A stretch of 64,000 nucleotides of DNA from Candidatus Omnitrophota bacterium (GTDB taxonomy: Bacteria > Omnitrophota > Gorgyraeia > Gorgyraeales > Gorgyraeaceae), in the NCBI GenBank assembly GCA_043814965.1, contig JBDRJN010000006.1, forward strand, positions 7,838 through 71,837. Direction: 5' to 3'. Under the pieces are notes generated by a model. The model was not told where the DNA came from. It ran no database searches and saw nothing but the letters and a program-made list of their open reading frames with translations. A program made the translations under genes and the position numbers. Numbering within the stretch: the first letter of the stretch is position 1; each line of letters begins with the position of its first letter. Of this stretch, positions 1 through 64,000 are shown piece after piece.

Positions 1-5
1 AGGCC

Positions 6-3000
6 GTGGAAAAATCAGACAGTTACTTTTCCATACTTGACGGCGGAGAAGAATATGATGATAAGGGAAGAATAACGCAAGATAATAAGATCATAAAATA
101 CGGAAACGGAAAGACGAAAAGTATAAACATAACGTATGTATATAATGGCAATAGCCAAAAAGCTGCCAGGATAATAGGAAATATGATCATCTCGCAGGAC
201 AAAGCAAAAAAGTCCATAGCCATAAGCGACAGGCCTCTGAGCGTAGCGTTCGGCAGAGACGGCAATATAGACTGGTCAACAGCGCGATATGTAGATAACG
301 ACGGCAATCTTACTGACGAAGCTCCTCCGACATCAATATCTGCTACCTTGTATAATAAGAAAGGCAAGCAGGATCTTCCCGAAGCCCCTGTCATAGGCGG
401 AAGCGTAGTTGTCCTGCCTGATAATCAGCGCGTTGTCAGTGAAGACAGCAGGGTATATGCGAATATTATTTCTTTTATCTCTGAAGCTGATAAGTGCAGG
501 GCCAATGATAGAGATAAGATCCTTCCTAATATCCACCAGATAATATCTACCAGGACCAATGTCCCAGCAGGAGAGAATACCTACACTACTACGATCACCT
601 ATACTATATATGACAATAAGGGCAATCCTCTGATAACCGGCAATAAGGATGCATGGAGCAATGCTTCGTGGGCCAGCGAATCAGACAATTATATATTTAA
701 TGGGGACGGGTATACGTATTATAGAAGCGCTTCTTTTATGAGTCCCGAAGATTTCTTAGCAGCCAATCCTGAAGCAACGAGTGGCCAGATAGAGGAAAAC
801 AGAGAAAAATGGGAGGCATTCAAGCAGTCTGAACACGAAGAAGTCTCTAATATGGACAATATAGGTGAAGTCATTATTAGAAAAGACGACCCAGGTAATT
901 TAATATATAGGAAGGTAGACCTTAAAGTGGGCAGTGATGCTGCTAAGTCTATCATACAGGAAGCAGGTAAGGCTGACCCTAAATTTGCAGATAATGTAAA
1001 AGGTGTATCTATCTATGTAGATGCGGAGAATAATATAACCTATCATATATCGGGTGAGAATGATGAGGTTATCGCAATGAGTGTAACGGAAAAGCAAGAA
1101 GATGAAAGCGTAAAGACAGGATGGAGTGACGGCAATAATACCTATATACTGAATGCTGAAAAACATGCTTATGAACTTACAAGGGTCAGTGTATATAACC
1201 CAGATCTACTGCCTAAAGGCGCGAATAAAAGCATAAAGAATTTTGCTGATAGTAACTGGGATAAGACACTCAGTACATTTAAATCTATCAATAAAGATGC
1301 TGCGCATGTCGACGCAGGCCAGATACAAAGGATCACGCTTGTAAAGGACGGAGAATCCTGGGTCGCCCAAGCTGACATCTCAGACGTTGACAACAAGATA
1401 CTGAATGGTTTAAACATAAAAGGCATAGAGTTGAATACGCAGAACATTGTGCGTGCTGTAATGTTTGTAAGTAAGGGCAGAGCAACATCCAATTTTATAG
1501 ATGCGGACGGAAGGATCCTCTATGTCGTGGAGCATAAAGGCGGTAAATATAATCTTATAAGAAGTGTATGTTATAATCCAGAGTTTGAAGGCATGTCAGA
1601 TAAAGCTACAGCTAGACAGAAAAAGGCTGCTCAGGAGAATTGGGATAATCTATTTACAGCTTATGTTGCCAAAAACCCGGGATTTGACGATGCCAAATCA
1701 GGTGACTTAACTGAGATAATGATAGTGAGGTCAGAGGATGGCGATTCATTTGACCTTATAGCAAGCCTGAAAGAAGGCAGTGATGGTTTTAATGCTTCTA
1801 TAGAGAAGTTTAAGAAAGTCGAGAGAATGTTCAGCGATGAGATCTCTGTACCTGATAAGCGCGAAATCAAGACTGTACAAATAAGAAAGACCCAAAAAGG
1901 CAAAAAGACAGATTATGCTTATATTTTCTTGGATGAAAAGGGCGATTTGATAGCAGCAGGCAATGAAAAATACTGGATGACCGCTGGCGCAGAGCATATA
2001 TATGAATACGATGAAACTGCTGAGAAAAAGTATAAACATATTGAGCAGGGTATCATGGATGAGAAGGATAAAGGGAAAAATCCTGAAAAGTGGAACGCCT
2101 TGGTGAATACTGCCATGAAATTCCTCCCAGAGCTCCAAGGCCATACAGCTAACGAGATAGAGCCGCAATTAAAAGAGATCAGATTTATCAGGATCAACGG
2201 AGAATTTTCTAGCTGCAGAGTGACTCTAAAGCAAGGCACTATAGCTGAGAAGATTATAAAGGGTTTTCCGTCTAACTTGACAGAAGGAAAGAAAAATAGC
2301 GTAAAATTCGTAGTCATTCATAGGACTTCGAAAGAAGGATCATTAGCTTATTACCTCTATAATAAGCTTGATAAAGCCCCTATAGGAGTCGAGAACCCTA
2401 ATAAGTGGATAGTAGGCAATAGATTTAACCTGAAAAATGGAAGCGAGGAACATAAAAAGCTAGTAGAGGCATCCAATAAGGATATAGATAATATAAACAA
2501 TTCCAACAAGAAGACGCCTTACGAAGTCTCTTTATCATCTTCCGGAGATAGAAATAAGACTATTCCTAACCTCAAGATAGATGAGGTTAGGATAGAGGGA
2601 GAGATTACAGCGGATAGCAGGGTGATCTATACAATTTATCATAATGATAGTAAGGTTATGGTTGGTTCTCCTGGAGGCCAGTGGAAGATAGGAGATGAGG
2701 CTTTTGTAAAGATAGGCCTATACCCTGAAGAATTCTTAAAGTCTAATCCTGACGCGACAGAAGATGAAATAATGCAAAACAAAACTAAAGGCGTAAAATG
2801 GCAGGATAGGGGCTTATATATAAAGAACTTAAAGGATGGAATAGGGCCGCAGATAAGCAATATGCTGGAAGCAGGCGCAATAGATGAGGAGCGTTTAAAC
2901 TCATTAGGGATCCAGATCAAGAAAGGTGATAAAGATAAGCTAATAGCAGTTAAGTATAAAGAAGGCAGTTGGATCTATCTTGACGATAATGCGTCTCAGT

Positions 3001-6000
3001 TTACTGTCTTCCAGGGTTCAGGTGATGACAAGGCAGAATATGAAATAGATGTTTTAGGCAAGCTGCAGGAAATATTATTTGCAGGCGATATTGAGATGAG
3101 GATGAGATCAGAAAATCTCAAGAAGTATTTTAATAGGTTGGCTGAAATGATCCCTGAATCCGACAAGGATAAAGTCTCTACAGATAATATAGAGATATGC
3201 AAAAGTCATAGCACTACGGTCATTCGTTTTAAACCAAAAGGGAAAGACTGGATACAGCTTACATCGAACCCTGATTTAAAACCTATAGAGTTACTTTCTT
3301 ATCTGGAGAGCATGACTGAGGCAAGAGGAGAATTTTTAATGAACCTACTTGGATTTTTAGTAAAAAAATCCCCGGATGCCTTGCCTGAAGACGTGAAACT
3401 CGTAAAGAAAAATAATACTACGCATATCTATTATAAAGGCATAGACCTTACAGATCCGAAAATAGAACCTACGTTATTACTCTCTTGTTTGGACAGGATA
3501 TTTTTTGGAAATAGATTGGAGAGCTTTTTACCTACTGTAGATGGCAACATAACTGAAAATGAAAAGATACTGCGCATTGACCATGTCCTTCGTTTAGAAG
3601 AAATGACCGAAAAGACAATCCTTGACTCCAAAGACTTCAAAATTGTCTGGCTACGAGGGGATACTAAAGAGACCAAAACAAATGGAAAATGGTACGTTGT
3701 TCCTAAAGGATCTATCTTTTCAGGATCAACTATAACTTTTACCAAATATAAATTAATGCGCGATGAAGAAGTCCCAATCGAGGTCAATTATAATGTAAAT
3801 GATAAAAAACAATATAAATTAGGCGATAAGGTAGTAGACGGAAAAGGAACTTGCTATACTTGTGTTCTTGGCCGAGACAAAAAGAGATACTGGGCTAAGA
3901 CAGATGAAATAGAGAGTGCAACTAAATGGGTAACAAAGAAGATCCTGAATAGTTCAGCGTATGAGATCATTGGCTTAGGAGATAGGGCTTTAATACCAGA
4001 AAAACTTTATGAAAAGATAACTTCTATTAATTGGGGAACACACCTTGATAAAGCAGAATGCCAGGAAGAACAGATAGAGATGTTTGAGGCAATCATAGAG
4101 ATAGTAAAGGAAAAATATGAAGATGCCAAGGCAGCAGCCTATAGGAGCGGAGCAAGTGTAACTTCAGGAGGCTATGTAAGTACAGATCCTGTGGCAAGAA
4201 GAAAAGTAGAAAGAGTTAAAAATTTACTTAATACTTTAACTGGCAGATTAGAACAGATGAAAGGCAGGGAATGGGATGCAAAGAGTAAAAAATGGATAAG
4301 ACGTAAAGATAAAAAATGGCTGCGCTGGGGCGAAGGAAATATAGGATATCAGACCACAACAACCCTGGTCCCGCATCCAGACAAGACTTTGAAAGCTGTA
4401 CGAAAAACCCTAACAGATGAAGAGCTTTTAAGGGAAATAAACGAGGTGACCGAGAATGATGCAGCTGAAGTCCACGGTGAGGGACTTGAGGCTTATGAAG
4501 AATATGTAGTTAAAGGAGTAGATAAGATAAGAGAGGATCTGAACAAGTTGCGTGAATTAAAGAAGGATAATTATAATAAAGGCAAGGCTAAAAAAGAAGC
4601 GCTTGATATGGCTGGCGCTATAGAGGGAGATTTTCAGAACATTAAGACAGCAGGCGCATTGATATATGCTTCCTGTATGAAATATGCGAACATAGAAAGT
4701 ACTTTGACGCAAAACCAGACTATTACCCAGAAGCTGGCAGGAACAGACGCAGGGCTACTTTTTAATTATGGGAAGAAACAGATACAAAGATTAAGAGCTA
4801 TTCAGAAAAATTTAAGAAAATGTATTATATCAATAAAATTAGGCAACATAAATGACGCGTCAGTCCTATATAACAGGACAGTTGGTTTGAACGATGCAAA
4901 CCTTAAAGAGGCGATGAAGGATTTTAGAGCCGCTAAGTTTGTGGCAGGCCTGGTTGACATGGTTATTGAATGGGCTGTTATTGCGCTTTTTACTTGGGGT
5001 GTTGGCAGCGCTCTTAACGGAGTTAAAGCAGCCTTTACAATAGCTGGCAGAAGCCTTGAGAGAACAGGAGAGATCTTAGCGAGATTAAATAAATTAATGC
5101 AGTTAAAGAAGATCGATGCTGCCAGGAAGATAGAGATACTGGCAAAGATCGGTATCAAAGGCAGGCATCTATGGAGATGGAATGCCCTGAATACATTGCT
5201 GGGTTATGGCGGCAGGCTAGGCCTTGTGAATTTCATGAAGACCAGCCTTAAAGCCGCAGTACATTTAGGCGGATTTAACGCAACGCTTGGAGCCATAGTC
5301 ATGCCGCTCATGTTTGGCGCAGGAGACCCGAATGACCCTGGTAGAAGGCATTTACTTCTTTTTTCAGAAGGATTCACCATGGAGGCGCTCCTTGAATACT
5401 TAGAATTCGTAAAAGGCGGAGTACAGTTTGCATTAACAGCTGCTCCGTTCTTTGGGATGGCAGTCCCGGGCGTTGGTATCGGGCTTGGTATAAGGGGTAT
5501 AACCAGAAAGGTAGCTGGCCTCTTAAAAGATAAAATGATAAGATTTTCTTCATGGGTTGGCCGCGCAGGAGATAGGTTGACAAAGATAGTCCTGGCGTTT
5601 AGTGAAGAGGGTGGAGTTGTAAATTTTGTAAGCAAAGGATTTTCACCTGATAAAAGAGGTTATTTGATGGCAGCTCAAGGTACAGGAGGTTTTGCCGGTT
5701 TTATCGGAAAACAAGCTCATATGGTAGATAGCGTATGGACCTTTCATCTTGCTACCCAGCTGGGAGAAACGCTTGGCAGGTTGACCGGTAATGAAACGTT
5801 TGCAAAATTCCTGGGAGCGATCAGCATGTTCCTCGTCCCTACAAGAGTAGCTATGCATAGCGGAGGCATGATCGGTTTCAGGGACGTAAATGGCAAGACC
5901 ATTAAATTTGACAAGATCAAGGATATATCAAAGAGAATAGAAACATCACGCGAACTATTAAAAGCACAGCAAGAAGGCAAGCTGGAAGGCGTTAGCGCCA

Positions 6001-9000
6001 CAGGTAACAGGATGAAGGTTGACGCAAAGGCTGTAAGGGAGCTTATCAATATACATAAAGACGCTACATTAAATAGAGAGGTCGAGCTAAAGACAGGCAA
6101 AAAGATCGACAAGGTAACTGAGGCAGAAAAATTAGAAGCTTTAAATGATATAGCAAAAGACATTGAATCCGAAAATAGGGAAAATTCCCTGGAGCTCTGG
6201 CGTATGGATAAAAATGGCGGTTTAAGATCAATAGATATAAATAGACGCAGTGTTGATATGAGGAACAGGGGATGGACTGCTGAATATATCAATGGCATGG
6301 AGGTCATGGCCAGGAATACGAACTATTTATCTGATGTTGACTTTGCAAAAGAGATCACCATGGAATGGAAGAGCGAATATAATATCTCCAGGCTGGAAAG
6401 TTTCAATTTAAATGATATAGGAATAGCTATTGGAAAAGGCAAGAGTACAGTAGAACTATCTAATGGTGAAAAGATAGAGCTGTCCGCAGGGTTTAAAGAT
6501 GCAGTCAGGGAAAAGATCACTAATGAAAAATGTGAAAATGCATTATTGGAGAGTGTATATGGTAAAGAAAAAGCGCAGGAATTAATAAAAGACCCTTTAA
6601 AAAGAAGCAGCGCATTGCTTGAGCTGTCAAGTAAGAGCCCTGAACTTTTATTGGCAAGCGTAGATAGTGAAGGAAACGTAAAGACAGTGATAGAGTTGGG
6701 GACAATGAAAAAAGGTTTTAAGAAAAGCTACTATAATAATAGATATAGTGCTCTTAGAGAGACTAATTCACCAGCTTCTTTAGCCGGACTTCAAGGAAAA
6801 TCTGAAATAAGCATCTTTATAAAGAAAAGCGCTGTGGGTGAATTAAAGTTATTAAATGAAAGAGTGGCGGATCTAAAAGATAATGTAGGGTCAGCTCAGG
6901 AACAATTAAATACCAGCAGGCGAGCTGAAGCAGGTAACGGCGTGACCCGTACAGGCATAGAGCTTGAGATACAAGTAAGACAGGCAGAGCTTAATGTTGC
7001 AGAGAAGGCATTGGATGTTGCTAGATTAGAAAGGATGGCTTCAAACCGCAGTGAAAAATTGATTGAAGCCAGGAATGTATTTAATGATGCTGTAAGAAAT
7101 TTATCCAGTGCTAAGAATATACAGAGTAACTATGCACATAGGTTTTTAAAGAAATCTTTAAGAGGGGGGAAACCTTGGACTAAAGAGGGCAGGGCTAAAC
7201 GTAGGGAGACTAAACTTTTAGGCGAGGCAGAGGGAGCTCAATCGGCACAAGAAGGGATGGCAGAACTTAAAAAAGATACCTCAAAAAAAGAATTCGTAAA
7301 ATGGCTTAAGAAAGAAAATATCCTTGATCCAGAGTCAAGTCCGGGCGAGGGAATAATAAAAGCTGAAATAGAAAAATGGACTAAGAGGGCCAATGAAACA
7401 AAAAAGGTTTTGAAAGACCCAGAGGCTATAAAGCTCCTAGAGAAAGTAAAATCTGCCAATGCAGAGATCACTGAAAAGATGAAGGGGATAGAGTTCGATT
7501 CATTTAGAGAACCAGCCAAAGAGATAGAGAATCTAAAGGATCAAATAAAGAAACTGGAAAAATCCCCATCTAAGAATTCAAAAGAGCTATTGGCCAAAAA
7601 GAAAGAATTGGTGGAATCAAAACAGAAGGCATTAGACGATGCCATAGGTGTTAAGGTCGCAGAGCTCCATAAAAATATTTTAGAATATAAGAAAAGCAAG
7701 GGTAAAGACTTTTCTGCTGCTGATGCTTATGCATATGCGGATATCGTATTTACAAAACTTGCAGGGATAAATGCAAAAGGCAGTGCATACAGCTTATTCG
7801 GCAGTCAAAGGATGATGCTGGCTGAGTTTTTCGCTGGAAGAAATGCAGGGGTAAGGGCAGGCGGAGGAAAGACTATAACCTTTGTATTGGATCTGGGAGT
7901 GAACAAGCTTTTACTCGGTAAAGAGTTTCAGGGAGAACTTTTATTGGAGAATATAGGTGCAGCCAGAAAATATATATCAGAGACTTTTGGAGAAAATGGA
8001 GTGAACCATGGAAAATTAGCAAAGGCATTTGGTATAGAACTGGTCAATGGCGTGGAGTTATATAAGCAGGAAGGCGGGACAGCGAAATTAATAGAGGCCT
8101 ATAAAAATACCGAAAAAGTCGTACTGATGGAAGCAACTACGAGGGGCCATCTCATGAACCAGGCAGTTACAAATGTAGAGTTGAGGGTGGCTTTAGCCAG
8201 CTCTAATGTTATAAGAGCGGATGAAGTGCATATACAAGTTACTTCAAGGACAGCATCAATAATAGGTAATAATACAATAGGCCCTTCTTCCACGCAGGTG
8301 GATCGCATTGAGAGGCTTTGGAATGAGATTGAAAAAAGCGGCATAACTGAGTCAACCATAAGTCTATCTAAATTTGATAAGAGCGTAGGAGAGATGAATA
8401 ATAGCGGAGGAAAACTTCATTTTGCCAAACTTGGCAGTGAGATAAAAATAAATGAAGCTGCCCATAAATATTTTACTGAGCGTGGTTATAAGACAGGAGA
8501 GCTTCAATCAGTACTTAGGGCCAGGGTTGATGTTGAAGGAAGGTCAGGTTCATATGCAATAACCAAAGACGGAAAGATAGCTCCTGTCAGCCAGTACGGA
8601 GAGGTGGAAGTAAGCCAGATCATGAAAGACGTGAACTACCAGCTGGCGATTGCAAAGAAACATGGCTTGAACGCCTATACTTCTGTAAGGCAGAGTACGA
8701 CTAGCATGCAGACATCTCTATCATATATTTTTGGAAATAAATATGCAAGTATCTGCGGCGCTTCAGCTACAACATCCGGCATAGAGGCGCTTATGCATAG
8801 TAAGATAGGTTCTAAAACAACAGATATAAGCGTTACCAAACTGGACCTATCCTTGTATAATACTGCAAAGACAGGCACAGAAAATGTCTATGGCGATGTT
8901 AAGGCATCATGGAAGAAGTCACTTCAGGCAAAGACAGAGAATGCTTCAAGAAATCTGAAGAATGCTAAAGAAAGGTTAGAGAGCGCAGAAAAAGAACTAG

Positions 9001-12000
9001 AGGCCAATCCAAAAAATAGATCATTAGAGACTAAGATAGAGAACTGGAAGAGGAAGGTTAATGAATTAGAGCAGATGCAAGAAGGCGGAGGCATCTTGAT
9101 AGCTACGAGAGACGTGGCAGGAATAGATCAGGCAAAACTAAAGGAGATAGCCAAAGAGCTGGGCATAGAAGTTGATTTTGAGATCGTAGACGGTAAATTT
9201 GAGGGAGATATGGTAAATGTGACTTCATCTGCCGGTAAGCTCGGGAAGGTGACGATTGTAAATGAAAGAGGAATGACAGGATGTAATTATAAAGGTAGAA
9301 TTGATTTATTTGTAATAGGGGCAGAGAGCATGCCTTCCACTTTATTTGCACAGCTTACACACAGGACCGGGCGAGGCGGAGCGATCACAACGCGTCATTT
9401 ATACATTGAGAGTAAGGCTATAACAGATAACCTGTCTTATGCAAAGACTAAAGAGGCTGAACTGCGCAGTGAAAATATATGGGGCAAAGAAGAAACTAAT
9501 AGTTTCTTAGGGGAAATGGAACGGGGCTTTGATTTTAACTCTTCTAAGGGAGTCAAGGATGCGTTAAAGCGTAATGCTGATTTCTTAGAAGCAATAGAGG
9601 TATCTGAATCAGTGAAGTTCTCTGCGCAGGATATTGCCAGGAACAAATTTGTCATAGAACCTTTAAAGAGGCTCTTGGAAGATCCAAAGATACAGGGCAC
9701 ATCTGCAGAAAAGGTTATAAAGAGAAAATTAGAAGAGGCCTTGAACCAGTCATCTCCATATGCGGATATACTGTTGCAGAAATCTTCTATTCAGGGCAGA
9801 GAGGCCTATACTGAGAATACAGTTAGATCAAGTATAAGAGAAGCTTATGAAGTAATGAGAGATATAGAGGCTAGCGTATCAGGATATGCCAAGACAAAGG
9901 TAGCATCTAACCTTAGCCAAGTCGTTAAATTTTCTAAGCAGGCAAAGGACTTTAGCAGAGTAGAGGCAATAAGTGATAAATCGCTTATGGAGGCGAAGAA
10001 CTTAAAAGAGGTAGCAGCTATTATAAAAGGCCTGTCAGACAAGATATTATCGACTGAAGGAAAGGGCAGCAAGGCCCCTGAAGTAGTAGAGGTCAGAGAA
10101 GCAGAAAAGAGCGTTGAAAAAGCAGTATTAGAGTTAAATCCTAATGCAACTATTGATAGAACAAAACTCAATGAAGCAGCTGGCGCAGTAGCTGAGGTCA
10201 ATAAGACCAGAGGTTCACCATTTACAGCCATACCAGCCTATAGCTCATTCTACGCAACACAGGTAAATAGCTTTATGGCTGATGATACAAAGGAGAACAA
10301 AGTCTACGCAAAAGTGCAGGATATAGCAGCTCAGGTAAATACCCAAGCATACCAGAACTCCTCAGATCAACAAAAAGCCAATATACTCCTAAATATAGTA
10401 CAGGGTGTGAATGAAAAGACAGCAAACCTTGCCCTCGCATACGTGAACCCAGAACTCAATCTAAATACAGTACAAAACTACGCTGTAGAAACTATAGGAG
10501 AGATAACAGATGCTATCATAGATGCTTCACTTGAGAGTGATATTGTTACGCTATCAGGCGATGTGGTAGGCGCTGGCAATGGAATAGGAGTGATTCCCGG
10601 AGGAGTCAGCGGAACAGGCAGGCTCAAAGACCTTATAGGATTTGAAGTAGCTAGCATGGAAGCTGAATTATTACAAGGCAGGCTAGAGACCACTGAAGCT
10701 GAAATAGACGCAGCTTATAGCCAAGATGTTAATGATAAATTAGGTGAGATCATAGAACAGGCAGAGGCTACAAAAACCATGGAAATCGGGGATGCATTTG
10801 ATGAATATGAAGCAACTCTTGACATGGAGATCGTAAAGGGCCAGATCGCAATGGATCTGGAGAAGCAAGATAATAAAGAGCTAGCGTTGAAGAGAGAAGA
10901 CTTGGCCGCAGCCCAGATAGAGCAAGATGAAATATCAGCCCAGCAGGAGTTTGATACTGAAATAACCCAGTCTATGGATGCAGTGGAAGAGACAGTTACG
11001 CGTATAGAAGATATAAAGGCTGAAGAGACAAGGCAGGAGATAAGATCAAGACAAGAAGAAAAGGACCTTAATTCTATAAAGACGCTTATAACAGACGCTA
11101 CGAGTGAAAAAGATCATACTGTTGCGCAGGCAAGGCTCACATTTACAGAACAGGCTATAAAGGCAAGGCTTTCCTCAGGGGATATTTCAGATAATGCAAG
11201 GGCTCAGTTAAATGCGCAGCTAGTAGTTGTAGGTAGCGCAAAGGAAGAGATAGCTTCCCTACAAGCTGAAGAAGAAGCGGCTAAAAAAGAGGAAGTAAGG
11301 GGCATTACTAATATCCTAGGTAATGTAATAAATAATACTATAAATATCATAAATAGTTCAGTAAAGAGATCGCAGGAGGCAAAAAGCCGCGAGGAATATG
11401 TGAATACTTATTCACATATAATAGATGAGGTAGTAAAGCTTTCAAACGGAGGCGATACTAACAATGAGGCTACCTTAGCATTGTTTAATATAATATCAAA
11501 TGGTATCTCTGCTAGATTGGAAGACCTGTCTTTTACTCCTGAGCAGAGACAGGACTTAATGAACCTGGAATCAAAGGTCCAGCTTGCAACGCGATCTATC
11601 AATGAAAACGCCATTAGATGGCAAGGCGTAAGAGAAGAGACGCATGACAGGTTTATATCAGGCCTGCAGGATACTATAAGGAGCATATCTTCTTACAGGG
11701 ACTTTGTGCTCGCTCAGCCTATAATAATGGCCACAAGAAATGCTATCAATATAAGAATTGCATCAAGCGATATCCCTGGAACTGAGAAGAGCCAGCTCAA
11801 TAATTACCTGGTGCTTTTGGATAGCCTGGAATCCCAGATGACCACAGAAGAAAAACTGAGGCAGATCAAGGTTAGAGAGCACAATGAATTTGCAGGGAAT
11901 ATGAAGGGCCTGATAAATCAAGCCTCTACAGCTTTTGCAAAGGGAGAAGAGGCTGTAGGCAATGCAATGTTCACAATGGCGCGCCAGAGCATCAACACAA

Positions 12001-15000
12001 GGCTTTCTTCTCCTACTCTTTCAAATTCAAGCGAACAAAGGGCTGAATTAAGAGGCCTCCTGAGCTTGACAGGCGGCGTACAGGAAGAGATAGAGATAGA
12101 AGAAACCGTTGTTCGAGCTGAAGAAACCGCCACAGCTCAAGATATATTTACACAAAATAAAGTAGTAGTGTTCAATAAAAATACCAATGAGTTTTCTACA
12201 GAGAGAGTGATCAAATTAAGCTCACTTCCAATGCCTGAAATAAGAGAGGCTTTTGCTCAAGCATTGTGGAATCTAGCTAAAAACGCGCCTTCTCATAAAA
12301 TGACATTAGCGAATTATGCGAGTTTCATCACAGGAGACAGGTTAGGCAATAAAGATATATATGCAGTAATAGATGATAAAAACAATGCATTGGCTATTCA
12401 GATAGTTGACTTTGATCCCAGCGATAAGACACAAGTTAGTTTATCTACCTGGATCAGCGCAGATAATATAAGTTTTGCAGGGAATCAGGTGCTTTCCTAT
12501 GCTGTAAACGACCTTTTGGATAAAGGAGTGGCTCAACTTGATTCAAAAGGCGTTTCATATACATCCAGGGTTAGAAATGCATTGCCTTCTGGTATAAACA
12601 ATGTCTCAGAGATGAGGAATCTTGTAAATGAAAACGCAGTAAATTTAGTAACTTCTTTGACAGGCGCAAGCATTAATAATCCTTCAGCAGGCTTAGTATT
12701 GCAGGAAATCACAGGTGTAAGACCTGATGTGTCTACAGAGACAGCTGTATTGGACGATGTAATTGAAAGCGTAGAGGTAAAGATAGAAGATACCTCAGTA
12801 GTAGTGGCAAGTAATGATGCCCTGGAAAATATCATAGATGAATTGGGCTATTCTGCATCAGCTGATGCGATTGTAACAGTACTCACTCCTTATATAAATA
12901 AAGGTACATTTACAGAGAATTTCTTTAAGAATGCCATAACTAACCTCATGCAGCCGATGGATTCAACAGGTATTAACTATACAAACTTAAATGTAGACGA
13001 AAGGGCTGTAATAGCAGGAGTTTTGCCTAGGATCACTTATCAGGATGTAGACGCGGATGGATATATAAATATAACAGTAAAAAGCATTGGCATTGGAGGG
13101 GGGCAAGAGCTTTTCCAAACAGCTGAGTTACTGGTAAACCACCTGGAAGGCCTTGGGATCGGAGAATCAGTCAAAGGAGGCAAGATCAAGATAAGGATCA
13201 GCCTTAATGGATTTGATTATAATCTCCAAGAGATCTCGGGCGCAAAGGAGAATATAGATCAGTTTATCAGCGGACTTCCAGATGTTTGGAAAAGCTCGAT
13301 TGAAACCCATTATACATATATAGATATAAATGACCCATCGACCTATGATGTCATGCTCGATGGCAAGTCAGATCTCTTATTTAATAAGAATACATGGCAT
13401 GCTAGTAACTATAACTGGGATTCTTATAGAGCAAGTAATTTCATAGATCTATTAGAAAGCAATGTTAAAGATGGCGGGTTCGTAAGTATGACCAATCCAT
13501 ATAAACCAGGTACTCCTTTATATGGTTCATTCAGTGATATAGCAGCTCCTTTTAATAGAAGGGCTACAGACTTTAGTTCTCCTTTGACATCGATCTTAAT
13601 GCCTGAAAGGACAGCTACCAGCCTAGAACAGCAAGATATAGAAGTTGCCAGCATGGAGGTTGAACTCGCAGAGTCAAAACAAGATGATATAGACAAAGCC
13701 TGGGATGAAAATACGAGTTATGAGGTTGTAGCAAGTAATATGGGCATGGTAAATAAGGATGAAAAAACTAGCCAAGAAAATGCAGTTTGGGAGCAAAAAG
13801 AAGCGCAATTTAAACTAACAGTTGATCTCGAAACAGCTAAGATGGAAACTGAAGAATTCAACGCCCAGGAAGAAATGGACATAGATAGGCTGGAAAGAGA
13901 TCATGCATCTAGCGCCAGAGAAGAAGAAATCACAGTAGAAGAGTATTTACAAGGGTTACAGAGTGAATTAGATGAAGAAAGAGCCCAATTGGACTATGAA
14001 GAGACATTGGCTCTACAGGATGAAGATTCAAAAGCTGGTGTACAGGAGATCATATCAGCAATAGCAGAGGATATCATAGCACACGACACAGAAGCAGCAT
14101 TAAAAAGAGAACAAGAAGATATAGCAAAGGCAAGGAGAGGTAAGGGAACAGCCAAGAGATCTTCCAAAGGCAAAAAGACATCCGAAGAAGGCGCTGAAGA
14201 GGTAATAGAAAAGACCGAGTACGCGGCTCTTGAAGCTACAGCGCCTCAATCTGATAAAGGCGGAGAGCCTCCTGTCGTAGGCGGAGAGGGCAAAGTAGAT
14301 TCTCAAGAAAAGCCGTCATCTCGTTTTCTGGCTGTAGGCGGAGAATATGCCAAGAATTACAGGCAAGCTGTAAATAATATACCTAACAGTAAATTGAGAA
14401 AAGCAGTGCAGTCAGGCATACAGATGGTATCTTACCATGCTAATAGCCCAATATATAAAGAACAATCTACTGATAAAGAAAGGGCAGTTACTTTGTCAGA
14501 GGCATTGGATGAGATACTTAATGAGCACTATGGAGTTACTGATCTTGAACGCCAAGATGCCGAAGATCGCATATTGAAATACATAAACCCGGAGCTGGGA
14601 TCCAAGGATCTGGAAAATACCATAGGCGAGATCTTTGCAGAAGAGAAAGTAAACACTGAAAAAAGCATCAAAGGCGCCCTAAAGGCATTGAATTCTACCA
14701 AGGTTATAGATAAAAAGAAACTAGAGGCTGCTTCTCAGGCAGTGTTAGAAGCTAATATAACAGGAAATTATATCGCAGGAGTAGAATATTTAGAGCTTTA
14801 CCAAGAATACATAGATTCTATAGAAAATAATGATCTATTAAAAGAGATAGTCAACCAAGGCGCTAGTAACCTTATATATCAAGTAGCAAATTCAAACTAT
14901 GGAGCATTGGATGACCAGGAAAAAAGGATCGTAATAATAGGCGCGGTAGATGAAGTGCTTAATCAATACGAAAACCCGCTACCGACTTTTGTTACTGTAG

Positions 15001-18000
15001 ATGGCGCAGAGCTTGAGCTGTATCAAGAGAAATCTGTTATCATGAGTAACATGGTCAAAGGCCTTGGCCGTGAAAAGATAGCGGATCTTATAATAAAGAC
15101 CATAAATCCAAGTTTAAGTTATAAGCAATTAGCTGGTGACTTGACAGGAGTATATGACTCGGAATATGCGGGAGAAACCAAGCTCTCCAGGTTTGGTATA
15201 TGGGTCAGGAAACATAAGTTACTGACAGGCGCAATATTGCTATTAGGTCTAATAGCTTGCTCACCTTCTCTATATTATTTTGATACAGGAGTAAAATACA
15301 TCCATGACCGTATAGATGGAATCACAGATAAAGACATTGATACAGGAAAAGGATTTTTTGACTCATATGTAGCATGGAAAGACAGTACAGCCAGGATAGA
15401 TGATACTATGATGGAGATAGACAGCGCAATAAGGGCTTTAGGCCCATCCGCAGATAGATCAACTATAAACAACCTGAATGCCCAGAAACAAGAATTAGAA
15501 AGAATGAGAGGATTGGGGCTGAAGGATGCAAACAACAATGACATTTATTATCCTCATAATACAGGCATACCTACCAACACTACTGTAAAAAAGAATGCAA
15601 AAGGACACTGGGAATATCTGGTCAATGGAACACCAGAGCCGTTATCTAGGTATAATATGGCGATCGGTGATGCTCCTGATGATTCATATAAAGACAGATT
15701 CGACGTACTTAATGAGACTCCAAAGATCTTCTGGAGGTCCGGCAAGGGAGAACAGACACCTATAGACATGCTTGATTCAGCAAATGTCGGCACTATAAGG
15801 TTCTATAGGGCTCCTTTGGATACCATAGGTGGAACGCAGTTCTCAGACTTGCTTGAGCAAAATTACAAAGAAACAGGAATGAAGTATATTATTCCTTATG
15901 CAGCGGGTATTGATAAAAAGGGGAACACAGAAAAAGAAAGTAAAAAATTAAAAGGAGATTCATATACAAATATTCTAGAGGCAAGTAAAGCAGCTGATCA
16001 ATACAGTGATGGCGAAGCGCTCTTAAATTACCAGCTTGGCAATGAAGGCAGTTATCGCCTTGAAGGCCAGTCAAAATATGAGCCTTGGTATGATGATACC
16101 TGGGACTTATTCAAGTTTTTCACAGTGCATAATGCTATGGCGGGGGATATACTTGATCAGGAAAAAAGGATTTCAGAGGAGACTGGTAAATTCAGGCACC
16201 ATGAGATCGCAATATCACTGCCTGATATTAAAAGTCATTTTCAATGGGCAGCAGAGATCAACCAGGTCTTCCCATATCTAGTGGACAATGAAGCTGAGGG
16301 GAAGGCCCTTACTCTCAAGCATTACAAAGATAAAGTAAAAGGCCTAGGGGATAGATTTAAGGATATAAAAAATAATACAGAGCTCCCCAGGAAAGTCAAA
16401 GGTCTTGATAAGTTTATAAGTGATATGAAGGTAGCGGGATTAGTAGTAGAAGAATATAAAAATGGCAATGGAAAAGCAAAATACGCTGATTGGATAAAGA
16501 CACAGGATAAGAATGTTTTACAGAAAATATACACGTTACATAGATACCAGAGGACCCTTATAGACCCATACAATCCTTTGATAAAGAGCGCAAAGAAGGA
16601 CTTGATAGATATACAAAATGGCAAAGATAAAGATAAGGCCAGCCGCATGCAGAAAGTACTGGACGCTCTCTATGATAATTTGGAAGCAGAGCGCGCAAAA
16701 CTAGCAAATGTAAACAGCATACCTCAATTAGTAAATGGGCATTATGACGGCAGCTGGATAACAGCGATAAACAACAGCTTGATAAGGCCTCGTTATTTTA
16801 TAGATAATATGACCTATGACCAATTCAGCGATGGTATAGTCGATGAAGGCAAGAGCGTAGAAGTATTTGATTTTCGTTATAACATGAGAATACTTGGAGT
16901 CAACTCTGTACAGCGCGATAAGGCAGGTGTTGCGGCGCTATTTAACGAGACGCCTGATATGCCGGTGATATTGCTTGAAGCTGGGCAGCATAAGAATGCC
17001 ATAGATGTACTTGATCCTAATAGACAATTGGAACTAACAATACAGGTAATAGAAGCAGCAAAGAACAATATGCCTGGTAACGATAAAGGAACTGGAAAAT
17101 GTATAGGCGTATCTCCGTTCTATTTTGATGAATTGTGGAAAGCATTTTCAGAAGAAAACGAGTGGTTTTGTAAATTAGGCCTATTTAATTATGATAATCG
17201 CCGTAAGATGGTCCCAAAGACCGATAATACTATAAATAGGCTTTCCAGATTGTTCCCTGCTCCTAATGTACCTATAACTATAGGAGGGAATAAAGAGCTG
17301 AAAAGACGCGAAAATATGCTGGATCAATTGCTGTCCTCGACAAGCATCGAAGTAAAAGGCCCAGGCACATACAATATAAGCTGGATCAGCGATGGCAAGG
17401 GTGATTGGCAGAGGTTTATGGACAAAGAAGTAGATGATAATTATAAAGAATATCTATCCACTCTCCAGGTTACCCCGACACCTGAAGGAAACATACTCAA
17501 ACATGAAATACCGGATGAAAATATAGGGGCATACAAAGATAAGTATTATACATATCACAGGGATGCATTTATAGAGGGGAGAGGACATCTAAGGATATCC
17601 ACTGCTTATAAGGATAAACAAGGAAATCCAGTCGCTATGGATCAAGGTAGTGACAGGTCATATTTTGCTCCAGGGGGAGGGTATGTTCCTATATGCACCA
17701 GAGATCTGTCAGGAAGGCGCGGAAAGACCTTACTCATCGCTTTTCCAAGAATGGAAGGAAAACGCCTTGTTACGGATACAGTTATGGTACCAAACGTCAT
17801 AAAGACCTATTATGAAGCAGAGAAACCTGATTTTACGACAAATTCCAGATTTTCAGTGGTATATGTACAGAATTGGTTGAGCGAGAGTCAATCACAGCCG
17901 TTCATCTCAATAGATGTCTACAACAATAACGAAGACTTGATATTCCCGGCCTCTATCAGGACCATATATTCTGAATTTGAGGTTATGGCAGGCCAGGAAC

Positions 18001-21000
18001 TGGATAAGGCGATATATCTAAATGACAGATACGGCCGCAGGTATTGCGGAATAACATTCTATGACCGCGGACTCGTGACAGATGATTATACTACTGTTGT
18101 AGGAGAGAATGCTACTTATGAAAAGCAGGTCCATTATCAGGAGGAAGATGCAATAGCTCTCAGGGATGCCAGGCAGAAGATAGATTCTCTAACTACAGAA
18201 TACAGCAGAATAGATAGTCTTTTGAGTTCAGATAGCAATCCAAGTAATGTAGTTAGGTTAGATTTTAATAAAAATAAAGAGATCGCAGGAAAAATATCCA
18301 AAGCAGAGACATACAATAAGACTTTCAAGGATATATTGTTAAATCAGCTGTCAAATGACAATAAAGAGTTATTCAAAAATACAGAGAAAAAGATGATCGA
18401 GAATCCTGCTAAGATCAACAGCATAAATGCGCCAGAGGCCTTTAGTGATGAGGAGAAGGTATTGTTTAATGGCTATAGGTCAGGCCTAAGCAAGGTGTAT
18501 AACTATAAGAAAGGAATAGACACAAATAATAAAGAAATATCCGAATGGGCTGTAGAATATGAAGCTATGTCAAAAGATGAGTCCAGGCCGAAAAAGGTAA
18601 GAGGGCAAGCTGAATGGATCGTGTCTAAACTAAAAAGACTCGATACGCTTAAAGGAAATATCAATGACGCAAAACTGGAATTTGACAATATAAGAAAAGA
18701 AGCAGCGCGCAATGGAGATGTCTATATAACAGCTTATTCAGTCCTCGGCAAAGCAATATGGATCAGCGGTCCTGACGGCGTAGCGCATCTGGGGCTTGAC
18801 GGGGAATACAAGATACTCAAGTGGGTACCGATACTTACAGAGACTACTTTTAAGGATAATATGATACTTGATGCTACTGGTTTCTGGAACAGGAACGATA
18901 TATATGCCCCTTCCAAAGAAGAGATGATAAAGCTGTTCTATGGCGAAGACGCTGATCTTGATATGAATATTACTAAATGGATACCTACTCTTCCTGGCCT
19001 CGAGACTTTCCGGGATATAGATAACTTAGTAAATAAGCTTGAAGGCCTTGGTATGATAGACGCCTTGGATGCACAGGTTAGGATATTTAGTCCTGATTCA
19101 TTGCCAAAGGATATAGCAGATGACGAAGCCTCTTATAAAAAACTGGCTAAAAAGTATGACTCTATGAATGACCTGGTAGATAAAAAATATTTTACATGGG
19201 TCAAGAACGATGTTGAAAAAAGCGCAATCGTCAAAGTTGAAGAAAGCGCAATAGTCAGAGTAGCTTCTATAGACAAACAGACTGATATGTCTTTACGATA
19301 TGCTGCATTTGGAGATGCGTGCAAGGAAAAAGGAAACTATAAAAATGCCAACAAATATTATAATGACGCGTGGAATTTTATAAGGACAGCTAAACCAAAG
19401 ATAAAGGGATTGATCCCTTCAGAGCTTGATATAGATAAAGGTGTAGTCAGGGTAGGCGCAGAGACTTATGCTTATGATAATATTAAACTGCCCCTTACTT
19501 GCCTAGATCTCGTTGATGGGCGCCTTAAAGGCACTAATCAGAAGCATGCTTTGGGATATGCCAACGAATTGATCGGTATTATATTCTCCAGCGAAATGCA
19601 GGATCCTTTAGGAAGCGGAGGTATAAGAAAAGCTCAGAGTGTGGACATAGAGCATCTGGAAAGTTACCAGATGCTGACAGTAGATCAGGTATCCGCTTAT
19701 GCCTTGTATCGCAAGGCCTCTATTCTAAAACAGAAATTTAAGGATGACAAGGCCCTCCGTGTCGCAGTACCTGATGCATCCGGACTAGTAAAATGGCTGA
19801 AGAGAGGATATGACAAGAATAAAAATAGATTCTATCTAAGGCTTGAGTATGATCAGACTGACGAATCTTATAAGAGCTTTGATTTCCAGGACCAGAAAGA
19901 ATCTTTCGAGGCGCATCAAAAGATAGTATCGATGTTAGGCAAAGACGGCCTTATAGAGCTATTCAATGACCTGGGTCAGAATATAGATGCTGAAAAGGCA
20001 GCGGATGAGCTTATACAGACATATTTACCCAAAGATGTCATACAAGGTTCTAGTGTTATGGCGAATGTTTTAGGCAGAGAACCTTTATTCGCTTATTCTT
20101 TTGCAAAATGGAATAAGGCAGGCCAGGTCAAGATGCCGCGCATTGAACAAACCATTGCTAATAAAGTCGCAAAGTGGTTAATGGATCGATTTAACTCACC
20201 TGATACTGTAGAAAAGCGTAACATGTATAATGACGTAGTCAATAGGGGCATAAGCGGAGCTATTTGGGCCGGCCTTTTGGCTGCGTTCGCATTTGTCACT
20301 ACAGGAGGTAACAAGATAAAAGATGCTTATATCGCTAGAAGACTACTAAGGAAAAAAGCCCCATTTGAACCAGAGGTCATGGAAGTGGAAAATAGCGATA
20401 TTAAAAAAGACCTGCTGGATAATATAAATGATGCCGCGTTTACAAATGCAAGGACAGAATTTGATGATTGGGCCCAGAAGACCGATCTAAGAACCAGGCT
20501 TAAAAAAGAAATAGATAACATAGAAGATGAATATGCAAAGGGTAATGAGATAAAGGTAAACCTAAACTTTGGTATGGATGCATTCGAAAGTAAGGTAAAC
20601 CTAAGCTTTGGTATGGATGCGTTCGAAAGTAGAGATGCTCAATCCGCAAGGGCAATAGATAAAGAGATAAGAAATAAAATAGAAGAACTAAAGATAAAGC
20701 ACCACTTAAGCAGTGATCCTTATGGCATAGCAGGGCCTCAGAAGCATCCGCTCATGGAGTTCTACAGGCATTGCGCTAGCGAGTTAAATGAATACTACTC
20801 AGCATGGGACAACAAGAGAGTAAATTCTGCTTTGACCATATTATCCGGAAAACTGATGACAGAGGATTTTAAACTTACCAGGTCCGAGCTTGAAGGTATT
20901 AAAGAAGAAGTCAAAGATGAGACAGGCGAAGAATTAACGGATTATGAATATTTCCATATATTAAGGCCTTTGGCAGTAGAGGCTTTCTATACACCTTATA

Positions 21001-24000
21001 TTGTAAATTACTACAAGCAGATGGGAAGAAGTAAGCTGGATGCAAAGGATTGGAAGTATATCGTAGGCCCTATACTCAAGGATATAGAGAAGAACCTATT
21101 CTCAGATGTTATAAAACCAAGCGCTATCAGCGATGAATATACTCTAGCGCAGTCAAAATCAAAAGACGGACTTTATATGCTTGTAAACGGCAAAGAGCAT
21201 GAGGTAGATGGCAAATACTATCGCATGCCTCTCAGAGAATATGTATGGTCAAGGATAATGTATAGAGATGTCAAGGGATTGGGAGGCAGGTCTACATTTG
21301 TAAATTGGATAGTGCGCAGGATCTCTGATCAAGTAGACGGCAGGAAGACGATATATGAGGTAACTCCTAGGCCGGCAGGAGGCAGGATCAGAGGTATTCT
21401 ATTTACCATAGCTTCGAAATTAGTCAATGTCCCTATGATAGGCGCTTTGATAAGGAAAATACCTTCGCTTAATATCTCTGAAAAGGTAGATAGAAAGAAC
21501 GTAGTAGTAGATGACAGCCCAAAGAGCCCGGAAGAAATAAGGAGATACGTAGAAAGACAGACTTACTTCTGGATAAATGTATTGAGCGTGGGCCTTGCAA
21601 AACAGAAGAGATTAAGAGGAGCGAATCTTGCTAAGAAGATGAAACGAGAGATAGAGAAGATAGATAATAAGATCAAAAAACTTGAAAAAGAAAAGAACGA
21701 TCTATTATCCAAAGGCCTCAATAAAGATGATGGCAGAGTAGAGGCTCTTGATAAAAAGATAGCCGCATGGCAACAGTATAAGAAAGACAGGAAATTCCCA
21801 TCAGCTGCTAAAGACCAGGGCATAGGAAGAGAAAAAGAGTATTCGTTCAATAATGAAGAAGTGGATGATCTCTTCAAGTATTTCAATCCTACACAGCTTG
21901 ACATAGTGGTAGATGAGAGTTTCTTGGGATTCCTCAAAAATTACGGTATAGAAGGAGATTATGAAATAGGTTCTAAGATCACCCTGGAAGAGCTTATACC
22001 TATCTTTACAGAGAAGCTTGAAAAAATAGACAATGAACTAAAACTGGATATTGAGCGCAATGAAAGGATGGATATCAAAGATAAAGAGCTAAAGGCCTTG
22101 AATGAAGAGATATCTAAATTAGAGGAAGATAAAGATATTGAAAAAACACTAAAGGCCTTGGAGAGAACTATTGCTGAATCCAGTGAAGAACTGGAGGCTT
22201 TGGGTAAAGAGATATCCAAGTTAAAGGATGCTGGAGATGCTCAGGAAGAAGATATAGATGCCTTAGAGGAGAAAAAAGAAGCTCTCGAAGAAAATATCAA
22301 AAAAGATATAGGAGAATTAGAAAAAGGTAATAAAAAGTTAAATGCCATAAAAGAAGATAAAGGAATCAAAGCCTATAAGAAGGAAATAGATGATAAGCTG
22401 ATAATGTTAAAAGAGGACAGAAAAGAGGTAAGGTTAGAGATTTATGACCTGTCAATGTATAAAAAAGAAGATTTTGTAAATAATATAATCAAGTTTTTCG
22501 ACGTCCAGGAAAATATAAAAGACGCTGTTATAGAGAACGAGGTCTATGGCTATCTGATAGTCGCGCCAAGACAGGGTGTTCTGAACTTCTTCTTATTCTG
22601 GATAAGGGCCTTTCCTAAATTGTTTACCAGGGGAGGGCACAGAGCTCTCTTATCAGGATTGGATAAAGTAAAAAGAGACCTGTTAAGCCTCAAGCAGGAA
22701 TTAGCCAATGATAGAAAAGAAGGTAAAGTAAGAGAAGCTGAGATCAAGAAAAAGATCGAAAATAGGGAAGGTGACTTAAAAGAATTAAAGGCAAAACTTA
22801 AAGAAGAAAGAAAAGACAACTGGAAGAAAAATGCGTTCTGGGCTCTTGTTTTAATAACGCATTTGGGATTCAATTACTTGCTGTGGGTAGGTGGCGTCTA
22901 CGAGACAATACTTACTGTGGTTAGCCTAGGAGGGACATTCAGCCTTGATGCATTGGGTACTGCGATAGTCATGTCAACCGTACTAATAATATTCGGGGTA
23001 TTGCTGCTGCCTCCTATAATCAATTTCGGACAGTATATAGTGACATCAGTCACTTCTTTCCAGGAAAAGGATTCTGAGATAAGGACAGATATAGACCTAA
23101 AGGGCGAAGGGGTGCTTCCTTGGGAGAAGAATTCATTCGGCCTTTCAGTGACAGCAGGCATAGGCGCATTAATAGTTTCGCTGGCAGTATTTGGCGCTCC
23201 TATTTTAACAGCAGCCGGGATAGCAGCAGCCGCGTCTTTAGTAGTGACCTATGGTGTAGACCTTATAAGGTCTATTTTCTTTAAAGACACAAAAGAACCC
23301 GCTTTGGTCCGTATTTACAATAAACACGCGGGCGCTGCTACGGAAGTAAAGGCTGATATAATCAAGGTCCACAATATTGCTGTGCTTTCGATGGCAAATG
23401 ACGATAGATATGAGATCACGGATGAAGAAGCGCAAAAATTACTGATAAAGGATATCACTTTGGAAGACCTTATAAGCCATGAAAAAACAGAAGATCTGAT
23501 CAAGGCCCTGGAAGAGGAGTTTAAGGACGGATCAGATCCGGTCAGGAATTTTACTGCTTCTTTAAAGGATCTTAAGCCGGGAGAAGACAAGAAGGATATT
23601 TTTAAGAAACTCTCTGGATCCGGGATCAATGAAGAAGAAAAGGCCAGATTAAATAAGATCAGGTATGATTTTATAATAGACAGGATATTCGAACAGTTTA
23701 GGGATAATGGCAGGACAATAGGAAAAGGCCTGGCAGGCTTGAAGTCAGAAGAAGCAAAGATATCCTATAAAGATGTTATGAACAGGTACTTGATGAAGAA
23801 TCCGCCTAAGTTGGTAAACAAATTCGATGATATGCCTTCGATCACGGTTTATGTAAGCAGGCTATTCGAGAAATACAGGTTTAAGTATGTTGAGATAGTA
23901 AAAAGACAGATCCGCGAAATAGAAACTCCGAAGAAAAAGCTGAAAATGGCTCTAGAAGGAAAACCTCTCGAACAGAGGAAACAGCAGAGAAATAAGCTCC

Positions 24001-27000
24001 ATTTTCATAAAGTAAATTACCGCGATAGAGGAGATATAGATTTCTATAAAGAAGGCGCGAAAGAGATGTTCAGCAGAGAGCGAATAGCGTCATATAAATT
24101 TATAGATGAGCTAAGAGAAGAGTTCAAAGATCCTGAGACTAGGTACAAAGAGGCGCTGGAAAAAGCTACAAATGATTTTATAGAAAATATAAAAGAAGGG
24201 GTTTATTACGACAATAAGAAGGAGTATATAACAGCATTAGAGAATATGTATAGGCATTTAGATCCTATGTCTTATGGAGTATCTAAGAATAATAGCGTAG
24301 AACTAAGATTATTAACAGATAATCTTGTTGTTAGACTTAAAAAACTATCTTCTTCAAAGGTTTCTTACGATTCTTATCTTGCTGTAAATATAGGAGATAT
24401 TTCCGCGGCAGAGATGGAATTAAAGGACAGAGATAAGAACTATATAATAAACATTATTAATTCTAATATGGATATCTTTGTGGAAAAATTCAACGAAAAA
24501 TTCGAAGATGCTCAACAAAAATATATAGTTGCTTTAGAGAATATATATAAAGGAAAAGGCCTTGGAGGGCCTGAATCCTATGGTGTATCAAAACAAGACA
24601 GCCTTAGATTAAAGAAGGCCACGGATGACTTTATAGAAAAATTAGAGAAGGCTTCTTCTTCAGTAACGACCTGGTATCCGGATATTGCTGCTAATATAAG
24701 GGATAGTTTTGTCAATGGGCTAGGGAATATGCAAGGCATGAATGATCCTAATGCACAGAATTATATTAATGCTTTAATAGAGTTCTATACATATGGTAAA
24801 CTGCAGGATCCTAAGGCTTATGGTGTATCAGAGGCAAATGCCAAGCTTATAAATGAAAAAGTAGCTCAATTCGAGGCAAGTGAAACTACGACTGCAGAGA
24901 GGACATCGGTAAGATGGGATAATTTTATTAAGAAATTAAGGAAAGAGTTTAAGAATACTGAAGATGGAAGCAAGAGGTTTATCAATGAATTAGTACAATT
25001 ACAGGCAATGGATGAGCTGGCAGATCCTACATATTATGGCGTAATACCTGAGAATTCCGCAAAGATGAAGAAGATGATAGAGGACTTTGTAAATAACAAA
25101 GAAAGCTGTTTATGGAGGACTCTCAGAGAGATGCAGAATATAAGGGATGCAATGTACGGTTTTATAGAGAATCTATATCCTAAGTTAGATGGTGAATCGG
25201 AGTTCAGTTACCAGTCAAGGATCAACGCGCTTACGGATGAAAAGGTCCAGCTGTATCTAGTTAATTTTGTATTAGCGCATTTTGGAGATAAGAAAAAAGA
25301 GATCATAGACAAATTGTCCAAAGAGGCCGCGTTGCTGGAAGATTATGGTATCACAGAGGAAGACCTGGAAAATGCCAGGAATATGACACCGCTTGAATTC
25401 AAAGATTTTGCAACACAATTCAATAATGAAAGTATATTTACTACTAGAGGCATAAAAGAAGGTAATAAAGATAAAAAACCTGAGGATGTACAAAAAGATA
25501 CTATCAAGAAATTATTAGAGCACAAGGATATATTAAATAAATATGGAGTTTCCGAGGAAGAAATAAATAATGCCAGCGGATTGGAGCCTTATCGCTCTAC
25601 TGGAGCTGATTTCGAAGATTTTATAAGGGGTTTAAAGACAAAATCACCGGAACTTAGGGAATTCATGCGTCAATTTGATAATAAAAAAGGATTCATAAAA
25701 AAAGAAAAGTTCCAAGAAGTGGAGGATTATCTAAACGATATAATAGAGATCAGTGAATATGGCAAAGATCATAACTGGGATATGTCATATTTTGAATCCA
25801 AGAGCATCTTCGCTGAGTCCAGTAAATATGACAGCGCCGCGGCAGCGATGTATGAGGTAACCAAAGATCTTGCATTTTTCTTTGATCTTGACTGTGAATT
25901 AAAGAGGGAACAGGCGGAGAATCTTTTAGCAGTGCTTCCTATGTTCAATGACCCTCAATTAGGGCTTCTGCTTACCCAGATATATATGTATACAGCCCGT
26001 ACTTCCAAGGAGACAGAGATAACTGACCTTGCTGAGGGAGGTTTTACAGGAGTGATACACGCATTTACAAAGAAGTTAGGAAAATCAGCATTCTATGGTA
26101 AAGGGATAATGAGGGTCGAATTTATAAGGAGGTTCCTGCACTTACAAGCTGACAATGTAATGGAAGATTTTACAGGCGCTATCGCATTTATCCTGGCAGG
26201 TATCAAGACAGACTATACGAAAGTTGTCAAAATGGGAGCAGGTTTTATCACTACCATGAAGCAGTATATAACAGCCGCTGGTAAATACTGCTCTGATTCT
26301 ACTGAGACGCTTCTTTCCAAGATTGGCCGTAGGTTCTGGCTGGCAAAGTCGCTTATGTTCAGCGATAAGGCAACTATGATAAACCAGCTTTCATTTTACT
26401 GGAAAAAGCTTTTAGTCTTTGTAGTAAATATGGGATTTATGGGCGCATACTGGGTAAGAGGCCTTAACCCATACGAGCCAGTATCCGGATACAGCCAGTA
26501 TTTTAGGGGCGCATTGCTTGTTTTAGGATTTGTATGGGGAGAGATGATAAATGTGATCGGTTTTAGGTCTAAACAAGAAAGATATGGGTTCTGGAAAGCC
26601 CTTGGATGGATGGGGACAAGATTTCCAAGATCGTTCTTATTCTATGTAAAGGCATTGACCATGCCTTACCTTGTCAAGAGCATAGCAGCAGCGAAATCAC
26701 AGACATTTTTTGGCGTGACAGGTACTGATGATAACCTGGCTAGAATGACTTTTAAAGAACTCTTTAATAGAGAGACCATTACTTATCGGATCGCGGCTAT
26801 ATATACAGCGCTCTGGGCCACCAGGCCGTTCGGCGTATTTAGATATGCGACAGCAGCGCTTATCTTAGGACTTATATTTGCAACGTTTTATGCGTCGTTC
26901 CATTTTAACGCACCGTGGAATACTGGCTGGAACCACGCAAGGAACGGCAATTGGAAGACCAGAAAAGGCGGCATAGCAGAACTAGCTAATTTACCAGTAG

Positions 27001-30000
27001 TAAACAATATAATCAATTGGGGTATGAGGACAGCTGATAAGAGATTGGGGAATTTTGTTATAAATGTAGGTATTAACCTTACCTGGTCTGTTGCTGCACT
27101 TACTTGGGCAGGCGCTTTGATAATAAAGGATTCTATCGTATCTTTATGGGAGGCATATAAAGGGATCGTCGGAGCAATCTTCTTTACTTATCCAAAGCGC
27201 GTTAAGGAGTCTGTGGTTGGGTTAAAACTGGTGGCTATTGATGCTGCAAATAATGCCCGCGCTTTAAGATATTCTTCTAAAGTAACAAAGATAGCCGCAA
27301 GTATCGTAGCATTACTTATACCAGATACTTTAACAGCAGGAATCGGAGATGTTGTATCATCAAGCCCTATAGAGGCTGTTTTGGGTGTATTGGGGCTGGG
27401 CGCTATCGCAGCAGGCATTACTTATATGAAGAATAAGTTTAATGGAGAAAGTGAAAAGGAAAGCCCTAGCATTTTAATGGAAGACGAGTCTTCCGGAATT
27501 ACAATAGAACTTGATAATAATATCTCAAAAGATGGTATAAAGGACCTGCAAAGATTAGCTCTTAGTATATCAGATGATTTTGATGAAGAGACATTTAAGG
27601 AGAATGGCGGTTATGTATTTGGCAGAGTAGAAAAAGACGGTCAATATGTTGTAACGGACCTCGTGCCATTTAAGGAATTTGAAGCAACAGATATAAGAGT
27701 AGACCCCACAGATAGCGATATTAAACAAGCCTTACTGGATAATGCAAGTGATGGTGTAAAGCTATTAGGTACTTATCATAATCATTGGATAAATAGGCAA
27801 CTTAGCAATCAAAGACCCGGGGCTTCTCCAGATGATTTTAAGAGCAATATTCTCGAGAGAGCAAAAGATCCTAATATAGGCGGAGAACATCTAGTAGCTG
27901 TAGAGGAGATAAATTTTGTATTAGAACCTGAGTTTGAAACTGAGCCTACGATCGAAGACCTCATGCAGGGCAATATTAAAGTAAGAGTAGATGAAGTCAA
28001 AATATATCCTTATAAGGTTAAGGACGGCAATTGGATCAGCTTAGATCCAGTTGAGTTCCAGAACAGCATCTTTAAAGTAGACGACTTAGAGCGCAATAAG
28101 GAGACTCAAACATTCACTGAGATCGCTCCCAGGGGAAGCCCTGAGATAGTCGTAGCAAGCGTAACGGAGGATATTCAAAGAAAAACCCAAAGGGTTTTTC
28201 TTTGGCCACTTCTGAAAACGTTTACAAAAAGGCTGACTCTTACAAAAACACTTCTATATATACTATTACCTCTCAATATATTCCTGGAAGTATATTCGCA
28301 GGACTTAAAAGACCATAATAATATCGCATCAAAACAGGACATAGAAGTAGTAAAAGAGGACTCTAAGAGCGATGTTGCCAGAAAGATCAATAAGGCTGTA
28401 GAAGGCCTATTATCTCTGAGAGACCCGATCACTAATCTGCCGCCAAGCCATTATGGGCATAAGGGCTTGGAGAAGACATATTATCTCTATGACCTGGCGC
28501 ACAACGCAATAGAGCTCAAGGTATCAGGAAAACAAAAAGAAGCAGAGATAATGCTTGATTATATTGCAAGGCGCATCGATATGCCGCTTGAAGAAGTCAA
28601 AAAGCATGCTGACAAGAACGGTGTATGGGGCATGATCCAGATATTCAAGCATCCTTTCGGGGAAGACCGTTTTGTAAAAGGCATAATAAATGCTATCAAT
28701 ATAGCGTCACGCGACAAGCAGGGAAAAGGCGAAGAATTCTGGTCAACTCCAGGGCCTATCGCATGGACCATCTTGGCAATGATACAGGTAAATCCTCAAA
28801 AATATACTAATCAGGCAGAACAACTGGCGGATGTATTGATAGCTATGCAGGATGAAGAAGGCGGCATAATAGACGGAACCAGGAACCTGGGGAATATAAA
28901 CACAGAACCTCATATGGATGGATATAGCGGATTCAGGATCATTATAGACGCATATAGGGCATTTGATAACCTATATAAGAAGACAAATGATGATAGATAT
29001 AAGACTGCAAGAGACAAGGCATGGAGCTGGTTTGAGAACGAGGCGCTTGATAAGGAAAGAGCTGTTATATTGCAGGGCCTTACATTGGGAGGAAATCCAA
29101 GTTATGTACATGCTACGGATGTCTATACATGGCCTATAGCGATGGCAACAGATAAATTGGACCCGAAATTGATATTAAAGTTGATAGAGACAGTAGAAAA
29201 AAGAAGCCTTGTTGATATTACTTATAAGAGGTCAGACGGTAAAAAAATAAATGTTATCCTGCCTGATTTTACAGACCCAACTGATGGCATGATAAAAGGC
29301 ATGAGGCATGGTTATCATCCTATGGGTTCTCCCGAATGGGCCGGCGGGTTTATTATTATGTATTATGAAGCAGCCTGTAGGCTTTGGAAAGAAGGATATA
29401 AGGACGAGGCAATAGAGCTTAAGGCAAAAGGCAGGGCAATGCTCAGTTACCTATGGATGACAGGCGTAGAAAAAGATGGTTTGATCACAGGGCCATATGC
29501 TACTTCTAAATGGCTTGAAGTAGGCCATGGCTGGTTTACCCCTACAAGCGATATAAGCACTGCATGGGACTGGACTATACTCCCAGCCCTTGAATATAAT
29601 CCATTTATTCTTGATGGAGGCTCATTAAAAGAAAGGCTTTCGGATATCCCAGATCTGTCATCAGAAAAAGCATCCGAGCTTTTAAGGAACGAGGTAAGAC
29701 ACCCTGCTTATGAAGAAAGCAGTATTAAAGTAGATGCGACTGAGGATGCAAGCTGGATATATCAGCCAGGCTGGTTCATGGAGAATAAGGTATGGCCTGG
29801 TTACAAGAACGGAGAAAGAGGCAATAAAGACGGGTTCAGGCAGGCCATAAGGTTCGGAGAAATAGTGTTGGATAAGTGGCTTTCAGATGCTATAAACGAA
29901 CAAAAGGCAAAGGAAAAAGAAGTAGGAGGGCTTATTGATTATCAATGGGGAAGTATTGATGAGGAAACAGAAGAGGCTGTCTGGAAATACCCTCTTCTCA

Positions 30001-33000
30001 ATGAGGTAGGCGCAGCCTGCTGGGCAATGGCTGCTTCTTATGTACAGTTGGGCGATGAAAAGAGCGCTAAAAAATATATAAAGATACTCATAAAAGATAT
30101 TCCTTATCATCAGATATATGAAGCGAGCGGGCCAGGTTTCTGGAATGCTATCAAATCATGGCACATGATGCCTAATAGTATAGATAGAGAAATGGCCGGG
30201 ATCTATAGAGAAGCCGCAAAAGAAGAAAACATACCTATAAGTATAGTACCTGAAAAAGGCCTTTCCAGCATAAATATAGCTCCTTCAAAGGAAAAGGCTC
30301 AAGGCGCAGGCAGTATAGACAAGATAGAGTCAAAGTCCAGGATAGAAACTATTGCCAATGGTATCAGCGGTTCATGGTCGGGATACGGGTCTAACTCTTC
30401 GTGGGCGGATGGGACATTTGACCTTAAGGATGCAAGGTCCATACGCATAACATTTCCTAAAAACCAGGCAGGCATAAATATATTTGTGAGATTATTAAAA
30501 AATAGGAGCATGGCCCCGAGCGATATAGGCAGAAGTCCAAAGATATACACAATACCTGCCGATGGAGTGGTCGAGATACCTATATCAGATTTTCCTGTCT
30601 CGACAAAAGACCTTGGTAACATAGAGCAGATCTCAGTGCATTCAGGTTCTAATGCCTGGAATAATCCTTTAAAGCAGAGCGAAGGCAGGAAGGCTATGTT
30701 CCAGAAGATAGAGATCATTATAGCTTCAAAAGACAAAGGATATATGCCTATAGAGGGAAAAGATGGTTTTGGCCATGGTTTTCCGATAGAGCTCTTTGGA
30801 TTAGGCCTAAGCGCCTTAGTAGGCATGGTAATCAATAAAAAGAATGACGGAGATACGATATACGAAGATGAAGACATGAAGGTCTCCTCTGAGAGAAGAG
30901 GAAGGCTGTATATCAGCAGTAAATCCAGGAAGATAGACATGGTCTATGATCCTAAGAGGAGTAAAGATAGGCTAAAGATCAGAGGCGCTTACGATGAAAA
31001 CAGCATGGAAGAATTAAGAAAAGATATAACAACTACCATAAAGAAAAAGTCACTTAAACTGCCCTATGGTTTTATGCAGGATATCGGGATAAAGAGTATA
31101 TTGAGCCCGGAAAGAGAACGTCCGTATAAGATAAGGGATAAGTTCAAACAGCTGATAGCATTCTATATGACAGGAAAACTTACAAAGCTAAGTGATGGAT
31201 TTGAGATATATCAAGGTTATTCTATGTTTGTAAGCGGCATAGCATTGCCTCATAGGTTTTCGGACAGTGAGCTGGATTTTCTTATAAAGTCAGTAAACAG
31301 GGGATATGTCTCGGAATATGACCTAAAGAGAAGATTCGGAAATAAAGAAAATTTTAAAGCTATAAAAGAAAAGATGATCTCTTTTACGAATGCGTTATTA
31401 GCTGTAAAGGAACTCAAGAAGAGAATAAAAGGTTCTTATAGTAAAAGCTCTATAGATATGGCTTTTAATGAGCTTTATACAGAGCTTAATAGTGTAAGTG
31501 ATTATAAGATAGACGAACTAGAGAAGAGATGGAAGAGGGTGATGGAAGAGACAGGTATATATGTACCTGAAAGATATAAGGAAAAAGATGATGCCAAAGA
31601 TAAATCTTTTTCAAAGAATAAATTATACTCATCCCTTATAATTCCTTTCCTAATGGTCATCCCGGGACTATCTACAAATGCAAATACCCCTATAGATACA
31701 AAATTACAATACAATCATCATTCCAATACGCAATACGATGTCTACAGAGAATTAGAGATGTTATCTTGGAACCTTTTTGAAGATAAAAATATAGATAGAC
31801 TAATAGAAATAGGCGAACCAGCAATTCCTTATTTACTTAAGGCCTTGCAGAGCGATAAATTATATAGCTCTCAACGTGAGGAGATTATAAAACGCCTTGG
31901 AGAAATAGGCGGTATGGAGTCTATTTCACAGCTGATCAATTTATTAAAGACTAAAGAATACCTTGTGCCTGAGCTTTCCGCAAAAGCTCTTATTAAGATA
32001 GCTGAAAGAAACTCTATAGATATGGCTAATCTTTATGGAGATAAAATAACAAGTCTTATATTAGCTAATTTGGAAAAATGGGATGAGCTAGCTAGCAAGA
32101 TGGGCCCCAGAGCAGTGGCTGGTTTAATGGAATATATTGATTATTATAAGATGTCCGAAAATAGCATAGAAACCTTGTCTAAAATACAGACTCCAGAAGC
32201 GATCTCTTATCTTGTAGACAATCTTTCTAGTGCAGCTAATGACAGAAAGATCATGATAATCAAGACTTTTGATAAAACAAAGGCAAATACTCCTCAGGTA
32301 ATTGAGGCATTAACAAAAGAGTTAAAAAATATAGATCTAAAGGTACGGATAGAGTCAAGTATTGCGCTTTATAATTTAGGAAATAATAGAGGATTACTCA
32401 CTCTGATAAAAGATATAAATAGTAATTTTGAAACTATATCTAATGATACAACTTTGTTGAGAAGGATGCCTTTACCTATTAAAAAACAACTTGCTTCTAG
32501 ATTTGCAAATTCCTTAGGCAAAGGCAAGTTTGATTTTTATCATTCTGGTGCCATCTGGCAGGAGTCATCTAATATTTCAGGTTTAGTTGCGATTGGAGAT
32601 GCAGCTATACCTTATCTAGTACCATTGTTAGATAGTCCTATTGCGCAGAAGAGAAAAAATGCAGTTATGGCATTAAGCAGCATAGGGATAAAAAATAAAG
32701 ATATTGCAGATAAGATAAATTCATTATTATTAAATGACCCTGATTATGAAGTCTGGCTTCAGTCTGGAAAGGCTTTGGTTAAAACTGCACGCATATACTT
32801 ACCGAGTTGGGAAAAAGATTTTTCAATGAATAAATTAATAGGACTTTTTAGTCAAATGGACTATCCGGAGCGTAAGTATGGAAAAGAAAATATCTTACAT
32901 TCTATTATTCAATGTTCAAATTTAGAAGGTCCTATAGGGGTATACGGAGATTTTGATTATCCTGAAGAAGCATCAGCTTTATTACATAAAATCAAAGAAC

Positions 33001-36000
33001 TAGGAGAACCAGCAATAAACTTTTTAATAGACGCTTTACCTGTGTATTTTTATCAAGGTTCTTATAGTGATAATTATTATCCTGCAGAACGATTATTACG
33101 ATTTATATTGCATGGGAATTCTCTGAGATTGTACAAGGCGTTACGCGAACCGCTTTATGAGAATACCCAGAGAGCAATGTCTCTTCGCGTGAAAAGGGAT
33201 CTAATGATAATAGATATACTGAAACAATCAGGAGCTGATGGTTTTTCAGGTTTTAAACTTAATGTTGGTAATTATAATGACCTATTCGATGATAACCCAA
33301 AGATCAGAAATGAAGCATATAAAATCCTTAATAAGGAAGGGTCTGCTAGAGAGTTAGTAAGGATCAGTAGGTTATTTAATAAATTAAGAGACGAAGAGGC
33401 AGCAATAAAGGACCAGGAAATAATAAATAATACAAAGGAAGGAAAACTAAATGCCTGGCGTATACGAGAAGCTATCAATAGGATCGGTAAAAATAACGCA
33501 ATTAGTTATTTAATGACAGGATTCAGTAAAGTTAAGACTATTGAATATGCGAGATCGATCACAGAGTTGGATACTGTTAAAGGAATGAATAGTTTAAGCC
33601 AACTTTTAGACAGTGATAAGTTTAATACTGGTTTTGAAGCCTCGAAGACATTATTAGAAATATCCAAAAAAGATTCTTTAGACCTTACTTCTTTTTTAAG
33701 TAAAGACAGGATGGAGAAGTTAAATACTTATAAACTGGTAAATGGTTATGATTGGTATAAGAAATTAGATAGCCTTGGTCAACCTACGATCTCTAACCTA
33801 AAGAAGATGTTGCAGTTAGATGTAGATACAGAAAACAGAATTAAGATCCTCATTGCTTTAATAAATAGAGGGGACAAGGAATTATTGCCTGACGTATCTG
33901 ATATTATAGAGAACCATGAAAATAGTGATATAAGGTATAGAGCAGCTAATATACTTGGAGATACAAGTAGTTATTGGGCTGAAGATGTTCTTTCGAATAG
34001 TTTAAAAAAAGAGAAAGATGTTAGGGTCAGGAGATCATTAATAGAATCTCTAGGTACGCTGAAATCTAAAAAAGCGTTTAGTTACTTAATAGAGCTAGTC
34101 AAAAAAGAAAATGAAGATATAGATATAAGAAAAGCAGCTATTAAAGCTGTTTCAGATATAGGCTACAAACCCCCTGAATTAGTAGATATCTTAATAAATA
34201 AACTAAGTGATTATTCACTTAAAGAAGATATTTTTGAAGCTATTGGAGCGTTAAAGATTCAAGAGGCAGTCCCGCATTTAATAGATATGATAGAAAAAGA
34301 GATGGATAAGGACAGCCATAATTTTGAATTAATCAATAAAGCGGCAAAGCCATTAGGAGATATAGGGAATAAAGATGCCCTGCCTATATTAATTGACCTA
34401 TTGGATATAGAGAAGAACGGAGTCTTAGAGACAGCAGTTGAGGCAATAGCAAAAATTGGCCCACCGGAAGACATGATAGATGACCTTATAGATCTATTTG
34501 AATTTAGAGAAATGAACGAAGATAAAAAAAGCCCTTACGATCCTTCATCCTATTACAGTACAACATTATGGGGGAATATTAGAAACGCCTTAGTAAAGAT
34601 AGGAAAACCTGCGCTTCCTTCATTGTTAGAGGCTTTTGCAGATGAGGATATACATGAAGAGAGAGGGTATTTTAGTGGGGATAGGGTCAGTGATTATATC
34701 AAACAAGCTGTTTCCGAGATCGAGAATGTTTCTTTAGACACAGATAGGAAGCTGGTTGACTATCTAAAATCAAAATTAAGATCTACTGATTCTGATATAA
34801 GAGATTATGCCTCAGATGTCTTAGAATTGCCTTATTTAGCTAGGATAGTGAGAGAAGATGAATATAATGAGACGCTTGATTCTATGGAGTCAAAGAAGAT
34901 CAGTGATCATGATGGTGCTATTGATGACTTGATCGATATTTTAAAGTTTAAAGAAGGCAGTAATGCGCTTCATGAAAGAGCAGTAAAACTACTTGTTAAA
35001 ATAGGAAAATCCGCAATACCTGAACTATTCGAGCTTCTTACGGATGAAGACGCAGTAGATAGTAGATATGTCAAAGAAGCTTTTTCTAAGATCGAGAACA
35101 TCTCTTTAGAGACTGATGAAGAATTAACCAGCTACTTAGAATCAAAGCTTAGATCCGATAACTCTAAAATCGTAAAAAATGTCTTAAAGGTACTTGATAA
35201 GATCTCACCTGACTCAAAAGTTGCAGCTAAATTCAAAAAAGAACGCACTGATCTATTCCTGAAATGGCTTGGTATCGCAGTTATCGCAGGCGCAGTATTA
35301 ACTGTACTAACTGCTGCATGGAGGGCGTGGCGCCAGGTAATGAAGGAACGCGCTGACAATGATCCTGCAGTAGCCTCTAATACTAAAAAGTCAATATTCA
35401 GCAGGATTTATTCTAAGATCAAGGATAAATTTACATTGTTTACGCTTATAAGTACTTTTTTAGTCATACCTAATCTATCTACAGGCATTTTTGCGCAGAT
35501 GCCGCAAGGGTGGAAACCGATATCTGAATATAATTATGATGAAGAAAGGCGAGTATATAGGAATAGAGCTTACTTAAAGATGCTTAATTATATTTCAGAA
35601 AATGGGATAAAAGAAAAAACCCATGAAGAATTAAGCCGCTTGGTTTATTTAGCAGACTCTTGTGTCTTGGAAAGAGAGAATGAAGAGAATACAAGAAAAT
35701 TAACAAGACATGGAGACCTTGCAGTTGTTGCTTTAGTGGAAGCTGTCAGATATTTACCTCTTCCATGGAGTGAAGATGGAAGGGCGGTATATTGGCAGAA
35801 GCGGTATATAAAAGAGGCTATTAAAAAAATAGGTAGTCGTTCAATACCTGCATTAGTATACGAAGTGAATGATGCTGATACTGCTATATATTTATTTGCG
35901 TTGGGTGTGCTTGGTGAATTAAAAAATGCTGGATCAGCTGTCGAACTTGCAAAATTAATAAATTCAGATAAATTCGAGGATGGAACTATAAAGATGCAGG

Positions 36001-39000
36001 TATGGGACGAACGCATTGGAATGTATATGGATAAGAAAAAGACAAAATTTGAAGTTATTTTAGAAACAATAGTAAAGATAAATAACAAAAATACAGTGCC
36101 GTACTTGTCAAAATTACTTACAGAAACAGTGGAATATGATGATATCTTTGAAGAAACGTATTCTTTTTATTCTATATATTCAGAGGAAAGAGAAAAGGTT
36201 GTATGTGCTATTGGTCAAATAGGAGGGGAGAAAGCTATATCTATTTTGGATAATGTATTAAAAAAGGATAAAGACCCATTAGTACGAATAAAAGCCATAC
36301 AAATGCTGGTAGATATTGGTAAACCTGCTGCTTCAAGCGTAATCAAGGCATTAAAGCATAAAGATAACAAGGTAAAATCTATAGCTATAGAGGCGATTGC
36401 TAAGACAAAAAATATAGAAGCAGTAGATAATTTGATACATATATTAATAGCTGAAGAGGATTGGCATATTAAGGAAATCGCAGGCCAGGCGCTTATTGAT
36501 ATAAGCAAAGAACATTCTTTAGACCTTGTGGAGCATGCTAAGAAAGAAGAAAAAGAATTATTAGATTTATATTTATTTATTATTAAAGGCGAATGGGAGA
36601 ATGTTGTTAAAATTGGCAGGCCAGCAATACCAGTCTTAGCTGAGCTATTAAAGAGCAAAGATACAGGGATATATAAGTCTGATCCTATAACTGTTCTCGG
36701 AGATATAGGCGATCCAAAGGTAACGCCTATCTTGCTTGATTTTATAGGTGAAGACGTGGTAGGGCCTGCAGCTCTTGAAGCTTTTATGAAAATAGGAAAA
36801 TCAGCTATTCCATACCTCATCAATACTTTAGAGAACAGCAAAGATTATTTATTAAAAGGAAAGTCCATTTATATACTTGGGAAATTAGGACATGATAATA
36901 AAGAAGTGATGAATATTTTAATTAACAATCTTAAGGGAGAAAAATATATAAAGCAGACTATAATTGCGCTTGGAGAGGCAAGGCCGCAAGAAGCCCTTTC
37001 TTATTTGATAGATATTGCGGAAGACGAAGATGATGCAAATATTTTAACTTTAACCGCAGAAGCCTTGGGAAAAATAGGAGACAAAAAGGCATTGCCTGCT
37101 TTACTTGAGTTATTGGAAACAGATGATTATAATGTCCTCTCTTATACTATGGATGCTATTGAAAAAATAGGCGTAACTAAAGATGCGATTGATGGATTGA
37201 TAAATGTATTAAAATTTAAAGAAGGAAATTACGGGATTTTTGAACAGGCTGAAAGGCTTCTTATAAAGATAGGGAAACCAGCGCTTCCATATTTGATCCA
37301 GGCAGGAGAAGATAAGGAGATAATAGCACCTAGTTATATTGAAAGAGCTGTAACCAGCATAGAAAATAATCCAGAAGAGATAATTGGCTATCTAGAATCT
37401 CAGCTTAAATCAGATGACAATAAAATGGTAAGAAATACCTTAAAGGCGCTTAAGATAATCTCACCTGACTCTAAAGCCGCGGCTAAATTCAAAAAAGAAC
37501 GCACCAATATATTCCTAAAATGGCTGGGTATAGCAGTTATCGCAGGCGCAATACTTACTGTACTTACTGCTGCATGGAGGGCGTGGCGCCAGGTTATAAA
37601 GGAGAACAAGATCAGCGTATTTATTGGAGGAGCGCTATTAACAGTTTTTTACTATTACTTATCTAATGATATGTCATTACCCATGGTCTCCCAGGCCTTA
37701 TTCTTAGGAGGAATTGTTTTAAAGAAAGATGAGTTCAAAGAATTAGACGCCTTATTAGAGTCAAAAGTGAAAAATAGCATGGTGTCTTTACATAGGAAGA
37801 TAGTCAGTGATTCAAGGAATAAAATACTTGGAGAAGACAAGAGAGAGCTTTATGAATTCAGTCTCAGGGACATAAAGAAATGGGCAGAGTTCTTTAATAA
37901 ATATAAAAGAGACTTAGGAGAGGCGGGAGCATTTATTAAAGGAGCGTATTATATATATTATGACAGGATGGAAAATGATCTTGATAGAGGTAGAGTATCT
38001 GGCCATATAGAAGATACGATATCAGGCTTGTTCCCGGAAGAAGAACTCCAGAAAAAGAGCTTAACGGACCTAGTAGATAATATAGGAAAACAAGATAAAA
38101 ATGTCTCCCAGGTAGAAGATATAAGATTGACATATCTTGAGGAAAAAGACGATACTTACAAGATATTAGACATTGAACTCGATATAAATCATAGAGATGA
38201 AGATAAGACACATGTGCCTGATAGAAAATCTTCAGAGCTTGTGCCTATTTCCCACACCATAGAAGACCTTGAAAAGATAGCCCAGGCAACAGCTCTTAAA
38301 GAGCCGGTTCTGCTTGTAGGAGAGACTGGTGTGGGGAAGACTTCTCTAGTCAGGTATCTTGCATCAGTTACGAATAATAATTTCAGGAGGTTCAATCTCA
38401 ACGGCCAGACTGATAAGACAGAGTTTATAGGAGGTTTTAAACCAAAAAATGAAGAAGGCAATACTGGATTTAAATGGAAAGACGGCATATTGATAGAGGC
38501 GATGAAGAAAGGACATTGGCTGCTTTTGGATGAGATAAATCTTGCTGAGCCTGAGATAGTGGAGCGCATAAGATATTTACTGGATAACAATGGATATCTT
38601 GTCGTAAGCGAACACGACGGAGAAAAATATATAAGCGCGGAAGAATATGACCAAAAGGTAATGGAACTTGTAAAAGGATACGAGGCTCAAGGCATAGAAA
38701 AGGCCAGAGAAGAGTTGATAAAGGACGCTATAGGCGAACTAAAATCAGGGCCTAGTCCTATATTCAGGATCCACCCTAATTTCAGGCTTTTTGCCACAAT
38801 GAACCCTCCCGAATACGAGGGCAGGAAGGATATGTCGCCCGCGCTTATGAACAAATTCAGGGTCAAATGGATAAAAGACCTTACGGAAAACGATATAAGG
38901 ACAATAATCCAGAAAAAATACAGATTCGATAAGGTTATAACTGATTCAATAATGGAGTTCCATAAAGCGCTCAAGAAACTTAACGGAAAAGACGGCTTGC

Positions 39001-42000
39001 TTGGAAGACAAGAAGGCCATACTTACTGCTTTACTATCAGGCATCTATTAAGGCTTGCAAATAGGCTTGATGACAGAAGAGAGAAAAACCTTTTAAATTC
39101 AACAGAAGATATTATAAGGGTATTATCTATAGAAATACAGGAAGTCTATAGAGAAGAAATAAAAGGCGATAGTGATATAAGATTATTTAATAACACGCTT
39201 GGTGCTATTTTTAAGGCAGGGGACTTGGATAAGGATATAGTTGTAGAGCAGAACAAGGAAGGCGGGATATGTGTAATAGGCCAAACAAGATTTCGCATAA
39301 AGAGCGAAAGAGGAAAGCTTGTACCAGGAGATGACGCTATCCTTAAACATGTTCCTACTACTAAAAAGTATCTTTCAAGTATAGCAAGAGCTGTAGACAT
39401 GAAGGAAAAGGTGCTTCTTGTAGGGCCTACAGGTTCGTCAAAGACATCCCTTATAAAGTATCTAGCGCACCTCACAAATAATGAATTTACAAGAGTAAAT
39501 CTTGATTCCCAGACTGACACGTCAGAACTTATAGGAAAACTTGTCCCGAAGAAAGAAGGGAACGGATTTCAGTGGACTGACGGTATCCTTGTAAAGGCCA
39601 TGACAGAAGGCCAATGGATACTTTTGGATGAAATAAACCTTGCTGAGCCTGATATATTGGAAAGAGTGAATTCGCTTTTAGATGACGACGGCTATATAGT
39701 GCTTACAGAAGACAATAACAGGAAAGTAGAATGCCACCCTGATTTCAGGCTTTTTGCTGCTATGAACCCGGAAAGCTATTCGGGAAGAAATAGATTGTCC
39801 AGGGCTATGAGGAATAAATTTTCAGAAAAATGGATCTCAGGGGATATGCCGAAAGAAGAGATAGAAGAAGTAGTAAGATTTTATCTTACGGATAAAGATA
39901 TTGCAAAGACTTTACCTATTGAAGAGGGCATAGCTGTATCAATATCCAAGGAAATAAGAAAAGCATATCTAACTATAAAAGATATGATTGATTCCGGCAG
40001 ATTAGGCAAACAGAAATTAAGCGGAGGAGATATAGGTGATTATGAGTTTAGCATGAGGGACCTGAGAGATTGGGCAGAATTTGTAAGAAGGCTTTCAAGC
40101 GCATCTAACATGAGCCACACAGAAGCCATGATACAAGGCGCATTGTATATCTTTAGAGATAGGTTAGAGGGGTTTGAAGATAAAAAGATATTTGAAGAAG
40201 AAATACTTAATAAGATAGACCAGGGTTCGATCTCTGCTAAAGAAAAGATAAATATAAGTTCCTTGGATGTAACAGAAGAGGAAGGCAGGGGAGAAATAGA
40301 GATATTAAAGCAGAAAATGGAAGAGGGAAGGCTTGATGAAGGAAAAGATCCGCAGGTAGTAGTATTGAAAAAATTTAAAGACCTTACAAAAAATCTTCCG
40401 ATTGAACTTAAAGGAGACCTTTATACAATAGAGAGTAAATTATCAGGTAATGATATGGCTCAGGGTATCCATGGATTTGCGATGTTGCCAGAGGGTATAG
40501 CTAAGGAATTAGTGGAATTTATACTTAATATGCCTGAGCTAACCCGCACTGATAATAAAAATATCGTTTGGAGCATGAAAAAAGCTGCTATAGATGTAAT
40601 AAGTTATCTTGAGAATAGCGGTATAAATATAAAAGACGCAATGTTATATATTCGTTTGAAAGAGGCGCTTAATAGCCCTTCTCAGGAAGTGAGAATAGCT
40701 AGCGCCTTGGCGATAAATTTAGATAATAATAGGACAAAAAAGCTTATAAAAGACCTCAAAATAGAAAGGCCTGATAAATTACCCAAAAAGGATATAAGAG
40801 AAAAGCTAAGCAAGGATTATCTAGGTATAGATGATTTAACTAAAGATGGAAATTCTAATATCCTTCCGTCAATACTATTTGGTATTTTAGCTCAAATTGT
40901 AATAGGAACAGGTAATCTATTAGGTTTAGAAAATACTTTTCTAAAAGTCGTAGCTTTTATAGGATTCTCCCTGGTTCCTTACGGGGTTTTAGCCTTGGTA
41001 AAGCAAACTTTATCTTTTAGCTATAACCTTATTTTCTCAAGGCAATATAAGATATTAAATAATATATATAAAAAGATACCTTTAAAATTAGCCGATTTTT
41101 ATGAATTAGTAAAAGATTTCTCTAAAAAACTTTTAGACACACGAACTTCAAATCTCAAAGCCGGTAAGGATAAAGAAAAAAATAGACTAACATTTTCGTC
41201 AGTAGTGGGAGGCCTTTTGATGGGCGTGACATTTGCTTTACGAGATGACTATATATTGCCATTTATTGCTGATTTTGTAAAGGATGCTTCAGGTTTGTGG
41301 GCTTCAGGAGGTGTATGGGCCCTACTTGGTTTAATGTGGTGGTCATTTTCATGGGTATTATATGCAGTACAGGATAAAGTCTTAACAGCTTTAAGGGAGA
41401 TGATATACCAGCCTTTATCTCGTAAATACGATCCTAAGAAGAAGGCAAATGAAAATTTTGATGCTTCAAAGGATATCTTAAGAGCGTATAGCCCTGAAAC
41501 AGTACAATCCTTCTCTCATCATAAAAAGCGTGATCCAGAAGAAAAGAACAGCTATTCAGAACTCTATACAAAGAAAGATCTAAATACAGTATTGAGGGAA
41601 GACGCTATAAGGCTGTATGAAGAGAACAACACTGTCAGTATAATGGATATAGCCTTGGAGATCAACAAAGACGAAGACATGCCTAAGAACCATGTGCCTG
41701 GCAAAAAGACAGCAGGACTCGTAAAGACAGTGTCTACTGTAAAGAATCTAAAGAAGATCGCGCTATCTATTGTAATGAATGATCCAGTGCTATTAGTAGG
41801 AGAATCCGGAGTTGGTAAGACCTCGCTCGTAAGATACCTTGCGTATCTGACAAACAATAATTACAGGAGATTTAACCTAAACGGCCAGACAGATAAGACA
41901 GAGTTTATAGGAGGGTGGAAGCCCAATAAAGAAGGCGGTTTTAAATGGGTGGATGGTATTTTAGTAAATGCCTTGAGGAGCGGTGACTGGCTGGTCTTGG

Positions 42001-45000
42001 ATGAGATCAATCTTGCAGAGTCGCAGGTAATAGAGAGGATAAATTCACTACTTGATGATGACGGACAACTTAGGATCACTGAAGGTGAAAAAGAAAGAGT
42101 GTTTATTAAGTCAGCTGAATATAGAAAGAGATCGAAGGAGATAGAGAACAAGGAGAGCATTTTAGAAGAAGATGCTATGAAGAAATTGGAAGAAGAGGGG
42201 ATATTTGAGATAAATCCGAATTTCAGGCTATTTGCTACTATGAACCCAACTGAGTATGCTGGAAGAAATATGCTTTCGCCTGCTCTTATGAACAGGTTCC
42301 GCGTGAAATGGATAGATGATCTATATACTAATGAGAAACAGGCGATCTTGAACTTAACATATGGCGATAAATATAATAACCCTGGGCTTAGCCAGAGACA
42401 TATAGAATATCTCACTCTCTTACATGAGGGCTTGCAGGCGCTTAGCGCATCAAGAAAACTCGGAGAAGAAGAAAGAGACCCTTATTACTATAGCCTAAGG
42501 GACTTAAGGAAGGTCTGTGACAGGGCATTGAAGAGGATGAAAAGCGAAAGTAAACCAGGCGAAGAAGTATCCGATAAATTAATAAATAATATTTTATACC
42601 AGGAATTCTTGGAGGTTTATGGCGACAGGACAAGAGATGAGCATGACTATGAAATATTAAAGGATATTGTATTAGGTACGAGGTTTGCTGGTGCGTTAGA
42701 AGATAATAAGTTTGACATAGTAGATAATAAAAAGACAACTTCATTTGGTGGTATAGAGATTGATAGATGGGACAAAGGTGGAAAATACATTCCTAGTAAT
42801 GAGGCAAAGCTTATAGAAAGCAAAACCACCAATAGGTACCTTAAAAAACTTGCTAAGAGCGTTTATATGAATGAAAAGACGCTTTTGGTAGGCCCTACAG
42901 GAAGCGCCAAGACGTCTTTAGTGAGGGGTTTAGCGTATCTTACAGGGAATAATTTTATGAGGATGAATCTTGATGCGCAGACTGATACAGGGGAGATAAT
43001 AGGGCATTTTATCCCAGAGGAAGGTTCTAAAGATAGATTCAAGTGGGTAGACGGAGACCTTGTTACTGCAATGAAAGAAGGCTATTGGGTGCTCTTTGAT
43101 GAGTTAAATCTTGCTGAGCCTGAGATACTAGAGAGGATAAATTCACTTCTCGATGAAGATGGTTCTTTAGTTATCACTGAAAACGAAGGAGAAAAATATA
43201 TACCTAGCGAACAATTCCAAAAACTAAGAGAGGAATATATCAGTAAGGGCCTTATAGATAATAATAACGAAAAGAATGTAATAGTTGTAACTAACGATAA
43301 AGGCGAGACAATAGAGAAGATATACGAAATACACCCTAATTTCCGATTGTTCTGCGCTATGAACCCAGAAAAATATTCTGGCAGGAACAGGCTCTCTATC
43401 GCAATGCGCAATAAATTGACAGAGATATGGGTACCTGGCCTTACTGATAAGGAAGAGATAAAGCATATAGTAAAAGGCTTTTTAGGGATCCCTGAAGGTG
43501 TGTCCAAGGATGTTATCGCAAGCCAGATGGTGTTCCTAAATGGTGAATTAAATAACCTAAAAGAAGAAGATCCCGAAGGTATATTAGAGGAGTATGAATT
43601 TACTATACGCGATCTAAAGGCATGGAGTGGGTATATAAATGAGTTCCAAGGTAAATTGGGCCTGGAAAACGCTTTTATAAAAGGCGCAAGGTATATATAT
43701 TATGACAGGTTCAAAACCGACAGCGAAAGAAAAGATTTTATAGAACTTATAAGAAAAGCTGTATCTAGGGAACCTCAAGAATATATAAATGAAGTCTTTA
43801 ATGCGAAGAGTAGTGAAGACCTCAAGGAACTTACTCCTGACGAAAACAATAAACTGCATGTATTGGGCGTTACTCTTGATATCAATAGAGAAGGAGGAGA
43901 GTATGTACCTGATATAGATAGATCAAAGCTCGTAATAACAGATGAGACTCTAAAAAATCTTGAAAAAGCAGCAGAATCTGTAAAGCTAAATGATAATCTA
44001 TTATTAGAAGGAGAGACGGGCGCAGGAAAGACTTCTTTAATAAGGTATCTTGCATCTATAACTAATAATAACTTTAGCAGGTTCAATCTTAGCGGCCAGA
44101 CAGAAAAGACAGATTTTATAGGAGGTTTCAAGCCTAAGGATGGTACTTTCGAATGGCAGGATGGCATACTCATAAGGGCATTAAAAGAAGGCCATTGGCT
44201 TGTCTTGGATGAGATAAATCTTGCATCATCACAGGTAATAGAGAGGATAAATTCCCTATTAGATGATGATGGTTTTATAGTAGTTACGGAGAATAAAGGC
44301 GAGAAATATATAAAGAGTGAACAATATCAAGCACTTAAGAAGCAATATACGGATGGCGGATTAAGCGAAGGAGAGGCAAAGGAAAGGCTTAATAATGTAG
44401 ACAGGATATTCGAGATAAACCTCAATTTCAGATTATTTGCCACTATGAACCCAGTAACATATGCCGGAAGAAAGAGATTTTCAAAAGCGCTTCTAAATAG
44501 ATTTAGGGTAAAGTGGATAGATGAGCTCCCAAGAGAAGACCTTAAAGAGATATTAGTTGAAAAATATAACCATACTAATATATCCAGTAAGCCTATAGAT
44601 AAGGCGCTGGATTTTTATTACAGCGCCAAGACCGCGGCAGATAAATACCCTCAGCTAAAATTGTGTTTTACAATAAGACATGTCTTAAGATGGTTCGATA
44701 GGATTAACTCTTATACCGGAAAAGATGTCGATAGTATGTTTGCTCTAGAGGCAGGGGAAGTATTTCTGGATGGTTTAGGAGAAGAGATTTCGGAACAAGA
44801 GATAAAAAGAGAGCTTGTAGAAAATATAAGAAATATCTTTGGCAGTCTGTACGAAGACAATGATATAGATATAGACAAACAAAAAGATACTATTAGCTTT
44901 GGAGAGATAAAGATAGCTGAGAAAAAAGGTAAGAGAGAACAATATATAGATAGAGAGCCTTTGTATGAGACAGATTCTACAAAAACGCTTTTAAAAAAGC

Positions 45001-48000
45001 TAGCAAAATGTGTAAATCAGAAAGAGCCGGTTCTTATGAAAGGCCTTACCGGAGGAGGAAAGACCTCTTTACCGAAATATTTATCTGATCTCACAAATAA
45101 TGATTTTGTTACACTGGACTTGGATGGCCAGACTGATACTGCGCAACTTATAGGGCAATATATCCCTGATGAAAATACAAAAACTGGTTACAGGTGGCAG
45201 GATGGGCTTCTTATAAGGGCAATGGAAAATGGCTGGTGGATACTCTTGGATGAGATAAACCTTGCTGAGGCGGATATATTGGAGAGGATAAACTCGCTCT
45301 TAGACGATGATGGGTATATAGTCCTGACTGAAGACAACAATAGGAAGGTAAAATGTCATCCTGATTTCAGGCTTTTTGCTGCCATGAACCCAGAGACCTA
45401 CGCAGGAAGGGCGAATCTTTCAATAGCGATGCTCAATAAATTTCACCAGATATGGGTTCCAAGGGATTTTACAGAAAAAGAAGATATAGAATTAGTCGGT
45501 CATTACTTAGAGACATATACAGCAATAGATAAGATGTCTTCCAGCGTACAGCATATAGAGTATAGAACTATGATAGAGAAAATGCCTTTTGATGTTATGT
45601 ATAGCGTGGCTGATCCATTAGGATTGATATATATAGGTATTAAATCGTTAAAGTCACTGATATCAAGTAAAAGGCATGGGCTTGATCTAAGTGTAAAATA
45701 TTATAATGAAAAAGGAGAAGAGATCACCGAGGACCTAAATAGAAAAGAAAAAAGAAACCTTAAAAAATTCAATCGCAGGCTTAAAGATATAGGTGTAGTA
45801 GCAAGTTATTTTGGAGGGGATTTTGAGGTAGATATACGCCCAGGGAAAAGATGGGCTATAGGATATCCTAAGGATCCGAATGAAAAACCAGTAATAACAT
45901 TCCCTAAGAATGAGCTTCTGGAAAAAGATAAGGATGTTGTGATAGGCAGTGCTTTACATGAAGCAGGACACAGAGACATATCGTGGATGGATAGTTTCTT
46001 TACCGAAAAAGAATCAAGAAGGTTTTTACTTAATGCAGTCGAGGACCCTCGCGTAAATGAATGGACTACTCTAAAGACAGAAGGGACAAGGAAATTTACA
46101 GAAGCTACATACATAGACGCATACCCAAAAGAGGCTAAGAAGAGTTTTGATGAACGAGGTATTATGCCTCACATACAGTTTGGCCTTGGGCTTATACATT
46201 ATTGGTATTATGGCGAAGAACACCCTGCGATAAAAAATACTAAAGTGTTAAAAGCTCTCCAGGATACAAGAGTGGATGCTGTAAAGGCATATAATATACA
46301 CGCAGGCACTATTACTATAACAAGGGATAAAGATATAAAGGATGGATTTATATTATATTCGCCTACATATGGTGAGCAGAAAATAGACTTGAAACTTGGT
46401 GATAGGCGCGCCTTGAGGATGAAAGACGCAGGGATGGTAGAGAGAACAGGCAAAGAAGAAATAACGTTTTATACAGGAGACGGAGAGATCCCAGTCATTT
46501 TTAAAGAAGAAGATTTCAGCAAGAAGAGCCTTTTAAATATGCGCCCGAGCGCAAAGGATAAGGAAATAGCAGCGATTGAATCAGCAAGGATCATAAAAGA
46601 AAAGATATTGCCTGTATATGAGACACTTGTAAAAGAGTCTGTAGATAATAAAAAAGAGGAGTTGAAAAAAGATAGCCTTAGCGAAGATATACAAAGCCAG
46701 GCCGAAAAGGAAGTAGAAGAAGAATCAAAGAAAGCAGCTGATGCATTAGGCCCAAAGATCTCAGAAGATGATCTAGAGGCCTCGGAGGATAAAAAGACAA
46801 AAGCTAAAGAAGACAGACAGCCAACGCCTGAAGCTAAAGAAAAATCACAGCCAATGTCAGTTGACAGCAAGAATGCGGAAGATGAAGACAAGAGAGATGG
46901 CAGTGATATAAAGGAAAGCGCTGAAGACGTAAAAGATGAACCAGGCGAACGTGAAGAATCCGACAGTGATAAGGAAAATAGGGGAGGCCAGGTTGATGCA
47001 GAGAGCTTCTTTAAAGATATGGTAAGAAAGTTTGAAACAGAAGTACCACAAACTACATATGACAATTACTATAGAGGCATAAGCAGGATCATAGAAAAGC
47101 TCTTTGGTATCCTAGATAATGAGCTCCATAAAGATACAAAATTTAGATATAAAGGCTATTTTGCAACAGGACCTAAGCCTGATATGAGAAAAGCAATGAC
47201 AATGAAAGAGACGGGAGATATGGATATATGGCTTAAACGTGTCAAGGCTATACAAAGAAGTTTTAAATTTAGCTTGGTTCTAGATGAAAGCGGATCTATG
47301 GGGCGCGGAGACAAGACAAACCCTGCTGTACAGGCCATGATAATATTTATGGAGGTTCTCTCCAGGTTGAACATAGATTTTTCTATAATAGGCTTTAGCG
47401 ACTCGCCTTCTATTCACATGAACTTTGGTGAAAGCTTCAAGCATAGTAAGAATAAAGTAGTAAAAGAAGTTATCAGATACATGGGTAAAGGCGGGACGAA
47501 TGACGCAAAGGCAGTAGAAAAGGCAACTGCCTTATTAGATAGGGAGATAAGTGATACAAAGATCATGATAGTGGTCAGTGACGGCTATGGAAATAGGGAG
47601 CTATTACGCAAGAATTTATTAAAGGCATATAAAAAAGGCATAGATGTAATAGGTCTAGGCATAGGATCTGGCATGGATTATGTTAAGGAGGTCTATGACT
47701 GCGCAAAGGTCATAGGGGACTTGAATGATCTGCCCAGGATAGTAGCCCAGGTGCTTATAGACATAATCGTAAAAGGAAAACACGTAAGGCGCAGTAATAG
47801 AGACAACGAGGTAGACATCTCTGGGGAAGTAACTAAGATAAATAAAACACAATCTGACGTCCCGGATAGCTTGACGCAATTAAACTCCATACCTATATAT
47901 CAATATATCGGTGCAGGCATAAAAGCGCTGAAGGCAGGCAGGAAACATCTAAAAGATATTAAGAAAGAGAGAGAACTCAAGAAAAAAGAGGAAGAAGAGA

Positions 48001-51000
48001 TCGCAGAACGCATGGAATTATCCAAGCCGACAGAGGAATATAAACCGACAATACATTCAGCCGGAGATCTAGCGATCCATGGAATAGACAATATGTCGTT
48101 AGAGATAGAACAGGGTAAAAACGCATATCTATACGGGACAATAAATCTTAATGTTGCAGCCAAGAATGTTACTGAGGCCTCAAAGGTAGTGCAGGATATA
48201 AAAGCCGGTTTGTTCACAGTTACTAAAAAAGATAAATTAAAATTAAAAGATATATTTGAAAAAATAGAAATAGTCAATGCATGGGATGAATCCGGCAAGG
48301 AGATCTTTGATGCTGGCAAAGAAGAAGAAGGCCAGGTCGGCACACTTTTAGGAGCAAGGTCTTTACGCTATAGGATAAAAGTTCCATGCGAAGAAACAGG
48401 CGAGTTCAAATATGCTTTAGGGTTTACATTCGATCCAAAGCTCAATGGAAAAAGCTGGAGTTATGTAAGAGATAATATTGGCATAAGTTCCTTTGCAGTA
48501 ATAAATGTGATAGATAAGACCCAAGCTTTTGAAAACAAGATCTTAAATGTACTTAGCGGGATATCCTTTAGCAGTTTAGAAGAGTTGATGGATAGGTTTG
48601 ATAACCCAGAGGAGAAAAAGAATATCTATGCCGCACTTAACAACCTATACAGCAAAAAGGCTATCAGTGTCATCTATGATAATATCGACCAGAAAGAGCT
48701 CCGTTATAGTTCGACTTCTTCCCTGGAAGAAGGCTTAAAGAACGGATCAATAATAGAGGCCAAGTCAGGCACAAAGATAAGGTTTTTTACAAAAGACGCG
48801 ATAGAAAAATCCGGCAAAAACTTAGTAAGGTATAAAGAAGGGTTATTTGATGTCCTGGATAAAGCTACGCTGCAATCCAAGCTTGATAAAAATGAGATAA
48901 GGCCTGTTTATACCAAAGAAGGCACCCTGTTTTATGAGAGAGAGTTAGTGCACAGTATGATAAAAGAGGAAAAGATCATACTCAGTAATTTCATTAACTC
49001 CGGACAATTTTTTATATTGGCAAAAGACAAAGATGATTATTTAAGAAAAGAGTTAAATAACTGTAAGAGTATATTTGAAGAGAACTTTAAGGACGCATCA
49101 AAGAACATACATGAGGCCTATGGATCAGCCCGCGAGATCTTTAATACTCCACAAAGGATAAATAGCTTAAAGAGGGCAGTGGAGATGGCTGTAAGCTTAA
49201 AGAAATGGAACGCTGATGACTATACTATCGCAGCTGCATTTTTGGAGAACATAGACCTTGAGAATAAAGATCATATAAAAAGGATAAAACAATTTGACAA
49301 AAGGTCAAAGGTCTTGAATATCCTTAAGAATTTCAGGAATGTATCCAACCTTCCGCATATACTAGAGCTGAATCTGGAGAACCATCTTGATATCCAGTAT
49401 AAGATGGACATGATCATAAAGACCTCGAGGACCCCGGAGGTAATGCTGCTTACATGGGCTGATATATTGAACAGGGTGAAGTCCGAGGAAAGAAAAGAAA
49501 ACTTTAAATATATTGCTCAAGCAGCAAGGACGCTTTACGGCCCCTTAGCAGATAGATTAGGCAGGGAAGATGTTGCCAAGGAGATCTGGCATACTATCTT
49601 TGAAAAGCAAGACCCGGAATTATGCAAGAAGGTGACAGAGGCAATGGAAAAAAGAATAGGCATGACCCTTAGCGAAGGAGAAGTGTTTTTGCATGAAGCA
49701 AAACTCAAGATAGAGAAGTATTTAAGAGACAATGATCTTAAGGCAAAGGTATACATAAGGGTCAAGTCACCTGTCTCTATGTTCGACAGGGCAAGAAAAG
49801 GACAGACAAAATATTCTACAGAAGAGGTCTTGCGCATTATCGAGACATCAAAAATGCTCAGGGATACATTAGGTATCATGGTGGTATTTGATGAGGAAGA
49901 ATACAAGATACACCAATCAGTATATTATATCGCAGCTGAGATAGCCAACATAGAAGAGGCATCGAAGTTCAGGAGAGAGGCGCTTTATGTCGACTATCCA
50001 AGGTATAGTTTCTACATAAAAGCAGAGAATGGCGCAGATATGAGCTTTATGGCTAAAGACAAAGATACCTATAAGACATATAGAGTAGGAGAATCTGCGC
50101 ACTGGCATTTTAAATTAAAAGACAGGATACTGGAAGGAAAGAAGCAGAGTTTTGAGTATTGGCCGGATGGCCTGGAATATGCAGGAGATTTTGAAAAAGA
50201 TTTTAATGCTCTAGTAATCGAACTGGATAAATATAGTTATGTGTATTATGCAGAACCTTCAAAGCAGTACACCTATCCCAAGATCATAAAACTTCCCTCA
50301 GGTTCTATTGCTGTAGACCTTGCGAGTGAAATGGGTGTATTGAACAGTGATTTTTCAGGAGTCACAGTAAAGAACCTTAAACATGACTATAATTATGGCA
50401 AAGAAATGGGAGGAACTATAAGATCAAGCCATCAACCATATGGCATTGACTATCTATTAAAGGATGGAGATATAGTCACTCCGTATAGCAGCAGAGAAGG
50501 ATTTCCTGAAAATAAAAGACTAGCCTTGACAGAAGCAATGAATAGATCGAAAAATCAGGCTGCCAGGGATTTTATAAAAGGGAAATTAAATATGTCCAAT
50601 CTAAGGATAGCTCAATGGGGAAAAGAGAGCTATCCTATACTGAATAAGATATGGCGTAGTATACTTATGGTGACAGGAGTTACACCTATACATGAACTTG
50701 GCCATATTTACGGAGCTCTTTTACAAGATGATGATAAAGTCATAAATAGCACTAAGACAATAGAAGAGTTTGAGATAAATACCAAAGGAGTATTCTTTGA
50801 AGGGAGGCTTAAGGGCCTGAAAGGGTCTTCTTTACTGTTAGGGGCTGCAGCAAATCTGATAGCTGTACCATTGGTAATATTTTCAAGTTTAGGAGCTGGA
50901 TTTGATAGTGTGTTGACGTATGTAGCGGGACTTCATATTATAGCTGGCCTTGTAGAAGTATTTTCCAGTAAGGGTGATGTAAGAAAGTTTTTTGGAGAAA

Positions 51001-54000
51001 GGCCGCTAAAAAGCATCATAGAGGATATACGTAACGGCTTGAGATCCATAAAAGACGATATATTTAAAGATAAATATAATATAAATAATGATCCTATAGA
51101 GCTTACTACACGAAAGAACTTTGAGGAGATCACCGAGAGATTCGAAGGCATAATAAAACACGGCAAGGTCTCTTCATCTGAGAAATTGCGGGATAAGATA
51201 ATACTTCTTACTATCAAGACGCCTCCTTTAAGGAATATGGCAGTATGGACGCTTAATAATATAAGTTCACGTCCAGCGCTGAGAGAAAGGCTTTCATTTA
51301 TACTTCCCATGCTGAAGTGGCTTCAGTCAAAATTTATAATCCCTGTATCAAGTAACCTTGAAGAGGCGACATATGAAGCAGAAAAAGTGATCCTTGATAA
51401 TAGGAAGAATGGCATTGGCCTTACACTTGACAGCGTCGGAGATGCTGTGCATTCAGAGGAAGAAGCAAAGCTGCATGTCGATCATTATCTCAGCATGATA
51501 AGGAATCTCGGGCCTAAAGCAAAGGACTGGGAGAAAAATGAATCTCTCGACAATGTAGAAAGGCTTCATTTTTCAGTAAAGCTTAGCGCTATTGTATATG
51601 ACGCGTGGAAAAAGAAAGGAAGAGGGTTCGCTAATAAATCAAAGATAAAAGAGACACTTAAGACACTTATAAGAGAAGCTAGCATTTACAATGCCTTTAT
51701 CCGCATTGACCTTGAAGAATACGGATACCGCGATACTACCATGGATATCTATAAGGAAGTCATTGAAGATCTTGCCAAGGAGGATGAGAATACCGTGGTA
51801 AGTGATGACAGGGGCACATTGAGGGTAGGGGTCGTAGTGCAGGCATATCTAAAAGATTCAGGAAAAGTCTTAAATGACTTATTGAACTGGGGAGAGACGT
51901 ATCATTATCGCGTGCCAATAAGGCTAGTAAAAGGCGCGTATGACGACAAGGAAAAGAAATGGGCAAGAGGCGAGTATAAAGAGGGCGAAGATGTATTTAA
52001 TGGAGGCAGGCCCTACCCAAGCCCTGTATTCAGGGAAAAGGAATCCACAGACGCTCATTATGAACTATTGAGTGAATATCTTATCATGAATAATGATAGG
52101 TTCCAGACAGCTATTGCATCGCACAATATCCGCTCTATATCACACGCAATGAGCCTTGCTGAAAATTATGAAGTTGATAAAAAGGATATTGAAATACAGA
52201 TGCTTTATGGCATGGGAGACCCTGTGAAATATGCTATCAGAGATCTAGGTTATCGTATTCGCGCGTATGCTCCTATAGGCTCATTTATAGAAGGTATGAA
52301 ATACTCGGGCCGACGCCTTAAAGAGCTTGCGAATAAGAGCAATGCGCTTACTAAGACCATGGCATGTGATTATAGATTCTTGAGAAGATTGAAAAAGGCC
52401 CCTAAATTCCAGTATGGCGACAGCCCTATTTATGTAGCAGAGGAATTTGTGGGAACACTTGAAGGGAGAAAAGAGGAGCTGCGCCTTAATAAAGCAAGAA
52501 GATGGTATGAGATATTCCCGTATAGTTTTATTATTGAGCATCCGTCTATCTTAGTATCGTGGCTCAATCATATACCTAACGCGGTCTTATATGGTTTTAT
52601 AAAACAGTTATTCCAGCCTTTTAATTATAAGTCCAGGGAGTTGGTGGATGAGTTGAGGCACAGCCTAAGACAAGAAAGGACATACAGCGCATTTATACTG
52701 TTGGATAAGATAAAAAAGATCACAAATAGAAGGTCACTTAAGTACTTATTGAATATTCTGTTCGATAAAACCATAAACAGCGAAAAGTATGAAGAAGTAA
52801 TATTAGAGATCAGAGACCATATCCAGCATATAAGGCATAAGCTTTATGCGTATAATGTAAAAAAAGATGCAAAGAACATGAAATACGATGAATACGACGA
52901 TATAAAGAAAGATTATCCATTTTTCTTTGATGATAATCAAGGCACATACCAGCATTTACGAAAGATAGCAAGCTATAAAGTGAGAAAATATAGAAGCATG
53001 AAAGGCAGTATAAATATATGGATCCCCGGGGGAGTGTCATTCTTTGAAGACGGGCCCAAGATACCATCTGCGTATATGGCAGCTATAATATTCCTGGAAG
53101 AAGCAAGGAAACAGGGATTAAAAGGCGAAGAGTTGGAGGAATTTAAAAAGGACCTTAATATTACTGTTACAGATGGCAATAAAGACGCGCTTTTACATGG
53201 CGAGATAGGGTCTTTTAATATCAATGCATTTATAAAAGAAAGCAGGCCTCTTACAAAAGAGGATAAAGAGATAGTCGAGAGATATTTTGATATCACAAAA
53301 GCTAGCGGGAGGTTAAAGGTAAAGCAAGATATAAGAGATATAATAAAATGCAAGAATGAACTATCTGTAAATTATATAAGGCCAGGGTTTTTTGATATTA
53401 TCATAGATCAGTTCGTTGAAACCAAGATAGAGATGCGCAATGAAGGGGACCGCTGGCCGATCCTAAATAACATACGTGTCGGAAACTTCATAGAAAGCCT
53501 TAAAATAGACGGAGATATCATCACTACGGGGGACAAGGGTTTTGAAGATAGTTCTTTTTTAAGAGGATATTCCAGTAAACTTCCTGTAAGCAGTTATTTC
53601 GGGGGAGAGAAATTGGAAGGATTTGCAAGGGTATACCAGAAGACATCACCTGCGTTTTACGATAACTGGCGGGACTTTGCTGCTGAGATCAATATGTTTA
53701 AAATTATTAAAAAGGATGGGATTAAATTAATGGATATCAGCCGGAAGATATTGGATACAGCATATGACTTGGCAGAGTTTGTTCATGGAGGACAGATAAG
53801 GACCAATAATAAAGAACCATATATGGAACATCTTGTAAGGACCACTATGATGCTCAGGGATGTATTCAATGTATTGGATAGATTCAAGGTCTCAGAACAT
53901 ACAAAAGTAGACCTATCAGGGTTATCCAATGATGAGATAAGACAGATAGATGACCTGTCAAGCGAGATAATATCTTCGATCGCGCTATTACATGATTCAG

Positions 54001-55586: not shown

Positions 55587-55602
55587 GAACTTAAAAAAAG
55601 AC

Positions 55603-55631
55603 TTTTAAAATGTGTATGGTTGTGGTATAAT
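55603..55631 (+). promoter_or_regulatory. Putative sigma70-type promoter for the PilZ gene (extended -10 'TGgTATAAT' 55623-55631; weak -35 'TTTTAA' 55603-55608 at 17-bp spacing)
   Basis: Perfect TATAAT hexamer with TG at -14/-15, 35 nt upstream of the start; sits in a 70-nt intergenic gap after the giant gene stop. Confidence 0.35.
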
Positions 55632-55666
55632 TACAATAATTACATTAAGTTAAGGAGGTGAATAAG

Positions 55667-56002
55667 ATGAAGTCAGGAGATTTTAAGGAAAGACGGAAAT
55701 TCAAAAGACTACAGATATCTGTTCCTGCGAAGATAAGGTATGGATCAGCAAGTGGAAAGGAAAAGGTATTGGAGGGTGTCACTCTTGACGTTAGTTTCAA
55801 CGGGGCATATTTGGTAAATATCAATATTGACAAGATCAATCCGGAAGACAACGTAAATATGTCCCTTTCAGTGCCTCGCGACAATTCCAGGGATTTTCCT
55901 TTTTCTCGGATCGTAGGTAAAGCAAGGGTAGTAAGAGTCGAGAAAAATGCCTTGGCGCTTGAATTTAATAAGGATGTTTCTAGGTTTTTTATTGCAAATT
56001 AA
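55667..56002 (+). CDS. PilZ-domain protein (c-di-GMP receptor)
   Basis: 'RRKFKR' (RxxxR) and 'DVSFNGA' (D-x-S-x-x-G) c-di-GMP-binding motifs at correct spacing. AAGGAGG at 55652-55658 lies 8 nt before ATG 55667. The ORF track begins at an in-frame GTG at 55658 inside the RBS, so the ATG is the likelier start. Confidence 0.7.
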   Translation: MKSGDFKERRKFKRLQISVPAKIRYGSASGKEKVLEGVTLDVSFNGAYLVNINIDKINPEDNVNMSLSVPRDNSRDFPFSRIVGKARVVRVEKNALALEFNKDVSRFFIAN

Positions 56003-56044
56003 AATTTTAATCCGTAATAAATATTAAAAGGATATGGAGGAATA

Positions 56045-57370
56045 ATGGGGTGTCGGTGTAGCAGATCTATGCTTTTTTTTATGACGAGTTTGTTCACTGT
56101 TTTTTTAAGTATTTTCTTGATCAGCTGTTCTCCTACAGCAAAACCTCAGGATTCAAATACAATAACTATATGGCACTGGATGAGCGATAGAGAGGGAGCT
56201 TTTAAAGAACTTGCAAGGATATATGAAGAAGAAAAAGGAATAAAAGTAAATTTTGAGCTTTATGCCCCGTCAGAGGTTTATACACAGAAGATAAGGGCCG
56301 CGGCGCAGACTAATACCCTCCCAGATATATTCGGCATACTTGGTAAAAAAAGAGATCTTGCTAGTTTTATAAAAGCAGGGCATATATATAATCTTACAGA
56401 AGATATGAAAGCCAATAATAGCGAATGGGAGAACAGGCTTTTTAATAAGGCTCTCTCTGTGAATGAATTTAAATCAGAAAATAGTTTTGACATAGAGCCT
56501 GGCATATATGGAATACCTCTGGATGTAACTAATCTCCAGATGCTATATAATAAGGACCTGTTAAGGCGGGTAGGATGGCCTGAAGACAGCCCTCCTGAGA
56601 CATGGGAGGAGTTTATAGAAGCCTCAAGGCTTCTTAATGAAAATAATATCCAGGGGTTTATAAGCGGCTGGGGAGAGATATGGATGATAGATTGCTTTGC
56701 TAGTAACTATGCATTCAATATAATGGGTGAGAAAAAAGTCCTTGATACCATAAAAGGCAAGGTGCCTTATACAGATCCTGATTGGATAAAGGTCTTTGGC
56801 CTATTTCGCCAGATGAGAGACGAAAAGATGCTGGCAAAGGGTGTTGTTACAATGGTCAATAAGACAGCAGAACAGCTTTTTGCAAATTCAAAGGCATGTT
56901 TTGCATTTAACGGATCTTGGTGTGTAAATGTCTATAGCGGCATGAACCCGGACCTAAATTACGGAGCAATGCTTCCTCCTAAAGTTCTTGACAAAAACCC
57001 GATGGTTATATGGGGAGGCGCTGGATCGAGCTTTATGGTCAATAACAGGGTCAGTGGCCCAAGGAAGGCGGTTGATTTTCTAAGATGGCTTACAGATACT
57101 CCGCAGCAAAGCTACCTTGCCGCAGCCACAAGAAACCTTCCTTCCAACAAAGAAAGCTTGAAAGATATCCCAGATATACTATTTCAATTCGCGGATGATA
57201 TGGATAATACTACGCACCCAAACGTATGGGGCGTTTCTGAGTTCCCGGAAGTTATAGAGACGTTCAACAAGGGCATACAGTCGATCATTATAGGCGAAAA
57301 GACGCCAGAAGGATTAGCTGGCGAGGTACAGGCAGTTAAGATGCGGGAGATGGAGAAGGCAGGACAATAA
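56045..57370 (+). CDS. ABC transporter substrate-binding lipoprotein, carbohydrate (family 1, MalE-like)
   Basis: N-terminal signal with lipobox 'FLISC'. Size and composition typical of sugar SBPs. Immediately followed by two MalF/MalG-type permeases. GGAGG at 56036-56040 (a short spacer, so ATG 56069 is an alternative start). Confidence 0.75.
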   Translation: MGCRCSRSMLFFMTSLFTVFLSIFLISCSPTAKPQDSNTITIWHWMSDREGAFKELARIYEEEKGIKVNFELYAPSEVYTQKIRAAAQTNTLPDIFGILGKKRDLASFIKAGHIYNLTEDMKANNSEWENRLFNKALSVNEFKSENSFDIEPGIYGIPLDVTNLQMLYNKDLLRRVGWPEDSPPETWEEFIEASRLLNENNIQGFISGWGEIWMIDCFASNYAFNIMGEKKVLDTIKGKVPYTDPDWIKVFGLFRQMRDEKMLAKGVVTMVNKTAEQLFANSKACFAFNGSWCVNVYSGMNPDLNYGAMLPPKVLDKNPMVIWGGAGSSFMVNNRVSGPRKAVDFLRWLTDTPQQSYLAAATRNLPSNKESLKDIPDILFQFADDMDNTTHPNVWGVSEFPEVIETFNKGIQSIIIGEKTPEGLAGEVQAVKMREMEKAGQ

Positions 57371-57396
57371 CGGGTTACGGGTTACGGGGTACGGGT
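57371..57396 (+). repeat. G-tract repeat 'CGGGTTACGGGTTACGGGGTACGGGT' (G3N4G3N4G4N3G3: canonical G-quadruplex-forming pattern) filling the whole SBP-permease intergenic gap
   Basis: Read directly; 69% GC in an otherwise AT-rich context, abutting the ATG at 57397. Confidence 0.8.
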
Positions 57397-58287
57397 ATGA
57401 AGGTCCAAAAAAATATACTTGAAAATTACTTATTTATATTGCCAGCAGTACTGATATTTTCTCTATTTTATATATATCCTTTCTACAAGGTTTTTACGCT
57501 TTCTTTGTGTCAATGGGATGGCATAGCTGGTTTTAGTTTTGTAAAAAGCTTTGTAGGTTTAAGGAACTTTAAGGAACTTTTGTTTCAAGATAGAGTATGG
57601 TGGCAGGCTATGGGGCATGCAGGATATATCACACTTATTGCCCTGACATTTCAAAATGCATTAGCCTTGAGCCTGGCTTGGGCGTGCGACAGGGATATAA
57701 AAGGAGGCAATATATATAGGGTAATATTCTATCTTCCGCCTGTGTTATCAGAGATAGTAGTGGGGCTTGTGTGGCGCTGGATATATGACGGAAATTACGG
57801 CCTCCTGAATCACTGGCTTACTAATATGGGATTGCATCATTTGGTAAGAGATTGGCTTTCGGACCCAAAGACAGCTTTAACAGCAGTCGCTGCTATCCAT
57901 TGCTGGAAGGGTTTTGGATGGGGATTTATTATATTTTTAGCAGGCTTACAGACTATACCTAGGCAGCTCTATGAAGCAGGAAGAGTAGATGGGGCGAATT
58001 CATGGCAGATGTTCAAGAGCATCACTTTACCTTTGATGGTCCCTGTATTTATATTGGTATCTGTACTTACGATATTAGGCACTATGCAGGTATTTGTATT
58101 GATACTTTCTATGACAAATGGCGGCCCGGGTTATCATACAGAGGTCCCCGTCACAAGGATCCTGACCACAATGGTAGGTTCTTCAAGGTTTGGTTATGCG
58201 TGCAGCCAGGGGATAGTATTTGGAGTTATATTATTAGCGATTTCATTTATACAGATAAAGCTCTCTAAACATACGTATAAAACATGA
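57397..58287 (+). CDS. ABC transporter permease (MalF/UgpA-type, binding-protein-dependent transport system inner-membrane component)
   Basis: Six hydrophobic helices; EAA loop 'EAGRVDGANSWQMFKSITLPL'. Confidence 0.85.
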   Translation: MKVQKNILENYLFILPAVLIFSLFYIYPFYKVFTLSLCQWDGIAGFSFVKSFVGLRNFKELLFQDRVWWQAMGHAGYITLIALTFQNALALSLAWACDRDIKGGNIYRVIFYLPPVLSEIVVGLVWRWIYDGNYGLLNHWLTNMGLHHLVRDWLSDPKTALTAVAAIHCWKGFGWGFIIFLAGLQTIPRQLYEAGRVDGANSWQMFKSITLPLMVPVFILVSVLTILGTMQVFVLILSMTNGGPGYHTEVPVTRILTTMVGSSRFGYACSQGIVFGVILLAISFIQIKLSKHTYKT

Positions 58288-58365
58288 ATAGTCATGATAT
58301 CAAAAATCAAAGATTAAAATGCAAAATTATAGATTAAAATTCAAAAATAAAAAAGAGAGAAATTA

Positions 58366-59214
58366 ATGGAAGAGACTGCTATATACAAACTAAGGCATTT
58401 TACTAAACACGCGCTTATGCATATATTTTTAGCAAGCGTAGCAGTCACATGCGTGTTCCCTCTTCTCTGGATGATAGGCTCAGCTCTCAAGACGCAGGAG
58501 ACTATATTCAGCGATATGAGTATAATCCCCAGAAACCCTATGTGGAGCAATTTTGTCATGGCCTGGACCAAGGGAGGATTCGGGATGTATTTTTTTAATA
58601 GTGTTATTTATACAGTGACAGTCGTGACTGGCATTGTCATAATCGCATCTTTGGCTGCATTTGCATTTTCACGGCTTAAGTTTCCTGGTAAGAATATCTT
58701 GTTCTATATGTTTTTAGCGGCTATGATGATACCTCTTCCAGGCAGCTTTGTGCCCTTGTATGTACTTATGACAAAGCTCCATCTTGTAAATACAAGGATC
58801 GGTTATATACTATGCATGATAAACGTAGGGCTTTCTTTCAGCATATATTTACTTAAGACATTTTTTGACAAGATGCCTTCTGCGCTTGAAGATGCAGCTA
58901 GGATCGATGGATGCAATAAACTCGGCATCTGGTGGAATGTTGCCTTGCCGCTCGCAAGGCCTGCTATAGCAGTGATAGTGATATTCAATTCTTTAAATGT
59001 ATGGAATGAATATATACTTGCGACACTTATATTCTCAAGCAAGTCTTTAATGCCTCTGCAAAGGGCTCTTATGATATTTCAGGGTACTCACATAACAGAG
59101 TATCCGCTTTTGATGGCAGGCATCACAATAACAGTTTTGCCTATAATATCAGTATATTTATTTATGCAGAAACATATTATAAAGGGTATAACAGCAGGGA
59201 TTATTGTCGGGTAA
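58366..59214 (+). CDS. ABC transporter permease (MalG/UgpE-type)
   Basis: EAA loop 'EDAARIDGCNKLGIWWNVALPLARP'; six TM helices; operonic with the preceding permease. Confidence 0.85.
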   Translation: MEETAIYKLRHFTKHALMHIFLASVAVTCVFPLLWMIGSALKTQETIFSDMSIIPRNPMWSNFVMAWTKGGFGMYFFNSVIYTVTVVTGIVIIASLAAFAFSRLKFPGKNILFYMFLAAMMIPLPGSFVPLYVLMTKLHLVNTRIGYILCMINVGLSFSIYLLKTFFDKMPSALEDAARIDGCNKLGIWWNVALPLARPAIAVIVIFNSLNVWNEYILATLIFSSKSLMPLQRALMIFQGTHITEYPLLMAGITITVLPIISVYLFMQKHIIKGITAGIIVG

Positions 59215-59216
59215 CG

Positions 59217-59235
59217 CCTGCCTGCCGCAGGCAGG
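59217..59235 (+). terminator. GC-rich perfect hairpin (9-bp arms 'cctgcctgc' / 'gcaggcagg') directly after the permease stop; no U-tract
   Basis: 59217-59225 is the reverse complement of 59227-59235. Followed by G-tracts rather than T-run, so terminator function is uncertain. Confidence 0.3.
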
Positions 59236-59307
59236 GGGTACAGGGTACGGGAAATGGAGTAGAGATGGCTGATTACGGGTTACGGGTTACGGGGTACGGG
59301 GTACGGG
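59234..59307 (+). repeat. Second cluster of GGGTTAC/GGGGTAC G-tract repeats (G-quadruplex-type), flanking and overlapping the start of the glycoside hydrolase gene
   Basis: 'GGGGGTACAGGGTACGGG' 59234-59251 and 'CGGGTTACGGGTTACGGGGTACGGGGTACGGG' 59276-59307. Same unit as 57371-57396. Confidence 0.8.
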
Positions 59308-61613
59308 TTTGCGCGGCAATACTATTGTTAACATCATGGGCTGGGCCTGTATCATGCGAAGAAGTCGATACTTTAGGATTAACTGTCTCTCAAGAAAAGC
59401 CCTTTTCTCCCAATGAGCTTATATTACGCGCATGGGAGGCATGGGGCGCAAAGGATTATGAGAAGACATTTGAATATACAACTAGATGTATCGAGCTTTA
59501 TTCTGATGAGGCAAAAAAAGAGCAGGCCCTTCTAAAAGGTTTTCCCGCTATAGATGCAATAGAGCAATATGCGGCTTTAAATGCTGTCGGGACAAGTTTT
59601 TTTATACAGGGAGAGGCGTATCTATTGAATGGTAAAATAGATGAAGCCAGGAAGGCATTTAATACAGCTATAACAGAATATAGTTATTCTCAGAACTGGG
59701 ATCCGAGGGGATGGTTCTGGAGCGTGAAAGAAAAGAGCATTGCCAGCCTTGAAAAGCTTGATAAAAAAGAGGAGATAGATGAAAAAAAGAAGATAGCTAT
59801 AGCAATACCTAAGACAAAGGTCACTCTTTATGACGCTGGTAAAGAAGAGATGATCGATTATGAAAAATACGGGGAATTTAAGAATGTCGGTAAGTATAAT
59901 TATAAATATGTGGTCAATGACCAAGAAGGCCTTTCTCAGGCAGCGGGGGAAGGGGTCTATCCTAACACCTCAAGCATCAATTGGGACCAGAATTATATAA
60001 GAGTAAAAAAAGAAGGAAAGCTCAAAGGCAATCATTGGGACTTTATAAATACAGATGACCTGGAAGCAAATTTTTACAAATGGAGCACTGCGCCAGAACC
60101 TACAGGTGTCAAGCTCTTTTATGCAGCTATAGCGCTTGAAAGATCAGGTTTATTAAAACATGCGATAAAGACCTATTATTCTATAGCGGTGCATTTTCCT
60201 AAATCAGTAGGATGGACTTATTTTCGCACGCCCTGGTATATCGCTCAGGTCGCGCTTGATAGGATAGATTATATATTAAGGAATAACCCAGAGCTTGGAA
60301 TGGAGTTAAAAGATGCGGGTATATATATCGAGAATGGATTCGATAACAATATAGCAAATGACATATTCGTAGTAAATCCTGGAAAAATCGTAAAGCTTGG
60401 TATTGTAGATAGGATGAAGAATAAATTATCAGGCAAAAAGGGTGTTGAATTAGGGGGTGTGATAAAGCAAGTCGGCGACGGCAGGGTAGACCTTGTGAAG
60501 TTCAAGAATGGACACTGGCAGCTGAGGTTGGAAGGCAGGCCTTATCTGATAAAAGCCCTTGCGTATACGCCAAATAGAGTTGGGCAAAGTCCTGATGAAG
60601 GTACGTTGGAAGATTGGATGCAGGCAGACTATAATGGCAATGGAAAGTGTGACGCAGTGTACGACAGCTGGGTGGATAAGAATTATAACAATATAAAGGA
60701 TAAAGACGAAGAAGTGGTAGGAGATTTTCAGTTATTGAAAGACATGAACTGTAATACTATCAGGCTATATCACCATGCATCCAATAAAGAGCTCTTGAGG
60801 GACCTGTATAATAATTACGGTATAATGGCGATAATGGGAGATCTTTTGGGGGCCTATACCGTAGGAAGCGGCGCTGGCTGGTACGAAGGGACTGATTATA
60901 AAAATGAGGAACATAGAAGAAACATGCTAGAGAGCGTACGTAAGATGGTAGAGGAGTTCAAGGATGAGCCTTATGTACTTTTCTGGATGCTTGGTAATGA
61001 AAATAATTATGGTGTTGCAAATAATGCCAAAAAAGACCCAGCGACTTACTATGAGTTTGTGAATGAAGCAAGCAGGATGATAAAGTCTATTGACAGGGAC
61101 CATCCAGTTGCAGTGTGCAGCGGGGACTTATTGTTCCTCGACGAATTTAGTAAAAGCTGCCCGGACGTAGATATATACGGGGCAAATGCATATAGAGGTA
61201 AACACGGGTTTGGAAAGAGTTTTTGGAACAATGTAAAGATCGTGTGCGATAAGCCTGTAATAATAACAGAATACGGCTGTCCCAGCTATATGGAAGGCAG
61301 ATCAAGGGAATTTAGCGAAGACAGGCAGGCAGAGTATCTCAAGGGCAATTGGGAAGATATAGCGTATAATACAGCAGGCAATAAAGGCGTTGGTAATGCG
61401 ATAGGAGGAGTGCTTTTTGAATGGATTGATGAGTGGTGGAAGGCTTATGAACCGTCAGTACACGATGCTGCTAGAAATTGGTCTGGCCCGTTCCCCGATG
61501 GCTGGAACTATGAAGAATGGCTTGGGATAGTAAGCCAGGGGAATGGAGAGCATAGCCCTTTTCTAAGGCGGCTTAAAAAAGCTTATTTTGTTTATAAAGA
61601 ACTTTGGATATAA
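59265..61613 (+). CDS. Secreted glycoside hydrolase, clan GH-A TIM-barrel catalytic core (GH2/GH5-like) fused to an N-terminal helical (TPR-like) region
   Basis: Acid/base motif 'VLFWMLGNENNYG' (WxxGNE) and nucleophile motif 'VIITEYGCPS' (compare GUS 'MITEYGVD'); 'FEWIDEWWK'; N-terminal hydrophobic signal. Paralogous to 62448-63662. Confidence 0.6.
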   Translation: MADYGLRVTGYGVRVCAAILLLTSWAGPVSCEEVDTLGLTVSQEKPFSPNELILRAWEAWGAKDYEKTFEYTTRCIELYSDEAKKEQALLKGFPAIDAIEQYAALNAVGTSFFIQGEAYLLNGKIDEARKAFNTAITEYSYSQNWDPRGWFWSVKEKSIASLEKLDKKEEIDEKKKIAIAIPKTKVTLYDAGKEEMIDYEKYGEFKNVGKYNYKYVVNDQEGLSQAAGEGVYPNTSSINWDQNYIRVKKEGKLKGNHWDFINTDDLEANFYKWSTAPEPTGVKLFYAAIALERSGLLKHAIKTYYSIAVHFPKSVGWTYFRTPWYIAQVALDRIDYILRNNPELGMELKDAGIYIENGFDNNIANDIFVVNPGKIVKLGIVDRMKNKLSGKKGVELGGVIKQVGDGRVDLVKFKNGHWQLRLEGRPYLIKALAYTPNRVGQSPDEGTLEDWMQADYNGNGKCDAVYDSWVDKNYNNIKDKDEEVVGDFQLLKDMNCNTIRLYHHASNKELLRDLYNNYGIMAIMGDLLGAYTVGSGAGWYEGTDYKNEEHRRNMLESVRKMVEEFKDEPYVLFWMLGNENNYGVANNAKKDPATYYEFVNEASRMIKSIDRDHPVAVCSGDLLFLDEFSKSCPDVDIYGANAYRGKHGFGKSFWNNVKIVCDKPVIITEYGCPSYMEGRSREFSEDRQAEYLKGNWEDIAYNTAGNKGVGNAIGGVLFEWIDEWWKAYEPSVHDAARNWSGPFPDGWNYEEWLGIVSQGNGEHSPFLRRLKKAYFVYKELWI

Positions 61614-61699
61614 TGGAAGGAGGTGTGTTCTAAATATCAAAAATTAAATATAAAAATCAAAAATGAGAAAAGAAACATGAACCAGAAAGGAGTGGTAGT

Positions 61700-62377
61700 A
61701 TGAAAAGAAGCATAACTTTAACATTGCTAGTTGTATCAGGCTTGATACTGTTTAGCATTGCGAGCTGCGGAGGGTCCAATGACAGGCAATATGCAGGATC
61801 TGACACCGTAGAGCTAAAGCAGTATGCTAAGCTGGATGCCAGTCAAGCAGCAGGAGGAGCTTTCAAGACATTCCCTATCTATACTGATGGGCGTTCGCCG
61901 GATAATCACTATATACCTTCTGGGTATATGGGAGATTTTTCAGATGTTCGGATCGACCAGTCGTGTTTTGATAACCCTTATGCCGGGTCTACTTGCATAA
62001 AGATAACTTACACCAATAAGGCTAGCCAAGGCGCAAGATGGGTGGGGACTTACTGGCAGAACCCTGCAAATAACTGGGGAGATAAGAAAGGCGGATTCGA
62101 TCTTACAGGCGCTGCAAAACTATCATTTTACGCAAAAGGTGAAAAAGGCGGCGAAAGGATCGAAGAGTTCAAGATGGGAGGGCTCACTGGCCAATATCCT
62201 GATTCAGATGTTGCTGGTATAGGGCCGGTACTTCTTACAAAAGAGTGGAAAAAGTATGAGGTCGATCTAGGAGGCAAGGACCTTAGTTATATCAGTGGAG
62301 GTTTTTGCTGGGCAACAAATCTTGATGTAAATCCTAACGGCGCTGTTTTTTATTTAGATGATATAAGATACGAATGA
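61700..62377 (+). CDS. Lipoprotein with a beta-sandwich carbohydrate-binding-module-like domain
   Basis: Signal with lipobox 'SIASC'. Aromatic/Gly-rich 'ARWVGTYWQNPANNWGDKKGGFDLTGAAKLSFYAKGEKGG' is typical of CBM/lectin folds. RBS 'aaaggagtgg' before the ATG. Confidence 0.5.
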   Translation: MKRSITLTLLVVSGLILFSIASCGGSNDRQYAGSDTVELKQYAKLDASQAAGGAFKTFPIYTDGRSPDNHYIPSGYMGDFSDVRIDQSCFDNPYAGSTCIKITYTNKASQGARWVGTYWQNPANNWGDKKGGFDLTGAAKLSFYAKGEKGGERIEEFKMGGLTGQYPDSDVAGIGPVLLTKEWKKYEVDLGGKDLSYISGGFCWATNLDVNPNGAVFYLDDIRYE

Positions 62378-62384
62378 TTTAAAA

Positions 62385-62425
62385 GATGGGATTTTGGCAT
62401 GGGTGACCCATGCCAAAATCCCATC
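62385..62425 (+). promoter_or_regulatory. Perfect 20-bp inverted repeat 'GATGGGATTTTGGCATGGGT g ACCCATGCCAAAATCCCATC' (operator-like palindrome or strong terminator hairpin)
   Basis: Arms 62385-62404 and 62406-62425 are exact reverse complements. Located in the 70-nt gap between the lipoprotein stop (62377) and the next GH gene start (62448); only a weak 'cttt' follows. Confidence 0.5.
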
Positions 62426-62447
62426 ACAACTTTATGGAAAGTGAGAT

Positions 62448-63662
62448 ATGAAAACAATAGGTCTTAAGATTTTATCAGTGCTTTTATTCGGCGGGTTAGT
62501 CTTCAGTGTTTTTGCGAACAGGGCTGCTAAGTCAGATCGTATCTATGTAAAGGATCTTGATAATGGAAGATCTCAATTAATAGTAAATAACAGGCCTTAT
62601 ATCATAAAGGGTGTAGTATATAGCCCTGCGCCCATAGGCATGACACATACATATAATTTTTGGTCAGATCCTAAAAAACCCTATATTGCAGACGCTAAAC
62701 TTATGAAAAAGATGGGAGTCAATACTATAAGGGTATATAAATTAGAAGGAGACCCTGAAGAAATAAAAGAGGCTATAACGTTTTTATACGATAAATATAA
62801 AATACGCGTTGCAGTAGGCCATTGGCTGGGTTTTTGGGACAATCCAAATTATGCAGACCCGGCTTTTAGAGAAAAAGTAAAACAGGATGTAATAGAGATG
62901 GTCAATACTTATAAGGACACAAAAGGTATACTATGTTGGATCCTTGGGAATGAGAATAATTTTTCCTTTACGTATGGCCCTCAGGCCGTGAATATCTGGA
63001 CCACCGACGATATAGAGGCATTAGGCGACCCGTATCTAAAAAGGCTTGAAAGGGCAAAGATATACTATTCGTTCGTGAATGAGATCTCAAGAGAGATCAA
63101 AAAGATAGACCCTGGCCATGTGACAGTCTTGGCTAATGCAGAGACCAATGATATCTGCAATATATCACCTGATATTACAAAAGATATAGACTTGTTAGGC
63201 GCCTCTGTCTATAGGGGCAAGAGTTTTGGGAGTTTCTTCAGGCATGTCCAGCTTAAATTTAGAAGGCCTGTCATGGTAACGGAATTCGGCTGTGATAGAT
63301 ATGATGCGTATCTTGATAAAGAAGATGAAAGCTCTCAGGCAGAGTTTATAAAAGCTGAATGGGAAGAGATAGAGAAAAATACTTACAAAGGCAGCGGTGT
63401 AGGGAATTGCGTAGGCGGGTTTGTATTTGAATGGACAGATGAGTGGTGGAAATACAATGAGTATTCTTCCAGCGGCTGGTATATACACGACATAGTGTCA
63501 AGCTGGTCTAACGGGGCATATTATTTTGACATAAAGGCCCCTAACAATTTTAATATAAATGAAGAGTGGTGGGGTATATGCAGTTTAGAAAAAAGAGAGG
63601 GAGCCCTTGACGAACGTAAGCCCACTAAGGCATACTTTGTGTTAAAGGAGTTGTGGAGATAA
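62448..63662 (+). CDS. Secreted glycoside hydrolase, clan GH-A TIM-barrel (paralog of the C-terminal half of 59265-61613)
   Basis: Signal peptide 'MKTIGLKILSVLLFGGLVFSVFA'; 'ILCWILGNENNFS' (acid/base), 'VMVTEFGCDRY' (nucleophile), 'FVFEWTDEWWK'. Confidence 0.6.
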   Translation: MKTIGLKILSVLLFGGLVFSVFANRAAKSDRIYVKDLDNGRSQLIVNNRPYIIKGVVYSPAPIGMTHTYNFWSDPKKPYIADAKLMKKMGVNTIRVYKLEGDPEEIKEAITFLYDKYKIRVAVGHWLGFWDNPNYADPAFREKVKQDVIEMVNTYKDTKGILCWILGNENNFSFTYGPQAVNIWTTDDIEALGDPYLKRLERAKIYYSFVNEISREIKKIDPGHVTVLANAETNDICNISPDITKDIDLLGASVYRGKSFGSFFRHVQLKFRRPVMVTEFGCDRYDAYLDKEDESSQAEFIKAEWEEIEKNTYKGSGVGNCVGGFVFEWTDEWWKYNEYSSSGWYIHDIVSSWSNGAYYFDIKAPNNFNINEEWWGICSLEKREGALDERKPTKAYFVLKELWR

Positions 63663-63663
63663 G

Positions 63664-64000
63664 ATGAGAAGCCTTCTGAACAGGGTGTCATTGATTTTCA
63701 TTACGTGTATATTCTTGGCAAATATATGCATAGGTATGTCCTATGCCCAAAAACAGGATATTGCTGAGAGTTTTGGCCTATGTAGTAAAGGCATAGATGC
63801 GTATTGTGATGGGAATCTGTATGAAGCTAAAAATATTTTAGAGCAGGCGGTTAAACTGGATCCGAGAAATAATGAGGCTCAAGGATATCTAGATCTTGTA
63901 AACGCAGAGATAAAGATGCGTTCAGAAGGAAAACTGGATTTTCATAATAGAGGATCTGATCTCGTAAGAGAAAGGGATCTTTTAAATGGCGAAGAGAAAA
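63664..64000 (+). CDS. TPR-repeat secreted protein (3'-partial, runs off window)
   Basis: ATG 63664 sits 1 nt after the preceding stop. Signal-like 'LIFITCIFLANICIGMSYA', then TPR-like 'GNLYEAKNILEQAVKLDPRNNEAQGYLDLV'. Not in the ORF track because there is no stop inside the window. Confidence 0.45.
   Translation, partial: MRSLLNRVSLIFITCIFLANICIGMSYAQKQDIAESFGLCSKGIDAYCDGNLYEAKNILEQAVKLDPRNNEAQGYLDLVNAEIKMRSEGKLDFHNRGSDLVRERDLLNGEEK

Follow-up and report, generated by a model that had tools for sequence, protein, structure and literature searches.

A probable membrane anchor at a protomer seam of a midasin-like six-module AAA+ ring in a giant Omnitrophota protein

Work on concatenated AAA+ rings, such as those of dynein and midasin, treats them as soluble machines of eukaryotes. 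The 64,000-nt stretch of DNA analyzed here (the window) encodes a bacterial protein in which six AAA_5 modules follow one another in a single chain, with a long insert bearing hydrophobic runs between the second module and the third. The locus therefore raises the question of what this insert is, where exactly it sits with respect to the ring, and whether it could hold a cytoplasmic AAA+ machine at the membrane, as an initial annotation of the same DNA had suggested.

A single frame (that of nt 6) is open from the start of the window to a stop at nt 55586, giving an open reading frame of at least 18,527 aa. The P-loops of the six AAA_5 modules lie at aa 12772, 13140, 13932, 14300, 14669, and 15013, with spacings from AAA1 to AAA6 of 368, 792, 368, 369, and 344 aa. 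The initially reported AAA2-to-AAA3 spacing of 2376 nt is exact and compares with 1032–1107 nt elsewhere. In the Pfam search, AAA_5 matched six stretches (whole-segment E 7e-160), together with AAA_lid_7 and MDN1_4th; six Walker B motifs are present, and Walker A and B are intact in all six modules. The acidic stretch that follows the ring (aa 15550–15670) has its D/E fraction peak of 0.40, the maximum for the protein, at aa 15608, and the ensuing VWA domain (aa 15757–15890) carries the MIDAS motif DESGS, of the DxSxS type, at aa 15760 (nt 47283–47297). Together, the two presumably form the ligand-binding tail of the ring. No notable second-strand gene and no Rfam match were found in the region. 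Approximately 220–270 aa before the AAA1 P-loop lies a hydrophobic hairpin directly preceded by HEAT_2 matches; relatives carry an equivalent hairpin 430–515 aa upstream of AAA1. K/R-rich sequence on both sides of the hairpin leaves its topology ambiguous. Further upstream, the giant protein repeats the pattern of a HEAT array with a hydrophobic hairpin behind it.

The position of the insert is best understood from the composition of the ring. Free-standing di-AAA_5 proteins of 719–843 aa match all three pairs of modules over their full length and in register by blastp (aa 12733–13415, 13894–14583, and 14633–15192), with 308–444 bits and 32–39% identity for P0019, P0027, P0033, and P0013. Unit 1 aligns with such proteins at 36% identity (385–395 bits), and unit 2 aligns with residues 114–713 of P0019 at 39% identity (444 bits). 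By homology, a single di-AAA_5 unit, fused in triplicate, makes up the ring. At the two loci examined for this feature, those of P0019 and P0027, the proteins lack any hydrophobic run, and a downstream VWA gene bears the identical DESGS; this VWA/MIDAS partner is fused in the window protein and is a separate gene both beside the free di-AAA genes and in the split-gene relative described below, always with DESGS.

Internal paralogy delimits the insert itself. The segment preceding AAA1 aligns twice by blastp, with aa 13346–13420 and with aa 13844–13919, the latter being a pre-AAA3 linker that is homologous to the pre-AAA1 and pre-AAA5 linkers and to the N-terminal linker of the free di-AAA proteins. 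The insert lies between the two, after the lid tail of AAA2 and before the pre-AAA3 linker, and its start coincides with the C-terminal ends of P0019, P0027, and P0033, the three proteins tested. Units 2 and 3 are joined by approximately 50 aa only. These alignments place the insert in the unit 1/unit 2 joint, where two ancestral di-AAA protomers meet. Its size, given initially as approximately 620 aa, is corrected to approximately 424 aa (792 − 368). The interval proposed at the outset, nt 39830–41700, also took in the lid of AAA2 and some of the pre-AAA3 linker. Coordinates of the insert, its parts, and the surrounding ring are collected in Table 1.

Table 1. Features of the AAA ring and its insert (window coordinates)
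Feature	Position (nt)	Strand	Basis
Upstream hydrophobic hairpin, aa 12503–12555	37512..37670	+	Hydropathy scans
Di-AAA unit 1 (AAA1 + AAA2, each with lid)	38202..40250	+	Pfam AAA_5/AAA_lid_7; di-AAA_5 alignment
AAA1 P-loop	38319–38342	+	
AAA2 P-loop	39423–39446	+	
AAA2 H2 beta-hairpin VPKKEGNGFQW, 11 residues, nothing inserted	39543..39575	+	HMMER alignment to 6i27_A
Whole insert, aa 13421–13843, ~423 aa	40266..41534	+	Internal paralogy; MAFFT against AAA4-to-AAA5
HEAT-like helical repeat domain, aa 13449–13600	40350..40805	+	AlphaFold2; HEAT_2 in relatives; Foldseek
Conserved GIHGFAMLPEGIA in HEAT-like domain	40464–40502	+	
HEAT signature QEVRIASALAINL in HEAT-like domain	40683–40721	+	
RPDKLP in HEAT-like domain	40767–40784	+	
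DYLG motif	40815..40826	+	Alignments; second protein of split-gene relative starts here (M-TRV-GDYLG)
Probable transmembrane helix 1, aa 13619–13641	40860..40928	+	KD19 1.92; Wimley–White -5.9; low helical moment
Probable transmembrane helix 2, aa 13646–13666	40941..41003	+	Hydropathy scales; alignment peaks
Conserved juxtamembrane motif YNLIFSRQYKILNNIYKKIPLKLADFYEL, K/R-rich helix 2–3 loop	41022..41108	+	Alignments; hhalign
Probable transmembrane helix 3, aa 13728–13746	41187..41243	+	Hydropathy scales; alignments
Probable transmembrane helix 4, aa 13768–13789	41307..41372	+	Wimley–White -14.8; alignment
Pre-AAA3 linker, aa 13844–13919	41535..41762	+	blastp
Di-AAA unit 2 (AAA3 + AAA4; AAA4 P-loop nt 42903)	41685..43754	+	P0019 alignment
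AAA3 P-loop	41799–41822	+	
Di-AAA unit 3 (AAA5, P-loop nt 44010; AAA6, P-loop nt 45042)	43902..45581	+	di-AAA_5 alignment
D/E-rich stretch, then VWA domain	46653..47675	+	Pfam VWA E 1.5e-12

The insert has two parts, and what had been described as a membrane hairpin inside the ring survives in its membrane-type runs and not as a single hairpin: a HEAT-like domain and four hydrophobic helices together make up the module at the protomer seam. AlphaFold2 models the HEAT-like domain as all-helical with pLDDT ~80. The HEAT_2 profile matches four of six family members (best E 7.7e-10) and leaves the window copy unmatched; the top Foldseek matches of the insert model against the PDB are HEAT/ARM repeat proteins, none of them significant (E ≥0.36). 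An origin of the insert as a copy of the upstream HEAT-plus-hairpin units is not demonstrable, as hhalign returned a weak HEAT match only (probability 13.6%) with the helices unmatched.

Turning to the second part, the four hydrophobic runs noticed initially at nt 40850–41400 are present at nt 40860–41372, are free of charged residues, and have the sequence properties of transmembrane helices. Their Kyte–Doolittle 19-residue means are 1.5–2.0, their Eisenberg mean hydrophobicities 0.50–0.71 with low helical moments (0.13–0.28), and their Wimley–White octanol sums -3.3 to -14.8. All four fall within the top ~1% of the protein's windows and score as transmembrane on four scales; helix 3 is the weakest in the window (KD 1.49, marginally hydrophobic), with values of 1.5–2.7 in relatives. 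As a control, 119 soluble midasin-like homologs (104,568 aa) were scanned at a cut-off of KD19 ≥ 1.5, which returned 49 segments, or about 1 per 2,100 aa, nearly all of them isolated and containing charged residues. Four runs within 175 aa far exceed this rate.

The loops between the runs differ in charge. Across seven sequences, K and R number 0 in 58 residues of the helix 1–2 loops, 9 in 162 residues of the helix 3–4 loops (0.06 per residue), and 75 in 444 residues of the helix 2–3 loops (0.17 per residue), a bias that fits a predicted N-in/C-in topology. The helix 1–2 loop is 1–18 aa long across the family, and the outer loops overall span 1–30 aa. Because the number of spans is even, both flanks of the insert would lie on the ATP side of the membrane. 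Two AlphaFold2 models, of the whole insert and of the helix module alone, return helices with pLDDT 31–60 and pTM 0.39–0.49 and with low-confidence packing; transmembrane predictions on giant proteins are often inconsistent between tools (West-Roberts et al., bioRxiv 10.1101/2023.11.21.568195). On hydropathy, loop charge, and alignment, the four runs are probable transmembrane helices.

Relatives of the insert were found by exhaustive HMMER search. Neither the insert nor the family alignment gave a match in word-indexed protein searches; the index used may miss giant proteins, because the one successful search with it gave no match above 1,278 aa. Metagenome and genome scans added one new family member only (L003/L006), the remaining matches duplicating proteins already in the set. 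The family comprises seven to eight distinct sequences, all metagenomic predictions and mostly from Omnitrophota metagenome-assembled genomes (MAGs). The four hydrophobic peaks are kept at the same alignment columns in all seven distinct relatives at 20–30% identity, with 20–27% at the peaks themselves and indels within helices 1 and 2. Helix 3 carries an invariant Gly in a GxxxG-like context, a Trp before helix 4 is conserved in six of the seven, and an EMIYQPL motif follows helix 4 (nt 41397–41417). Within the juxtamembrane motif, seven columns are invariant (Q, Y, Y, P, L, D, L; alignments A1 and A3), and no other part of the insert is as well conserved as the juxtamembrane motifs predicted to be cytoplasmic. 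All relatives with enough flanking sequence show AAA1, AAA2, a gap of 780–865 aa with the four runs, and AAA3; in those extending beyond AAA3, the ring continues to AAA6. Every complete relative has exactly three units, hence six modules, in one chain or one operon.

One relative (L007/L008, 64.5% GC) is not a giant protein and encodes the ring system as separate genes. Its gene 1 includes the HEAT-like domain (hhalign 99.9%, E 1.8e-35) and terminates behind it, with two in-frame stops following in both assemblies. Gene 2 starts at GDYLG and continues with the four runs and then AAA3; the juxtamembrane-motif region aligns to it by hhalign with a probability of 97.5% (E 5.7e-12). None of the other ring genes of L007/L008 has a membrane-like run. 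Since the break falls between the HEAT-like and helix modules, the four helices correspond to an N-terminal anchor of the AAA3 chain. The anchor idea of the initial annotation is thereby strengthened, the same four helices forming the N-terminus of a separate AAA3 protein.

We propose that the two-part module at the unit 1/unit 2 seam of this midasin-like six-module ring is a membrane anchor, a reading that we hold to be likely. The HEAT-like helical domain would extend the AAA2 lid, and the four-helix bundle would enter and leave the membrane from the cytoplasmic side, with very short outer loops and with the conserved motifs in the cytoplasm. Because the spans are even in number and the seam is an ancestral chain end, attachment to the inner membrane would still allow the ring to close on the cytoplasmic side. 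An ATP-driven ring would gain a fixed point from the anchor, against which the D/E-rich tail and the MIDAS domain could pull a ligand. A fuller version, in which a three-di-AAA ring, a four-helix stator, and ligand pulling constitute a prokaryotic membrane-anchored midasin existing in both operon and giant-protein forms, is put forward only tentatively.

Among the alternatives, the spans could be real and yet play no role in ring mechanics, being one of many hairpins that keep a long nascent chain at the membrane, with the di-AAA seam merely tolerant of insertions. The giant protein has approximately 25 further membrane-like runs, clustered roughly every 700–1200 aa upstream of the insert, hairpins recur upstream behind HEAT arrays, and published surveys report numerous transmembrane helices in Omnitrophota giant proteins (10.1101/2023.11.21.568195; 10.64898/2026.06.07.730766). 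Against such a staple, the ~3,150 aa downstream of the insert contain no run of this kind, and homology to the upstream HEAT-hairpin units is not demonstrable beyond the weak HEAT match. The module also occupies the same seam in L007, which is not giant and in which it is the sole membrane segment of the ring genes, and conservation within the insert is highest at the cytoplasmic juxtamembrane motifs. We consider this alternative unlikely.

The module could instead act as a gate, with the HEAT domain and helix bundle sensing a membrane signal and controlling the ATPase through the AAA2/AAA3 interface, and so substituting in a different way for midasin's autoinhibitory AAA2 insert. Neighboring modules of Rea1 contact each other through the small domain of one and the large domain of the following one, and the AAA2/AAA3 interface is one of its open, regulated sites (PMC6286127); the conserved motifs of the insert are predicted to face the cytoplasm. 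The insert contains no sensor domain, its outer loops being at most 30 aa long, and it lies away from the H2 position, which makes a gating role unlikely.

A further reading, which we consider improbable, has no single ring closing in cis: the module would mark a true boundary, with unit 1 and units 2–3 assembling with copies from other chains or being cut apart after synthesis. In its favor, the unit goes back to a free di-AAA protein for which ring formation would require trimerization, L007 encodes the units as separate genes, and giant proteins have been proposed to undergo proteolytic processing (10.1101/2023.11.21.568195). The constant count of three units nevertheless corresponds to ring stoichiometry per chain or operon, and the short unit 2–unit 3 joint likewise favors closure in cis. 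Least probable is a soluble helical domain in whose interior the four runs would be buried as helices: AlphaFold2 gives no confident membrane-like bundle and helix 3 of the window is only moderately hydrophobic, but the runs are uniformly hydrophobic, charge-free, 19–29 aa long, and of low amphipathic moment, they keep their hydrophobicity while sequence and length vary, the K/R bias alternates across the loops, the module is N-terminal in L007 gene 2, and such runs are rare in soluble homologs.

The anchor reading describes a single conserved, predicted four-helix anchor inside a six-module chain, exactly at an ancestral protomer seam, with a relative that still has the chain broken at the anchor position. 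A soluble di-AAA and VWA pair, a split operon with the anchor, and a fused ring in a giant protein form a series that bears on the origin of concatenated rings and on where they tolerate insertions. An analysis from the Aravind group in 2012 (PMC3495828) placed the transition between MoxR-type oligomers and concatenated rings of the midasin/dynein type early in eukaryotic evolution; if real, a prokaryotic anchored midasin would document this transition in bacteria. Most of the cytoplasmic part of Omnitrophota giant proteins is unannotated, and the anchor would offer a first functional handle on it. With approximately 10 kb and genes of ordinary size, the split operon is a tractable experimental target.

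Several known systems resemble parts of this arrangement. The free bacterial di-AAA_5 proteins of the MoxR-VWA type (P0019, P0027, P0033, P0013) are homologous over their full length to each window unit; unlike the window ring, they are separate and soluble, lack hydrophobic runs, HEAT domain, and membrane module, and would have to trimerize to form a ring. Hexamers of the MoxR family (CbbQ-CbbO, NorQ-NorD, CobS-CobT, and RavA-ViaA) share the AAA_5 fold with its H2 insert and a MIDAS-containing VWA partner, whereas they are homo-hexamers of a single module with no internal membrane segment, and their similarity to the window is far weaker (E ~1e-13 to 1e-10). In FtsH, Yme1, Bcs1, and Msp1, transmembrane helices directly before the AAA module hold a cytoplasmic ring at the membrane; these proteins belong to the classical AAA clade and carry one anchor per protomer, that is six per ring, usually with a protease or translocase function. 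The layout of L007 gene 2, with predicted helices followed by AAA3, is exactly that of these FtsH-type machines; in contrast to them, there is one predicted four-helix anchor per six-module ring, and it is internal to the chain in the window protein. In a review of AAA+ structural insertions, the word "transmembrane" is absent.

The window protein shares with the Omnitrophota giant proteins a length far above 10,000 aa, many membrane-like segments, relatives in Omnitrophota MAGs, an adjoining carbohydrate importer, and an AAA_5 domain, which is among those listed for them. Most of these giants are reported in the surveys with a divergent SecA_DEAD domain; it is not among the best 25 of 50 Pfam families for aa 12400–18526 of the window protein (E cut-off 0.01), nor among those returned elsewhere at 1e-5, and the N-terminus of the protein lies outside the window. 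The terms midasin, dynein, and MoxR are absent from the main text of both surveys (10.1101/2023.11.21.568195; 10.64898/2026.06.07.730766), in which AAA appears in a domain legend only, so neither main text describes a six-module ring or an internal membrane module.

The closest comparison is with midasin (Rea1/Mdn1), the eukaryotic AAA+ protein that remodels pre-60S ribosomes by removing assembly factors. Rea1/Mdn1 is the best solved-structure match of the window ring (E 1.7e-156), and the two share a single chain bearing six AAA_5 modules in tandem with lids of the midasin type, an H2 beta-hairpin in all modules, and a D/E-rich stretch followed by a MIDAS domain with DxSxS. Both types of window module match AAA3 and AAA5 of Rea1 best; a one-to-one mapping of modules was accordingly discarded, and no Rea1 register can be assigned. 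In Rea1, the AAA2 insert prolongs the H2 beta-hairpin of the large domain into a helical bundle, which plugs the ring and binds Rix1 (PMC6286127). The position of the window insert had been thought to be shared with it. In the HMMER alignment to Rea1 chain 6i27_A, chain residues 647 to ~757 break against query residues 82–89, and the H2 site of the window protein (aa 13180–13190) lies approximately 240 aa upstream of the membrane module, which starts at aa 13421, past the AAA2 small domain; the two positions are thus distinct. Unlike midasin, the window ring has no H2-alpha bundle in AAA2, has all six Walker A/B motifs intact, is recognizable as a triplicated di-AAA unit, and carries a predicted membrane module between the AAA2 small and the AAA3 large domain. 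Between AAA6, with unit 3 ending at aa 15192, and the D/E-rich stretch lie only approximately 360 aa, where midasin has a helical linker of ~1700 aa, and the ring comes from a bacterium, as part of a chain of 18,527 aa or more. What the two machines would have in common is that some element must fasten the ring before it can pull.

A single open reading frame, in the frame of nt 6, takes up nearly the whole window; it is open at the window start, stops at nt 55586 and encodes a giant protein of at least 18,527 aa, its start lying beyond the window edge. Pfam assigns to it, in order, six AAA_5 modules with midasin-type lids (AAA1–AAA6), a VWA domain, a proline dehydrogenase domain (E 5.5e-64) and a GNAT acetyltransferase domain. 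Within its first 10,000 aa no Pfam family matched at E 1e-5; many membrane-like runs occur there, and HEAT repeat arrays follow. A ~640-aa unit of HEAT repeats plus a hydrophobic hairpin is tandemly duplicated (29% identity, E 5e-52), its first helix almost the same in both copies (LFLKWLGIAVIAGAVLTVL versus IFLKWLGIAVIAGAILTVL). More hydrophobic runs lie upstream of the proline dehydrogenase domain. Downstream of the frame are a sugar ABC importer (binding protein and two permeases), a TPR plus GH2-like protein and another glycoside hydrolase-like gene, in agreement with the neighbourhood reported beside Omnitrophota giant genes.

Coordinates of the features discussed (amino acid i corresponds to window nt 6 + 3(i − 1))
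Feature	Nucleotides	Amino acids
Pfam-blank region	6–30005	first 10,000
HEAT repeat arrays		10001–12400
HEAT–hairpin duplication	33432–37604	11143–12533 (copies 11143–11781, 11922–12533)
Lid-like remnant	37755–38075	12584–12690
AAA1–AAA6	38319–45065	P-loops 12772, 13140, 13932, 14300, 14669, 15013
Segments matching free di-AAA_5 proteins		12733–13415, 13894–14583, 14633–15192
Insert flanks matching the pre-AAA1 segment		13346–13420, 13844–13919
Insert		13421–13843
Split-system gene 1/gene 2 break		13603/13604
Hydrophobic runs 1–4		13619–13641, 13646–13666, 13728–13746, 13768–13789
HEAGH motif	45957–45971	15318–15322
D/E-rich stretch and VWA domain	46653–47675	MIDAS 15760
Further hydrophobic runs		16940–16986
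Fused C-terminal end	49206–55583	proline dehydrogenase 17126–17446; GNAT 18232–18319
Importer and hydrolase-like genes	56045–63662	
Free di-AAA_5 and VWA genes	L009 8001–12993; L011 8001–12857	
Split system, five genes	L007 2882–13342; L008 3532–13853	

Against solved structures, the AAA region matched midasin (Rea1/Mdn1, the eukaryotic pre-60S AAA+ remodeller) at E 1.7e-156, with CbbQ, NorQ and CobS far weaker (~1e-13 to 1e-10). All six modules keep Walker A GK[TS] and Walker B DE, and they alternate between GETGxGKT and GPTGxxKT types. In the VWA domain the MIDAS motif (DESGS) is intact, and ahead of this domain lies the stretch with the highest D/E content in the giant protein, making a tail like midasin's but with a much shorter linker. 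Because of the Pfam modules and lids, the Rea1/Mdn1 match and the intact MIDAS after the D/E-rich stretch, we assign to the giant protein a predicted bacterial midasin-like ring and a putative ligand-binding tail. The ~360-aa stretch between AAA6 and the D/E-rich region also holds an HExxH-type motif, HEAGH, which could be a metallopeptidase-like site.

A query with AAA4–AAA5 recovered many bacterial proteins of ~720–840 aa with two AAA_5 modules each. Four of them (P0019, P0027, P0033 and P0013) align whole-length and in register to three segments of the giant protein (32–39% identity, 308–444 bits), and the sequence shows the ring to be a fusion of three di-AAA units (AAA1–2, AAA3–4 and AAA5–6). 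The three free proteins checked open with a disordered leader and then the linker that is found downstream of the insert, and all stop just past the second lid, the point at which the insert starts; therefore the insert occupies the point where ancestral protomers 1 and 2 meet. Just ~50 aa connect units 2 and 3. No hydrophobic runs were found in the free di-AAA_5 proteins of the two genomes examined. A VWA gene with the window's DESGS motif follows the di-AAA_5 gene in both genomes examined (one Eremiobacterota MAG and one Bacillota-labelled MAG), in a conserved SecG–L31–thymidine kinase–RF1 neighbourhood. Upstream of AAA1, Pfam MDN1_4th marks a lid-like remnant that shares homology with the lid tails of AAA2 and AAA4 and is not preceded by a large domain, and the match between unit 3 and the free di-AAA proteins stops at about residue 645 of 719; together these may reflect a circular permutation where the ring closes.

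Internal alignment matched the segment upstream of AAA1 to the AAA4 lid tail plus the pre-AAA5 linker, and also, in two parts, to sequence on either side of the insert, whose limits were set for that reason. The insert lies between the AAA2 small domain and the linker that leads to the large domain of AAA3. In Rea1, the large domain of each module packs against the preceding module's small domain, and the AAA2 insert extends the H2 beta-sheet of AAA2L (Sosnowski et al., PMC6286127). By HMMER alignment the Rea1 insert maps between aa 13180 and 13190, within the large domain, at a site occupied in the window by a short hairpin only; the initial annotation's view that the two inserts share a position is thus not upheld. 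P-loop spacings from AAA1 to AAA6 are 368, 792, 368, 369 and 344 aa, so its AAA2-to-AAA3 figure of 2376 nt is exact, and its ~620 aa of extra sequence is reduced to a measured excess of ~424 aa.

The four strongly hydrophobic, transmembrane-like runs that it described are present, free of charge and scoring as membrane helices on four measures (Kyte–Doolittle, a Hessa-type scale, Wimley–White octanol, and Eisenberg hydrophobicity with helical moment); their helical moment is low. In soluble midasin-like homologues (104,568 aa in total), segments of this kind are found at a rate of about one per 2,100 aa; they are isolated and usually include charges.

An exhaustive HMMER search of 1.84 billion representatives returned five true relatives, 27–31% identical across the entire insert, and genome and metagenome scans added one; a partial Omnitrophota protein (50% identity) begins within helices 3–4. 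Named sources are Omnitrophota MAGs and one MAG labelled Planctomycetia. Where a relative's sequence reaches far enough to either side, the order is always AAA1, AAA2, a 780–865-aa gap with four hydrophobic peaks and AAA3, and relatives extending further run on to AAA6. From the N-terminus, the alignment conserves an acidic connector (LDILEEEGKG), GVRGFALLPEEIA, a HEAT signature (D..VR.tAALvLE.LG; the HEAT_2 profile matches four of six members), RPxKLP and DYLG. Helices 1 and 2, variable in sequence and length, are followed by a strongly conserved juxtamembrane motif (VIYxPQYK....RYKtIPL...DFYxL), helix 3 with an invariant Gly, a Trp kept in six of seven sequences, helix 4, EMIYkPL and a variable charged linker. 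K+R totals over seven sequences are 0 in helix 1–2 loops, 9 in helix 3–4 loops and 75 in helix 2–3 loops. This fits a predicted topology with both ends of the four-helix module cytoplasmic, as they need to be because ATP-dependent modules flank the helices on both sides. With a six-sequence alignment, AlphaFold2 modelled the HEAT-like domain at pLDDT ~80 and the helix region as long helices at low confidence (pLDDT 31–60 within the whole insert; pLDDT 53, pTM 0.39 alone). Foldseek gave no significant match, the top matches being HEAT/ARM repeat proteins.

In one relative, a 64.5%-GC organism represented by two independent assemblies (L007 and L008, 99.98% identical), the ring is encoded not by one giant ORF but by five ordinary genes beside a DDE transposase, ordered AAA1-2-HEAT, 4TM-AAA3, AAA4, AAA5-6 and VWA, several with 4-nt overlaps. 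Gene 1 (1099 aa) carries AAA1, AAA2, lid, acidic connector and HEAT-like domain, ending just past RPGRLPYW (hhalign to the insert family: probability 99.9%, E 1.8e-35). The two genes are 70 nt apart, with two in-frame stops in between. Gene 2 (662 aa) opens with M-TRV-GDYLG and continues through four hydrophobic runs and the juxtamembrane motif into AAA3 (97.5%, E 5.7e-12). Because the genes break between the HEAT-like domain and the four helices, the insert is, as judged from gene structure, made up of two modules that can be separated: a HEAT tail on unit 1 and a four-helix anchor at the N-terminus of unit 2. The AAA4, AAA5-6 and VWA genes contain no true membrane-like run, so that by hydropathy the anchor is the ring's sole predicted membrane segment in this system.

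The best-supported reading is that the insert is a predicted membrane anchor, placed in a midasin-like ring at a seam between protomers that tolerates insertion. Midasin's MIDAS tail can pull only once the protein is attached to the pre-60S particle (PMC6286127); by analogy, the anchor would provide a fixed point for force generation. Less likely alternatives are a regulatory gate acting on the AAA2/AAA3 interface and separate assemblies in place of a single ring in cis. A passive staple, in which the helices serve the handling of a very long membrane protein, is likewise less likely: a purely passive role is disfavoured by the conserved cytoplasmic motifs and by the occurrence of the split operon outside any giant protein. 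Least likely is that the four runs are buried helices of a soluble domain, a reading opposed by their sequence properties, their conservation pattern and their N-terminal placement in gene 2.

Published Omnitrophota giant-protein work describes many transmembrane helices, and AAA_5 is one of the domains it lists; the terms midasin, dynein and MoxR are absent from the main text of those papers (10.1101/2023.11.21.568195, 10.64898/2026.06.07.730766), as is the word "transmembrane" from a review of AAA+ insertions. According to an Aravind-group analysis (PMC3495828), six-tandem AAA proteins arose early in eukaryotes. On these grounds we regard the architecture predicted from sequence, a midasin-like ring with an internal membrane module, as a new variation on known kinds.

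What the first reader, a model, noticed from the sequence alone, without database searches (positions are those of the whole stretch)
49400..54300. Split RelA/SpoT-homologue parts: synthetase-like core at ~49.4-50.1 kb and HD hydrolase domain at ~53.7-54.3 kb, in reversed order and 3.6 kb apart
The HD domain shows the three RSH hydrolase signatures ('HGGQIRTNNKEPYMEHL', 'ALLHDSVEDF', 'IKISDRLHNLST'). Upstream there is an RSH-type linker helix ('YGPLADRLG') and a 'RVKS...LRDTLGIMVV' synthetase-like core. Canonical RSH proteins have HD then synthetase, contiguous. Here the order is inverted with ProDH in between. This suggests (p)ppGpp or related alarmone turnover is wired into the giant protein, or that these are repurposed pseudo-enzyme modules.
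Basis: partly seen in the sequence, partly recalled or inferred. Interest (0 to 1): 0.75.

Follow-up and report, generated by a model that had tools for sequence, protein, structure and literature searches.

The report
Dead RelA/SpoT module plus live hydrolase
The tail of an 18,500-residue bacterial protein, probably from Omnitrophota, carries two separate relatives of the enzymes that make and break the stress signal (p)ppGpp: a complete but catalytically degenerate RelA/SpoT-like unit and, 1,000 residues later, an apparently intact small-alarmone-hydrolase-like domain, not one enzyme split and reversed.

Summary
The quoted motifs are all present at the stated coordinates inside one ORF (6-55586, at least 18,526 aa), with a strong proline dehydrogenase domain between them. 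The "split, reversed RSH" reading is wrong.

The upstream region (nt ~49026-50519) is a whole long-RSH N-terminal half in canonical order: HD, then SYNTH, then TGS-like. 'YGPLADRLG' is the last helix of its own HD domain. That HD has lost the HD/ED/RLHN catalytic residues. The SYNTH keeps R-x-K and the Asp but has Ser and Met in place of the catalytic Glu and Gln. It is the most degenerate member of a divergent, Omnitrophota-centred RSH family, most of whose members still match Pfam RelA_SpoT.

The downstream HD (nt ~53724-54365) is an independent RSH-type hydrolase. It keeps every invariant catalytic residue and is closest in sequence and fold to small alarmone hydrolases (PaSAH, Mesh1, RelH).

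The same pairing of a dead module with a separate intact HD recurs in two other long proteins, one from an Omnitrophota MAG.

Most likely the tail combines a non-catalytic RSH-derived regulatory or sensor module with an active 3'-pyrophosphohydrolase. This is a new variant of a known kind, and its function is inferred, not shown.

The parts
6..55586 (+). Single giant ORF (at least 18,526 aa; its N-terminus may lie beyond the window) that contains every part listed below.
   Evidence: Pfam finds HEAT repeats, six dynein/midasin-type AAA_5 domains and a VWA domain upstream of the RSH region. About 20 hydrophobic TM-like segments.
49146..49562 (+). Pseudo-HD domain of the upstream RSH-like module. 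It ends in the helix 'YGPLADRLG'. The catalytic H-D is replaced by E-N ('AAFLENIDLE'), and 'ADRLHN' by 'ADILNR'.
49668..50129 (+). SYNTH-like (pseudo-synthetase) domain. 'RVKS' and the Asp of 'LRDTLG' are kept. The catalytic Glu and Gln are replaced ('MSFMAKD' aligns to 'vEvQIRT'). 'AHWHFK' is kept.
50232..50489 (+). TGS-like beta-grasp domain with an inserted hairpin.
50691..50963 (+). 'HELGH' motif (nt 50691-50705) and a hydrophobic hairpin of two TM-like segments (nt 50835-50963), lying between the RSH-like module and ProDH.
   Evidence: Weak Peptidase_M54 hit, E 0.0065. Hydropathy scan. Motif position. The segment is conserved in P0026, P0045 and P0063.
51381..52343 (+). Proline dehydrogenase domain.
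   Evidence: Pfam Pro_dh E 7e-64. NCBIfam PutA/ProDH partial matches.
52623..53690 (+). Conserved domain of unknown function ('mid') that immediately precedes the hydrolase domain.
   Evidence: Homologous and adjacent to the HD in P0031 / locus L001 from an Omnitrophota MAG: phmmer 1e-46, 36% identity. No Pfam hit and no PDB sequence hit.
53724..54365 (+). SAH-like RSH-type HD hydrolase domain with a full catalytic set (R, H, HD, ED, K..DRLHN). A 37-aa insertion (aa 17954-17990) sits between the first His and the HD dyad.
   Evidence: Best PDB sequence hits are PaSAH 6yvc and 6z3n/o. All 45 profile-search hits carry PF13328. The invariant columns H32, R37, H47, H101, D102, E105, D106, K178, D181, R182 and N185 are all present. 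AF2 pLDDT 82.9. Foldseek top hits are PaSAH, Mesh1 and RelH. The HMM without the window matches in two pieces.
54699..54962 (+). GNAT acetyltransferase domain. The conserved C-terminal region extends from 54400 to 55583.
   Evidence: Pfam Acetyltransf_1 E 2e-5, 25.3 bits against a cut-off of 20.7. The region is homologous to P0031 aa 2250-2531 at 2e-68.

Best explanation
The C-terminal tail of this giant protein contains two independently acquired RSH-derived units.

Unit 1 (nt ~49026-50519) is a long-RSH N-terminal half in normal order: HD, central helices, SYNTH, TGS-like. It belongs to a divergent, Omnitrophota-centred RSH family whose HD is always catalytically dead. In this copy the synthetase has also lost its catalytic Glu and Gln. 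It is therefore most likely a non-catalytic '[hs]' pseudoenzyme, kept as a folded regulatory, scaffold or ligand-sensing module. The role would parallel the pseudo-HD of RelA and the pseudo-SYNTH of Acinetobacter SpoT.

Unit 2 (nt ~53724-54365) is a small-alarmone-hydrolase-like HD domain with every metal-binding and catalytic residue intact. It most likely works as a Mn2+-dependent 3'-pyrophosphohydrolase on (p)ppGpp, (p)ppApp or a closely related 3'-phosphorylated nucleotide.

Both units sit with ATP-, FAD- and acetyl-CoA-dependent domains (AAA+ ring, ProDH, GNAT), on either side of a two-helix membrane hairpin. They are therefore inferred to act on the cytoplasmic face of the membrane.

What is shown: homology, domain order, fold, residue status and recurrence in relatives. 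What is inferred: inactivity of unit 1, activity and substrate of unit 2, topology, and any sensor role.
For: Unit 1, homology and fold:
- Pfam HD_4 above threshold.
- Colinear phmmer alignments to Rel_Seq and Mtb Rel N-terminal domains.
- A canonical-only HMM hits aa 16341-16773 with i-E 1.6e-20.
- hhalign gives probability 100%, E 1e-48 over 321 columns.
- The family profile retrieves canonical long RSHs at 5e-48 to 7e-32, all carrying PF04607, PF13328 and PF02824.
- AF2 model: pLDDT 81, pTM 0.83.
- The Foldseek top 28 are all long RSHs.

Unit 1, catalytic residues:
- The D78 equivalent is Asp in 0 of 37 family members.
- The E323 equivalent is Glu in 29 of 37 but Ser here. The Q325 equivalent is Met here and the R269 equivalent is Met.
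- 16 of 18 family members hit PF04607, but the window copy does not.

Unit 2.

Recurrence of a dead module plus a separate intact RSH-type HD in one polypeptide:
- P0031, encoded on Omnitrophota MAG contig JAGVGA010000019.1.
- P0071.

Precedent for pseudo-HD and pseudo-SYNTH acting as regulatory domains: PMC9974481.

Hairpin and cofactor-dependent neighbours.
Against: - No biochemical data exist for any member of this family.
- Inactivity of the SYNTH rests on alignment-based residue mapping. MAFFT and hhalign agree, and the stretch between the Gly and 'AHW' anchors is ungapped.
- An Asp two residues upstream on the same predicted strand ('ADMSF') could conceivably substitute for the lost Glu. 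I could not inspect model coordinates to check this.
- Pfam HD_4 scores the downstream HD below threshold (13.6 bits), because the 37-aa insertion splits the match.
- SAH-fold enzymes have other substrates. Mesh1 has been solved with NADPH and with PAPS (5vxa, 9chy), so 'alarmone' is not proven.
- The AF2 alignments contained RSH homologues, so the fold matches are not fully independent of the sequence homology.
- Co-occurrence rests on three sequences, and most relatives are contig-truncated fragments.
- The sensor/regulator role has no direct support.
Confidence: 0.58

Rival explanations
1. One reading: a single RelA/SpoT enzyme has been split and circularly rearranged, with the synthetase first and the HD 3.6 kb later. 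The two halves then cooperate as one bifunctional (p)ppGpp synthetase/hydrolase wired into the giant protein.
For: Both regions are RSH-derived and lie in one polypeptide. The upstream HD is dead while the downstream HD looks alive, which superficially resembles complementation.
Against: The upstream unit has its own HD domain in the canonical position, followed by SYNTH and TGS-like domains. The whole divergent family, including stand-alone 680-771 aa proteins, has this HD-SYNTH-TGS order. In P0031 the module and the intact HD are about 5,500 aa apart with a different domain order, so they behave as separate cassettes. The window's SYNTH lacks the catalytic Glu and Gln.
Confidence: 0.03
2. 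Effector or toxin array. The SYNTH-like domain is an active, non-canonical pyrophosphokinase in the style of toxSAS, Tas1 or CapRel, making (p)ppApp or pyrophosphorylating tRNA. The cis-linked SAH-like domain is its antidote or reset enzyme. The tail is one of several enzymatic 'warheads' used by a predatory or epibiotic Omnitrophota cell.
For: Relatives of the module sit in long proteins beside Fic, GNAT, HAD and methyltransferase domains. toxSAS toxins can be neutralised by SAH-type antitoxins (PMC7229694, listed). RSH-type adenosine 3'-pyrophosphokinase domains occur as C-terminal toxins of polymorphic toxins (PMC12226406). Most family members keep R-x-K, Asp and Glu-x-Gln. Omnitrophota giant proteins have been proposed to serve predation (bioRxiv 10.1101/2023.11.21.568195).
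Confidence: 0.12
3. The downstream HD is active but is not an alarmone hydrolase. Like metazoan Mesh1, it dephosphorylates another 3'- or 2'-phosphorylated nucleotide such as NADPH or PAPS, linking it metabolically to the neighbouring ProDH and GNAT domains rather than to stringent signalling.
For: Mesh1 structures with NADPH or PAPS appear among the fold matches (5vxa, 9chy). The domain is flanked by metabolic-type domains (ProDH, GNAT). A 37-aa insertion near the substrate-binding helices could alter specificity. The cis synthetase-like domain appears dead, so a local alarmone source is not evident.
Against: The best sequence and fold matches are bacterial SAHs that act on (p)ppGpp/(p)ppApp. 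All residues invariant across 42 HD_4 relatives are kept, including the Arg and Gln of the nucleotide-binding motif. Substrate cannot be read from sequence.
Confidence: 0.15
4. Both units are decaying relics with no selected function: domain debris carried along in a very large, fast-evolving protein.
For: The upstream unit has lost catalytic residues in both domains and falls below the Pfam SYNTH and TGS thresholds. Domain order and content vary widely among relatives.
Against: The open reading frame is intact over 55 kb. The module is predicted to fold confidently into all three sub-domains and keeps the family-invariant R, K, D and HW residues. The downstream HD keeps every catalytic residue at only 36-40% overall identity to P0031, and the mid+HD unit is conserved as a block. 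An intact second HD also occurs in P0071.
Confidence: 0.07

Closest known systems
Long RSH enzymes (Rel / RelA / SpoT), N-terminal half plus TGS
   Different: About 15-20% identity. It is embedded at residue ~16,350 of a protein of at least 18,526 aa. No helical/ZFD/RRM(ACT) C-terminal domains were detected. The HD catalytic residues are lost, as in RelA, and in this copy the SYNTH catalytic Glu and Gln are lost as well, as in Acinetobacter SpoT. It is therefore doubly degenerate. PF04607 does not detect it.
Divergent Omnitrophota-centred RSH family (e.g. MBU4311175.1, MBU1871293.1, MDP8297324.1 'HD domain-containing protein', Ca. Orphnella occulta)
   Same: This is the family the window's module belongs to: 25-30% identity over HD-SYNTH-TGS, E down to 4e-32. 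It shares the pseudo-HD ('LLHK', 'FADKL'), 'RVKSxYS', 'DLLGI', 'AHWxYK' and a TGS with an insertion. Members occur as stand-alone proteins of about 680-771 aa and inside proteins of several thousand residues.
   Different: 29 of 37 members keep the catalytic Glu and 16 of 18 hit PF04607. The window copy does neither. Its closest relative, P0001, shares the Glu-to-Ser change.
Small alarmone hydrolases (PaSAH 6yvc/6z3n, Mesh1 3nr1/5vxa, RelH 7qod, Leptospira SAH 7qoe)
   Same: The downstream HD is a single RSH-type HD fold with the complete catalytic motif set. These are its best PDB sequence hits (E ~1e-3) and best fold hits (Foldseek 1e-4, TM to target 0.77). All database relatives carry PF13328.
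   Different: It is not a small stand-alone protein. It is fused behind a conserved domain of about 350 aa of unknown function and ahead of a GNAT, inside a giant protein. It carries a 37-aa insertion between the first His and the HD dyad. Identity to solved SAHs is about 16-20%.
Acinetobacter baumannii SpoT (7qpr) and E. coli RelA as precedents for RSH pseudo-domains
   Same: In these enzymes, catalytically dead HD (RelA) or SYNTH (SpoT_Ab) domains are retained as regulatory or scaffolding domains (PMC9974481). 7qpr is the top Foldseek match of the module.
   Different: In those enzymes the partner domain is active and the full C-terminal regulatory region is present. Here both catalytic domains of the module look dead, and the only intact RSH active site is a separate domain about 1,050 residues downstream.

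Membership tests
Long RSH (Rel/RelA/SpoT), upstream module | RSH-type HD domain (PF13328) N-terminal to the synthetase domain | tested here: met
   HD_4 at 30.4-32.9 bits against a cut-off of 27.2, at nt 49146-49560. HMMs built without the window also hit it.
Long RSH (Rel/RelA/SpoT), upstream module | HD catalytic motifs (H...HD..ED...DRLHN) for hydrolase-competent members | tested here: not met
   'FLENIDLE' stands for 'LHDvvED' and 'ADILNR' for 'ADRLHN'. This is the RelA-like [h] state. Asp at the D78 position occurs in 0 of 37 family members.
Long RSH (Rel/RelA/SpoT), upstream module | RelA_SpoT synthetase domain recognised by PF04607 at gathering threshold | tested here: not met
   The window copy has no PF04607 hit, even at E up to 10. 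16 of 18 aligned family members do hit it.
Long RSH (Rel/RelA/SpoT), upstream module | Synthetase domain homology and fold, colinear after the HD | tested here: met
Long RSH (Rel/RelA/SpoT), upstream module | Synthetase catalytic residues (R-x-K, Asp264, Glu323-x-Gln325; Rel_Seq numbering recalled from my own knowledge) | tested here: not met
   R, K and Asp are present. Glu is replaced by Ser, Gln by Met, and the Arg269 equivalent by Met.
Long RSH (Rel/RelA/SpoT), upstream module | TGS domain after SYNTH | tested here: inconclusive
Long RSH (Rel/RelA/SpoT), upstream module | C-terminal regulatory domains (helical, ZFD, RRM/ACT) | tested here: not met
   No ACT/RRM or related Pfam hits between the TGS-like domain and ProDH. 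Instead there is an HELGH motif and a hydrophobic hairpin.
Long RSH (Rel/RelA/SpoT), upstream module | (p)ppGpp synthesis or hydrolysis activity | not testable with these tools
   Requires enzymology.
Small alarmone hydrolase (SAH), downstream HD | RSH-type (HD_4) rather than generic HD homology | tested here: met
   All 45 profile-search hits carry PF13328. The HMM without the window gives i-E 2.7e-8 and 1.5e-7. Fold hits to SAHs (1e-4) are far better than those to HD-GYP or YpgQ (about 0.6). Pfam HD_4 alone scores only 13.6 bits because of the insertion.
Small alarmone hydrolase (SAH), downstream HD | Complete metal-binding and catalytic residue set | tested here: met
   H32, R37, H47, H101, D102, E105, D106, K178, D181, R182 and N185 are invariant across 43 aligned sequences, including the window. 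The same motifs are kept in P0031.
Small alarmone hydrolase (SAH), downstream HD | Stand-alone single-domain protein (about 160-230 aa) | tested here: not met
   The domain is internal to the ORF of at least 18,526 aa. It works like an SAH by inference but is not a 'small' RSH.
Small alarmone hydrolase (SAH), downstream HD | Mn2+-dependent hydrolysis of (p)ppGpp/(p)ppApp | not testable with these tools
   Requires enzymology.
toxSAS / Tas1 / CapRel-type RSH toxins | Closest similarity to SAS-type single-domain synthetases, with an intact active site and a cognate antitoxin or immunity gene | tested here: not met
   Long RSHs match far better than CapRel, Tas1 or SAS. The catalytic Glu is lost. 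No PADLOC hit. No small immunity-like gene lies downstream.

The most novel reading that the evidence does not exclude
Omnitrophota giant membrane proteins carry a dedicated alarmone module. It would consist of a doubly-inactivated long-RSH unit acting as a (p)ppGpp, nucleotide or tRNA sensor that gates the midasin-like AAA+/VWA machine, plus a tethered SAH that locally erases alarmones. The alarmones erased could be the cell's own, or those of an attached prey or host cell to keep it out of the stringent state. Either way, starvation signalling would be coupled directly to the activity of the giant protein.
Probability: 0.15. Interest if true: 0.8.

Novelty: new variant of a known kind. Interest (0 to 1): 0.55.

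Why it matters
RSH enzymes are classified as long bifunctional or monofunctional enzymes and as small single-domain synthetases or hydrolases (PMC3153485, PMC7229694).

This locus shows an arrangement that classification does not describe. A long-RSH-derived unit with both active sites degenerate sits fused in cis with a separate intact SAH-like domain, inside a protein of at least 18,500 residues. That protein also carries a midasin-like AAA+ ring, a VWA domain, ProDH and GNAT.

The unit belongs to a sizeable, unstudied, Omnitrophota-centred RSH family in which the HD is always dead. The two giant-protein papers I searched do not mention ppGpp, alarmones or RelA/SpoT, and no paper in the library combines 'Omnitrophota' with 'ppGpp'.

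If the inference holds, it gives a concrete, testable biochemical handle (alarmone hydrolysis or binding) on proteins whose function is otherwise almost entirely unknown. It also adds an example of how RSH domains become pseudoenzymes.

Tried and rejected
- A single-sequence word-indexed search with the upstream module found nothing at E <= 1e-3.
- An exact-sequence look-up of the downstream SBP found no record.
- Close-relative scans of genome contigs and metagenome contigs with the 2,228-aa tail found nothing.
- The metagenome scan with the mid+HD alignment found nothing. The genome scan with the same alignment found one locus, L001.
- NCBIfam gave only partial ProDH/PutA matches and no RSH model.
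- PADLOC gave no hits.
- The weak Pfam hit AKAP7_NLS (2'5' RNA-ligase-like; E 0.004, 17.6 bits against a cut-off of 24.4) on the SYNTH-like region was rejected as chance. Profile-profile, canonical-HMM and fold evidence all identify an RSH SYNTH domain there.
- The weak SpoVIF and Sporozoite_P67 hits were ignored as sub-threshold.
- The 'mid' domain has no PDB sequence relative.
- The afdb50 fold library was unavailable.
- No additional RSH-like copy exists elsewhere in the giant protein.
- I could not inspect model coordinates. Whether the Asp two residues before the lost Glu could reach the metal site is therefore untested.
- One local phmmer run timed out. The identity of L001 and P0031 was instead established by reading the sequence.
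Full report
**1. What is at the coordinates**

The window is dominated by one open reading frame, nt 6..55586 on the + strand. It encodes at least 18,526 aa, and its N-terminus may lie beyond the window.

- YGPLADRLG at 49536-49562
- RVKS at 49758-49769
- LRDTLGIMVV at 49857-49886
- HGGQIRTNNKEPYMEHL at 53784-53834
- ALLHDSVEDF at 53982-54011
- IKISDRLHNLST at 54219-54254

A proline dehydrogenase domain lies between the two regions (Pfam Pro_dh, E 7e-64, nt ~51381-52343).

**2. The upstream region is a complete long-RSH N-terminal half in the normal order**

Pfam places an HD_4 domain (PF13328, the RSH-type HD) at nt 49146-49560. That is upstream of the 'synthetase-like core' and ends exactly in 'YGPLADRLG'. 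It scores 30.4-32.9 bits against a gathering cut-off of 27.2.

Sequence evidence:
- phmmer against PDB sequences aligns the region colinearly with Rel_Seq (1vj7, residues 55-260 and 325-347) and M. tuberculosis Rel (5xnx, residues 127-348).
- A full HMMER scan of 1.84 billion representative proteins returned 80 relatives.
- The top ~35 form a divergent family at 25-30% identity. The lower hits are ordinary 700-760 aa long RSHs.
- A profile of the divergent family retrieves canonical Rel/RelA/SpoT proteins at E 5e-48 to 7e-32. All of these carry PF04607, PF13328 and PF02824.
- hhalign of the family against 23 canonical RSHs gives probability 100%, E 1.1e-48 over 321 colinear columns.
- An HMM built from the 23 canonical RSHs alone, with no window sequence, matches giant-protein residues 16341-16773 with i-E 1.6e-20.

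Structural evidence:
- An AlphaFold2 model of nt 49083-50582 has pLDDT 81.4 and pTM 0.83.
- Its 28 best Foldseek matches in the PDB are all long RSHs: full-length SpoT 7qpr at 8e-14, ribosome-bound RelA 5iqr, B. subtilis Rel 6yxa, Rel_Seq 1vj7.

The order is therefore HD, central helices, SYNTH, TGS-like, as in every long RSH.

**3. Both catalytic centres of the upstream unit are degenerate**

HD domain:
- 'LHDvvED' is 'FLENIDLE' in the window.
- 'ADRLHN' is 'ADILNR' in the window.
- Across 37 members of the divergent family, the Asp of the HD dyad is never present. The pseudo-HD is a family trait, comparable to RelA.

SYNTH domain:
- The family conserves the R-x-K motif (36/37 and 37/37), the catalytic Asp (37/37), 'AHW' (35/37) and, in most members, Glu-x-Gln (Glu 29/37, Gln 24/37).
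- The window keeps R, K, Asp and AHW.
- The window has Ser for the catalytic Glu, Met for the Gln and Met for the Arg269 equivalent.
- The mapping is the same in MAFFT and hhalign. It is ungapped between the flanking Gly and AHW anchors.
- 16 of 18 aligned family members individually hit Pfam RelA_SpoT (best E 2.9e-17), but the window copy does not.

The eight family members that lack the Glu all come from proteins or fragments of more than 1,100 residues. The closest relative, P0001, shares the Glu-to-Ser change.

I infer that this copy cannot synthesise (p)ppGpp by the canonical mechanism. One caveat I could not test without model coordinates: an Asp sits two residues earlier on the same predicted strand.

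**4. The downstream HD is an independent, intact, SAH-like RSH hydrolase**

- Pfam alone is weak here (HD_4 and HD, 13.6 bits each).
- A 37-residue insertion (aa 17954-17990) splits the match.
- An HMM built from 42 HD_4 proteins without the window hits the two halves at i-E 2.7e-8 and 1.5e-7.
- The best PDB sequence matches are small alarmone hydrolases: PaSAH 6yvc and 6z3n/o, E ~1e-3.
- A profile of the window plus its homologue in P0031 retrieves 45 proteins. Every one carries PF13328. Many are 158-290 aa.
- In the 43-sequence alignment the invariant columns are H32, R37, H47, H101, D102, E105, D106, K178, D181, R182 and N185. These are the metal ligands and catalytic residues, and all are present in the window.
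- The AF2 model (pLDDT 82.9, pTM 0.81) best matches PaSAH, human and Drosophila Mesh1, RelH and a Leptospira SAH. T. thermophilus Rel HD comes next. Generic HD proteins such as HD-GYP and YpgQ score about three to four orders of magnitude worse.

**5. Relatives and recurrence**

- The family is centred on Candidatus Omnitrophota. Records include MBU4311175.1, MBU1871293.1, MFA6358535.1, MBU1784119.1 and Ca. Orphnella occulta MDP8297324.1. One member is from Saganbacteria.
- The family occurs as stand-alone proteins of about 680-771 aa with HD_4 plus RelA_SpoT.
- It also occurs inside proteins of thousands of residues, beside Fic, GNAT, HAD, methyltransferase and other enzyme domains.
- P0031 (7,967 aa) is encoded on Omnitrophota MAG contig JAGVGA010000019.1, which is locus L001. 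It has an RSH-like module with pseudo-HD (302 bits to the family profile).
- P0031 also has a homologue of the window's GNAT region (2e-68) and the same 'mid'+HD block with all HD motifs intact (1e-46 and 6e-37). These appear in a different order and about 5,500 residues from the module.
- P0071 (a 2,124-aa fragment) has a module with the same Ser/Met substitutions. An intact RSH-type HD follows about 750 residues downstream.

The pairing of a dead module with a separate live HD therefore recurs three times. Most relatives are truncated by contig ends, so its true frequency is unknown.

The window's solute-binding protein gene is 59% identical to the one downstream of the L001 giant gene. Both giant genes are followed by sugar-uptake genes, and the window's by a PilZ gene as well. 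The window is therefore most likely from Omnitrophota.

**6. Mechanism (inferred)**

- The tail lies after a midasin/dynein-type AAA+ ring and a VWA domain.
- A two-segment hydrophobic hairpin (nt 50835-50963) separates the RSH-like module from ProDH. Both sides should therefore face the same compartment.
- The dependence of the neighbouring domains on ATP, FAD and acetyl-CoA argues for the cytoplasmic face.
- I commit to the following reading. Unit 1 is a non-catalytic, RSH-derived regulatory, scaffold or ligand-binding module. Unit 2 is an active Mn2+-dependent 3'-pyrophosphohydrolase acting on (p)ppGpp, (p)ppApp or a close analogue.
- Precedents exist for RSH pseudo-domains with regulatory roles: the pseudo-HD of RelA and the pseudo-SYNTH of A. 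baumannii SpoT (PMC9974481).

Shown: homology, order, fold, residue status, recurrence. Inferred: inactivity, activity, substrate, topology, and any sensor function. Overall confidence is about 0.58.

**7. Rivals**

- Split/permuted single RSH: contradicted by the domain order. Confidence 0.03.
- Active non-canonical pyrophosphokinase 'warhead' with a cis SAH antidote: attractive because of toxSAS-SAH pairs (PMC7229694), RSH toxin domains in polymorphic toxins (PMC12226406) and the Fic/GNAT neighbours in relatives. This copy, however, lacks the catalytic Glu, resembles long RSHs far more than SAS toxins, and has no PADLOC hit. Confidence 0.12.
- Mesh1-like non-alarmone substrate for the HD. 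Confidence 0.15.
- Non-functional relics: argued against by the intact 55-kb frame, the confident folds and the conserved catalytic set at 36-40% identity. Confidence 0.07.

**8. Comparison with the known, and novelty**

The upstream unit works like, and is homologous to, a long-RSH NTD+TGS. It fails several membership features of a functional long RSH: the PF04607 threshold, the catalytic residues of both domains, and the C-terminal regulatory domains.

The downstream unit meets the SAH sequence, fold and residue criteria. It is not a small stand-alone protein.

The two giant-protein papers I searched do not mention ppGpp, alarmones or RelA/SpoT. No paper in the library combines Omnitrophota with ppGpp. 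The RSH surveys (PMC3153485, PMC7229694) classify long RSHs, SASs and SAHs.

I rate this a new variant of a known kind. It is interesting to RSH and Omnitrophota specialists but not categorically new, and it has no functional data. Interest 0.55.

Noticed in passing
window 6-55586 (+): One uninterrupted ORF of at least 18,526 aa. The first ~9,000 residues (nt 6-27600) have no Pfam hit at E <= 0.01. About 20 hydrophobic TM-like segments are scattered along it.
   Followed up: partly
window ~32000-47700: HEAT/Armadillo repeats are followed by six dynein/midasin-type AAA_5 domains with Midasin AAA lid domains (AAA_lid_7, MDN1_4th), and then by a VWA domain (nt ~47270-47670). This is a bacterial midasin-like AAA+ ring plus MIDAS arrangement, just upstream of the RSH-like module.
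   Followed up: partly
window ~33924-35348 vs ~36180-37604 (aa 11307-11781 vs 12059-12533): Internal duplication within the HEAT-repeat region: 34% identity over 513 aa (E 8e-56). It includes a near-identical TM-like segment, LFLKWLGIAVIAGAVLTVL / IFLKWLGIAVIAGAILTVL.
   Followed up: partly
window 50691-50963: A zincin-like 'HELGH' motif (weak Peptidase_M54 hit, E 0.0065) is followed by a two-helix hydrophobic hairpin, directly before ProDH. The HELGH/hairpin segment recurs in P0026 and P0063. The hairpin+ProDH combination recurs in the 533-aa protein P0045 (ProDH 9e-86). This may be a membrane-anchored ProDH cassette.
   Followed up: partly
window 52623-53690: A conserved domain of about 350 aa of unknown function always precedes the SAH-like HD in the window and in the Omnitrophota protein P0031/L001 (36% identity). 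It has no Pfam hit and no PDB sequence relative.
   Followed up: partly
window 54400-55583: The C-terminal GNAT-containing region is strongly conserved with P0031 aa 2250-2531 (2e-68). There it lies about 3,300 residues upstream of the mid+HD block instead of after it, so domains shuffle as cassettes among giant proteins.
   Followed up: partly
window 55658-63662: Downstream genes: PilZ (55658-56002); a sugar ABC transporter binding protein and two permeases (56045-59214); a TPR+GH2-like protein (59265-61613); an unknown 225-aa ORF (61700-62377); a GH72/GH42-like protein (62448-63662). The binding protein is 59% identical to the one downstream of the giant gene in Omnitrophota MAG DeMMO2_40 (L001 19789-21102).
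   Followed up: partly
P0001, P0006, P0010, P0013, P0175 (relatives found): Other long Omnitrophota proteins that carry the same RSH-like module also carry Fic, HAD, methyltransferase, generic HD, HTH_8 or GNAT domains. Some are annotated by their sources as 'phosphoglycerate kinase' or 'phosphoglycerate mutase'. This suggests many giant proteins are strings of enzyme-like domains.
   Followed up: partly
whole window: GC skew (+0.14 to +0.30) and AT skew stay positive in every 2-kb window, including the downstream genes. All substantial genes are on the + strand.
   Followed up: no

What the first reader, a model, noticed from the sequence alone, without database searches (positions are those of the whole stretch)
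51350..52330. Bona fide proline dehydrogenase domain fused into the giant protein
All hallmark ProDH barrel motifs are present in order ('VQAYLKDS', 'RLVKGAYDD', 'ASHNIRSI', 'EIQMLYGMGD', 'RAYAPIGSF'). ProDH is a flavoenzyme of proline catabolism normally found free or in PutA. Its fusion to a AAA+/MIDAS machine and to alarmone and acetyltransferase domains has no described precedent that I know of. It could couple proline oxidation (membrane electron transfer) to the machine or act as a metabolic sensor.
Basis: partly seen in the sequence, partly recalled or inferred. Interest (0 to 1): 0.75.

Follow-up and report, generated by a model that had tools for sequence, protein, structure and literature searches.

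The report
Proline dehydrogenase cassette in Omnitrophota giant protein
A complete and apparently active proline-oxidising enzyme module sits near the end of a protein of more than 18,500 residues from an Omnitrophota bacterium, but it looks like one of many enzyme cassettes these bacteria string onto giant membrane proteins, not a purpose-built partner of the neighbouring motor domains.

Summary
All five quoted motifs lie in one frame of an ORF (nt 6-55586, at least 18,526 aa, open at the left edge). Pfam Pro_dh scores E 2e-64. An AlphaFold model superposes on PutA proline dehydrogenase domains, and 18 of 20 FAD and substrate residues of E. coli PutA are identical.

The module spans aa 17018-17474 and equals a whole free-standing ~500-aa Pro_dh-only enzyme. 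It is not a PutA, because no aldehyde dehydrogenase or PutA_N domain is present. A two-helix hydrophobic hairpin lies just upstream.

The source is a Candidatus Omnitrophota MAG. Giant multi-enzyme membrane proteins of this phylum are already described, although no paper found mentions proline dehydrogenase.

Related Pro_dh modules occur in at least six other long proteins, including a 7,941-aa Omnitrophota protein in a partly similar gene neighbourhood. Their partners all differ and none has the AAA+/VWA ring. I therefore find no support for specific coupling to the midasin-like machine.

Best reading: a membrane-tethered, catalytically competent proline dehydrogenase cassette. Its electron acceptor, the fate of its product P5C and its membrane side remain open. 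Interest is moderate. It is a new member of a known kind.

The parts
6..55586 (+). Giant ORF, at least 18,526 aa, with its 5' end outside the window.
   Evidence: Searches show no in-frame stop from the window edge. One search gives about 1,386 stops expected by composition.
51057..52427 (+). Complete proline dehydrogenase module (giant aa 17018-17474): an N-terminal helical part plus the (beta-alpha)8 barrel. It is equivalent to a whole ~500-aa free-standing Pro_dh-only enzyme.
   Evidence: blastp and alignment to P0121-P0124 and P0001-P0010 give 37-47% identity over about 440-455 aa.
51381..52343 (+). Pfam PF01619 Pro_dh match (aa 17126-17446).
   Evidence: E 2.2e-64, 218 bits. AF2 pLDDT 84, pTM 0.86. 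Foldseek to PutA PRODH domains 5UR2 and 4NM9, E 7e-24, TMq 0.79.
51579..51581 (+). Lys17192, equivalent to E. coli PutA Lys329 (substrate binding; proposed catalytic base).
   Evidence: for the mapping. PMC10651016 for the role.
51921..51947 (+). RLVKGAYDD motif. Arg17306, Lys17309, Gly, Ala and Tyr17312 correspond to PutA R431, K434, G435, A436 and Y437. Trp438 is replaced by Asp17313.
   Evidence: One search shows that D/E/L at this position is typical of the whole Pro_dh-only clade.
52266..52325 (+). Tyr17421 (PutA Y540) and the alpha-8 motif YSGRRLKE, with Tyr17433, Arg17436, Arg17437 and Glu17440 (PutA Y552, R555, R556, E559). The arginine pair clamps the substrate carboxylate.
   Evidence: for the mapping, for the roles.
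50826..50969 (+). Two adjacent hydrophobic helices (aa 16941-16988), read as a transmembrane hairpin. It ends about 30 aa before the module.
   Evidence: Kyte-Doolittle means up to 2.07 over 19 residues. The flanks hold 4 and 5 Lys/Arg in 20 residues. No comparable hydrophobic segment follows up to the C-terminus (maximum 1.28).
49146..49562 (+). RelA/SpoT-type HD domain (Pfam HD_4, aa 16381-16519). It lies inside a longer RSH-like stretch (about aa 16390-16780).
   Evidence: HD_4, E 7e-8. TIGR00691 spoT_relA positions 25-387, E 3e-14; weak TGS hit.
52623..53720 (+). Conserved module with no Pfam hit directly after Pro_dh (aa 17540-17905). It tentatively has a CheR-like SAM methyltransferase fold.
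   Evidence: homologous segments in P0127, P0128, P0131, P0200 and P0207. AF2 pLDDT only 65; best Foldseek hits are CheR-type methyltransferases, E about 1e-6 and TMq 0.33. Weak evidence.
53748..54305 (+). Possible second, divergent RelA/SpoT-type HD domain (aa ~17915-18100), with the motifs HGGQIR..EPY..H, LLHDSVED and DRLHNL.
   Evidence: One search shows the sequence. One search gives weak PDB hits to small alarmone hydrolases (E 7e-4). Pfam does not detect it.
54699..54962 (+). GNAT acetyltransferase domain (aa 18232-18319).
   Evidence: PF00583, E 1.9e-4, 22.2 bits against a cut-off of 20.7.
37734..45437 (+). Midasin/dynein-like AAA+ region with six AAA_5-type modules (aa ~12577-15144).
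   Evidence: AAA_5 at 448 bits in five stretches plus one more, together with AAA_lid_7 and MDN1_4th; closest relatives are Omnitrophota AAA fragments, then eukaryotic midasins.
47274..47672 (+). VWA (MIDAS-type) domain (aa 15757-15889).
   Evidence: PF00092, E 1e-12.

Best explanation
The region encodes a complete, catalytically competent FAD-dependent L-proline dehydrogenase module (giant aa 17018-17474). It is one of many enzyme cassettes carried by a membrane-anchored giant multi-enzyme protein of a Candidatus Omnitrophota bacterium.

Shown:
- The family, the fold and the conservation of the substrate- and flavin-binding residues.
- The module equals a whole free-standing Pro_dh-only enzyme and is not a PutA.
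- A hydrophobic hairpin lies just upstream.
- Related modules recur in other long proteins with unrelated partners.

Inferred:
- The module binds FAD and oxidises proline to P5C.
- The hairpin holds it at the membrane. This is most likely the cytoplasmic face, because ATP-, (p)ppGpp-, SAM- and acetyl-CoA-dependent domains lie on both sides of the hairpin.
- Electrons pass to a membrane quinone or another acceptor.
- The fusion reflects this lineage's habit of concatenating and shuffling enzymes (co-localisation, co-expression), not a dedicated mechanical or electron-transfer coupling to the AAA+/MIDAS ring.
For: - Family: Pfam Pro_dh scores E 2.2e-64.
- Solved relatives: the closest are the PRODH domains of Bdellovibrio and Geobacter PutA (E 3e-44 and 1e-36).
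- Fold: the AF2 model has pLDDT 84 and pTM 0.86, and it matches only PRODH barrels (TMq 0.79, E 7e-24).
- Catalytic residues: mapping on E. coli PutA, read from the MG1655 genome, shows K329, D370, E372, Q404, R431, K434, G435, A436, Y437, H487, N488, Q511, L513, Y540, Y552, R555, R556 and E559 all kept. Only W438 to D and T486 to S differ, and D/E/L at position 438 is the rule in the whole clade. The roles of K329, R555, R556, L513, Y540 and Y552 are taken from PMC10651016.
- Not a chimera or recent insert: GC is 0.407 in the module against 0.387 elsewhere, the frame is uninterrupted, and promoter-like sites are not in excess.
- Source: the window comes from an Omnitrophota MAG. This phylum's giant multi-enzyme, membrane-anchored proteins and their neighbouring sugar importers are described, and the window has such neighbours.
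- Recurrence: Pro_dh modules occur in P0122 (7,941 aa, Omnitrophota), P0123 (2,957), P0124 (1,667), P0151 (2,785), P0154 (2,960) and P0245 (5,021). Their partners include Cys_Met_Meta_PP, Glucosamine_iso, PGM_PMM, radical SAM, methyltransferase, NUDIX, HTH and HD_4.
- Relative constraint: the P0122 gene shares three downstream neighbours with the window's gene, in a different order (homologues of orf225, orf404 and the SBP). Only the Pro_dh module is alignable between the two giants (42.5% identity over 440 aa). This argues that it is the most constrained part.
- Membrane tether: hairpin with Lys/Arg-rich flanks.
Against: - No biochemical evidence exists, and FAD binding and activity are inferred from sequence only.
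- No P5C/GSA dehydrogenase (Aldedh) is present in the giant protein or the window, so the fate of P5C is unknown.
- Omnitrophota genomes are reported to have incomplete electron transport chains, so the electron acceptor is unclear.
- The free-standing relatives closest to this module mostly carry N-terminal signal-like segments, several with twin-arginine motifs. That hints at an extracytoplasmic location for the clade and conflicts with my cytoplasmic-face inference.
- The transmembrane calls rest on a crude hydropathy scan, not a trained predictor.
- Trp438 of PutA is replaced. From memory it contacts the FAD adenine, but I did not verify this.
- Fragmented assemblies could hide other giants that combine Pro_dh with the AAA+ ring (one search hits are 3-6 kb fragments).
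Confidence: 0.7

Rival explanations
1. The Pro_dh module is a proline- or redox-sensing switch, not a bulk catabolic enzyme. As in PutA, flavin reduction by proline would change conformation or membrane affinity. It would thereby regulate the flanking RelA/SpoT-type HD (alarmone hydrolase) domains or the AAA+/MIDAS part of the giant protein.
For: - The module is flanked by an RSH-like HD/TGS stretch upstream and a possible second alarmone-hydrolase-like HD domain downstream.
- P0151, another long protein, also combines Pro_dh with HD and HD_4.
- The closest solved relatives are PutA PRODH domains. From established knowledge of PutA, these undergo redox-linked membrane association.
- No P5C dehydrogenase is nearby, which fits a non-catabolic role.
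Against: - Five of the six other long Pro_dh-bearing proteins have no detected HD_4 domain (for P0245 this rests only on blastp against the window protein), and none shares the AAA+/VWA modules.
- The second HD call is weak (E 7e-4, no Pfam hit).
- The PutA elements tied to switching, namely the DNA-binding domain and the PutA_N arm, are absent.
- Full retention of the catalytic residues is equally expected for a plain enzyme.
Confidence: 0.1
2. The module works outside the cytoplasm. It descends from, or belongs to, a clade of exported (Tat- or Sec-dependent) Pro_dh-only flavoenzymes. It would oxidise proline or a related imino acid released from prey or host material at the outer face of the membrane.
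For: - 19 of 27 full-length close free-standing relatives have an N-terminal hydrophobic segment, against 0 of 77 PutA_N-type proteins. Six show a twin-arginine consensus such as TRRTFIK or SRRAFLK.
- Their neighbours are often envelope-related: efflux pump, AsmA, peptidases.
- West-Roberts et al. predicted most domains of such giant proteins to be extracellular.
- A hydrophobic segment immediately precedes the module in the window and in P0122.
Against: - The segment before the module is a two-helix hairpin with positively charged flanks on both sides, which keeps both sides in the same compartment.
- Domains needing ATP, (p)ppGpp, SAM or acetyl-CoA lie on both sides of the hairpin, and no further transmembrane segment follows.
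- West-Roberts et al. themselves call such extracellular predictions unreliable.
- Tyr540, which favours proline over hydroxyproline in PutA, is kept. The specificity role is from my own knowledge of the Y540S work, whose PDB entry 3E2Q appears.
Confidence: 0.13
3. The domain is a decayed relic (pseudo-enzyme), or an artefact of misassembly or read-through of a separate proline dehydrogenase gene.
For: - The neighbouring regions of the giant protein evolve so fast that they cannot be aligned with the related P0122 giant.
- The module equals a whole free-standing gene.
- There is a 12-residue low-confidence insertion in one loop.
Against: - 18 of 20 catalytic and flavin-binding positions are identical, and the two changes are conservative or typical of the clade.
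- There is no stop codon or frame break on either side, composition is uniform, and promoter-like sites are not in excess.
- An independent assembly (P0122, L005) also has Pro_dh in-frame inside a giant ORF, followed by homologues of three of the window's downstream genes.
Confidence: 0.04

Closest known systems
PRODH domain of short bifunctional PutA proteins (Bdellovibrio bacteriovorus PutA 5UR2, Geobacter sulfurreducens PutA 4NM9)
   Same: - Same Pfam family and the same (beta-alpha)8 flavoenzyme barrel.
- About 30% identity over 360 aligned columns, TMq 0.79.
- All substrate-binding residues and nearly all FAD-binding residues are shared.
   Different: - No L-glutamate-gamma-semialdehyde (P5C) dehydrogenase domain, so no substrate channelling.
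- No PutA_N arm domain.
- Trp438 is replaced by Asp.
- The module is embedded about 17,000 residues into a polypeptide of more than 18,500 residues, behind a transmembrane hairpin.
Free-standing ~500-aa Pro_dh-only proteins (P0121, P0001-P0029), found for example in Desulfovibrionales, Chromatiaceae and Planctomycetia MAGs
   Same: - They are the closest sequence relatives (37-47% identity over the whole module, including the N-terminal helical part).
- They share the clade signature at PutA position 438.
- In a rough NJ tree the window module nests in this clade, not among PutA proteins.
   Different: - They are independent genes in ordinary contexts.
- Most carry an N-terminal signal-like segment, some with twin-arginine motifs. 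The window module instead follows an internal two-helix hairpin.
Giant multi-enzyme ('Archaeovorin-type' / class 1) proteins of Omnitrophota (West-Roberts et al. 2023 bioRxiv 10.1101/2023.11.21.568195; Nielsen & Lui 2026 bioRxiv 10.64898/2026.06.07.730766)
   Same: - Omnitrophota origin and a length above 10,000 aa.
- HEAT repeats, scattered hydrophobic helices, and many unrelated enzyme domains including GNAT, HD, methyltransferase-like and AAA_5.
- Adjacent carbohydrate ABC importer and glycoside hydrolase genes.
   Different: - Neither paper mentions proline dehydrogenase.
- No SecA-DEAD or C39 peptidase domain was found in the 18,526 aa visible here, but the N-terminus is outside the window.
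- The complete six-module midasin-like ring plus VWA is not highlighted in those papers.
P0122, a 7,941-aa 'proline dehydrogenase family protein' of another Omnitrophota MAG (NCBI MFH0732760.1, locus L005)
   Same: - It is the sister of the window module in the NJ tree (42.5% identity).
- Pro_dh lies near the C-terminus of a giant ORF and is preceded by hydrophobic segments.
- Homologues of three of the window's downstream genes (orf225, orf404, sugar-binding protein) follow it, in a different order.
   Different: - Nothing else in the two giants is alignable.
- P0122 has Cys_Met_Meta_PP as its only other recorded Pfam domain and ends about 140 aa after Pro_dh.
- The window protein continues for about 1,050 aa with a CheR-like module, an HD-like domain and a GNAT domain.
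Eukaryotic midasin (Rea1/MDN1)
   Same: The upstream part of the giant protein has six AAA_5-type modules with midasin lid domains, followed by a VWA/MIDAS domain. After Omnitrophota fragments, eukaryotic midasins are the next best matches (27-30% identity).
   Different: Midasin has no proline dehydrogenase, HD or GNAT domains and is not membrane-anchored. This comparison concerns the context of the finding, not the Pro_dh module itself.

Membership tests
Proline dehydrogenase (Pfam PF01619, PRODH flavoenzymes) | Sequence match to the family profile above the curated threshold, over nearly the full profile. | tested here: met
   218 bits against a cut-off of 27, E 2.2e-64, profile positions 2-274 of 278.
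Proline dehydrogenase (Pfam PF01619, PRODH flavoenzymes) | Distorted (beta-alpha)8 barrel fold of PRODH. | tested here: met
   AF2 model with pLDDT 84 and pTM 0.86, showing alternating strands and helices; all top Foldseek hits are PRODH domains (5UR2, 4NM9, E. coli PutA86-630, Thermus PRODH), with TMq 0.66-0.80.
Proline dehydrogenase (Pfam PF01619, PRODH flavoenzymes) | Substrate-binding residues: the Lys on beta-1, the Arg-Arg pair and Tyr on alpha-8, and the Leu and Tyr that pack on the pyrrolidine ring (E. coli PutA K329, R555, R556, Y552, L513, Y540). | tested here: met
   K17192, R17436, R17437, Y17433, L17400 and Y17421. Roles are from PMC10651016.
Proline dehydrogenase (Pfam PF01619, PRODH flavoenzymes) | Flavin-binding residues (PutA D370, Q404, R431, K434-Y437, W438, T486, H487, N488, Q511, E559). 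| tested here: met
   all are identical except W438 to D and T486 to S. D/E/L at position 438 is shared by the whole Pro_dh-only clade. The assignment of these positions to FAD binding comes from my knowledge of PutA structures.
Proline dehydrogenase (Pfam PF01619, PRODH flavoenzymes) | Bound FAD and proline:acceptor oxidoreductase activity. | not testable with these tools
   This needs expression and assay of aa ~16990-17480.
PutA (bifunctional proline utilization A) | A covalently linked GSALDH/P5C dehydrogenase (Aldedh, PF00171) domain. | tested here: not met
   Searches find no Aldedh match anywhere in the 18,526 aa. By contrast L028, from another Omnitrophota MAG, encodes a canonical 978-aa protein with PutA_N, Pro_dh and Aldedh.
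PutA (bifunctional proline utilization A) | PutA N-terminal arm/alpha domain (PF18083). | tested here: not met
   One search shows no PF18083 hit. NCBIfam PutA equivalog models score far below their cut-offs (136 against 747).
Omnitrophota giant multi-enzyme membrane proteins | Encoded by an Omnitrophota genome, and longer than 10,000 aa. | tested here: met
   the downstream proteins are identical to NCBI MFH1478643-47, 'Candidatus Omnitrophota bacterium'; at least 18,526 aa.
Omnitrophota giant multi-enzyme membrane proteins | Many unrelated enzyme and scaffold Pfam domains on one polypeptide (HEAT, GNAT, HD, AAA and others). | tested here: met
   HEAT_2, AAA_5 x6, VWA, HD_4, Pro_dh and GNAT.
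Omnitrophota giant multi-enzyme membrane proteins | Numerous transmembrane helices along the protein. | tested here: inconclusive
   about 20 hydrophobic segments by a Kyte-Doolittle scan. No trained predictor such as DeepTMHMM was available.
Omnitrophota giant multi-enzyme membrane proteins | A divergent SecA-DEAD domain, reported in most full-length giants by West-Roberts et al. | tested here: inconclusive
   None was found in the visible 18,526 aa. However, the list for aa 10001-15000 shows only the best 25 of 54 families, and the N-terminus lies outside the window.
Omnitrophota giant multi-enzyme membrane proteins | Carbohydrate import genes in the neighbourhood. | tested here: met
   a sugar-binding protein, two ABC permeases and GH2-like genes lie directly downstream. 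describes the reported association.

The most novel reading that the evidence does not exclude
The Pro_dh module and the RelA/SpoT-type HD domains on either side of it form a membrane-bound unit that senses proline or redox state. In this unit, flavin reduction by proline would control alarmone hydrolysis, and possibly the midasin-like motor, in a giant protein. This would be a new regulatory use of the PutA-style redox switch.
Probability: 0.1. Interest if true: 0.65.

Novelty: new member of a known kind. Interest (0 to 1): 0.35.

Why it matters
If the module is active, a respiratory-type flavoenzyme of amino-acid catabolism is hard-wired into a giant membrane protein. Its host phylum is reported to lack a complete electron transport chain. 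That raises a concrete, testable question: where do the electrons and the product P5C go in these episymbiotic or predatory bacteria?

The module also gives a small, well-understood and assayable handle on whether the enzyme cassettes of Omnitrophota giant proteins are functional at all. A ~460-aa domain with a standard colorimetric assay is much easier to work with than the rest of the protein.

The side observation matters separately. The nearest free-standing relatives carry export signals, including twin-arginine motifs. This points to a possibly undescribed class of extracytoplasmic proline dehydrogenase-like enzymes.

The finding does not, on present evidence, reveal a new kind of machine.

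Tried and rejected
1. PutA membership is rejected, because there is no Aldedh or PutA_N domain.
2. The pseudo-enzyme reading is rejected, because the catalytic residues are intact.
3. A separate gene, read-through or chimeric assembly is rejected. There is no stop codon, composition is uniform, promoter-like sites are not in excess, and an independent assembly has the same fusion with homologues of three of the same downstream genes.
4. I tried to obtain the rest of the source contig, to get the full length of the giant gene and look for a P5C dehydrogenase elsewhere.
5. The genome-contig scan with the module alignment did not recover the source genome or any giant-embedded copy. It found only free-standing ~500-aa genes and ~1,000-aa PutA genes.
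6. The word-indexed homologue search for the module downstream of Pro_dh found nothing. Its fold assignment rests on a shallow five-sequence alignment and is weak.
7. BLASTP between the two HD-like regions of the giant protein found no significant similarity. The second HD domain is supported only by motifs and weak PDB hits.
8. The supplements of the two giant-gene preprints held no domain tables that could be searched for PF01619.
9. The search with the AAA+/VWA region returned only short Omnitrophota fragments and eukaryotic midasins. It therefore cannot show whether Pro_dh and the AAA+ ring co-occur elsewhere.
Full report
**Observation**

The window holds one enormous open reading frame on the + strand, nt 6-55586. 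It is 18,526 codons long and has no stop upstream, so the protein is longer than the window shows. Base composition alone predicts about 1,386 stop codons in a frame of that length.

Pfam PF01619 (Pro_dh) matches giant residues 17126-17446 (nt 51381-52343). It scores E 2.2e-64 and 218 bits against a cut-off of 27, and it covers positions 2-274 of the 278-position profile.

**Is it a real, intact enzyme domain?**

By sequence, the closest solved structures are the proline dehydrogenase domains of Bdellovibrio bacteriovorus PutA (5UR2, E 3e-44) and Geobacter sulfurreducens PutA (4NM9, E 1e-36). E. coli PutA and Thermus PRODH lie further away.

An AlphaFold2 model built on 28 homologues has pLDDT 84 and pTM 0.86, with the alternating strand-helix pattern of a barrel. 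Foldseek against the PDB returns only PRODH domains at the top (E 7e-24, TMq 0.79).

I read E. coli PutA from the MG1655 genome and aligned it with the window module and its homologues.
- The following residues are all identical: K329, D370, E372, Q404, R431, K434, G435, A436, Y437, H487, N488, Q511, L513, Y540, Y552, R555, R556 and E559.
- T486 is Ser. W438 is Asp.
- The roles of K329, R555, R556, L513, Y540 and Y552 in substrate binding are described in PMC10651016.
- Asp, Glu or Leu at position 438 is shared by all members of the clade the module belongs to, free-standing or embedded. It is therefore a clade feature and not decay.
- Tyr540 is kept. From my own knowledge of the Y540S work it biases PutA towards proline over hydroxyproline; the corresponding PDB entry 3E2Q is listed.

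**What exactly is the unit?**

A search of 1.84 billion representative proteins, followed by blastp, shows that homology to other proteins runs from about aa 17018 to 17474. That is roughly 100 residues more than the Pfam match on the N-terminal side.

This span equals the whole of a family of ~500-aa proteins that contain Pro_dh and nothing else (P0121, P0001-P0029; 37-47% identity). No aldehyde dehydrogenase (P5C dehydrogenase) domain and no PutA_N domain exist anywhere in the giant protein. NCBIfam PutA equivalog models score far below their cut-offs. The module works like the PRODH half of PutA but is not a PutA.

Immediately upstream (aa 16941-16988, nt 50826-50969) are two adjacent hydrophobic helices with Lys/Arg-rich flanks on both sides. 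No comparable hydrophobic segment follows up to the C-terminus.

**Context within the protein**

| Giant residues | Content |
|---|---|
| 1-10,000 | No Pfam match at all |
| ~10,866-12,378 | HEAT repeats |
| ~12,577-15,144 | Six AAA_5-type modules with midasin lid domains |
| 15,757-15,889 | VWA domain |
| ~16,390-16,780 | RelA/SpoT-like stretch (HD_4, TIGR00691 positions 25-387, weak TGS) |
| 16,941-16,988 | Hydrophobic hairpin |
| 17,018-17,474 | Pro_dh module |
| 17,540-17,905 | Conserved module with no Pfam hit; low-confidence model most resembles CheR-type methyltransferases |
| ~17,915-18,100 | Stretch with RelA/SpoT-type HD motifs and weak hits to small alarmone hydrolases |
| 18,232-18,319 | GNAT domain |

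The Pro_dh module is thus about 1,240 residues from the VWA domain, with other domains and a membrane hairpin in between.

**Source and known background**

Four of the five downstream proteins looked up are identical to NCBI entries MFH1478643-47 of a 'Candidatus Omnitrophota bacterium' MAG, on a 152,804-bp contig.

Giant proteins are a described hallmark of this phylum. West-Roberts et al. (bioRxiv 10.1101/2023.11.21.568195) report proteins of up to 85,804 aa. These carry many transmembrane regions, HEAT repeats, embedded metabolic enzymes, GNAT and AAA_5 domains, and neighbouring carbohydrate import systems. Nielsen & Lui (bioRxiv 10.64898/2026.06.07.730766) define a class of 'multi-enzyme metabolic clusters' among 916 long proteins, 94% of them membrane-targeted. 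They also report incomplete electron transport chains in the phylum.

The window fits this picture, down to the sugar-binding protein, two ABC permeases and GH2-like genes directly after the giant gene. Neither paper mentions proline dehydrogenase, and no paper in the library holds both 'proline dehydrogenase' and 'Omnitrophota'.

**Does the fusion recur, and with what?**

Among the best 150 representatives, Pro_dh modules sit inside six other long proteins.

| Protein | Length (aa) | Other domains found |
|---|---|---|
| P0122 | 7,941 | Cys_Met_Meta_PP (named 'proline dehydrogenase family protein [Candidatus Omnitrophota bacterium]' by NCBI) |
| P0123 | 2,957 | Glucosamine_iso and PGM_PMM |
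| P0124 | 1,667 | Radical_SAM and methyltransferase; same architecture in L013 |
| P0151 | 2,785 | Glucosamine_iso, HD and HD_4 |
| P0154 | 2,960 | NUDIX and HTH domains |
| P0245 | 5,021 | Not scanned with Pfam (length limit) |

- By blastp against the window protein, each of these shares only the Pro_dh module and none shares the AAA+, VWA or GNAT parts.
- A rough neighbour-joining tree places the window module as sister to P0122, inside the Pro_dh-only clade. P0151, P0154 and P0245 fall among PutA-like sequences, so embedding has happened more than once. This is distance-based and only indicative.
- Homologues of the window's orf225 (54% identity), orf404 (44%) and sugar-binding protein (55%) follow the P0122 gene, in a different order. 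Pro_dh is the only part of the two giants that can be aligned.

That pattern argues that the module is the most constrained part of a fast-changing protein. It also argues that its partners are interchangeable.

A search with the AAA+/VWA region found only short Omnitrophota fragments and eukaryotic midasins. It cannot show whether the two ever travel together elsewhere.

**Mechanism**

The best-supported reading is a membrane-tethered, catalytically competent proline dehydrogenase cassette. It would oxidise L-proline to P5C on bound FAD and pass the electrons to a membrane acceptor.

I place it at the cytoplasmic face for two reasons. The hydrophobic element is a two-helix hairpin with positive flanks, and domains needing ATP, (p)ppGpp, SAM or acetyl-CoA lie on both sides of it. 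These steps are inferred and not shown.

Open points:
- No P5C dehydrogenase is in view.
- The electron acceptor is unknown in a phylum with fragmentary respiration.
- The topology is inferred from a crude hydropathy scan.

**An unexpected complication**

Nineteen of 27 full-length close free-standing relatives begin with a hydrophobic signal-like segment, against 0 of 77 PutA_N-type proteins. Six show a twin-arginine consensus, for example TRRTFIK, SRRAFLK and NRRAFLK. Their gene neighbours are not conserved but are often envelope-related.

This suggests that the clade's free-standing members may be exported flavoenzymes. I found no paper on this. It keeps alive a rival in which the window module acts outside the cytoplasm.

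**Rivals**

- A PutA-style proline/redox sensor that controls the flanking alarmone-hydrolase-like domains is not excluded. HD_4 also accompanies Pro_dh in P0151. However, it has no positive support beyond adjacency.
- Relic or artefact readings are contradicted by the intact residues, the uninterrupted frame, the uniform composition (GC 0.407 against 0.387) and the independent, partly syntenic example.

**Verdict**

The fusion is real and not discussed in the literature I could search. It belongs, however, to a described class of Omnitrophota giant multi-enzyme proteins. It recurs with varying partners, and nothing ties it specifically to the AAA+/MIDAS ring. I rate it a new member of a known kind, of moderate interest (0.35).

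What I could not do is listed under the next steps: the genome-wide search for P5C dehydrogenase and quinone metabolism, a trained topology prediction, and any biochemistry.

Noticed in passing
Proteins P0001-P0029, P0121, P0125, P0126; loci L001-L003, L006-L012, L018: The closest free-standing relatives of the window's Pro_dh module are ~500-aa Pro_dh-only proteins in Desulfovibrionales, Chromatiaceae, Planctomycetia and other MAGs. Most carry N-terminal signal-like hydrophobic segments (19 of 27, against 0 of 77 PutA_N-type proteins). Six have a twin-arginine consensus (TRRTFIK, DRRVFLK, TRRQFMR, SRRAFLK, NRRAFLK, DRRAFIK). This may be an undescribed clade of Tat/Sec-exported proline dehydrogenase-like flavoenzymes. 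No paper was found.
   Followed up: partly
window 52623-53720 (+), giant aa 17540-17905: A conserved ~365-aa module with no Pfam or NCBIfam hit lies directly after Pro_dh. It is shared with other long proteins (P0127, P0128, P0131, P0200, P0207; 29-39% identity). A low-confidence AF2 model (pLDDT 65) best matches CheR-type SAM methyltransferases (E about 1e-6, TMq 0.33).
   Followed up: partly
window 53748-54305 (+), giant aa ~17915-18100: A possible second, divergent RelA/SpoT-type HD (alarmone hydrolase-like) domain with the motifs HGGQIR..EPY..H, LLHDSVED and DRLHNL. It gives only weak PDB hits to small alarmone hydrolases (E 7e-4) and no Pfam hit. It has no BLAST similarity to the first HD_4 domain of the same protein.
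   Followed up: partly
window 48900-51056 (+), giant aa 16299-17017: The 'alarmone' region is more than an HD domain. It matches TIGR00691 spoT_relA over model positions 25-387 (E 3e-14) and has a weak TGS hit. No clear RelA_SpoT synthetase Pfam hit was seen.
   Followed up: partly
window 37734-47672 (+), giant aa ~12577-15889: A bacterial midasin-like unit of six AAA_5-type modules with midasin lid domains, followed by a VWA domain. Its closest relatives are fragmentary 'AAA family ATPase' proteins of other Omnitrophota (38-48% identity), followed directly by eukaryotic midasins (27-30%).
   Followed up: partly
window 6-30005 (+), giant aa 1-10000: Ten thousand consecutive residues have no Pfam match at E <= 0.001. 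They are interrupted by about 15 hydrophobic, transmembrane-like segments.
   Followed up: no
window 55658-63662 (+); locus L005 27068-29826: Directly after the giant gene come a PilZ-domain gene (a family annotated as c-di-GMP receptors), a sugar ABC importer (binding protein plus two permeases), a TPR/GH2-like protein, an unannotated 225-aa ORF and a 404-aa glycosidase-like ORF. Homologues of the 225-aa ORF, the 404-aa ORF and the binding protein also follow the Pro_dh-bearing giant gene P0122 in another Omnitrophota MAG.
   Followed up: partly
locus L028 871-3804; locus L036 9401-10591: Other Omnitrophota MAGs encode an ordinary PutA. L028 has a 978-aa protein with PutA_N, Pro_dh and Aldedh. 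L036 has a PutA_N plus Pro_dh fragment cut by the contig end. The phylum therefore has both canonical and giant-embedded proline dehydrogenases.
   Followed up: partly
window giant aa 13623-13665 (nt ~40872-41000): A pair of hydrophobic helices scores as transmembrane-like between the second and third AAA+ modules, which would be odd for a closed AAA+ ring. It may be a buried helix pair and not a membrane segment.
   Followed up: no

Follow-up and report, generated by a model that had tools for sequence, protein, structure and literature searches.

The window, that is, the whole 64-kb stretch of DNA that was analysed, consists for 55.6 kb of a single ORF and further carries an operon with genes for a solute-binding protein (SBP), two ABC permeases and a secreted glycoside hydrolase. 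At two of its about seven gene junctions, tandem arrays of the heptanucleotide GGGKTAC are present. The gene layout (giant gene, pilZ, SBP, permeases, glycoside hydrolase) agrees with the description of Omnitrophota giant genes, which have pilZ, SBP, transporter and glycoside hydrolase genes downstream (bioRxiv 10.1101/2023.11.21.568195), and makes it very probable that the host is a member of the Omnitrophota; two papers on these giant genes, that report among them, make no mention of heptamer or junction arrays. The features of the operon and its junctions are as follows, with positions in the window.

56045-57370, plus strand: solute-binding protein gene (SBP_bac_8/SBP_bac_1), stop codon TAA at 57368-57370, 1 nt before array 1
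57371-57396, plus strand: array 1, C-GGGTTAC-GGGTTAC-GGGGTAC-GGGT, four G-tracts
57397-58287, plus strand: ABC permease 1 (BPD_transp_1), ATG directly after array 1
58297-58354, plus strand: A-rich heptamer array, degenerate (8 copies of the AATCAAA type, 68% matches)
58366-59214, plus strand: ABC permease 2, stop codon TAA at 59212-59214
59217-59235, plus strand: GC-rich hairpin of 8-9 bp, CCTGCCTGC-C-GCAGGCAGG, immediately 3' of the stop codon of permease 2
59235-59311, plus strand: array 2, one in-register run of 11 heptamer units
59265-61613, plus strand: secreted TPR + GH2-type TIM-barrel glycoside hydrolase, ATG within array 2
61632-61664, plus strand: second A-rich heptamer copy, AAAAATC, 4.9 copies, GH/U225 junction
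62385-62425, no strand: perfect 20-bp hairpin GATGGGATTTTGGCATGGGT / ACCCATGCCAAAATCCCATC, U225/GH404 junction (I3)

Two junctions of the same operon thus carry a second, A-rich heptamer family; its AATCAAA-type array (58297-58354) fills the junction between the permease genes and is 71% identical to 61634-61688 (D1). The hairpin at the U225/GH404 junction is a further structured filler within this operon. The hairpin at 59217-59235 overlaps the first G-run of array 2 and was rejected as an intrinsic terminator, as no U-tract but G-runs are found 3' of the stem. Shine-Dalgarno (SD) sequences of the type GGAG or GGAGG lie 5-9 nt before the other genes of the operon, the exceptions being permease 2, with GAGAG only, and permease 1, which has no GGAG upstream and array 1 in its place.

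Anatomy of the two arrays

Within the 64-kb window, GGGTTAC/GGGGTAC heptamers are confined to 57371-57396 and 59235-59311, and they occur on the coding strand only. The pattern GGGTWACGGG has four matches (0.03 expected), a 17-mer with at most two mismatches has seven (0.01 expected), and a 14-mer with at most two mismatches has eight (0.21 expected), the latter all on the plus strand and within the two sites. Since these numbers far exceed expectation, a chance origin can be excluded, and the view of the first-pass annotation that the repeats are not accidental and are strand-biased is borne out. Tandem Repeats Finder (TRF) detects a period of 7 at both sites, with 3.9 copies in array 1 and 5.3 in array 2, and a 29-nt stretch is common to both with 97% identity and one mismatch (repeat family D2). 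Both arrays lie on the sense strand, beginning 1 nt (array 1) and 20 nt (array 2) past a stop codon, and none of the three reading frames of the G-rich unit contains a stop codon. Searches of the window revealed no palindrome, inverted copy or minus-strand copy of the arrays, which disposes of the suggestion that they are REP-like; terminal inverted repeats and target-site duplications are absent at both array sites, a scan for intrinsic terminators found none at either of them, and none of the Rfam covariance models matched the arrays at E<=1. Identification of the arrays as REP, MITE, intrinsic terminator or known RNA family was therefore rejected on the basis of anatomy and searches.

Array 1 is the simpler of the two. 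The SBP stop codon (57368-57370), the array and the permease-1 ATG (57397) follow each other directly, and the 26-nt spacer contains nothing else, exactly as had been noted before. Site 2 had been described as two separate pieces bracketing the hydrolase start codon and encoding early residues of the protein. The bracketing and the coding hold, whereas the two pieces, GGGGTACAGGGTACGGG at 59235-59251 and (TGATTAC)GGGTTACGGGTTACGGGGTACGGGGTACGGGTTTG at 59270-59311, are parts of one 11-unit array at 59235-59311. Units 1-2 (59235-59248) read GGGGTAC AGGGTAC; units 3-6 (59249-59276) are degenerate (GGGAAAT GGAGTAG AGATGGC TGATTAC); and units 7-11 (59277-59311) comprise two copies of GGGTTAC, two of GGGGTAC and a final GGGTTTG. 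The middle four units agree with the consensus at 17 of 28 positions in this register, as compared to 6-11 of 28 in the other six registers.

The hydrolase gene makes use of this sequence for its own 5' end. Its SD sequence GGAG (59256-59259) and its ATG (59265-59267) are located in the degenerate units 3-6, and the ORF from 59265, which reads MADYGLRVTGYGVRVC...., is open through to the conserved mature part of the enzyme. Residues 4-15 (YGLRVTGYGVRV), forming the n-region of the signal peptide, are encoded by units 6-11, with both signal-peptide arginines supplied by the 3' units. The N-terminus is MADYGLRVTGYGVRVCAAILLLTSWAGPVSC|EE, in which the EE after the signal peptide matches the (A/C)-EE/ED found at the signal-peptide end of orthologues. 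Read from the sequence, array 2 has been exapted: decayed middle units serve as the RBS and start codon of the hydrolase gene, and 3' units as the n-region of its signal peptide.

The capacity of both sites to form G-quadruplexes (G4), proposed earlier, holds for array 1 (four G-tracts) and for 59277-59307 (five), and a three-layer G4 is part of the predicted minimum free energy structure of both arrays (ViennaRNA with G4 energies); it fails for 59235-59251, which with three tracts misses the four-tract motif on its own. For array 1 the folding energies are -8.4 vs -2.4 kcal/mol (ViennaRNA with G4 energies). Compared to shuffled sequences of the same composition these energies are nothing unusual (z = -1.3 and 0.0), and therefore thermodynamics alone provides no argument for selection. 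The arrays possess in silico what characterizes G-rich heptameric simple sequence repeats (SSRs), namely at least four G-tracts with the capacity for an intramolecular G4. This capacity is real in silico, and a role of the arrays in RNA structure may be envisaged.

Orthologous junctions and arrays in other genomes

For comparison within the lineage, 80 orthologous operons were used, the best relative of the window having 87% protein identity. A GGGKTAC array is absent from both junctions in all 80, so conservation in relatives, the lack of which the first-pass annotation had named as one of two points that together would refute its own interpretation, was not found, and a conserved cis-regulatory element of the operon was rejected on the same ground. 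G3N4 arrays occur at these junctions in two of the 80 loci only (L166 and L167), with a different unit. Instead, relatives repeatedly hold other genome-specific tandem arrays of 7-8 nt, often accompanied by an inverted copy and mostly not G-rich. The TRF period spectrum of the orthologous operons contains 107 arrays at 7, 53 at 6, 46 at 8 and 18 at 3, and array density is 2.41/kb in junctions vs 0.13/kb in aligned coding sequence. Some genomes use one unit at several junctions, up to three (L121, L140, L185), and in repeat-rich genomes many different units stand side by side in single loci. That in this lineage the short junctions of the operon are hot spots, refilled by arrays of 7-8 nt with each genome having its own unit, is well supported.

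At the junction between SBP and permease 1 (SBP-P1), stop and start codons overlap or abut in about 23 of 55 orthologous operons; others carry hairpin-forming arrays or palindromes (L128, L131-134, L138, L140, L185), an element of 133 nt that is bounded by terminal inverted repeats (L131/L133), or a GGTNNNN array of five units that occupies the entire gap (L151). An ATGA overlap is frequent at the junction between permease 2 and hydrolase (P2-GH). As the sequence shows, both arrays of the window stand in place of the stop/start overlap that is common in orthologous operons. Translational coupling by the arrays, one of the functions suggested earlier, is contradicted by these data: many orthologous operons have the overlap at both junctions, and arrays break it.

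At least one array is present in 30 of 59 P2-GH junctions, the region in which the signal peptide of the hydrolase is encoded. Orthologous hydrolases translate their own arrays as the n- and h-regions of the signal peptide, the array encoding the n-region and its inverted copy the h-region. An independent case of an array in a signal peptide, that of CbiM, was found in another Omnitrophota metagenome-assembled genome (L013). Junction cassettes are swapped rapidly between relatives that are 97-98% identical; in two contigs with flanks of 98.4% identity, the whole stretch from stop codon to cleavage site has been replaced, and a palindromic insertion with a 12-nt target duplication distinguishes L128 from L136. 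Such rapid replacement would be compatible with the recombination hotspot that the first-pass annotation had suggested. The two close pairs of relatives that carry arrays show no clear change in copy number, with 4.6 vs 4.5 copies and a difference at the boundary of a partial copy (L177/L179), or an identical junction sequence (L134/L140).

Outside this lineage, GGGKTAC arrays were found at more than 120 loci in many phyla, several unrelated genomes being matched repeatedly. The suggestion that the repeat is of a dispersed type is thereby supported, as the unit is used at two junctions of the window and turns up repeatedly in each of several unrelated genomes, which shows that such families exist. 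Unit number in 100 arrays of other genomes has its mode at 4 (31 of 100). The 65 intergenic arrays comprise 23 between convergent, 35 between co-directional and 7 between divergent genes. Relative to the orientation of the G-strand, the ORF on the 5' side is nearer than that on the 3' side in 46 of the 65, with median gaps of 48 and 102 nt, respectively, and the nearer 5' feature is often the stop codon of an ORF. The preference for gene starts that had been considered is thus not observed. In this ORF-based survey, tight abutment of arrays to starts of minus-strand ORFs is unreliable, because (GTAACCC)n has TAA in all frames and ends open frames artificially.

Control heptamers put the unit itself in perspective. 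In viral contigs, (GGGTTAC)3 occurs at 15 loci, permuted G3N4 units of the same composition at 7-63 loci, and two units of the same composition that have no G-run at 2 and 66 loci. As controls with and without a G-run are equally common, neither the GGGTTAC unit nor the G-run is special. The idea that GGGTTAC is favoured everywhere or spreads horizontally, raised by its more than 120 matches in many phyla, was dropped. It also follows from these controls that G4 formation is not the common denominator of heptamer arrays. Together with the arrays of relatives, most of which are not G-rich, this removes G4 potential as a shared property.

Possible origin and role of the arrays

We consider a combined explanation somewhat more probable than its negation (about 0.55): the arrays in the window belong to a GGGKTAC heptamer repeat family, which may be dispersed across the wider genome, and its copies here have been put to use by exaptation and as punctuation of the mRNA. 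There is good support for regarding both sites as copies of one tandem-repeat family, specific to this genome and built from the heptanucleotide GGGKTAC; that the family would extend genome-wide is taken from two junctions in 8.4 kb of ordinary genes, complemented by analogy. With respect to origin, an array already existing at the permease-2/hydrolase junction of the clade was probably homogenised to GGGKTAC in this lineage, because the array behind the permease-2 stop codon can be aligned with those that L136 and L138 have in this position, and the units AGGTTACA/AGGTTAC of these relatives resemble GGGTTAC. A near-identical 29-nt copy would then have entered the SBP-P1 junction. Conversion or insertion seems a more likely route for this than local slippage, since the ancestral SBP-P1 junction has a handful of A/T-rich bases and no seed for the unit. 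In the mRNA, array 1 may form a three-tetrad G-quadruplex at the place where an SD sequence would be, and may act like the hairpins that relatives have at this junction and like the REP elements between malE and malF. Such structured punctuation could uncouple permease translation from that of the binding protein and lower it, and it might shield the upstream SBP message against 3' exonucleases. Against the explanation counts that the operon functions without GGGKTAC arrays, as none is found in the 80 orthologous operons; so do the arrays of relatives, mostly not G-rich, the frequency of control heptamers in viral contigs, the unexceptional folding energies, and the published repeats of this class, for which no function was demonstrated.

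The alternative that survives best, which we regard as quite possible without expecting it to be correct, is that the arrays are microsatellites, neutral or slightly selfish, which arise and spread through slippage in replication, template switching or gene conversion. Their persistence would be limited to places where they are harmless, such as short intergenic spacers and weakly constrained signal peptides, and G4, SD and ATG would be by-products. Much of the comparative evidence fits: GGGKTAC is missing from all orthologous operons, units differ by genome and turn over between relatives of 97-98% identity, repeat-rich genomes assemble many units in single loci, any heptamer unit is common in large collections, and no function was found for the Xanthomonas/Nostoc class of repeats (PMC4692102). 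Neutrality accounts less well for the prevalence of four-unit arrays, their avoidance of divergent promoter regions and their steady polarity, which suggest selection on placement or structure (our own survey; Rehm et al.). Moreover, array 2 is used for the SD sequence, the ATG and signal-peptide residues, and arrays stand at the same place in half of the orthologous hydrolases, which is more than tolerance.

Dedicated RNA G-quadruplex riboregulators, selected to attenuate or couple downstream translation, are in our view unlikely. Array 1 does have four G-tracts over the RBS position, 1 nt from the ATG, with a G4 in the predicted MFE structure; arrays elsewhere most often have four units; and circular dichroism (CD) supports G4 formation by sister repeats with 4-nt loops (PMC4692102). 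Yet the same junctions in relatives hold non-G arrays, hairpins or nothing, heptamers are common without any G-run, 59235-59251 has three tracts only, and the energies are unexceptional compared to shuffles. The 3' part of array 2 even lies inside an ORF, where a stable G4 would impede translation of its own gene.

Even less probable is a phase-variation switch, in which the hydrolase would be turned on or off by the frameshift that a 7-nt unit more or less in 59277-59304 causes, and unit changes in array 1 would shift the stop-to-start distance. The unit length is indeed not a multiple of 3 and the array occupies hydrolase codons 4-15, in a secreted, surface-related enzyme encoded beside a giant predation-type gene. 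Four or five units, however, are few for efficient slippage, the close pairs L177/L179 and L134/L140 have no clear difference in unit number, and phase variation was judged unlikely for the sister class (Rehm et al., PMC4692102).

A trans-acting protein that binds single-stranded nucleic acids (S1, Csp or CsrA-like) and uses the arrays as tandem sites would be a very improbable explanation. Such a protein was proposed for the TAACTGA repeats located just upstream of start codons in Beggiatoaceae (PMC4679880), and array 1, like these, ends 1 nt before an ATG and replaces a canonical SD sequence. The proposal comes without a candidate protein, the unit changes by genome with several families within one operon, and across genomes it is the upstream ORF, not the downstream start, that is the nearer neighbour of GGGKTAC arrays. 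Movement of a REP/BIME- or MITE-type element by a transposase can practically be dismissed: relatives do have true palindromic insertions at the same junction (L128 vs L136; L131/L133), but the arrays of the window are direct repeats without an inverted arm, terminal inverted repeats or target duplication.

A wider proposal, which we put forward with considerable doubt, is that genomes of the Omnitrophota type possess an active, hitherto undescribed process that installs and exchanges genome-specific junction arrays of 7-8 nt, commonly with an inverted copy, the cassette providing both RNA punctuation and a ready-made signal peptide. A strong RNA hairpin (here a G4) would punctuate polycistronic messages, a purine-rich forward array would encode a K/R/H-rich n-region and its reverse complement an L/F/V/C-rich h-region, and the GGGKTAC arrays of the window would be the version of one lineage, in which the inverted arm has decayed. 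The idea derives from the arrays in 30 of 59 hydrolases, the swapped stop-to-cleavage stretch, the use of a unit at up to three junctions, and the CbiM case of L013.

Apart from the preferred explanation of a dispersed repeat family with exapted copies, the operon constitutes a natural experiment: dozens of orthologous copies exist with no array, a hairpin-forming pair or a G4-type array at the same two junctions. Such a set permits a direct comparison of how these states influence the SBP:permease stoichiometry, the stability of the mRNA and the export of the protein. That a microsatellite has come to serve as RBS, start codon and signal-peptide segment is a concrete case of repeat expansion creating the 5' end of a gene. 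In the annotation of Omnitrophota genomes, junction arrays account for unusual N-termini and for SD sequences that seem to be missing.

Comparison with known repeat systems

Dispersed heptamer arrays in cyanobacteria had reportedly been described by 1990. The STRR heptamers of heterocystous cyanobacteria (Calothrix), attributed to Mazel and co-workers in 1990 and cited in PMC4692102, are said to have been defined by hybridisation and abundance. Like the GGGKTAC arrays they are tandem heptanucleotides in dispersed positions, most of them intergenic, and a genome can have several families of units; unit sequence and phylum are different. REP/BIME elements were reportedly found by Newbury, Higgins and co-workers (1987) in the malE-malF and hisJ-hisQ spacers of enterobacteria. 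REPs are imperfect palindromes that form hairpins and are associated with RAYT transposases. Array 1 shares with the malE-malF REP its position, immediately 3' of the gene for the binding protein in an ABC-transporter operon, a site at which a stable RNA structure can guard the upstream mRNA and adjust the SBP:permease ratio; but the arrays of the window are direct repeats without an inverted copy and hence not members of this group. The unit also resembles the telomere repeat of fission yeast (GGTTAC...). This likeness, as well as possible complementarity to the 3' region of 16S rRNA, was set aside, the arrays being interstitial, short and variable in unit between genomes. For the exact repeat strings, no bacterial report was found in the literature searched.

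Repeats fused in frame to genes are known from the YAPL/RU-2 MITE in a predicted Yersinia signal peptide and from RPEs in Rickettsia (Delihas 2007, PMC2229807). Array 2 is like YAPL/RU-2 an in-frame open repeat at the 5' end of a gene that contributes to a signal peptide, but it is a 7-nt microsatellite, whereas the elements described by Delihas are MITEs of 100-170 bp. The TAACTGA direct repeats of marine Beggiatoaceae, some Cyanobacteria and Bacteroidetes (MacGregor 2015, PMC4679880) comprise 2-6 copies; the spacers concerned lack a canonical RBS, and the start codon follows the last copy after a few nt. Array 1 fits this pattern, ending 1 nt before the ATG with no GGAG present. TAACTGA is an A/T-rich unit that does not form G4 and contains stop codons, whereas GGGKTAC is G-rich and open in all frames; and GGGKTAC arrays across genomes, unlike TAACTGA repeats, keep a shorter distance to the ORF upstream of them than to the start downstream.

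The closest comparison is with the heptameric SSRs GGGAATC of Xanthomonas and GGGGA(C/T)T of Nostoc PCC 7120, described in detail in 2015 and functionally unexplained, with no demonstrated function for the class (Rehm et al. 2015, PLoS One, PMC4692102). These occur as about 90-190 dispersed copies per genome, there is CD evidence for G4 formation with 4-nt loops, and phase variation was judged unlikely (PMC4692102). The unit of the window is different (GGGTTAC/GGGGTAC, not GGGNATC or GGGGA(C/T)T), as is the host, probably an omnitrophote, and array 2 lies partly within an ORF to which it gives an SD sequence, an ATG and signal-peptide residues. Shared with the class are a tandem 7-nt unit with a tract of three or four G in at least two units (here 3.9 and 5.3 copies, 11 in register), G4 capacity, the predominance of four units, rarity between divergent genes and variability between close relatives. 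GGGKTAC arrays of other genomes, moreover, obey the placement rules reported by Rehm et al. (2015; PMC4692102). It is thus well supported that GGGKTAC is a new unit in the class of dispersed bacterial heptamer SSRs to which STRR, GGGAATC, GGGGAYT and TAACTGA belong.

The heptamer arrays and their operon

The genes in the window are ordered as a giant ORF, a PilZ gene, a solute-binding protein (SBP) gene, two ABC permease genes (P1 and P2), a gene for a TPR plus GH2-type hydrolase (GH), a gene for a 225-aa protein and a second hydrolase-like gene. The giant ORF (6-55586, plus strand; 18,526 uninterrupted codons) probably runs on past the left window edge. Four AAA_5 domains of the dynein/midasin type, a VWA, an HD and a proline dehydrogenase domain lie in its last 5,000 aa, and a Pfam search of its first 5,000 aa gave no matches at E<=1e-5. 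A giant gene followed by pilZ, binding-protein-dependent sugar transport and glycoside hydrolases is described as a conserved layout in Omnitrophota, and the window's ORF fits these giant-gene loci (bioRxiv 10.1101/2023.11.21.568195); judged by this synteny, the host is an Omnitrophota bacterium. The 404-aa gene (62448-63662) is a paralogue of the C-terminal part of GH (59265-61613): 61326-61441 and 63336-63451 show 73-74% DNA identity over blocks of about 50 nt, and in relatives the proteins are about 30% identical. Arrays of GGGKTAC (GGGTTAC/GGGGTAC) lie at two junctions, i.e. spacers between neighbouring genes.

Features at the two array sites (plus strand)
56045-57370: SBP gene, TAA stop
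57371-57396: array 1, C-GGGTTAC-GGGTTAC-GGGGTAC-GGGT, 26 bases, from SBP TAA to P1 ATG
57397: P1 start (ATG), adjoining array 1
59212-59214: P2 stop (TAA), followed by the hairpin and then array 2
59217-59235: GC-rich hairpin, between the P2 stop and GGGGTAC AGGGTAC GGG
59265: GH start (ATG), followed by TGATTAC GGGTTAC GGGTTAC GGGGTAC GGGGTAC GGGTTTG

Pattern searches put the repeat well above random expectation and exclusively on the plus strand, with 4 matches versus 0.03 expected, 7 versus 0.01, and 8 versus 0.21; in the last search the rest of the 64 kb was free of matches. TRF reported period 7 at both sites (3.9 and 5.3 copies), which have 29 nt in common at 97% identity. Divided into heptamers starting at 59235, the second site forms a single array of 11 units (array 2, 59235-59311); its middle units, GGGAAAT GGAGTAG AGATGGC TGATTAC, match the consensus at 17/28 positions in register versus 6-11 in other registers, and include both the ATG and the GGAG (59256-59259) of the ribosome-binding site. 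The GH ORF begins MADYGLRVTGYGVRVCAAILLLTSWAGPVSC|EE, in which MADYGLRVTGYGVRVCAAILLLTSWAGPVSC is a signal peptide and the ensuing EE corresponds to the (A/C)-EE/ED position of orthologues; array 2 therefore encodes GH residues 4-15, including both n-region arginines. That array 2 provides the ribosome-binding site, the start codon and part of this signal peptide can be read directly from the sequence. Most other operon genes have GGAG/GGAGG 5-9 nt ahead of the start (P2 only GAGAG), in place of which P1 has only the G-runs of array 1. The first-pass annotation had considered the repeats unlikely to be accidental, one filling the gap between SBP stop and permease ATG and the other bracketing the GH start and encoding early residues, and the counts, the uniform strand and the sequence bear this out.

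Its G-quadruplex (G4) claim held in part. When G-quadruplex energies were included, the minimum-energy fold that ViennaRNA gave for each array contained a G4 of three layers (array 1: -8.4 kcal/mol with G4 versus -2.4 without). The energies were not unusual against composition-matched shuffles (z = -1.3 and 0.0). Scans of the arrays found neither a terminator-like site nor an Rfam match.

Junctions of the orthologous operons

A metagenome scan with P2 as query yielded 80 orthologous operons with unchanged gene order and 67-87% identity. None of the 80 carries a GGGKTAC array, so the arrays are no conserved part of operon regulation, and one half of what the annotation named as refuting a function, lack of conservation in relatives, was observed; at SBP-P1 and P2-GH, two loci only (L166, L167) have G3N4 arrays, built of other units. 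The absence of GGGKTAC arrays from the orthologues favours the main rival explanation, a strong one, in which slippage or conversion leaves arrays behind as tolerated by-products without a selected role. The SBP stop and P1 start overlap or abut in about 23/55 relatives, and the GH ATG frequently overlaps the P2 stop as ATGA. Both window arrays, as is directly visible in the nucleotides, take the place of such an overlap; with both stop/start couplings broken, the proposed role in translational coupling did not hold up.

Other short tandem arrays accumulate at the operon junctions, which are hot spots for them. In the 80 loci TRF periods peaked sharply at 7 (107 arrays; 53 at 6, 46 at 8, 18 at 3 and 9 at 9), with a density of 2.41/kb in junction versus 0.13/kb in aligned coding sequence. 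Units vary among genomes (CACAAGT, GCAAGGTT, GCGCACAA, AAGGTCAC, AAACGCA, AAAGGCA, TAGCTTA and others), and one unit may recur at two or three junctions within a genome (L121, L140, L185). Commonly an inverted copy of the array lies 3' of it, giving a long hairpin. At SBP-P1 such pairs were found in L132, L134/L140, L138 and L185, a palindrome in L128, and in L131 (2793-2925) and L133 (4970-5102) an element of 133 nt whose ends, GTCATTGCGAGG...CTCGCAATGAC, are inverted and which seems to belong to a widespread MITE-like family; in L151 five GGTNNNN units occupy the whole gap, like array 1. The operon most closely related to the window's, that of L121, has about 1.5 kb extra between its SBP and P1 genes (2207-3727). 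The window's other junctions fit the hot-spot picture: an A-rich heptamer family (AATCAAA/AAAAATC; two copies, 71% identical over 55 nt) fills P1/P2 (58297-58354) and GH/225-aa gene (61632-61664), and a perfect 20-bp inverted repeat with a 1-nt loop (62385-62425) separates the 225-aa and second hydrolase-like genes. This hairpin has a terminator-like score on the minus strand only; its weak, below-threshold Rfam score as a plant miRNA precursor is certainly spurious.

At P2-GH at least one array was present in 30/59 non-redundant loci. In GH orthologues the start codon leads straight into a purine-rich 7-8-nt array. Because the GH ATG overlaps the upstream stop, this array is translated as the K/R/H/Q-rich n-region and the inverted array as the L/F/V/C-rich h-region, the frame being open into the conserved mature protein. 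Array and inverted copy would form a long mRNA hairpin.

Signal peptides encoded by an array plus its inverted copy (orthologous loci)
L121: 5463-5568
L136: 6851-6968
L137: 6848-6946
L138: 6644-6759
L140: 2434-2551
L142: 6843-6966
L167: 2051-2171
L172: 1660-1818
L177: 1851-1938
L183: 1091-1198
L190: 1045-1146

Two pairs of near-identical contigs illustrate the turnover. Between L170 (6380-6600) and L172 (1590-1880), 98.4% identical, everything from the P2 stop to the signal-peptide cleavage site is replaced, one contig having a plain signal peptide and the other a TAGCTTA x6 array plus inverted array; the two agree again from precisely GCGAAGAG onwards, which encodes the (A/C)-E-E that ends the signal peptide. 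L128 and L136 (97.4% identical) have unrelated hairpin elements at P1-P2, and one of them carries an 81-nt insertion at the SBP stop (L128 4860-5010 versus L136 5005-5075). The insertion includes the perfect palindrome TTCGGCGATCGGAA ATTC TTCCGATCGCCGAA, has a 12-nt direct repeat (AAGAAACAATAA) on either side, and resembles a MITE-type insertion with target duplication.

The window array after the P2 stop aligns with arrays at the same position in L138 (…ACAGGGGGCAAGGTACAAGGGAC…) and L136 (AAGGTTACAAGGTTGC…), so array 2 probably derives, by homogenisation, from an array present throughout the clade. Growth of array 1 in place is ruled out by the A/T-rich ancestral junction; this, with its match to 59272-59300 at 28/29 positions, suggests that array 1 was copied in.

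Heptamer arrays in other genomes

Scanning one genome per species for three GGGKTAC units gave at least 120 loci in Bacteroidota, Chloroflexota, Planctomycetota, Actinomycetota, Proteobacteria and Omnitrophota, several genomes being matched repeatedly; occasionally the upstream stop codon lies inside the first degenerate unit. Repeat-rich genomes hold many different heptamer units side by side, and on viral contigs GGGTTAC is not special as a unit.

Loci on viral contigs with three units (unit, G-run, loci)
GGGTTAC, yes, 15
GGGTTCA, yes, 63
GGGATTC, yes, 15
GGGCTTA, yes, 7
GGGTCTA, yes, 10
GTGTGAC, no, 2
GTGGTCA, no, 66

This unremarkable frequency likewise favours the by-product explanation. 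The general phenomenon is the heptamer-period tandem array, G4 capacity being a property of the GGGKTAC unit in particular. Some IMG/VR contigs carry one heptamer array at many sites on both strands (GGGTTCA in L273, L257 and L230; GTGGTCA in L315, L316 and L321), as many as 9 within 13 kb. Putative phage or mobile DNA thus has dispersed heptamer families too. An Omnitrophota MAG contig (L013, JAUXSB010000037.1) has two heptamer arrays (764-798 and 987-1021): (TTTTCTG)5 on the coding strand encodes a signal-peptide hydrophobic core (CFFLVSVFWFLFSG) ahead of an MHISEG N-terminus, and a GGGGTAC/GGGTTAC/GGGATAC array lies antisense within an ORF, read as YPVSRNPYPVP right before PLVIGVPVGF. We take the MHISEG protein to be CbiM-like and the latter ORF CbiC-like, with PLVIGVPVGF as a conserved motif.

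Possible role and relation to known repeats

We are confident that the arrays are G-rich heptamer SSRs of the STRR/GGGNATC/TAACTGA class, a family specific to this genome and located at junctions that the lineage refills with such arrays. By analogy, the transcript of array 1 may serve as G4 'punctuation', the counterpart of the hairpin arrays of relatives at SBP-P1, which would lower and uncouple permease translation and protect the SBP message; the role of the malE-malF REP elements is comparable. Phase variation of GH via 7-nt slippage could occur in principle but lacks support. An origin from REP or MITE elements, the former suggested by the annotation, is unlikely, as is a trans-acting binder.

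As far as searched, GGGTTAC or GGGGTAC arrays have not been reported in bacteria, and two papers on Omnitrophota giant genes, one of them the preprint cited, make no mention of junction arrays. More novel are the array/inverted-array cassettes of the relatives, which are exchanged between near-identical strains and code for complete signal peptides. The heptamer-repeat class itself is already known, and GGGKTAC arrays are a further unit within it; for repeat elements contributing to signal peptides, MITE fusions are a precedent (PMC2229807). Elsewhere they behave like the GGGAATC repeats of Xanthomonas and the GGGGAYT repeats of Nostoc (PMC4692102): among the matches listed, four units are the mode (31/100), only 7/65 intergenic arrays lie between divergent genes, and in G-strand orientation the 5'-side ORF is the nearer one (gap smaller in 46/65; medians 48 versus 102 nt).
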